DNA of 32,098 bases, taken from NCBI GenBank assembly GCA_900617105.1, contig UYFQ01000864.1:1-32098 (forward strand). The letters are read 5' to 3'. This document shows, in pieces, positions 1 to 32,098 of this stretch (positions within the stretch are counted from its first letter, which is position 1; the number at the start of each line of letters is the position of its first letter). This stretch comes from Hydrurus foetidus. Its lineage: Eukaryota. The translations under genes were made by a program, and so were the position numbers. The notes below the pieces were generated by a model that searched no databases, had not been told where the DNA came from, and saw only the letters and a program-made list of their open reading frames with translations.

Positions 1-3000
1 CATTACCATAGACTATATTATCAATCAATGAAGCATCAGATGTAGCACAGGTAGAAGCACCAGAATCAAAATTATTTGATGAGGTGTTTGTTTTATAGCT
101 TTAAGATGAGAATTGGTACGAAGGACGTTCAGATTATAATAGTAATCGAACAAAGTCGTATCAGGAGTTTCAGGAGTAATTATATGATATAAATCTGGAG
201 GGACATGTACTACTTCTGGTGGAGGAATTTCTTCAATTATGGGTAGTACTATATTTTCAAATTCATTATCATTATTAATTTCATTATGAATTTCATTTTC
301 AAAGTTTATTTGCTGTTGAGCTTCATTAAGAAAATTGTCAACTTGAATGGCATCATGGGCTTCTACAGGTGGGTCATTGGGATCATCAACTGTTGAATCA
401 GTGTCATAATCCTCAAATTGACGCCTTACTGCAGCATTATTTTCTTCTGTAGCTGTGACAGCATTATACATATCGTCAGCTAGATTGCTGTCGGGATAGT
501 GACGATCTAGGGACATGTCAATCAAATTGTTGGTAAAACGTCACGAGGACCATCACGGTATCCTTTGAGTGGATAATAGGTTACTGGGTAAGGTTCAATG
601 TTCCAGAGGAAAGATCTGGATCTTGGTAGTACATGACTTCGAATGGATCTGTGGACTTGTAAGGGGAGGTATTAACTAAAGAAGGAATATCAGGAATATA
701 GGTAGTAGGAGTAGAGATAAGACGGATTTGTGTAGGAGAGGAGTGTGGAGTTTCATTCATTTTGGACACTTTTTCATTGTTCTGTTCATCAGAATTAATA
801 GATGTGTCTTGTTGTGTTTGGTCGACTGACTCTTTTCTTGCACTATTTACTGTATCATATTTCCTTTTTGTATATTTTGACATTGTTTCTATTAACATAT
901 TTCGATACCTTTGATTACGTTCTTGAGGAGTTTCTGGATTATTTTCGTCATCATCACTTATATTTTTGGACCATTTATTCATTACTTCTTGTTCATCGTC
1001 ACTTAACTCAACAGATTCAACGTCACTGTGGAAGTAATCGTTGAGGTCGTTATCACTCCGAAGTCGTGTTAACGTTTGACAATATGCATCATAGTCGATG
1101 ATACGACGTTCGCCAATAAGAGCAGGAGACTCATATACTGGATCAGGTCGATATACTGGACGAGATGGTGGAGGAATGGGGCTAGGGATGTATACACGTT
1201 GTGAAGGGGAGAGAACAGGACTAGGCTCACTTTCAGGACCGCTGTCACTACCACTACTTGTATCATCGTGTCTAAGATTATCATCATCATCGTAGTGTTG
1301 TAAACCACGTGGACTTGAGTGAGACCCGTGACGCATTTGATCTGATGGTTCGTTTGCTAAACTGGGAGAATCTGCGCGCGAGTAAATGACTCTAATTAGA
1401 GGTTCATTTCTAGGACGAAAGCTAGTACCATCTATAGGTCGTTCTTGAACGGATAGACATTCATCAACTTTTTTGTTAATGCGGAAGAGAGAGCTCGTTT
1501 GATGGGATCTTTGATGGGTTTAATTAATCGGGCAATAAGAAGAAAAGTTGCTTTGATTCCATTATAACAGAAGGAAGGTTCTGTTTGTGCTTCGATATCA
1601 TTTAAGAGGAAACGACGAAGAAAATCTTCCTTACGTGGTGTAGACTGATCATGATAGTAACCTAAATGTTGACCGGCAAATGCCATGAAGTCAAGGATAA
1701 CAGCATGTATTACTGTGTCAACGAACACCATGTTATGATTAACAGTGTTGTGATGAGCACTCTGCTCGAGTCGTCGAATGAGTTCAACATATTCACTCAC
1801 AGTAGTCATCTGAGACCAGAAATGTCCGATGCGAAGTGAAGTGAGATAATGCTCTCTGCTGGCAGCATAAGGGTTGAATGTCATAAAGTGCCGTGATGAG
1901 GCCACTTTTTCAGCAGAAGGAAGGATGACGATTGATTGCATTAATGTAGATGCAATACAATTCATTAAATGCATCCATGGGACTGTGCGATCACGAATGT
2001 CCTTACGTTTACGCGCCATAGGATTCGAATGCCATTGAAAGATGTCAGTATATTGATTATCTCTTTCCTGATTATCTTTGATAGTACGTGTACGTTTCCA
2101 CAAGAAATGGAATGGTGTAATAGATACCGAAGGATCAGTTCTATTATAGTGCGGAACATGTCTGTGAAAGACGTAATATTGTTCGGCTAGAAGTATCGAC
2201 GCAATAATTGCGCGAAGAGGGATGGTGCATGCGGAGTATTCATTATTTACATTTTGAAGTAAACATCTCTGATTGTTTTTTAAATCATTCTCTGTAATCT
2301 TATTTGAATAATCTTTATTATGACAAGAATTATCTAACCGTTGCGTCTTTAATATACGCTGATTATTCGGGTCGATTCGAATTCTCATTAGTGTATTCGC
2401 TTTCTCACCATGCGTTGTATATGCAGGCTGAGATGGATTGCCCCAACTGGAGAACGCTTGAACACGATGCTCAGTGGGTGTAGTGGCTTGATTTAGTACC
2501 TCTTCCAAGGTCTTTAATTTCTTAATTTGATTTTGAGAATATCCGCCAGCATATCTGCCATGAGCATTGCCAGACATAGGTCCCACAGAATCAAGTTGAA
2601 TTTGAGTTAACTTGAAACTTGGGTTAGGATATACGGGATTAGCCGGTTGGGTTTTGGCCGAGGATACCGGATAATTATCACGACGAGGAGGTGTAGGAGG
2701 TCGAAAGTCTTTTGGCATAATTTCATGCTTATATTGACATTCTTGAGCCGACTTAGGGCACACATCCATATTGAACTTAAAACAAAAGCCTCCGGCAGCT
2801 AGTCTCTTTTTGTCACTATTCCGACTGTCAACTTTTGGTGGTTGAGTCTTGGCATTCTTTTGACTGGCTGACTTATTGGGGTCATAATTGTTATTAGGTT
2901 TGTACTTGTTTTGAAGAGGAGGATTTGGAGGAGGAGCACCAGAATTTGAAAGAGTATTTTGATATAGGATATGAGGCTCGGTACTACTGGAAGTCATATT

Positions 3001-4562
3001 GGAGGTATCGAAACTTGCAACACGAGATGTGGTATTTTCGGATATGAGATCGTATGTACGGAGAAGTTTCTCTATAATCAGACTATAAGATTCATTACTG
3101 GACGCACTTGAAACGAAGCAGGATTGTATTTGGGATCTGGGATCATCTTTGAATTGATCTGATAGCCAAGATATTTTTCAACTTCAGTTAGGCGCCGCAT
3201 TTGGGCATGCTCGAGATTAGAGAACGCGGTTTCCCATCGAGAATATTCTGTCCGCATGGGGGAATGTATACTTACTTTATGATTTTCAAGAGCGTGTTTG
3301 GCGAACTTAATATCGATTTGCTTCTGACCGAACACAAATTGATGAATATCATGATATGCATTAATCCCATTGCGGGTGGATTCGCTTTGGATTGTAACAT
3401 GATGGTAAAGATTTTGATGAAACATGGCGAATACCAATGAATACAATCTCTCATTATCATACTTAAACTTAAAGGCATCGTCTTCTTTCAACATAACGTC
3501 CTCGAAATGAGTTGTGTTATTCGTAGAGAAGACAGATGAAGAATCCTCATCAGTTTGAGAAAGAACAGGTATGTTAATTACACGGCTTTCTGAGTATCCG
3601 TACTTATTTACTTCAAGATCTATGACAGGTTGCGGACGGTGTCCGGTCAATAGAGTAAGTAAATCAGCATTGGCTAATGTAGCATGTAATCCCCGTAATC
3701 GACGAAATTTGTCGGGGTATGCATATCTATCTTGTTCTTTTCACATTCACTTATGAAGACTTGCGCAACTTTGATGTACGTAGTCTGAGGGACTAATCTA
3801 TGCCGAAGTTTTGGCGTTCTTCTATTGTAACTTTCCTCAGATTCATACTCATGAATATTGGGAGAGAGAGGATGTCTAATATTTTCCGCACGTTCTTGCT
3901 GGGATCTATTAGATGTGTTGTTATTATTCGGACTGCGTTGTTGTTGAGAACTATTGTTATTATTCCAACTAGGACTTTCGCGCCGACTATAATTTTGGTT
4001 CCACGCATCAGAATCGCGTCGTTGTTGAGAAATATTGTTGTTGGAATAGCTGAATCGATCAATATTCATAGGGTTGGAAAAAATTTGCCAGAGTTTCCCC
4101 CCTCATTATTCATTGGATTGATTTTTCTTATGCTACTTTGTTCAACATTCTCGGACATATACGCGCTGGACATTCTCACAATGGGGTGATAGGGTTCGAG
4201 AGTGGGGCAGAGTGGGGCTGATCGCGCAACGGCAGATCCGCCCGTAGAGCAATGTCGACTGTCCCATAAGGGGCATCAACCTTCGCATCATTCTCTCTCT
4301 GCCTAAGAACTCGGGCAACTTCCCTATCTACAGCTGCCTGGAAGGCAGAGCTATCAATCACAACGTCAACGTTGGTTTCAAGCACCTGCTCTTCCAAGGC
4401 AGGATCCATATCGGACATATCGCTTTGCAGTGGAGGAGGGCCATCATCGATGATTTCCTCGCTGAAAGCGTCGTCGGCATCGGGTGAATCGCCACCAGCG
4501 CCAGATCTTGTCCGCATCATTTTGGTCGGGGAATCGGGTAACTTATCGGATGAAGTCTTCAA
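1..4562 (-). pseudogene. Copia A giant Gag-(unknown domain)-protease polyprotein, broken by frameshifts
   Basis: ORF pieces 4176..4562, 3674..4069, 3078..3650, 1432..2997, 581..1336 and 25..525 appear to be one frameshifted ORF; the joins at ~3170, ~1470 and ~70 are single-base shifts in A/T runs. Contains gag-like LLTLLTGHRPQP...LYSLV, C-x7-C-x6-C-x3-H (CFKFNMDVCPKSAQECQYKH, ~2784->2725) and, after the last shift, IIFDSGASTCATSD. Confidence 0.75.
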
Positions 4563-4566
4563 GCTT

Positions 4567-4578
4567 CAATCGCTACCA
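4567..4578 (-). other. Primer-binding site of Copia A (probably initiator tRNA-Met)
   Basis: TGGTAGCGATTG immediately follows the LTR end CTGACA on the - strand. TGGTAG start fits the 3' end of a eukaryotic tRNAi-Met; tRNA identity is inferred. Confidence 0.75.
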
Positions 4579-5086
4579 TGTCAGTTGATCAGGGACGATC
4601 AATGAGGTCGCAGGAGGCCAAGAGCACAAGCGACCAGGCGAAGAAGTTTGGGAGTTGAGTATCGAATATTCGTTAAGAATTAGAAACTAAACGCATGCGA
4701 ATTGAAAAGACGTTGCATGATGAACATCATTCTACCTGCCGCAAGTCAATAAGATCTCATTCGTCATCCATTTCAGATTTGAATTTGAACTCGTAGATTT
4801 AAGCCTACGTTGACGAGCGACGAGATATACTTCAAACCATACATCACACATGGAAAAGTTTTTATACTAACGCCCTGGTACTAACGCCATGACTCACACC
4901 ATGTATGTGACGAAGAATCTCAACTAAGTTTTAGCAGATTCCTGGGGAACCGAACCGATGACTCTCAAGTTTTGTCAGTGTGTGGATGGAGTATAAATAG
5001 CTGGTATGATAACCACTAAACCATCTAGCGCTAGATCGTTTAGTGGTTATCATACCAGCTATTTATACTCCATCCACACACTGACA
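4579..5086 (-). repeat. 5' LTR of Copia A (~508 bp)
   Basis: Inverted termini TGTCAG/CTGACA, adjacent PBS, TATAAAA on - strand near 4860-4866. Its last 137 bp recur inverted at 19336..19472. Confidence 0.75.
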
Positions 5087-5087
5087 A
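4972..5087. repeat. 116-bp near-perfect palindrome (58-bp arms, no loop, one mismatch)
   Basis: ttgtcagtgtgtggatggagtataaatagctggtatgataaccactaaacc-atctagcgctagat-cgtttagtggttatcataccagctatttatactccatccacacactgacaa; centre 5029/5030, single C:C mismatch at 5022/5037. Confidence 0.97.
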
Positions 5088-5576
5088 TTCCCTCAATGCT
5101 CGCTTCACCACCAAAGATGCACACACCTCCCGTCCGGTCTGTCCTGGATGCGCCCATGGCGCCATGCGTCAAGCATCCACAGACTATCGTCGCATCCACA
5201 GAGACACAACTACCCTCGTCGGCCAGCAGTTCTCCTTGGATGCCTATACCCACTCGACTCCATCATTCCGTAACTACCGTTACACTCACATCCTCACCGA
5301 CAATACTATCCTGTATATACAAAAGACCGGTCCGCCTCTGAACTCTGTGCCCGCATTGCAGCCTTCTTCGACCTAACCCCCCAATGGAACCACAATACCC
5401 CTGGGGTTGATCGCTTCATCCGGCATGACCCAGAGGCCAACTACCGATCTGAAGAATTTACTGCGCTTTGCGCCCGATACCGATACCGACTTGAGCACAC
5501 TGCACCTCGTGACAAACATGCCAACGGCATCGCTGAGCGAGCAGTCGGCATTGTAGCTCTCAAGACAAACGTTGCC
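5087..5576 (+). pseudogene. Copia B integrase (pre-integrase CxxC and DDE core), frameshifted and interrupted upstream by Copia A
   Basis: Across frames: CPGCAHGAMRQ, GQQFSLDAY (first Asp), HDPEANYRSEEF (second Asp), NGIAERAVG (Glu; in frame with ORF 5577). Confidence 0.8.
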
Positions 5577-7829
5577 ATGATAAGCCCTGTTCCGCATGTG
5601 CCAATGAAGTTCTGGGACCTTGCAATGTCCTATGCATGTGTTACTCATTCCTTTAACCTTAACAAGCGTATTGGTACTTCTCCGTATCACTTCACTTCTG
5701 GGCAACACGTGGACATCAGGATGCTTCGACCATTCTGGGCACCCTGCTATGTCAAGCACGCACCCAAAGATCAGAAAAGTAAAGTTGGGTCACCTCGTGC
5801 CTACCGTGCTCGGTTCGTTGGTTATAGTTTTACATCTATACTAGTCCCACAATATTTAGTATTAGAAATACTACCCAAGAACACCTACGGTACTGTTCGA
5901 GTCAGTAAGGATGTCATCTTCGACATGCACAACAACTTCAAGCATGACTCAGATGCACACTTCCCTACCGACGAGGCCTTCGCCCTCATCCCGTCCCTCT
6001 ACTATACTGATAATGATAATGACCCTATTGTGGTGCCTGAGCGAGTCGACCTACCCGGCCTCCCCTCACCTGCACCCCTTATCGACCCCGACTATATAAC
6101 CCCTGTCCCTGAGACAGAGCACTCAGTCAACGATGACATGATATACTGGTCCACCTACACCAGTTCTTCCACATGCTTCCCTGTTCACCTCTTCCGTGTC
6201 CTGCACTACAACATAGCAGTCCAAATCAAGGATCCCTACATCCCCAAAGACTTCTGGACCGCAATGCAGTACCCAGAGTGGGAACAGGCCATCAACACTG
6301 AGCGAACTAAGTTTGAAGTCAACAACTGCTTCAGGTCTGTACCCTTCACCGGCCAGCACCTCGTACCAATGATGTGGCTCTTCAGTATCAAGACTGACGG
6401 CACCAAGAAGGCCCGCCTCGTAGGTCGTGGTGATCTCATGATACCCTGGGTCGACTTCGACCCCTACGCAGTATACTGCGGTAATGTCAATGCATCTTCG
6501 ATCAAAATTGCACTCGTCATCGCCGCTACCTACAAATTATCCATGCGGGGAGGAGATTTAGTAGGCGCCTACTTAATCACACTCGCTAACCCCGACTTTC
6601 CCGTTCACATCAAGACACCTCAAGGTTACACCACACCTTTTGGCACATGCTTCCAAGCCATTGGCAACCTCTACGGTTTTCCACCAGCAGGCCAGAATTT
6701 CTCAAAGGAATTCGACAAATGTGTACGCGAATGTGGATACGAAAACACACCGTGGGACTTAAAGTTCTTCTTTAAGTGGGTCCAAGGTCAACCCCTGATA
6801 CTGATAGCACACTCAGACGACTTCAGATGGTTCGGACCACTTGCACTCATTAGCGAATGGGATCTCCTCATCGCTACATTCAACTCCCACAAGTATGAAG
6901 TCACCGACGCGACCTCCAAAGAGTTCGTCGGCATCCGCATTACATGCGATGAACACTTCAACTACTACATGGATCAGTCACGCATGATCACATCCATCGT
7001 ATCGGAGGCCAACCTTGCTGGCGCCGCCGATGAGCATCTACCATATCCACCTTCTGGTGAGAGTCTGTCCAAGGCGGACAACTCTACCGATCTCGATAGG
7101 CACATGTATAATAAGTATCCCTACCGACGGGTAGTTGGTCAACTTATGTACGGTATGGTACACACATTGATTACAATCATGTACGCTCTCAACATACTAT
7201 CCAGATATAGTAACAGTCCAGGTGCACGACACATCAAGTTCCTTAAGCACTTACTTCGATATGTCAAGTACGCCAAGATGGATAGACTGAAATTCACCAC
7301 ACACGACGGTCCCACCGACATCGCTACGATGACCAGTCTACTGCAGCTGAAGTTCCAATGCGACGCCGACCTCGCCGGTAACAAAGACAACCGTCACTCC
7401 CAGACCTCCTACATTGGCTACCTCGCCGACAATGTCATCTGCTGGAAGAGTACCGACCAAGGCAGCATCTCATCATCAACTGCGGAATCCGAAATCAAGG
7501 CAGTTAATCACGCACTTAAATCCGATGTCATTCCCCTCCGGGGCATACTAAACCACATGGGATGGACACAAGCTCCTACAGTCATCGAAGAAGACAATTC
7601 TGCTTGTGTTGATGCTTCAAATCATACACACATGACCAAGAACCTTCGTCACATTGACCTGAGCGAAAACTACTTTAAGGACAAAGTCGCCGATGGTACC
7701 TGTGTCATTGTTAAAATCCCTTCGGGCGAAAACAACTCAGACATAGGTACGAAAAGAGTTCCACTACCACTTTTCGAATACCTAACGCACAGGCTCGTTG
7801 ACAAGTCTTTACGAACTAATATTAAATAA
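5577..7829 (+). CDS. pol: Copia B Pol: integrase C-terminus, reverse transcriptase (RVT_2 type), RNase H
   Basis: FWDLAMSYA, RARFVGY, VSKDVIF, KKARLVGRG, DLVGAYL, NLYGFPPAG, IAHSDDF, PYRRVVGQLMY, CDADLAG, SSTAESE, EEDNSAC, RHIDL, SDIGTK. Confidence 0.95.
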   Translation: MISPVPHVPMKFWDLAMSYACVTHSFNLNKRIGTSPYHFTSGQHVDIRMLRPFWAPCYVKHAPKDQKSKVGSPRAYRARFVGYSFTSILVPQYLVLEILPKNTYGTVRVSKDVIFDMHNNFKHDSDAHFPTDEAFALIPSLYYTDNDNDPIVVPERVDLPGLPSPAPLIDPDYITPVPETEHSVNDDMIYWSTYTSSSTCFPVHLFRVLHYNIAVQIKDPYIPKDFWTAMQYPEWEQAINTERTKFEVNNCFRSVPFTGQHLVPMMWLFSIKTDGTKKARLVGRGDLMIPWVDFDPYAVYCGNVNASSIKIALVIAATYKLSMRGGDLVGAYLITLANPDFPVHIKTPQGYTTPFGTCFQAIGNLYGFPPAGQNFSKEFDKCVRECGYENTPWDLKFFFKWVQGQPLILIAHSDDFRWFGPLALISEWDLLIATFNSHKYEVTDATSKEFVGIRITCDEHFNYYMDQSRMITSIVSEANLAGAADEHLPYPPSGESLSKADNSTDLDRHMYNKYPYRRVVGQLMYGMVHTLITIMYALNILSRYSNSPGARHIKFLKHLLRYVKYAKMDRLKFTTHDGPTDIATMTSLLQLKFQCDADLAGNKDNRHSQTSYIGYLADNVICWKSTDQGSISSSTAESEIKAVNHALKSDVIPLRGILNHMGWTQAPTVIEEDNSACVDASNHTHMTKNLRHIDLSENYFKDKVADGTCVIVKIPSGENNSDIGTKRVPLPLFEYLTHRLVDKSLRTNIK

Positions 7830-8027
7830 CATAAATACTTAATATCCATATTTCTAACATACGTACTAATTTTACTATCTTATATGAGTGCACGCATATA
7901 TTATAACTAACTTTTTACACTTTTTGCCAAATCTCCCGTACGGGGAGTACATCCTCAGTACGGGGAGTATATATACACATATCATTCATTTCGATACTCT
8001 CAATAACACGTTCAGCTACATCTTCAC

Positions 8028-8036
8028 TACGGGGAG
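8028..8036 (+). other. Short polypurine tract of Copia B (TACGGGGAG); two further copies at ~7938 and ~7958
   Basis: GGGGAG directly precedes TGTCAG at 8037; TACGGGGAGT occurs three times in the 3' UTR. Confidence 0.7.
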
Positions 8037-8544
8037 TGTCAGTCCAGCATATTCATGCATGATCTGTTAGCATAGTTTCATCTGTAGATTAGCATTCACA
8101 TGTCACAAGTAGTGTAGCGCTTCCTCACCCAAAACACCGCCATACACTGTTGTGTACATACGCTCATCGTTCTTCTAGCGATATCCCCCTTCGGGGCCAT
8201 CACCAAGCATCCGGTTTTTCACCACCAAGCATCCGGATTTCCACCAGGTATCCGGTTTCCACCAAGCATCCGATTTCATGAGCAGCGAGGGTTCCGCCCA
8301 TTGCTCAATCGCCAACTTGAATATTCGCTGAATATATTTCCACTTCGGCGATCACCATTTCATGCACAATGGATGCTTTGCTTTGCTTCTTTGATGGTTG
8401 TCTTCTCTGATATCATCGCCAGTTGTTTTACTACTTGATCGTTGTAAGTAAACACGTCTTCCGAGACCACTTCCATCAGCCAGTCTTTCCTTTGCGCTTC
8501 CGCAGCCAACAGGTAGCTCGCTTCACTCCACAGTCTGACTCACA
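8037..8544 (+). repeat. 3' LTR of Copia B (right end inferred)
   Basis: Starts TGTCAGTC after the PPT and ends GACTCACA (7/8 inverted match). No second copy in the window. Confidence 0.6.
8201..8277 (+). repeat. Four ~18-22 bp tandem motifs CACCAAGCATCCGGTTT inside LTR B
   Basis: caccaagcatccggttttt / caccaagcatccggattt / caccaggtatccggttt / caccaagcatccgattt. Confidence 0.85.
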
Positions 8545-10448
8545 TGTACATCAGTAAGTACAGGTATACTATCAATTGTAGCAGGTGGGACTGGTGTACT
8601 ATTATCCAGGGTATTACAAATTTTCGGTTCTGCACTAGTGACCGGTTCAATGTGAGTGACGGGTGTGGTTACACTATCCGGTCGTAATGCTACTGCACTA
8701 GTTTCGACTAGTGCAGTAGTATTACTGTCTATTTCATTGCTGTTAGGCTTAGCTTTACCTTTTGGTTGACGGGTAGTGTAATCGCATTTGGAGTTATCTG
8801 AGTTCGATTCCCATGTGTGTTCTCTCTTGTCTCCATCGGCGTTTGGAAGTGTACGTTTTTTATTGACGTCTGTAGGAGTCTCTATGTTACACTCATCAAT
8901 ATCACGCGTTCGCGGTGGAGTTAGTTTCTGAAGTCTAGATCGTTCAGTTTTATGGCTGTCATCGGTACTCGTGATAGATGATGATAGTGATTTGTTGTCA
9001 TCTTGATCATTATCTGAGGCATTAAGAATGGTCTCAGGAGAACTAAAATCTAATTCCATATTCGATGGTGATTTGTTTTGTGGACGTTGCGCAGTGTTCA
9101 TTGCTCTTATGATACGCATATCTTCTTTACGCTGTATATGTAGATACCTACTGTCAAATTGAGGTGGTTCTACGAGGTTTGGTGGTTTGTTATCATGTTT
9201 TTCAACAGGATCTTCATTAACCTCTCTATCTTTCGGGTGCACAAAACGAGTACCAAAATTTATGTTCTCATATTTAGTATTAAACATTGGTCTATGTTTT
9301 GGTACAGCAACGTCTTTAGGTGAAAATTCTTCTAAGTTTTCATGCTTCAGTATTCTATCTGCTTCTAGTGTCATTGGAGTTGATGGTGATACTTTAATTT
9401 CATCAACAAGAGATCTACCAATACGAGCGATGAGCTGAAAGTGCTCTTTGATACCATGGCATGTGAATATCGGATCAACTATATCATATATTTGAAGTGT
9501 AAGTACGTGTCGTAGTACTGTTATCTTTATAGGATCGTTGTCTCGATAGAAGCCGAGGTATTGGGCGGTGAATGCCATGAAGTCATAAACGACTGAGCGT
9601 ATTACCGTCTCAGCATATAGTGTGTTATGTAGTACTGAATTGTATGATGTTACACTGTCTATAATATTCAGTACACTAACATACTCTTCGAGACTATGGA
9701 CCTAGGACCAGTATGCTCCAGGCTCATGTGCTGGTAGGGGTGTTTCAAATTTTCCATTAATTAGATATGAATTATATAAATTATATTTGAGAGCATCCGC
9801 CTCTACCTTCTTCCATGGCATGACTACGCATGCTTGTAGCATTGACGCGCCCATACTATATAATAGTCTTAACCATTGTGTATATGGTTTTGTAATATCC
9901 GGACGTCTGTCGTCATGTCTATTAACATGCCACCCAAGTAAAGATGTATAGTAATTTGGTATTTCTTCACCGTCTTTAATAGATGTTGTTATTTTATGTA
10001 TAAAAGATCCAGGCAATATAGAAGTTGTTTGATCGTATCTACCATATTCAGGCATACGTGTATTATATTGGTAATTTTCGGCATGCAAGAAAGCTGCGTT
10101 AACACCCCGTAGAGGAATATTTGGTACTTCATAATTGTTTGCAATATTATTACTCAGAAAACGATGATGCAATTTACGTGTCTCTTCATGTAAGCCTAAG
10201 TGGTCATACATAATTCTTTTATCAGCAATATCTTAATTTTGTCTTGCTGTACGAAGAATTCTTTGTGAGTCTTCGTCGATGCAGACGCGCATGAGTACTT
10301 GGCGTTTTTCTTGAGCTGACTCGAATGGCGCTTTTGATACATTGGACCAGTTAGAGAATCTTCCCTGTTTACCACTAGTATTAGTGTTACGTTGGAGTGA
10401 CATTAGTTTGGTAATAGCCCTTTTTTGATTATTAGAATATTGTCCTAC
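8545..10448 (-). pseudogene. Copia C polyprotein continuation (second copy of the unknown domain plus low-complexity linker)
   Basis: ORFs 9702..10211 and 8523..9578 share a frame separated by TAG; homologous to A ORF 1432..2997. Confidence 0.75.
9357..10448 (+). repeat. 1.09-kb direct repeat, copy 1 (copy 2 at 14366..15449)
   Basis: Near-identical sequence; about 8 substitutions and an 8-bp deletion in copy 2 (offset changes from 5009 to 5001). Confidence 0.97.
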
Positions 10449-10656
10449 TGTGGTCGTACCGGGTATACCGGGCTTACGGGCCGTACCGTACCTCGTCATT
10501 ATCCACCCGATCCTTCCGCCTACAGTACGCATACAGCCCTACCAAGACTAGCTAGCTAGCTGCAGCCTACTCGTAGAAGTTAACTAGCTTCTAGCCTAGC
10601 CTGTAACCTAAGCACAACCCGCTCTTCTGCCCTTCTCCTTCTCCATCAGGACTACA
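10449..10656 (+). repeat. 5' LTR of Gypsy D (~208 bp; right end inferred)
   Basis: TGTGGTC...GACTACA imperfect inverted termini; related sequence at 19202..19335. Confidence 0.7.
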
Positions 10657-11215
10657 ATAGCGCTATTCGTCCGCCCTTTCTTCTACTACCTCTCAGTCCA
10701 TCTACTTGTCCAGAACTTTTAGATAAGACTTCCTGAGCCATCGCTCGTCCGCCACTGGCCGACTTCTCTTGCAGCTTCGAGCTCAGAGAACTGTAGTTTA
10801 AGTTAGAGAAAGTCAGCATACCTGCTTTCTTGGAATCCCTAAGTTTGGGCTCTTCCATTCTTTAAGTTTCCGGTCGAAGTCGAAAGATCCTTCCCGAGAT
10901 TCATTAAAGATCTGCTCTGACGGTCGATTGAATCACGGATTCATCACCGCCGACATAAGATTAGTCAAGAGACGTCTTCTTGTCGCTGAAAAGCAGCAGC
11001 GTATACCTTAAAAGGTATCCACTTTTTCTACCACTCAAAATTTGGCTCTTAAGCCATTGGACTTTTCAGTTCAAGAGTTGGTTAGAATCCTCTAACGCGT
11101 TGTTACTGACGTTACAGTACCCGTTAGCGAACAAGGCAAACCCCTTGCAAATTTTTTTTGACAAGAGGGGATTGATCTCTGCTGTGTTTAAGCGAGATAC
11201 ATATCTAGTAACGAT

Positions 11216-14200
11216 ATGTCAGCCGCACCTCCATCTCCACCACCTCCTGATGAGGAGGAGATTGCTCGTCTCGCAGCGTTGGCTGCCCTCAATGAGACTA
11301 TTCCAACCAACAGTTCATTGTTTGGTAACAGCTCGCTGACGATGCAACTCCAGAGTGAGGTATTCGTGCTCAGACACAACTTCATTGATGAAGCTGATGC
11401 CATTGAGTTCTACGAACAGGCTCAACGCAATCCCAACATGAAGTTGACGGACTGTATGCAGAAGCAGGCTATCGAACTACTGAACTTCAAAATCTTAGTC
11501 GATCCTGAATTCAACATCATTGATCGTCGACAACGTCATGATTGGTTCACCATACTATCGGTGACTCAGGTAGCCACTCTAGTAGTGAAGTACTTCTGCC
11601 CAAACGGTTTGGGGGAGTGTACTTTGGCAGAGAGTTTTAGCCAAATTCCCTTCCACTACCAGATCGCTAACCACGATCATGAGAATGCCACTTTCATTCG
11701 CTACAACGAATTAGTGAGCAACTATGAAAGGCTGACTATGACTCAGCATGCTGAGCTTATTCAGATCTTGGAGAAGCGCCTAGCTAAGGGTAGTCAAATT
11801 CAACAAGACTACCTGAGAGCGAAAGCAGCTGACACCTCACCACCTAACACGTGGACGTGGTTAAAGACTATGCTACGCATTGGTCAGGTTCTGGCCGAGG
11901 CTAGGTCAATGACGAACCTCATCAAGAGCTACGGCAACCCGGAGGTAGTGTACTCGTTCCCTTCATCGGCTATTCCGCCTGAGGTTGGTAAAAAAGAGAC
12001 AAGCAGAGCAAGTGTTAAGGCACCCTCACCTACTCCATCCGGGACGTCTAAGTCACTTACAGCGACTGTGCGTACAACAGGCTCGTACATTCCGACTCAG
12101 CACGGACTCGCTGTCCGTGCGTCGACGGAAGTGCCGCTCGTGCGGGTCTAAGTCGCACATGTTGATTGATTGCCCCATTCTGTATTACTCCGACTCCAAT
12201 ACAGACCATTCGGCTGATTGGGAGGATTCTACATTGGGTATGGCTTGGGCAGCGGTAGGGTTCACAGAATGGCAACAACATCTCGTACTCCCCGGATACG
12301 AAGATCGCGTTCTGTTACTCCCTAAGGGTTCTAAACCCTACTTGATGTCTAACGACAACAAGCGCCCCAAAAACAGCCATGGTGGCGGTAACAACCCCAA
12401 TGCCTCTGGTGGTTCAGATCGTTCCAACCAGGGACAAGGGGGGTATAACCAAAACCAGGGGAACCACGGTAACCAGGGAGGTGGTTACCATGGCAACCAT
12501 GGAGGGGGTAGAGGTAAGCAGAGGGGAGGATACAACCCCAATGCAAACCAAAACCAGGGTCGTGGATCCGGTGGCAGGGGAAACAAATACAACCCCCCAC
12601 AGGGAAACAACCCTCCCTCCTCCTCCAGTTCAGGTCAGGATCAAGGTAAGAACCTTTATTCTGATGACGTGGCTGCTGTCTTTGACAATGATTCCCATAA
12701 TCTGATGGATAGTCATGTTGAAGAACAGCCATATGTAACTATTCGTGAAGAATTTTTGCATGATCCATCTGTCCTTCCTTCTCATCACCTCAACGTAACT
12801 GTTATCGTGCAGGATAAGGAAAGGACTGGCCCAGCAAGCGAGCTGCGAGCCGTTGGAAGAGCCGTGTTGGACACCGCGAATTACTCGGAGGATTTTATTT
12901 CTTTTACTATGTTAGAAAAATTGAATGCCACTCCGCTCCTACAGCTATCACTGTTTGTAGCGGCCTCGATGGTCAATCTTATTTAAATAACGAAATTTGC
13001 GATTTAAAAATTCTTTTTCATTCTTACGATGGCGAATGCCAGAGCATCAGCTTACCCATGAGGGTGAATAGGAAAACCGAAATTGAAATTTTGTTTAGCC
13101 GTAAGACGGTAAATAAATATGATTTTTGGTCTTTAACTCCGTTTGCTTTCGGCATATCGCCAGAACTTAGCGCGAAAAACAAAAAGAAAAGCGATGCGCG
13201 CAAATGCGAATTCGGTAAGAAGGAAGCTTTGTTGAAACTTGATCCCATGTATCAACATAAGTGTACGCGTCAAATGATAGCGTTGGGTGCCGAACTAGAT
13301 ACAGCTAAAGTCGAGTGTATCACGCCTCATTATGACAAGCTGAAATATCCAGGCGGTAAACCTACCTCTAAAAAGAGGGTAACATATGGAGTACAAGAGT
13401 ACTCATAGAAGAAGAGCGTTTTGCTTGGTCAATCTTCTTCGAAGAGCAACGTCTCCTGTGTCCATTCAATGTCGACATGTAACGATACCCAAAAGGATAT
13501 TGAGGGAGTCGCGACCCAAAATTCCTGTGGTGATGTAAGATGTGAGCGACTGAATAGTGTCACTACTATTCTCGTAAAACGTACGGGTGATACACCGCAC
13601 CTAGGTGGCGACTAGATTCCCACCCTTACACATACCTTTGGGGATTCTGATACCCCCGACTATGTCACTGAGCCTTTATGGCCCAGTGGTGTCGCACTCT
13701 CAGTTGACGAGATTGACGATGGCAAGATAGACACGTTCGCACCCTTCTTAGCGGAGAAGCCTAGTCAAGATGACTTGCCCAAGGGGCCAGAGGATTTCCT
13801 CAACCAGATTACCTTTGAGGGAGATGAAAGCTTTCAAAGGAAGCTCCGAGAGCTCTGTTCTGAATATTCAGACATCTTTAGTGATCAGTTAGCTGAGAAA
13901 CCAGCATCACTTAGACCTTTTGAGATTAACATCCCACTTGAGTTGTGGGGAAAAGACGAAAACCGTACGCCGGTACGTCCCCAGTCATCGACTAAGGAGG
14001 TTGCTCTTAAGGAGAATCTCGATGAGATGCTTGCGTCGGGGGTTATAGAGCGGTCAGATGCTGCTTATTACAGTCATCCTGTAATCGTAACTAAGTCACC
14101 CGGTAAATTTCGAACCTGCATCGATTACCGGCCACTTAATAAGTGCCTGACTCCTGCCTCATTTCCCCTACCGAATATCAAACATCTTTTTGAGAGGATC

Positions 14201-14365
14201 GGTAATAAAAAACCGGATATTTTTGGTGTGATGGATTTGACCGCGAGTTACCATCAAGCACCGTTACACCCCACATCGCATTTTCACAGCATTCATATGC
14301 TTTGCGGGGGTTTTTCAGTTTACGAGACTGCCCTTTGGTCCGTGTCGTGCCCCCTCTTACTTTCA
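11216..14365 (+). pseudogene. Gypsy D gag-pol (Gag, zinc knuckle, Gly/Asn/Gln-rich tract, protease, partial RT), frameshifted
   Basis: CRSCGSKSHMLIDC; AVLDTANYSEDFI; VCSGLD motif shared with Gypsy E; RT motifs in 13775..14365. Confidence 0.85.
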
Positions 14366-15449
14366 ATCTGCCTCTAGTGTCATTGGAGTTGATGGTGATA
14401 CTTTAATTTCATCAACAAGAGATCTACTAATACGAGCGATGAGCTGAAAGTGCTCTTTGATACCATGGCATGTGAATATCGGATCAACTATATCATCTAT
14501 TTGATACGTATCGTAGTACTGTTATCTTTATAGGATCGTTGTCTCGATAGAAGCCGAGGTATTGGGCGGTGAATGCCATGAAGTCATAAACGACTGAGCG
14601 TATTACCGTCTCAGCATATAGTGTGTTATGTAGTACTGAATTGTATGATGTTACACTGTCTATAATATTCAGTACACTAACATACTCTTCGAGACTATGG
14701 ACCTAGGACCAGTATGCTCCAGGCTCATGTGCTGGTAGGGGTGTTTCAAATTTTCCATTAATTAGATATGGATTATATAAATTATATTTGAGAGCATCCG
14801 CCTCTACCTTCTTCCATGGCATGACTACGCATGCTTGTAGCATTGACGCGCCCATACTATATAATAGTCTTAACCATTGTGTATATGGTTTTGTAATATC
14901 CGGACGTCTGTCGTCATGTCTATTAACATGCCACCCAAGTAAAGATGTATAGTAATTTGGTATTTCTTCACCGTCTTTAATAGATGTTGTTATTTTATGT
15001 ATAAAAGATCCAGGCAATATAGAAGTTGTTTGATCGTATCTACCATATTCAGGCATACGTGTATTATATTGGTAATTTTCTGTATGCAAGAAAGCTGCGT
15101 TAACACCCCGTAGAGGAATATTTGGTACTTCATAATTGTTTGCAATATTATTACTCAGAAAACGATGATGCAATTTACGTGTCTCTTCATGTAAGCCTAA
15201 GTGGTCATACATAATTCTTTTATCAGCAATATCTTAATTTTGTCTTGCTGTACGAAGAATTCTTTGTGAGTCTTCGTCGATGCAGACGCGCATGAGTACT
15301 TGGCGTTTTTCTTGAGCTGACTCGAATGGCGCTTCTGATACATTGGACCAGTTAGAGAATCTTCCCTGTTTACCACTAGTATTAGTGTTACGTTGGAGTG
15401 ACATTAGTTTGGTAATAGCCCTTTTTTGATTATTAGAATATTGTCCTAC
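14366..15449 (+). repeat. 1.09-kb direct repeat, copy 2
   Basis: Matches 9357..10448. Confidence 0.97.
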
Positions 15450-17599
15450 ATTCAAACCTTGACCTGCCTTAGGGCCGATGTGGTCAAGTATATTTCTAGG
15501 TAAGTCAATATTAAAAGGTATTTTGGGATTTTGAGGCTGAGTGTGTTTAACATTAGGCGTGTTATCTTTTCTCGCTCTATTATTATCATACCCCTTATCA
15601 CCTTTTGGCTGCATAATATGAGGCCATTTGCATGTAGGGTTTTTACATTGATTACGTTGATATGCGTAACAGTACTGTGCTGTTTTCTCTTGCGGCGATT
15701 CGCCTGCTTTCTTATCAGCTATGTATTTAGGAGTTGGGTCTACTGTTTTCGCCTGTGATGACGAACTAGTACCGTATAAGCTTGCTAGCTGTGCATTATC
15801 CCATGATGGGTCTGGGGGCTGGTATGCAGTCCTGACCGCTGCTAACTGTACTGTTGCAAGGTGTGGCGGGAGTGCGTCTGCGACCCAGAGTATATTTGCC
15901 ATTATATCCGAGTCGATTATTCATCGAGGCTGCGAATGATGACACGATTAGCGGTCTACCATCATCTGAAAAGTGTTTTGCTAAAAAGGCGAGTTTTGTT
16001 TCACTAGAAATCTTTTTGTTATTTGCATATGAAAGATTATTGAACAAATTTCCCATCTAATGAATTCACTACGTACTGTCTTATTTTGATCGACTTTAAA
16101 TAGTGTGATATTATTTTCAGCAATTTGGATATCTTGCTGACGTTGGCCAAACACATGACTAATGATTTGATTGAATGATATAACACCATCTCTTTCTTGA
16201 TGTGCCTCGTTACTGACATAGTGACGGCAATCTTTATGGAAAATTGTATCTAACAGTGAGTATAGTCGATCAACATCGTATGTATAATAATATATGTCGT
16301 CTTCTTCTAGAATAATATCTTTTGTATTTGATATAGTGAAGGATAAGTCTACTCCTGCTACTACTGGTGGTTTATATGGGAGTACTTTCTGTTTCCTATA
16401 TCCGTGCTTATTCTTATCTTGAATGAGAATTGGGCGAGTGCGGTGTCCTTGCACGAGTGTGAGGAGTCCGACAGTATTTAGCAGGGAGTGAATTTGCCGG
16501 AGACGGTAAAATTTGTCAGTAGAGTTAGGATGGATTTGAGAGTTGCTGAACATTTGAATTGCAGCAGCCGAAGTATCTAACCATTTTGATCTTTTTACTC
16601 GTCTATTGCGTTTACGTTTCTTCTTCTTGTATTCCGTTTCGGAGGATGAAGAACTATGGTCCTTATAGTAAATTTTATGGTTATAGCTAGAGGAATCAGA
16701 GCTGGATGACGATAAGTCATCTGGTGGATCCGTAGATTTCTTTTTCTTTTTAGGGATGCAACGTGCATTGCCCTTGCTCTTTTGTGAGGATTCGGACGGG
16801 TCGTCCGATGAGTCGGATGTGTGAGAGATATCCGCGATATGAGTCGGATATCCTTTCTTGTGAGAGATTTTCCGCGAGGAACTCTTCTTCTTCTTATTAT
16901 TATTATTATTGGAATTACTATCTACCTTCCCATTATTATCGTTATTTCCTATGCTCCCCGACACAAGGTCAGCTTCATTCCTAGGGCTATCTACATTGTC
17001 GTTATTTGATGTTTTATTGGAGGACTTCCGTGAATATTGCCGAGACGATTTGTCTGACTTCTTCGTAGACTTGTGGCTTGCGTCGTGTAATTCATTTTCG
17101 CGTAATTTTAATCTATTTTTGCGGCGTCTATCCGATTGAGAGGTCAGTTCATTGTCCTCTCCGTCAGAAGAGCTATCGTCGTCATTTTCCCGACGCATAG
17201 AAAAAAATTTGCGAGGGTTTTCCCTGTAACCATCATTGGATAATTTTTTTCTAGGCCACCCGTGGACGTTAGATCATTTGTATTTCTACTCCTACGTGGT
17301 TGATGGGTGGGATTTGTGGCGCTGCTCCGATCTAGGGGGTTACAAGATGAGGACTGATCGCTATAAGGCTGATCCGTCCTTGCTGCGATGTCACCTGTCG
17401 CATAGACGGCAGGGACCTTCGCAGCATCATCTCTGCTGCCCATCAATCGAAGCAGTGCCCTATCTAAGGCGTTTACTTCGATGGAAGCAACGACTGATTC
17501 AACTTCTGGAGCAGCGGCGATGGGCTCCTGCGGGTTCGTCGGGCTGTTGTCGCTGTTCTCGTTGTCGCTGTTTGTCTGAGAACGAGTCTTCATGGACAT
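14366..17599 (-). pseudogene. Copia C Gag + CCCH finger + unknown domain (frameshifts, in-frame stops at 15234-15236 and 14703-14705)
   Basis: ORF pieces 17144..17599, 15981..17198, 15796..16056, 15234..15902, 14703..15212; finger CYAYQRNQCKNPTCKWPH (C-x7-C-x4-C-x3-H). Confidence 0.75.
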
Positions 17600-17646
17600 T
17601 AAGTCGATGGAATAAGCTTTGGCGGCTGGTCTTTAATAATCTTGGT

Positions 17647-17658
17647 CAATCACTACCA
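17647..17658 (-). other. Primer-binding site of Copia C
   Basis: TGGTAGTGATTG abutting the LTR end; 11/12 identical to the PBS of A. Confidence 0.75.
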
Positions 17659-18080
17659 TGTCAGTTGACAGCAAGCGTGTAAGCGCGGTACCGTGGTCAA
17701 GAGCAAATATGATTTGTGAGGACCCACGATGAAATATCGTGCAACGGGAAAAGAGTTTAATTATGAGTTAGAAACTTGGTTGGCGACACAAAAGGTAACG
17801 AATGGTGGCAAGCAATCTACCTGACAAACGTCTAGAAGTTACTCTGACGTTGCAGTTCCCGAAATGTCAGATCGCAGGAGATAAATCTCTGCATATGATA
17901 AATGAGGTAGTAGTTCATACACTTATACATACTGGAGGGATGGTAGGTGATGAGTCTCGTACTAAATGTTACCCGGGTCTGCTAGGGCTATGTTTGAGGT
18001 ACTATAACAATGGCATAACATACGATATGAAAGGCATTGAGGAAGCGGCTTGACTGTATGCTATTGTGTGTTCCTTAACA
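17659..18080 (-). repeat. 5' LTR of Copia C (~422 bp; outer end inferred)
   Basis: - strand TGTTAAGG...TCAACTGACA; shares short motifs (caagagca, ttagaaact, tctacctg) in the same order as LTR A. Confidence 0.6.
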
Positions 18081-18559
18081 TGCATTTAAACACTAAAATG
18101 TGATTTATCTATGATTCTAATTGGTGATTAACTTAACGGTATATACGGCTGTAACATGCACTTATGGCAGTCGTAAGCCGACAATCACCGCCACTATCAT
18201 CTTCAGCTCGACTCGAAAATTCGCCATGGCGACTTTTGGTGCCAAAGACTGTGAGGCTGACCGGCATGTGACAAGGAAAGGACAAACTATTAGGTTCTAT
18301 TTAATTCATTACAAGGAATACAATTCTATGATGAAATTGAGAGCTCAGCAGCAGATTAATCCAGCACAAGGATCCGTCAAAGAAACGGAGGAGAGCAGCA
18401 GACAAAGACACAATCGATCATATTGTCAACGTCGAAACAAGGCGCATTGTGAAGAAGCTAATGACATTCCGGTAAAGGTCACGAGAATTTAGGATGCCGT
18501 CGAGAATATCATTGTCAGCGCCATTAAGTTGAAGGGCGCCTTCGAGACTATCAGCTTTT

Positions 18560-18985
18560 GTGAGCCAGAGCCAATCAAAGAGGACCATGTGCGATATTTC
18601 CAATGTTACTTGTGTTAGCAATTTCTTGAATGCCTTGAAAGTTGTTTTTCCTGGTTGCACTGAAGTAAAGATTATGATCATGAAATCTCTTGCTGGCGAT
18701 GCGTCCCAACCAACCCACACCGACTATAACACAAAATTCATTACTAATCGAGTGCATGACCTGAAGTGCTTTCATTACTCTGCAATCATTGACATCGAAG
18801 ATGGCACACACCTGCTCACAACGACAGATAAAGTTCGAGTCGATATTTCCAACAACTCGTTGATAATTTTCCGCGGTGATTTCCCTCACGCCGGCGGAGG
18901 ATATGCCAAAAAGAATACACGGATCTTCACATCAATGTCATGTCCACTAGCACCTCTCGACTCGTCTGTCTACATTGTAATATAA
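18560..18985 (+). CDS. 2-oxoglutarate/Fe(II) dioxygenase-like domain (5' end unclear, possibly degenerate)
   Basis: QPTHTDY (HxD) ... IIFRGDFPHAGGGY (distal His) ... NTRIF (Arg): typical double-stranded beta-helix 2OG-Fe(II) signature. Confidence 0.7.
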   Translation: MSQSQSKRTMCDISNVTCVSNFLNALKVVFPGCTEVKIMIMKSLAGDASQPTHTDYNTKFITNRVHDLKCFHYSAIIDIEDGTHLLTTTDKVRVDISNNSLIIFRGDFPHAGGGYAKKNTRIFTSMSCPLAPLDSSVYIVI

Positions 18986-19201
18986 ATATTTTTCGATATC
19001 GATTCGATTCTCATTCATCTTCATTTTTCATGGAGCCGAGTAAAAGTTTCAGGGCAACGAAGTTCAGTTAATCTGAGTTAATTATTTCGAGTTCAATGCA
19101 GCTAACATTCTTTCAGTCTGACGCATACTCATTTCATGCTGCATTTTGCGGGCTACTATGTCATCTCCCAAGTGTAGACGCCGGGCCTCTCTGTTCTCCT
19201 C

Positions 19202-19472
19202 TGTGGTCGGATCGGCTATACCGGGCCTACGGGCCATACCGGACCTAGTCCCGATCCATCCGATCCTGCCGCCTACTGTACATATACATCTCTAGCACAG
19301 CTGCTAGCTAGCTCCAGCCTTCTCATAGAAGTTTACAACGTCTTTTCAATTCGCATGTGTTTAGTTTCTAATTCTTAACGAATATTCGATACTCAACTCC
19401 CAAACTTCTTCGCCTGGTTGCTTGTGCTCTTGGCCTCCTGCGACCTCATTGATCGTCCCTGATCAACTGACA
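19202..19472 (+). repeat. Chimeric LTR remnant: 5' ~134 bp of a Gypsy D-family LTR fused to the 3' 137 bp of a Copia A-family LTR
   Basis: 19202..19335 aligns with 10449..~10582; 19336..19472 is the reverse complement of 4579..4715 with 2 mismatches. Confidence 0.9.
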
Positions 19473-19474
19473 AA

Positions 19475-19678
19475 ATGATTAACAAAAGTAATAAAAGTTC
19501 ATTTACTAGCTGGGATGATAGGAAATACTACAGTGGAAATGTCCGTGTCGTAAGTCCAGTTTTAGCCGAAAATCAAACCAGTTGTGTTACCGTGTTTAAG
19601 TGCACATGTCAGAAGTACTTAGACGAGTATGAATGTGTACATACTGTGGCTATGTCAGTTGCTAAGGTACTAAATTAA
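19475..19678 (+). pseudogene. SWIM zinc finger, probable C-terminal remnant of a Mutator-like (MULE) transposase
   Basis: FKCTCQKYLDEYECVHTVAM = CxC-x8-CxH; upstream part is replaced by the LTR remnant. Confidence 0.65.
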
Positions 19679-19687
19679 AAGCTGTTT

Positions 19688-20626
19688 TTGTATCATAACT
19701 TATTTAAGTTATCTAACGTTTTGCTCCTTTTTAAATCCTCAACAGGAGGTGAAGATGAAGTGTTTGTCATTATTGACAATACTTCATCATTAAAAGGCTT
19801 TCAGTGGGCAAACATGTCATGTTCTTACGATGCTGTATTCACGACATTGTGGATTGTCTATTCTACTGGTACTGAAAAGTTAAGAGCTGCATTTGATGAT
19901 ACACTCCCATTCATGGGAGAGATGTTTACACAAATGACAAACAACACTACATCAGCAGCAGAGGCTAATAATAAGCTTTGAGATTACTACTATAAATCAA
20001 GTAGGAAGAAGTGTTTCGCTAGAGGAGTTTACCAATCAGTACCGGAAGTTATTGGACATCTATTATCACAGTGTATCATACCTATTCACGATGAAGGTAT
20101 GCTTGATCTCTTTGATTTCAAAAATCCATGTCACAAAAAGTGCCCACATGATTCCTGCGAATTGATATCAGATTTAGAATCAGATCATTGCATATTCTTT
20201 AATAATGATATCGATTACACTTTAAGCCTAAGCTATATGATACAAGAACATTTTAGGTTGGAACCAGTAAATTATTTGTGTGTTGAATGCCGGCTCAAAA
20301 TGAGCCTTACTTATGAATTGGTGGGGTGTCCCCAGATTGCATGCATCTGTTTTACGGGTAAAGATGTGGAAAGTAATTTTGAAAGAGTAATACATATTGG
20401 GGTAGTAGAGTACAAGCTACTTTCTGTGGTGTATCTAGTGGGTAGTAATCATTTCATTTGCAGATTTTGTTTAGACAATGTAGCGTATGAGTATGATGGA
20501 ATTGTTAGATTTGGGGCATTTAGGGAAGTCACATATGATCCACCTTTCCCTGGTACTACGTATGATGCCAACTCCGACAAAGTAATGGAAGTTCAAGCTG
20601 TGTATTACACGAGAAGTCAACCATAA
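19688..20626 (+). pseudogene. USP/peptidase C19-like cysteine protease domain with one in-frame TGA (19979-19981)
   Basis: Cys box GFQWANMSCSYDA, zinc-ribbon-like CPHDSC...CVEC, His box GSNHFICRF...YEYDG; ORFs 19688 and 20099 are in the same frame. Confidence 0.65.
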
Positions 20627-21546
20627 CTTGCACTCATCACTTGAAGCAATACATTCAATTAAGCATCATACTTTCATATATAATGCAGCGTATTAATCTT
20701 CTCGTACTAATTACATATACTGTATGTATACTAATCATTTCGACTATAATTGTCACATCTCGTACATACGCCTTAAACGATAATATACACACACTTGCCG
20801 TATTTCGCCCATTTTATCCTCTGATATAACTAACATAACTCAATACCACTTTTGATATTTGTTTGGTCAGAGAGTATCAGTAAGTGTTAACATCATAGTT
20901 GAACAATGTTTACAGAGAAATGGGCCTCGAAAGATTGCAAGCGAAATTCAATGAACGGTTATTTGAGACGCCGTAAAAATGAAAATATAGAACTGGTATG
21001 ATGCCCTCACCTGCTGTTTACCAGCTACACTTACAAAGCGCTCGTAATTCGGCGTAACTGTTACACTAAACTGCGCTATATAAGTGGATCGAATCATTGG
21101 AGCAGCACTTGGACTGAAAGCGATAAGGTAGGAGAAAAATACGAGAAGAAAGAGACTAAAAAAACGAAAGTGTGGAAGTAAGCAATTTCCGCCAGCCTTC
21201 GACCGTTATATGATCAATTAAAGAAACGATATTCATTACACGTTCATGTTGTTTTATAAAAAAAATAAGACAGAGAGAGAATGCAAGAGTGCAATTGGTC
21301 TATGATGGAGGCTACACGAAAGGTAAAAAAAGTAAGTAAATTTGTAAGATGCCCTAACCTACTGTTCCTCTACATCCGATAAACTGTTGAAACACTGGGA
21401 ATCTGGCGTTGTCGGTGAAATCAACGGCAGTTAACCACAGCGGATGTTGGAGTGGCACGTGGACGAGAAGTTGGTACAACATTAGAAAAGACGTTGATGC
21501 AGCAGCGCAGCGCCATGACTAGACTTCGGTGCAGCGTTATGACTAG

Positions 21547-21810
21547 TGTAGCCTCACTGTATCTGTACTGCATGTACGGATACACTGTGACTGTATACTA
21601 TACCTGTACTGTAGATTCTAGAACGGACCCAAAGTCCGGTACAGTTTTCTTTTCTTTTCGTTTCCACGCGAGTACACATCACTGTAGATACTACTGCTTG
21701 TTTCTCGCTGTAAACTATAAGAATACTCTTCCACCTCCCCCATCTTCGTTTTTCGCCTCCGTCCTCGTCCATCGTCCTCGTCCACCGTCCTTTGGTCACC
21801 AACGACCATA
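21547..21810 (+). repeat. 5' LTR of Gypsy E
   Basis: TGTAGCC...GACCATA; matches 27019..27282. Confidence 0.95.
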
Positions 21811-21885
21811 ATATCGATATTTGGTTCTACGACCAAAATTCTGTCCTTTTATTCCTCCATCTTTTCTCGAGAAAATTTTCAGAGC

Positions 21886-24800
21886 ATGGCTATTCGCCGT
21901 ATCCGTGCCAAAGCCTCGGCTAAGGCCACCACCAACACCACCAACACCACCGACAACACCAGCGCCATCTTAAGACGAGCTCAGCCGCGCGCTGTCGCCG
22001 TCGCAGCACGGAAGGCGTATCTTAAGCATACGCAGCGCAACGTCCAAGACATAGAGTCTCCTGGATCACCTGCGATTCAGGACCCCGCCGGAGACCTGTC
22101 TGCGCCGGCGTCTCAGCCGACGTCGGGGCCTGCGGTCGTGTCTGCTATTGATGTGCCTGTCATTTCTGCGTTGTCTGCTTTATCTCTTTCACCAGCTTCG
22201 GCTGCGATACCAGCTTCGGCTGCGACACCAGCTTCGGCTGAGATCACGTCGACTTCGGTCGATAGATCTGCTAATCAACGTGCTTTGGCACCACCAACTC
22301 AGTACGTGCAAGTTGGTGAGAAAGCTCCTAAGTTGAGCGCCAAGCCGTCTTGGCAAGAGGTTCAAAGAGTTTCAGAGGTTCTCCTCTCGAATGGAACGCC
22401 GTTTCGGCCAGTTGATGTCGTTCATCACAGCAACTTCCAATCTTTTAAAACCCTTTTGCAACTTCGATTTGCAACCGACCCTGATCGTCGAGACAGTTGT
22501 AACAACTGGAGAAACTGGACTAATCAGAATTTTTGTAGAGAATTGAATTTGGCAATTCCTGCAACTGCGACGTCCAGAACGGATAAACTAGGATTCATTG
22601 AATCCATTACTCAGATTCAAATTCAATTTGACCTGAAGAACCCATCAGTGGAAGAAAAGACAGACCAGCTTTTAGCTGATATTGTCGATGCATTCCCTGA
22701 GGTGTCAGCTGCCATGCAGTTAACAGCAACTAAAATTCTTATTGATAAGTTGCCAGCTGAACCCATTAATTGGAGGTCAGTTTTGTACCGCACTCTCGAT
22801 AGAACGCCACGTCTTATCACGGTCGATGATTTTCGATTCGTGTGGCGTGCGCAACTAAGAAAGCTACGAGAAGCAATTGATGCTTTACGGTTTGTAGACG
22901 TCCACCCGACTTATGGCGATCATTCTCGCCAAATCAAAAACTCTAACCGTCCTCCTCAAGAGCCACGAATTAAAAACGGCAACGAGAGGACGAGAAGCCT
23001 GAGCAATCTGACAAACCCCACTGTACCGGCTGTGGGAGACTTGGCCACTTAGTAGCCACTTGTCGATTCGGCTCTTCTCCGTACTTTAACAGTACCGAGA
23101 AACCTTTCCTTCAGTCGGAAGGAGGCAAAGATCTTTTGAAGATCGATCCCAAAGCGACGTTCATTCCAAACGCGTACGGAACATCTTCTTCTTCCGCTTC
23201 CTCCTCTTCTTCTGCGTCTTCTAAGACCGCGGCCTCGTCAGCAGACACTACTCGTGTCGCGAAGAAACAAAAAGGTGACTACGTTTACAACCTTAATATG
23301 TCGTCAATTGACAACCCTTCCGTTTCATCGGATAAACATCTAATCCCCTTCTTTATTTCTCATATTTCTCAGCAAACTTCGCTGGAAGAGAAAAATAGAG
23401 TCTTCACTCTATTGGATACGGGATCGATCGCCAGCAATTTTATAGCTAGGCGTGTTATAAATAATCTTAACTTAACACAACATGTTTCTAAATCTTCTAA
23501 GACAGCGTGTAAAGTTTGTAGTGGTTTAGATAATCATTGCTATGAAATTTCTGAAACCATCGACTTAAAACTTTCTTATTTTTGCCCTGATTTAAATAAT
23601 TATTCTTCTTTCCAAATCACGGCTTATGTTTTAGAACAAACACAAATTGATCTAATAGTGGGAAGAAAAATTATACGAGATTTAGATCTATTCTCGATTT
23701 TCCCAGATCAAATAAAATCAAGCACTTCATCGCGACCAACCCCAATAAAGGGAGTCTCGACTTCTGAAGATGTGGTCATAACATGTGGCTGTCAGCCCGA
23801 AGAGACTTTGCAAACCTCTAAAGGAACCCCAAAAGATCTTTCATTAACCCAAATGAAAGATCCGGCAGTCACCCAAACACATGTCATACTAGCTTCGTTA
23901 ATTCAAGAGTCGGAACAACTATTTGGAGTTGTGCCGCCTGATGAAGATGAAATTGATGATTCATTAAATGACTCCTTTTCACCATGGATTAATGAATTTC
24001 TTGATACAGATTCACTCTCGCTAATACACATAGCAGGTGATGAAGATCAGAAAAATAAACTCCGTTTACTATGTAACGAATTTAGGGATATATTTAGCAG
24101 TGAGCTTCCGGCTAGCCCTGCTGATATCCCACCGTTTGAACTTAACGTGGATGACGTAAAATGGAAAGTCTCCCGTAATAGAACACCTCCTCGACCACAA
24201 TCCACTGCAAATCAAGCTGACATTATACGTCAACTCGCGAAACTTGAAGAGCAAGGGATTATCGAGAAATCAAATGCGGCTTATTACAGCCAAGTGCTTA
24301 TGGTTCCAAAGTCTGACGGAACCAAACGCATGTGTATAGATTATCGAAATCTTAATGATTGTACCGAAGATGCATCATGGCCCATTCCTAACATAAATGA
24401 AATGTTACGTCGAATTGGTGCTCATAAAGCAAAAGTATTCGCTACACTTGATCTCACTCAAGGATATCATCAAGCACCGCTTACACTGGCAGCACGCGCA
24501 TACACTGCATTCATACTTTTCTGTGGCGTGTATCAATTCACTCGTCTGCCCTTTGGGCCTAAACGAGCTCCTTCTTACTTTCAACAGACCATGGCAACTG
24601 TTGTATTAGCTGGTTTGATTTACACTATATGCGAAATGTACATTGATGATTGCAATGTTTTCGGCAAAGACACTGACGAATTAGTTTTTAGACTCCGTCT
24701 TGTTTTTCAACGCTTTCGACAACATAAAATATTTCTTAAACCAAATAAATGTTATCTTGGCTATTCCGAAATTGATTATGTTGGCAAAGTCCTTTCTGCT

Positions 24801-26811
24801 GAAGGACTAAAAATGTCACAAGAAAAAATACGGCAAGTTTTAGATTTTCCCAAACCAGATATATCTAAACAACTTAAAAGTTTTTTAGGTTTGGTAAACT
24901 ATTTTCACGATTTTATCAAAAATGCTTCAACTGTACTATATCCGTTACACCAGTTGCTTGTTGATTATAATAAATCTAAAAAAAATAGTTTGGACACCAG
25001 AAGCTGACTCAGCATTTGAGTTAATTAAATCTCAAACTGCAAAATGCACGACAATGCACTTTTTAAGTGACACCGATCCGATTTACTTGCACACTGATGC
25101 ATCGGATTACGGTGTAGGTGCTTATCTTTTTTCAGTTAGTTGACGGAAAAGAGACGCCCGTAGCATTTGTTAGTAAATCGCTTAACAAAGCTCAACTTAG
25201 GTGGGCAGTTATACAGAAAGAAGCATATGCTATTTTCTTTGCGTGCACGTATTTAAAATCGCTATTACGTGATCGGATGTTTACATTACGCACCGATCAT
25301 CGTAACTTGTTATACATTAAAAATCATTCAAATCCAATGATTGTTCGTTGGCTTATGGCTTTATCAGAATTCTCATTTAAAATTGAATTCATTTCCGGTG
25401 TTAACAATGACATAGCTGATTCGATGTCTCGACTCTGTCGTAACAACATGATTGACCATCCTCAAGAATATTCACTTGAGACAATCATGTCTGCCAATAT
25501 AATTGAAAAATTCAAACTGACTCGTGAACAATACAATACTATAAGTAATGTACACAATTCACAAGTTGGTCACTTTGGTCTTGAGCGCACTTTAAAGCGT
25601 CTCAAAGACAACAACAAGGTGTGGCAGTTTCAACGACAGCATGTCAGGTGGTTCATAGATCACTGTTCGTGTTGTCAAAAGATGAGCATGTTAAAGATCC
25701 CAATTCATGCTCACGGCTTTTCGACTTCTACTTACACACCTATGGAATGCCTTAACATAGACTTCGTAGGACCGTTTCCAGACGGGGGGTACGTACTCGT
25801 AATTATCGATACGTTCACAAGGTGGGTTGAGCTGTTTCATACTAAAGATGCTTCGGCACTTTCGACAGCTCAATGCCTTTTGCAACATTTCGGTCGTTTC
25901 GGCGCACCTCTCCAACTCCGTTCTGATAATGGGCCACACTTCATTGCCGAAGTTATCAAAGAGTTTCTAACTCTTATTGGCACTCAACACTGTTTAACGT
26001 TAGCTTATTCTAAAGAAGAAAACGCCATTGTTGAACGCATGAATAAAGAAGTTAATAGACACCTTCGTGCTTTAACTTACGATAACGTAACGCTTGATGA
26101 TTATTCAACATCACTACCATTTGTGCAACGAATTTTAAATTCTAATCACAGTGATCGTTTAAAAATCTCTGCATCTCAATTGCTTTTCGGCAATATACTC
26201 AAATTAGACAGAGGAATATTTCTTCCTCCATCTGAGAGACTTGTTATTAATGACAAACCTTTGTCGGCACGTATGAGCAATCTATTAAAAATACAAGATA
26301 GTCTTCTCAAAGCTTCGGCCAAAGAACTTCTTCGTACAGATTTACTTCATCAAAACCAATCTCAGATCTCTCAGCATATTGAGTACCCTCGCGACTCATA
26401 TGTTCTTGTACATTATCGCGATGGATCACCTCCAACACGTCTTCATACGCATTGGAGAGGTCCATTAAAAGTCGTCAGTGGCGAAAATTCTCGTTACACT
26501 CTATACGATTTGATCACACAAAAACAGCGGTATATCATGTATCTGCCATGAAACCGTTTCTGTATGATCCAGCGATTACAAATCCTGTTGATGTCGCGCG
26601 TCGTGACCATATGGAATACTTCGTAGAAGACATCGTTGATCACCGTGGACCTCATCAACGCTCCAAGATTGAGTTTTTAGTCAAATGGTTAAATTACCCT
26701 TCTGATAAAAACACTTGGGAGCCTTACTCCAATCTTCGTGATGTTGATAAACTTCATGATTACTTGCGTCAAAATAATTTGACAAAACTAATCAATAAAC
26801 AACACCGTTGA
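21886..26811 (+). CDS. Gypsy E Gag-Pol polyprotein (single ORF once four homopolymer indels are corrected)
   Basis: CTGCGRLGHLVATC knuckle, LLDTGS protease, CIDYRNLN / LPFG / YIDD (24639..24650) RT, TDASD RNase H, H-x5-H...CSCC and IDF/SDNG/VER integrase, WRGP, chromodomain YFVEDIVDHR...FLVKWLNYPSDKNTWEPYSNL. Confidence 0.93.
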
Positions 26812-26992
26812 TTTCTTCACTCGAAACGTTATTCATGAAGAATTTACCTCCTATTTTTTTATATTCTTTTTTTGGAGGAATTTAGTCAGTAAGAGTCTGA
26901 CATCATCGTTTTCGAAGTTTCTCATTTTTTTCAAAATGTGTTTTGTTTCGTCTTTCTTTCCCACTCTCATACAAATATTAGTAGAGTTCATT

Positions 26993-27015
26993 GGAAAAGA
27001 AAAGGGAAGAAGGGG
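26993..27015 (+). other. Polypurine tract of Gypsy E
   Basis: GGAAAAGAAAAGGGAAGAAGGGG, 3 nt before the 3' LTR. Confidence 0.9.
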
Positions 27016-27018
27016 TAG

Positions 27019-27282
27019 TGTAGCCTCACTGTATCTGTACTGCATGTACGGATACACTGTGACTGTATACTATACCTGTACTGTAGATTCTAGAACGGAC
27101 CCAAAGTCCGGTACAGTTTTCTTTTCTTTTCGTTTCCACGCGAGTACACATCACTGTAGATACTACTGCTTGTTTCTCGCTGTAAACTATAAGAATACTC
27201 TTCCACCTCCCCCATCTTCGTTTTTCGCCTCCGTCCTCGTCCATCGTCCTCGTCCACCGTCCTTTGGTCACCAACGACCATA
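27019..27282 (+). repeat. 3' LTR of Gypsy E
   Basis: Matches 21547..21810; preceded by the PPT. Confidence 0.95.
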
Positions 27283-27469
27283 CTAGATGTTGGATAGGCA
27301 CTTGGACGACGTGTTGATGCTGCCCAATAACATGACGTTGGTCATGCTCTTTGACTTCATGTTAGGTTGGCTGCTGTAGTAATGAAATCGAAATTCGCCT
27401 TTTAAGTCACTTATAATTCAGGGTGGGATAGTTCCGTCTGATCGGTCTCAATCCCTCACCTCCTCAAGT

Positions 27470-29105
27470 AAACAAGGCGTTGTGCTTCAGTCATTCCTCA
27501 ATGTCCCCTGCGACAGAAAGTCTCAAAATTAAAAGAAACCTATGTCATTGATGGTGTTCATTTTAGGGAAATCAAGAGATTGAAGGTACCGGAGCGAGAG
27601 ATTAAGAAATCTGACTACGACGACAACATCGATTGATTATGGTAATCTGATCTTGAGAGTTTTCCGCACCTCAGTGCAGAATAATCGAGCGACATCGTCG
27701 TTGGAGATGGCGCTAGTGCCGTAGGTTCCTTAAGCTCAATTTGCGTCCCGCAAGACTGGAGCCGTGACTATCATATCTTCAGGGAGATGCGGCGCAATGA
27801 CGATGAGGTCGCCGCCTGCAACCTTCATTGCAACTGTGCAGAATTGTGTTATTTGACAACCCAATCAGTGTGATCTACAGTGCATTAGCTCCCGAAGAAG
27901 ATAATGTGATACAGTCAGTCTTGGAATCCACTCGAGAAACATGCAAAATTTGACGGACTATTTGCTTTTTTTTCAGTATAAATTTGCTCGGATTTCAGGA
28001 AAAAATTGGTGGGGAAAATGGCTTGCAATTTTTGATCAAATTTCAGTGAAATTTTGATCGCGCTTTTAACGGATTTTAATAATTGATCCAAAAACTTCCA
28101 AATTTGCTATATTTTCAGTCAAATTGATTCACCGAAAATTATCATCCCATGTACAATTATCCGTTCGTGTGCACTAGATAGGTGTTTACCTCTTTTTTAA
28201 AAGTTACTCACACATCACACACACTGTGAAAAATGGCAGAATCCGGGGCAAAAAAATAGAATCCGGGAGGCCTGAAACAAGGTGTTGTGCTTCAGTCATT
28301 CCTCAATGTCCCCTGCGACAGAAAGTCTCAAAATTAAAAGAAACCTATGTCATTGATGGTATTCATTTTAGGGAAATCAAGAGATTGAAGGTACTGGAGC
28401 GAGAGATTAAGAAGTCTGACTACGACGACAACATCGATTGATTATGATAATCTGATCTTGAGAGTTTTCCGCAGCTGAAATTCAGTTCATTCTTAAGAAG
28501 CACTCAGTGCAGAATAATCGAGCGACATCGTCGTTGGAGATGGCGCTAGTGCCGTAGGTTCCTTAAGCTCAATTTGCGTCCCGCAAGACTGGAGCCGTGA
28601 CTATCATATCTTCAGGGAGATGCGGCGCAATGACGATGAGGTCGCCGCCTGCAACCTTCATTGCAACTGTGCAGAATTGTGTTATTTGATAACCCAATCA
28701 GTGTGATCTACAGTGCATTAGCTCCCGAAGAAGATAATGTGATACAGTCAGTCTTGGAATCCACTCGAGAAACATGCAAAATTTGACGGACTATTTGCTT
28801 TTTTTTCAGTATAAATTTGCTCGGATTTCAGGAAAAAATTGGTGGGGAAAATGGCTTGCAATTTTTGATCAAATTTCAGTGAAATTTTGATCGCGCTTTT
28901 AACGGATTTTAATAATTGATCCAAAAACTTCCAAATTTGCTATATTTTCAGTCAAATTGATTCACCGAAAATTATCATCCCATGTACAATTATCCGTTCG
29001 TGTGCACTAGATAGGTGTTTACCTCTTTTTTAAAAGTTACTCACACATCACACACACTGTGAAAAATGGCAGAATCCGGGGCAAAAAAATAGAATCCGGG
29101 AGGCC
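27470..29105 (+). repeat. Tandem duplication of a ~0.8-kb unit (27470..28272 and 28275..29105)
   Basis: Near-identical copies; about 6 substitutions and a net 28-bp indel (~28474-28502 present only in copy 2). Confidence 0.95.
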
Positions 29106-29123
29106 GTCAGGCCTCCCGGATTC
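29092..29123. repeat. Perfect 14-bp stem / 4-nt loop hairpin GAATCCGGGAGGCC-GTCA-GGCCTCCCGGATTC
   Basis: Read directly; an extra direct copy of AGAATCCGGG lies at 29071..29080. Confidence 0.95.
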
Positions 29124-29727
29124 CACGCATTCTATAAAACAAAAACATCTTAAAATTTCTCATTTCAAAATCAGAAAGATACTATCTCAAAAAAATTGTT
29201 CATGTCTGGAATATGAAATATGACGTCACCATTTTGAATTTTCATGTTGTCAATTCCAGTTCGAGCAAAGTTCGGAGCATCCCCAAACCATCGAATATCG
29301 AAGACATACTAGACAACAGCAATACTGCTCGAGGCAACACAACCGCAGAACAAACTCCAATGGTGAACGTCATCATCGGCGTTCTGCAACGTCATCATGA
29401 AAATGACGTACCTACCCCACTTGAATTCTCCGGCCAGAGGATTTTCGAGACCACTTCATCCACAACAAGTGGTCGCCAATTTCAGAACGCAACAGCCCAT
29501 TGTACATATAGCTCCACAACAGTCAAGAGCCATCCATCCTGATCATATCTTCAGCGGCAACTTCTGACATCATCTCCGACGTCAACAGAGCCGAAAATTC
29601 TCCAGTGTAAAATCCGATCGCAAGACCGCAAGTCACGATCATCTCCAAAGTGATGCCGCACTTCAAATCTGACTTCCCACTAACATTGAACACATTACGT
29701 CTCAAATATTGAAGTTGCCTCTACAAA

Positions 29728-30332
29728 TCACTGCGATTCTAATCGCCTTACCTGCAGTGGAAACTGTTCATCTAGTCCTGTCAAGGTGTACCAGTGAGAG
29801 ACATCACCTCATCGACTCGGTGAACTGCTGTTGGCCACGGTCTGCCCTTCCACTTCACAGCTGACTTCTGCAGCATATTATTCTGCAATTCAACTTTTAC
29901 TCACTGCGATTCTAATCGCCTTACCTGCAGTGGAAACTGTTCATCTAGTCCTGTCAAGGTGTACCAGTGAGAGACATCACCTCATCGACTCGGTGAACTG
30001 CTGTTGGCCACGGTCTGCCCTTCCACTTCACAGCCGACTTCTGCAGCATATTATTCTGCAATTCAACTTTTACTCACTGCGATTCTAATCGCCTTACCTG
30101 CAGTGGAAACTGTTCATCTAGTCCTGTCAAGGTGTACCAGTGAGAGACATCACCTCATCGACTCGGTGAACTGCTGTTGGCCACGGTCTGCCCTTCCACT
30201 TCACAGCTGACTTCTGCAGCATATTATTCTGCAATTCAACTTTTACTCACTGCGATTCTAATCGCCTTACCTGCAGTGGAAACTGTTCATCTAGTCCTGT
30301 CAAGGTGTACCAGTGAGAGACATCACCTCATC
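29728..30332 (+). repeat. 173-bp tandem repeat, 3.5 copies
   Basis: Units start at 29728, 29901, 30074 and 30247; only one substitution noticed (cagctg/cagccg). Confidence 0.97.
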
Positions 30333-30446
30333 TCGCAATGCTAAAGGACCATCGCAAAAATTCTTTTTAAAATTTATTATAGATGTATGTATTGCAAGAA
30401 AAAGACTCTCTTACTGAATAAGACATTATTGAGCTACATGTGATAA

Positions 30447-32098
30447 TTAGCTACTTGATTTCATCTTGTTGCCCTGCTTCTTCGCCTTTGGGTTCGCACA
30501 GCTCAGCGCAACAATACTGGCTCCAGTAGTAGAGGCAGATGCTGATGAGCTACTCATCACAGCGCCAGGCAAACTAGCGAATCCAAAATGAGATTTCACC
30601 GAAGGATGGGCTGCTGCAAGTCTAGCTTTTTTGGCATTATTGACCTTCTTCAATCTGTCCATAACTCCATTGATACACATGTCCCTTTTCCTGCTCTCAT
30701 TTCGAGGTGGGAGGAACTCTTTCTCATCTGCCTCTAAATTTTGCCGTACCTGGTTTTCAACCTTCGCTGAGATCCTCAGCAGTTCTGCCCTCCACACTTC
30801 GTATGCGGCAGATCTGCTATCGGGTTTGGGAGTCTCCAAAACAGTTAGATCATTGGGATCACATGTCTTCAGCATCAACGGAATGATTGTACTCGTTATC
30901 CTGCTTCTGTCTTGAGAGCTCGATTTGCCAGTATTTACCGTCCAAGCGGCGTCGCACTTTAGCTCATGATTGTATCGACAGAAGAGTAAGTATTGTAACC
31001 TCAAGTTGCTCATTTCTGTGATTGCAAATGGCTCCGCTGCTGCTTTTGGCACTACTACAGTTGCATTACTGTTTGGAGTCGGATCAATCATGAGTTCGAC
31101 GTCCTCGACCGGTAGTGCTGGAGACTATATAAAAAGAAATAGAAACAGTTAGAATAAAAACAATCAGTATTGTTAGAGAGATACTAACATACCTCTGCTT
31201 TCCTTTTCTTTTGAGGCGATGCAAGCGATTGATGCAAGATATCCTTAAGAATTCCTTCATATTTCTCAACAGACCTACTTAAACGTTTTACCTCCTCAAC
31301 TACAACCGCGATTTTGGTCTCTTGCCTTGCGTGAGATTTAGCATTTAAATCGTTCTGAGCTATAAGAATCTCCATTAGGGCTCTGTTCTCTTCATTGTTT
31401 GACGACACTTTTGTGTTTCTGATACGCCAGTCGGTCTTCAGAATCCCCCCCCACTCCTCTAGTACTTTGTCAGTGACATGAAATTCTTTGGCTGATCTGA
31501 TGACACCTTTAGAAATAACATGTAGAGCACCGTACTTAGTGAGTATTTCCTGGTGATACATGATTATGGTGGCAAACAGACACTCCAATAATGGCCTCAG
31601 TTTGCTGCCGGTATTGAAATGCTTCTCACGGACGTTGAACAGATGATTGATGAAGTTGTTAATCATCTGCTCATTGTTTTCGTTTAGTATCATACCCAGA
31701 TTGGGGCTTGCCGGAACGTGGAATGAAGTGACGTCGGTGTAGTAGTGGCTTGGGTAACCAGCAAGAGCCATCGCAGCTGCGTGCATTGAAAAGCATGTTT
31801 TGTGTTAAAATTCTGTGATTGGGTGATGTACGTCTACGTTTGGCTGATAAAGTTTACCTGGCATAGCCGACATTGGAGTCGTGGTAAGATATTCGAAAGA
31901 GGCGGATTGGTTTGTGCAGTCATGTCCACCGTGCGCTATTACTGCATATGGCGAAACGTTGCGGGCAGATGCCTCATTGATTGCTCCAACTCTCAGCGAG
32001 TTGCCAGTAACCTCTTGTGGAAGGTCCCTCACTCTCGATCTACTGTACTCAACACTTGTTGAAGCGGGGCTCAAATCTTGTAAAAAAGTCGTCAATTT
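30447..32098 (-). CDS. Crypton-like tyrosine recombinase, 3' part; exons >32098..31858, 31776..31193, 31124..30447
   Basis: TGNSLRVGA (HxxR box), AHGGH, FEYL (candidate catalytic Tyr), then MPA/AMALAGYP. GT-AG introns 31857->31777 (81 nt) and 31192->31125 (68 nt) both keep the reading frame. Confidence 0.75.

Follow-up and report, generated by a model that had tools for sequence, protein, structure and literature searches.

A Predicted Folded Domain Between the CCCH Finger and the Protease of a Ty1/Copia Lineage in Hydrurus foetidus

Introduction

Copia elements are compact. In PMC2829016, the Gag protein is given as about 330 aa, against 660 aa in the Sireviruses. The Sirevirus Gag extension is reported to bind Light Chain 8 proteins, and a role in helping particle assembly or movement was suggested for it in the same paper. 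In the CoDi elements of diatoms (PMC2774666, PMC2806351, and PMC5348765), the extra domain is a chromodomain that ends the integrase, and some families are reported to have tandem CCHC fingers. Extra ORFs of plant LTR retrotransposons were surveyed in REXdb, and 21.4% of them showed CDD similarity (PMC6317226). The additional domains that we found described for LTR elements either can be recognised as captured from hosts, chromodomains and archaeal-type RNase H being examples, or are encoded in separate ORFs that vary.

Herein, a window of 32,098 nucleotides from Hydrurus foetidus (contig UYFQ01000864.1), meaning the whole stretch of DNA analysed, is compared with these systems. It contains an in-frame domain, named X, for which neither an outside homologue nor a matching fold was found and which is retained across deeply split families.

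Results and Discussion

Layout of element A

Element A is read on the minus strand and is composed of the following features.

4579-5086, minus strand: likely 5' LTR, TGTCAGT...ACTGACA, with its start inferred
4571-4578, minus strand: PBS-like TGGTAGCG abutting the LTR end, read from the sequence
3674-4520, minus strand: Gag N-terminal region, a short conserved helix followed by low-complexity sequence; frame-broken
3000-3719, minus strand: putative Gag capsid region, so assigned from its position
2725-2784, minus strand: single CCCH zinc finger, standing where the nucleocapsid would have a CCHC knuckle
2311-2595, minus strand: N-terminal motif module (G..GYS..Q..L, FSSW.N, LMRIRI), defined by alignments
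1483-2310, minus strand: domain X core, predicted to be mostly helical with one beta-hairpin
70-1480, minus strand: acidic low-complexity linker, of variable length across the lineage
11-70, minus strand: start of the aspartic protease, with DSGAS at 67-53; 80% to P0027 aa 1407-1426

The TG...CA 5' LTR and the PBS-like site are present in the window; the 3' LTR and the target-site duplication fall beyond it, and of A's pol only the protease start lies within it. The first 116 nt of the LTR form a near-perfect hairpin (inverted repeat 4972-5087; fold z -9.75), and its final 137 nt are seen again at 19336-19472. The junction of LTR end and TGGTAG is common to elements A and C (17665-17653 in C). 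TGGTAGCG is a putative tRNA-iMet match. A tRNA search of the window returned none. The copy carries at least six frame changes. The distance from the start codon at 4520 to DSGAS at 67-53 was measured as 4453 nt, or ~1484 codons, in agreement with the ~4.5 kb and ~1,500 codons given by the first-pass annotation.

The Gag N-terminal region was matched by tblastn to P0026 aa 22-243 and P0027 aa 1-90, and the comparison of A with C over this region gave E 4e-08. Similarly, the putative capsid region is 36% identical to C (E 2e-33) and 40% to P0026 aa 240-436; although it is conserved, no match was found in sequence searches of Pfam and PDB.

Elements C and B in the window

Three further pieces of the same lineage are present.

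14362-17665, minus strand: element C piece 1 (C1), with LTR end/PBS, Gag, CCCH finger, and domain X; interrupted by stops
8523-10448, minus strand: element C piece 2 (C2), a 1.1-kb domain X duplicate followed by linker; truncated before the protease
5077-7829, plus strand: element B, a 5'-truncated Copia element (integrase, SH3, RT, RNase H)

C1 is 56% identical to P0027 aa 120-1017, with domain X at about 15480-14378, and C2 is 53% identical to P0027 aa 698-1306. The two pieces share 98.4% identity over 1096 bp (C1 part 14362-15449) and have two stops in common, and they are therefore one family and not two witnesses. C2 ends near 8550, and a protease of element C is absent from the window. 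An 851-aa open frame is present under the standard code, so there is no reason to propose TAA/TAG recoding for the two stops of C. Element B stands head-to-head with the LTR of A. It has Pfam RVT_2 and SH3_retrovirus matches, an HSDD motif in its RT, and 55-56% identity to P0026 and P0027; its RT-RNase H part is 67-69% identical to three full-length X-bearing elements.

The region shared by A and C

Element A was aligned by tblastn to C1 with 31% identity over 452 aa (E 4e-59) and to C2 with 33% over 379 aa (E 2e-56). The A-C local score was 403, whereas 1000 shuffles averaged 34 and never exceeded 63. The colinear alignment of the segment in A and C that had been proposed is confirmed. In contrast, the score for the downstream linkers was 65 and was equalled in 39 of 1000 shuffles. 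The similarity between "two divergent families" is thus real, but both C copies of that claim are a single 98% duplicate. Every motif pair searched was located at its place in A (2223-1654) and in C as first quoted, except that YNPY, paired with FNPY, reads YNSY in the second C copy. For the long C motif, the search gave its place in C2, and the alignment shows it in C1; EYV is visible in the A-C alignment. The domain had been sized at ~250-300 aa. This holds for the folded core of ~250 aa; the conserved region is longer, ~370 aa from ~2595, and is made of a ~95-aa motif module and the core.

Position of X in an apparently uncatalogued Copia lineage

Domain X of A belongs to a family of 56 proteins, and the core profile was matched by 74 of 97 stored proteins. 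Three clusters contain intact relatives with a single ORF of 2009-2551 aa, in the order Gag, CCCH finger, X, protease, integrase, RT, and RNase H. Wherever a finger was matched (15 proteins, 7 clusters), X lies C-terminal of it, with the finger 162-231 aa upstream; wherever a protease motif is present (10 proteins, 6 clusters), X lies N-terminal of it, with 56-354 aa from the X core to the motif. The placement of X between CCCH finger and protease is thus true wherever both are visible. As a lineage trait, the "giant Gag" was only partly borne out: X is constant, whereas the acidic linker varies and need not be long. The start of the protease falls at residue 907 in P0058 and 1319-1407 in P0026/P0027. 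The linker has a net charge of -29 in P0026 and -16 in P0027.

The CCCH pattern is present in A, C, P0026, and P0027. Pfam zf-CCCH exceeds its cut-off in P0074 and P0078, and MBNL/TTP-type fingers were matched in the profile search with the finger. A search for the CCHC pattern in P0026, P0027, P0033, and P0037 found none, and one CCCH finger is present instead.

In P0078 and four cluster mates (882-887 aa), and likewise in P0092 (885 aa), the ORF stops ~70 aa past X and has no protease motif. P0092 and P0078 are 68% identical in capsid and 55% in X. Since the ORF ends at this point in two subfamilies, X is probably a Gag-side domain, judging from these reading frames. These Gag-only ORFs, known as proteins alone, fit equally well with a pol reached by frameshifting, with an element that is non-autonomous, and with a lesion common to the copies.

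P0026, P0027, and P0058 carry the protease motif, then SH3, then RVT_2 (E 1.7e-17, 8.1e-17, and 8.9e-18, all above cut-off); rve was matched weakly in P0027 only (E 0.19). The domain order, RVT_2, and the 5' LTR end with PBS place the X-bearing elements in Ty1/Copia (Pseudoviridae). The catalytic motif of the lineage's RT is HSDD; the usual Copia RT motif is YVDD. A full-text literature search by title or abstract start returned no description of X, and none of the papers combined HSDD, reverse transcriptase, and copia; Repbase/GyDB and subscription papers could hold the lineage. Apparently, X marks an uncatalogued Copia lineage.

No homologue of X beyond these elements was found among 1.84 billion representatives. 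One locus match (L001) covers 14 residues at a contig end and looks spurious; another (L002) showed 30% identity at E 1e-3. The other locus searches gave no match, and no RNA holder is on record.

Predicted fold of X

The X core was modelled by AlphaFold as a globular domain with helices of up to 24 residues (pLDDT 83.7, pTM 0.84). The confident model (pLDDT 84) supports the folded domain that had been suggested, at the level of a structure prediction. The folded part of the motif module, 2388-2311, had pLDDT <50. An earlier model of X from 20 rows was too weak (pLDDT 46), and its best Z of 6.7 covered the C-terminal bundle only.

Foldseek searches of PDB and BFVD with the good model gave no match at E<=0.001. 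The best VIA Z was 5.3, to the NOT1 SH domain (rmsd 4.7, 149 aligned); this candidate relative was rejected, its Z being tied with unrelated helical scaffolds. The predicted fold is accordingly described as one that matched nothing in the PDB and BFVD searches, by which newness is not proven. At the sequence level, X of A matched no Pfam family, with scattered weak matches across 52 members, and no PDB entry (best E 0.92); whole P0058 likewise had no PDB match. A confident match to a described Copia Gag/Pol subdomain was therefore not seen in Pfam or PDB.

Selection and divergence

In the X region (1480-2640), 40 of 46 listed variants are synonymous, where 21-27% would be expected, and omega from these listed variants is ~0.04-0.06. 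The variant tables were made from contigs and give the best-supported 40 of 358 and 40 of 88 rows. With a cluster mostly from one contig removed, 25 of 28 X variants are synonymous; in the linker, 5 of 6 listed variants are. Purifying selection across copies is thus strongly indicated, and the earlier proposal that the domain is kept by selection is well founded. Neither of the two outcomes that the first-pass annotation named as refuting, a confident match to a described Copia subdomain or a lack of purifying selection, was observed. Identity between A and C2 at the three codon positions is 0.50/0.60/0.35.

Between P0026 and P0027, identity is 41% in X, 35% in capsid, and 77% in RT-RNase H. 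X evolves at a Gag-like, not an enzyme-like, rate. The identities of X and capsid rise and fall together (rho 0.51, Mantel p 0.007, 8 rows); as kin share identities, this is a sign of shared descent only. Just two cherries were resolved in each of the X and capsid trees.

What X may do

We tentatively favour the reading that X is a non-enzymatic, particle-borne adaptor in the long Gag of one Ty1/Copia lineage. X would be made at Gag levels, as suggested by the ORF ends soon past X in two subfamilies, and would be packaged together with Gag. The element's own protease may free it by cleavage. It would then bind a host factor or the Gag-RNA complex, and this binding could aid assembly, trafficking, or cDNA delivery into the nucleus. 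A role of this kind has been put forward for the Sirevirus Gag extension, and retroviral p6/p12 act in this way. The conservation pattern agrees with the adaptor reading: 19 columns are conserved at 80% or more in the 17 deep rows, and Gly, Pro, Trp, Phe, Ile, Leu, Met, or Tyr occupies 11 of them, His or Cys none.

It is rather unlikely, but deserves weighing, that X and the adjacent CCCH finger together bind nucleic acid, whether to chaperone or package RNA or to suppress silencing that acts through small RNAs or chromatin. A finger of RNA-binding type precedes X in 15 of 15 proteins, Trp, Tyr, and Arg are conserved in X, and the net charge of the X core is +8 in A and +5 in P0026. However, the charge ranges from -2 to +8 across eight homologues and is -2 to +2 in five of them, which does not favour the RNA-binding role offered in the first-pass annotation. 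Counter-defence proteins often diverge fast, and X outpaces capsid divergence in deep pairs (15-25% against 19-34% identity); on the other side, omega is ~0.05, and rapid change among near copies is not seen.

We regard as unlikely the bolder proposal that X is a retrotransposon-born protein of new fold, which the Gag particle delivers to act in counter-defence or as an enzyme, and which marks an undescribed Copia lineage. If it were true, the lineage would be defined by a 2000-2550-aa polyprotein, a CCCH nucleocapsid, and an HSDD RT, and X would have been kept since before ~20% family identity.

Conserved polar residues raise the question of catalysis: X could be an enzyme whose fold is undescribed, perhaps a hydrolase or one that modifies nucleic acids, acting through the invariant Ser and the Asp/Arg residues. 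Ser166 is invariant in 40 of 40 rows, and in 17 of 17 deep rows; the latter also keep Asp207 (16/17), Arg232 (15/16), and Asp268 (12/12). In A, the invariant Ser is at 1815 and an Asp-Phe pair at 1692-1687. The model is also compact and confident. This reading is nonetheless improbable. His and Cys are absent from the conserved positions, and a single Glu is conserved but occurs in just 8 rows. In addition, X diverges far faster than the element's known enzymes, and its Gag-side place implies bulk amounts.

Less probable again is a known domain eroded past recognition, for instance part of a P-element/THAP9-type transposase that was captured, or another capsid-like module. TNP-like clusters scored 0.90 in the Atlas feature search, with families on 10-36% of members. 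This lead is weak because its recognition value (1315) is below the guide of 2300 and its shared features (155-159) are below 170. It was not reproduced with the deep homologue P0084 (best 0.81), and TNP-like families are absent among the 25 of 32 Pfam families listed for 52 members. X against its own capsid profile reached a probability of 0.6%, which counts against a second capsid-like module. Capsid duplication and an internal repeat were both rejected.

It is hardly credible that the similarity lacks a function and was inherited as neutral baggage, or that it is an artefact of assembly. The A and C copies are broken and the C pieces are duplicates, but intact 2009-2551-aa ORFs exist in three clusters, and protein similarity persists where blastn finds no nucleotide match between A and C. 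The synonymous excess with the 56-protein family refutes this reading, short of a strong codon-position bias in the variant tables.

X is a small, soluble-looking target for structure or pull-down work. It is a possible lead on how retrotransposons engage their hosts in little-studied freshwater eukaryotes.

Comparison with known systems

Retroviral p6 and p12 are host-factor adaptors encoded in Gag and released by the protease. Both are short and have little structure, whereas X is predicted to fold over ~250 aa; the analogy with p6/p12 is functional only, with no homology claimed.

Like the Sireviruses, the X-bearing elements are Copia elements with an enlarged Gag running on past the zinc finger. 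In those plant elements, the extension follows a CCHC knuckle and is predicted to be a coiled coil, whereas the domain described here comes after a CCCH finger and is predicted to be globular. The Sirevirus knuckle is lacking in P0026, P0027, P0033, and P0037, and the protease starts at residue 907-1407 in the X-bearing elements. One TQT-like motif, a sequence pattern only, was found in the P0026 linker and none in P0027.

CoDi-A and CoDi-I (PMC2774666, PMC2806351, and PMC5348765) are similar in being microbial-eukaryote Copia elements with an acquired extra domain. The X-bearing elements differ in having no chromodomain match in Pfam scans of P0026 and P0027 (E up to 1) and P0058 (E up to 0.1), which sets them apart at the level of domains.

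Similarly, the extra ORFs of REXdb (PMC6317226) encode accessory proteins that are confined to certain lineages and for the most part carry no known domain. Those ORFs are separate and heterogeneous, whereas X is held in frame within Gag(-Pol), at the same position down to 15-25% identity.

Conserved region shared by elements A and C

In element A (a minus-strand Copia copy, 1 to ~5086), 4453 nt, or ~1484 codons, were measured from the start codon at 4520 to the DSGAS protease motif at 67-53, in agreement with the ~1,500 codons between the first gag ORF and the protease given in the first-pass annotation. The reading frame of A contains at least six frame changes, and contigs of other copies show small indels relative to A near several of its frame breaks.

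Element C is a related minus-strand Copia in two pieces (C1, 14362-17665; C2, 8523-10448). The A ORF at 3177-1432 is 31% identical to C1 across 452 aa (E 4e-59); against C2 the figure is 33%, across 379 aa (E 2e-56). No nucleotide match was found between A and C by blastn. The core alignment scored 403, while the best of 1000 shuffles scored 63; the colinear similarity reported earlier was thus verified. The downstream linker alignment of A and C scored 65, equalled or exceeded by 39 of 1000 shuffles. The two C pieces, previously taken as separate witnesses, are 98.4% identical with stops in common and therefore count once. No protease of C lies within the window. Since the similarity begins near 2595, upstream of the segment first described, the conserved region is ~370 aa, in which a ~95-aa motif module precedes a core of ~250 aa. 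In contigs of two runs, a joint at 3069/2324 steps back 746 nt in the window, which suggests that some copies carry an internal duplication that includes the CCCH finger.

Relatives and position of domain X

Word-based protein searches for the conserved domain (domain X) found 1, 11, and 2 proteins. The last two, P0026 (2465 aa) and P0027 (2551 aa), are intact single-ORF polyproteins with 57% and 35% identity to the domain, respectively, and each has near-identical cluster mates; P0027 is the intact kin of C (56%). A HMMER scan of 1.84 billion representatives returned 56 proteins at E<=0.001. One of them, P0058 (2009 aa), is the third full-length element, and others are deep homologues with identities of 15-25%. 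None of the relatives' database names is informative. The stretch occurs in sequencing runs from freshwater, sediment, and glacier metagenomes and from one organism given as a code; a freshwater microbial eukaryote may be the host. Pfam RVT_2 was above cut-off in all three full-length proteins, downstream of the protease and SH3, which is the Copia order as given in PMC6317226.

The core profile was matched by 74 of 97 stored proteins. The CCCH finger lies 162-231 aa upstream of X in 15/15 proteins with a finger pattern match, and the protease motif lies 56-354 aa downstream in 10/10 proteins showing it; the remaining proteins of the 74 are fragments or have no pattern match. The proposed location of X between finger and protease was therefore upheld in every protein where these were visible. 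Among the 56 matches, flanks of at least 60 aa resembled other family members in 32 of 38 cases and matched nothing in 6, a comparison that is partly circular because its set contained family fragments. Pfam scans found a host-gene domain in 0 of 22 scanned matches. P0078 with its four mates, and P0092, stop ~70 aa past X without a protease motif, from which we infer that X belongs to Gag.

Selection and evolutionary rate

Variants were collected from eight runs as the best 40 of 358 rows (500-3800) and the best 40 of 88 rows (1480-2640). Among these best-supported variants, the conserved region holds 46 distinct changes; 40 are synonymous (expected share 21-27%) and none is a stop, giving omega ~0.04-0.06. 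Without 18 variants at 2191-2269, mostly from one contig, 25/28 are synonymous. The result indicates purifying selection across copies, as had been anticipated. Listed variants were also mostly synonymous in the putative capsid region, assigned by position only (8/11), and in the linker (5/6), leaving out two variants beside a frame break. The acidic linker at 620-1460 (minus strand) shows a synonymous excess among near copies, yet no alignment between families. Identity of A versus C2 by codon position was 0.50, 0.60, and 0.35 over 263 codons.

P0026 and P0027 are 41% identical in X and 35% identical in the capsid; for RT-RNase H the value is 77%. Across 8 rows, identity in X covaries with identity in the capsid (rho 0.51, Mantel p 0.007), and each tree resolves just two pairs, P0027+C1 and P0078+P0092. 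The covariation and trees fit vertical inheritance of X together with Gag, and no more than that.

Fold and proposed role of domain X

We tentatively favor a non-enzymatic adaptor, a reading drawn from the Gag-side position, the Gag-like rate, the mostly structural conservation, and the variable charge. X would be encoded within Gag, packaged in the particle, probably released by the protease, and would bind a putative host factor or Gag-RNA complex. According to PMC5580714, plant Copia elements make their surplus of Gag from a short spliced RNA; a similar route would be needed by the single-ORF members.

A nucleic-acid-binding or anti-silencing role of X together with the CCCH finger is possible and less probable than the adaptor. 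The finger is of true CCCH type and similar to MBNL/TTP fingers. The net charge of X ranges from -2 to +8. An enzyme built on invariant Ser/Asp/Arg is unlikely. Ser166 (core numbering) is conserved in 17/17 deep rows, and Asp207, Arg232, and Asp268 are also among the conserved columns, which are chiefly Gly, Pro, aromatic, and aliphatic; no conserved His or Cys was found across these rows.

No match of X to Pfam families or PDB sequences was found, in line with the earlier view that it is no described Copia subdomain. The structure model from a 20-row alignment was poor (pLDDT 46); the 52-row alignment raised pLDDT to 83.7, with pTM 0.84 and agreement among five models. In the predicted fold, a helix and a beta-hairpin (70-88) accompany a helical bundle at the C-terminus. 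Foldseek with the 52-row model had no hit in PDB or BFVD at E<=0.001, and the top hit of a wide VIA structure search (Z 5.3, rmsd 4.7, 149 aligned) stood among unrelated helical scaffolds. The modeled fold is thus without a match, which does not prove it new. That X is a known domain, eroded, is more doubtful still than the enzyme. A lead from the Atlas to TNP-like transposase domains was weak and did not recur with a deep homologue, and a second copy of the element's own capsid was ruled out by comparing X with the capsid. Neutral baggage is scarcely credible beside the synonymous excess.

LTR, RT motif, and other elements in the window

The usual Copia RT catalytic motif is YVDD. It is HSDD, a possible lineage marker, in four elements: P0026, P0027, P0058, and element B, a 5'-truncated Copia of the same lineage (5077-7829, plus strand). 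Other features are as follows.

Additional features in the window
4972-5087: near-perfect hairpin with 58-bp arms that makes up the initial 116 nt of A's likely LTR and lies precisely where A meets B; a genuine LTR feature or an artefact of foldback
10449-14361, plus: decayed Gypsy-like element (Gag-like ORFs, protease-like and RT-like pieces), between the two C pieces, which overlap by 1.1 kb
18533-18985, plus: 150-aa ORF whose HxD...H spacing looks by eye like that of a 2OG-Fe(II) oxygenase; no Pfam match
19194-19472: nested element ends, a 137-nt copy of A's LTR end and an adjoining 145-nt piece 81% like 10440-10584
19679-20626, plus: split ORF, papain/USP-type protease Cys- and His-box-like motifs by eye, no Pfam match
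21544-27285, plus: near-complete Gypsy element, 270-bp repeats 99.6% identical, ends as found not TG...CA; RVT_1, RNase H, and integrase (Pfam), C-terminus chromodomain-like by eye
27470-29105: ~830-bp tandem duplication, 96%
29728-30332: 173-bp tandem repeat, 3.5 copies at 99%
30447-32098, minus: broken ORFs, two scanned without Pfam match, which we take to resemble Crypton-type tyrosine-recombinase transposon proteins

Comparison with known elements

Judged by domain order and RT type, the elements are Ty1/Copia. The nearest known likeness in way of working is the enlarged Gag of Sireviruses, described in PMC2829016 as reaching ~660 aa and containing a CCHC knuckle together with a predicted coiled-coil that binds Light Chain 8. 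However, no CCHC knuckle was found in the full-length proteins checked, and the present elements are therefore not placed in Sireviruses. Diatom CoDi-A elements carry an extra chromodomain (PMC2774666, PMC2806351, PMC5348765); none was found in Pfam scans of P0026, P0027, and P0058. The consulted text of the Ectocarpus TE survey (PMC12477816) contains no CCCH mention and describes no such Copia domain. No description of X was found in the literature searched, with Repbase, GyDB, subscription papers, and supplements outside its scope. Set against these systems, X is a genuine domain, probably of Gag, that is kept by selection, apparently marks its lineage, and has a fold for which no match was found; the elements carrying it are of a known kind.

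Follow-up and report, generated by a model that had tools for sequence, protein, structure and literature searches.

Three types of primer, all of them used by plant elements, are described for LTR retrotransposons, namely a whole tRNA, half a tRNA and the 5′ end of the element's own transcript (PMC6317226; PMC4600332), and the start of minus-strand DNA is normally set by a site at exactly the LTR-boundary position (PMC6317226). The Gypsy elements Tf1, Tf2 and Tj1 and the Tf1/sushi and Tcn1 groups use the third type, in which a piece of their own RNA is cut from a duplex and becomes the primer (PMC4600332; PMC6317226). Two described systems have none of the three types and have been left without a mechanism. 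In the fungal Copia element GalEa, a palindrome called the Conserved Hairpin Site, which includes the final A of the LTR, replaces the primer site (Donnart 2017; PMC5445492); it was proposed as a substitute for that site with no mechanism assigned, and the excerpted text of its authors offers no model in which one RNA primes a partner. Skipper, a chromodomain Gypsy element of Dictyostelia, has lost its TGG site, carries a pyrimidine run there and, according to the excerpt, has no complementary region in its LTR; self-priming of a new type has been suggested for it (PMC5006619). Further, in Ty1 (PAL1/PAL2) and at the dimer-initiation sites of retroviruses, two genomic RNAs pair through short 5′-leader palindromes, but these lie away from the LTR boundary and the tRNA primer site is kept (PMC6844567). 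The literature searched, whose coverage is incomplete, yielded neither a Gypsy palindrome at the primer position nor a partner-priming model. In particular, the excerpts of PMC10886601, PMC5348765, PMC6875170 and PMC2774666 contain no such palindrome, that of PMC8220671 treats LTR-end motifs only, and that on bivalve mini-elements describes palindromic and inverted segments with no mechanism (PMC6934838).

The DNA analysed here, a stretch of 32,098 nt from Hydrurus foetidus (the window), contains a young chromodomain Gypsy element with identical LTRs and a 4-bp target-site duplication. This element, E, spans positions 21547 to 27282 of the forward strand including both LTRs (21547-21810 and 27019-27282; 264 bp each, 0 mismatches between them), and copies of CTAG flank it on the left (21543-21546) and on the right (27283-27286). 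The earlier note had set the LTR end by comparing the LTRs and reading the target duplication; the end at 21810 stands, although the window copy by itself is ambiguous by one base (CTAG with an LTR ending in CCATA, or ACTAG with one ending in CCAT). The ambiguity is settled by contigs from other insertions of E, which leave the reference after 21810. The target duplication is therefore the 4-bp CTAG, and the last base of the LTR is also the first of the palindrome described below. Such loose ends after 21810 occur in runs X8 and X2, several contig pieces end at 21810, and there is one stray loose end at 21811 and one at 21808. Some copies of E carry a T>C variant at 21809, which gives the usual TG...CA LTR, and the window copy reads TG...TA.

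Between its LTRs, E has a gag-like reading frame without a Pfam match (21886-23052), followed by three pieces of pol on the same strand. The first (22974-25007) contains a CCHC knuckle and a protease motif, both read from the translation, and the reverse transcriptase (RVT_1, E 8.6e-21); the second (25118-26551) contains RNase H and integrase (RT_RNaseH, Integrase_H2C2 and rve); the third (26551-26811) contains the integrase tail and the chromodomain (Chromo, E 4.6e-14). A polypurine tract (26993-27015) is followed by TAG and the 3′ LTR. The LTRs, the target duplication, the polypurine tract, the Gypsy order of domains (RT, RNase H, integrase) and an RT whose best solved relative is that of Ty3 (E 8e-47) together identify a Ty3/Gypsy element. 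A chromodomain at the integrase C terminus is the chromovirus arrangement but is not by itself diagnostic of chromoviruses, as Gypsy groups outside them have also captured one (PMC5348765), and an Atlas look-up returned generic Gypsy clusters from mixed eukaryotes. The reading frame of E is broken at about 23000, at 24980-25130 and at 26520 despite the identical LTRs. As the window and the short-read contigs disagree at these places, the breaks may have arisen in assembly or may belong to this copy alone. Two joints in contigs of run X4, across 21816-23742 and across 21840-22025, represent internally deleted derivatives of E; each was seen in one contig, and one of them falls at the centre of the palindrome.

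At the primer-binding position of E lies a perfect 12-bp palindrome, AATATCGATATT (21810-21821), that starts on the last A of the LTR. From the local base composition, a 12-bp palindrome is expected at one fixed place with a probability of about 1.8e-4. As the whole window holds 17 palindromes of at least 12 bp, the claim made for this one rests on its position and its conservation. In contigs of four runs, no variant is listed inside it and both of its flanks are variable. Cofolding predicts that the duplex extends beyond the palindrome, past a bulged base at 21809, by pairing a U5 arm (GACCA, 21804-21808) with a leader arm (TGGTT, 21822-21826). Across relatives this extension is weakly supported: pairing of the outer arms in a fixed register is found in 14 to 23 of 32 rows, and the extended duplex is better than with shuffled flanks in 30 of 39 representatives, with p<0.05 in 5 of the 39. 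Immediately downstream, a small hairpin (TTTGGT-TCTACG-ACCAAA, 21820-21837) has a folding energy of -5.5 kcal/mol, which sets it apart from shuffled sequences (p 0.005). It is specific to family E, and such a hairpin occurs in 4 of 40 representatives rather than clade-wide, so that a role for it is not supported. An Rfam scan over 21500-21950 gave no match at E values up to 1.

Relatives of E were drawn from metagenome contig loci, using the best 80 of 233, among which the RT closest to that of E shares 60% identity with it; the viral contigs searched contained no related locus. The loci are related to each other and many come from few samples. Among these best 80, the junction between LTR and leader is visible in 49, and in 47 of these the palindrome there is perfect and 10-14 bp long. 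The two others are L050, whose palindrome has a single mismatch, and L078, a distant locus on a long branch, which has an ordinary TGG site instead. The 31 loci without a visible junction are too short, contain the 3′ LTR only or are interrupted, and they include L034 and L048, where long upstream DNA shows no recognisable junction. A quick tree of the unnamed relatives, used only to choose representatives, joins L080 to L078 and L079 on long branches. Whatever its length, the palindrome starts at LTR +0 or +1 in all 39 representatives, L050 lying outside this set: on the last A of the LTR in 36 and one base later in 3.

Because most junctions were recognised through the palindrome itself, two checks were carried out. 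The first relied on a second LTR end, behind which unrelated DNA begins; it confirms the boundary for E and for seven families of relatives (L004/5, L012/27, L018, L019, L042, L049/50 and an element on the minus strand of L032). In 4 of these 8 families the LTR match extends 1-2 bases further. Target duplications were unreadable in L042 and at the lone LTR of L002, and a strict polypurine-tract rule, which missed many LTR starts, was not used as an anchor. The second was a search with the arms of E alone, [CT]AATA-N4-TAT. Within leaders, the centre proved self-complementary in 33 of 37 matches, vs 2 of 25 elsewhere, and the Fisher p of 7e-11 for this difference overstates the case because the loci are related and related copies inflate it.

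The palindrome's sequence varies in a manner that preserves its symmetry. When 32 distinct junctions are placed in the 12-bp register, 98.4% of cells are paired, as compared to 32-63% in slid controls; the alignment (A2) is without the 10- and 14-bp palindromes of L049, L080, L055, L059, L061, L067 and L050. In five of the six pairs both members have changed, and at the two innermost pairs this is so in 20 and 15 of the 32 rows; the arms (AATA...TATT) are conserved in sequence. Of the 16 possible self-complementary four-base centres, 11 were seen, and the different palindromes number 21 (19 among the representatives, that of L021 and that of the minus-strand element in L032). Moreover, the centre can switch between close relatives: L004 and L005 have TCGA and TTAA, respectively, within flanks that are identical at 115 of 119 and 115 of 118 positions, and tandem copies in L037 have CGCG and CTAG. 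Overall, the observation is real: throughout the clade, a covarying palindrome stands in place of the tRNA site. The survey of relatives that the earlier note had called for was answered in its favour, as the palindrome is conserved across the clade with matched changes on both sides, and the lack of conservation that the note had held would speak against it did not appear.

Folding calculations bear on how this symmetry is used. As a single strand, the palindrome alone is predicted to have a folding energy of 0.0 kcal/mol in 39 of 39 representatives; as a dimer, the same 39 range from -4.4 to -14.9 kcal/mol. For E, the predicted dimer reaches -24.1 kcal/mol vs -3.9 kcal/mol per hairpin. The innermost pairs are impossible in a hairpin and yet change on both sides, a pattern in the aligned sequences that points to pairing between two molecules. 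The earlier note had offered two uses for the palindrome. Pairing of two RNAs fits best with the covarying centres; as its only function, a snap-back inside a single RNA does not agree with a palindrome that does not fold alone and whose central pairs covary.

A second element of the window, D, has a palindrome at the same position. Its 5′ LTR (10449-10656, forward strand, TG...CA) has ends that were inferred in a window holding no 3′ LTR or other second copy, and AATAGCGCTATT (10656-10667) comes after GGACTACA, at the position that AATATCGATATT has in E, which upholds the earlier observation that the two families share the feature. The RT piece of D is 43% identical to the RT of E. D ends inside its RT; its 5′ part (10449-14361) is flanked by a 1096-bp block, 98% identical between 9353-10448 and 14362-15449. 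A partial lone LTR at 19194-19336 is 81% like that of D and is cut off by the LTR of another element. The window contains two minus-strand LTR-type elements (25-4715 and about 14700-17690) with a TGG right after the LTR end TGACA, at 4578-4576 and 17658-17656; their long reading frames have no Pfam match at threshold, and an LTR copy of 137 bp is also present at 19336-19472. Elsewhere, a Copia pol frame (5274-7829) has a near-perfect palindrome of 116 bp without a spacer (4972-5087) a short way upstream, and the stretches 27470-29105 and 29728-30332 hold a duplication of 830 bp and a tandem repeat of 173 bp. Short palindromes within LTRs also recur between families (TTGCATGCAA at L001:7271, L003:5780, L004:1924 and L016:5886; TAGCTAGCTA at L023:5188, L039:264 and window position 10548), and are possibly promoter elements.

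The closest precedent of the palindrome of E is the Conserved Hairpin Site of GalEa, which it resembles in position and shape without being a member. In the excerpts on GalEa as in the clade of E, there is no tRNA site, the last A of the 5′ LTR belongs to the palindrome, a larger hairpin is predicted with a bulge at the LTR junction, and no LTR sequence complements the site. The two also differ. GalEa is a Copia element, whereas E is a Gypsy element by domain order and RT; the palindrome of GalEa is described as 10 bp long with two main forms, whereas the clade of E has 10-14 bp and the 21 forms seen; and GalEa is described with a second complementary 9-mer 12-41 bp downstream, which was found in 0 of 39 representatives with up to one mismatch allowed. 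Among Gypsy elements, the Tf1-type site pairs with the 5′ end of the transcript within the LTR, whereas the site of E is its own complement and has no complement in the LTR; Skipper differs in having its pyrimidine run where the clade of E has a palindrome. Finally, unlike Ty1 and the retroviruses, this clade has its palindrome at the LTR boundary in place of a tRNA site.

The explanation that we prefer, and to which we give even chances, is that two co-packaged RNAs pair through the palindrome, that one of them is cut and that it then primes the other, the cutting and priming steps being the conjectural ones. After two packaged molecules pair at the palindrome, the element's RNase H would cut one strand of the duplex, and the 5′ piece of that strand would prime synthesis on the partner. 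In Tf1, RNase H likewise cuts a duplex to free the primer. Integrase usually trims two extra bases. With the last A of the LTR numbered 0, position i pairs with 11-i, and a cut between +8 and +9 would place the primer end opposite +3, leaving two extra bases for integrase. The duplex between the proposed primer piece of E and its partner is predicted to comprise 9 pairs, a bulge and a further 5 pairs (-14.4 kcal/mol). If the primer were copied during plus-strand synthesis, a change in one arm would be mirrored in the other, which would explain the quick switching of centres; this mirroring step is weakened by Ty3, where, according to the excerpted report, the primer site is not inherited through copying of the primer (PMC5371799). 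In favour of partner priming, no other primer was found when a TGG site, an LTR complement and an anticodon-arm pattern were looked for; against it, several palindromes consist entirely of A and U and are weak (-6.8 kcal/mol, and -4.4 kcal/mol in L080).

The strongest alternative keeps the pairing but places the priming elsewhere. The palindrome would then act in dimerisation and packaging only, as do PAL1/PAL2 of Ty1 and the retroviral dimer-initiation site, and priming would fall to a protein, to a host RNA that binds at another place or to a different part of the RNA of the element. The covarying centres fit this equally well, and 5′-leader palindromes do drive the formation of Ty1 RNA dimers (PMC6844567). 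However, the palindrome starts at LTR +0 or +1 in every representative, at any length; moreover, dimer signals elsewhere are described as coming in addition to a primer site (excerpt of PMC5445492), and here no other site was found. We therefore consider a purely dimerising role unlikely, though deserving of serious weight.

Less probable still, at a level we would call improbable, is that a single RNA forms a hairpin at the palindrome, to which the U5 and leader arms contribute, and is then cut and primes in cis. An extended hairpin is indeed predicted in many members (at the energy given above for E), with a bulge at the LTR junction as described for GalEa (PMC5445492). Yet the loop bases of a hairpin need no self-complementarity and all 11 centres have it, the palindrome alone does not fold, and a 4-bp stem would put the primer end at the last base of the LTR. 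There is a similarly small chance that the palindrome acts in double-stranded DNA or cDNA, as a two-fold protein site or in the pairing of cDNA ends, unrelated to priming. The palindrome is as symmetric in DNA as in RNA, and its conserved arms would suit such a protein, but a protein that reads the arms does not need the free spacer of 2, 4 or 6 bases between them to be self-complementary, and priming would be left unexplained.

A host tRNA, a tRNA half or another small RNA, binding here or at the TGG at 21822, is a very improbable primer. TGG-type sites are used in this host, as the two minus-strand elements of the window have a TGG right after the LTR. However, TGG adjoins the LTR in 0 of 39 representatives, in agreement with the earlier note that no tRNA-type site lies next to the LTR of E; it appears at +10 to +17 in 6 of 39, where the U5 end can pair with it. 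The earlier idea of a displaced primer site at 21822 loses ground to this count and to an insertion variant behind 21826, by which some copies of E have an extra base and thus vary inside TGGTTCTACG. Furthermore, near-identical families differ in the palindrome's centre, the anticodon-arm (half-tRNA) pattern, a rough one built from tRNA invariants, occurs in 1 of 40 representatives and not in E, and there is no tRNA gene within the window. Ordinary self-priming of the Tf1 type, where the first bases of the transcript pair with the site, is scarcely credible: apart from 9-nt matches inside the LTRs of L001, L016 and L067 (3 of 39), the longest LTR match to the site averages 5.8 nt vs 5.8 nt after shuffling over the 39 representatives, some of whose LTRs are partly in view, and is at background level in E (5 nt over the whole LTR; shuffle mean 5.2). 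Over the LTR sequence scanned in E, the complement of the transcript's 5′ end that the earlier note had named as refuting its idea thus did not appear.

Partner priming, if correct, has consequences beyond this element. What is new, as judged from sequence, is a putative tRNA-independent primer site of the GalEa-like kind, now in a Gypsy lineage, with a mechanism that is hypothetical. It is conceivable, at slightly less than even chances, that this is a fourth way to start the reverse transcription of LTR elements, in which the two packaged genomes pair at a palindrome on the LTR boundary and a cut in one lets it prime its partner, making dimerisation and priming one step. Such a mechanism would have arisen more than once, in this Gypsy lineage and in the fungal GalEa Copia elements, and would explain the GalEa site. 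The lineage of E adds what GalEa lacked, in that its 11 self-complementary centres make it possible to test specifically whether two RNAs pair. Should one genome indeed prime the other, no host tRNA would be needed, such elements may escape silencing by tRNA fragments, and tools based on tRNA sites would miss them.
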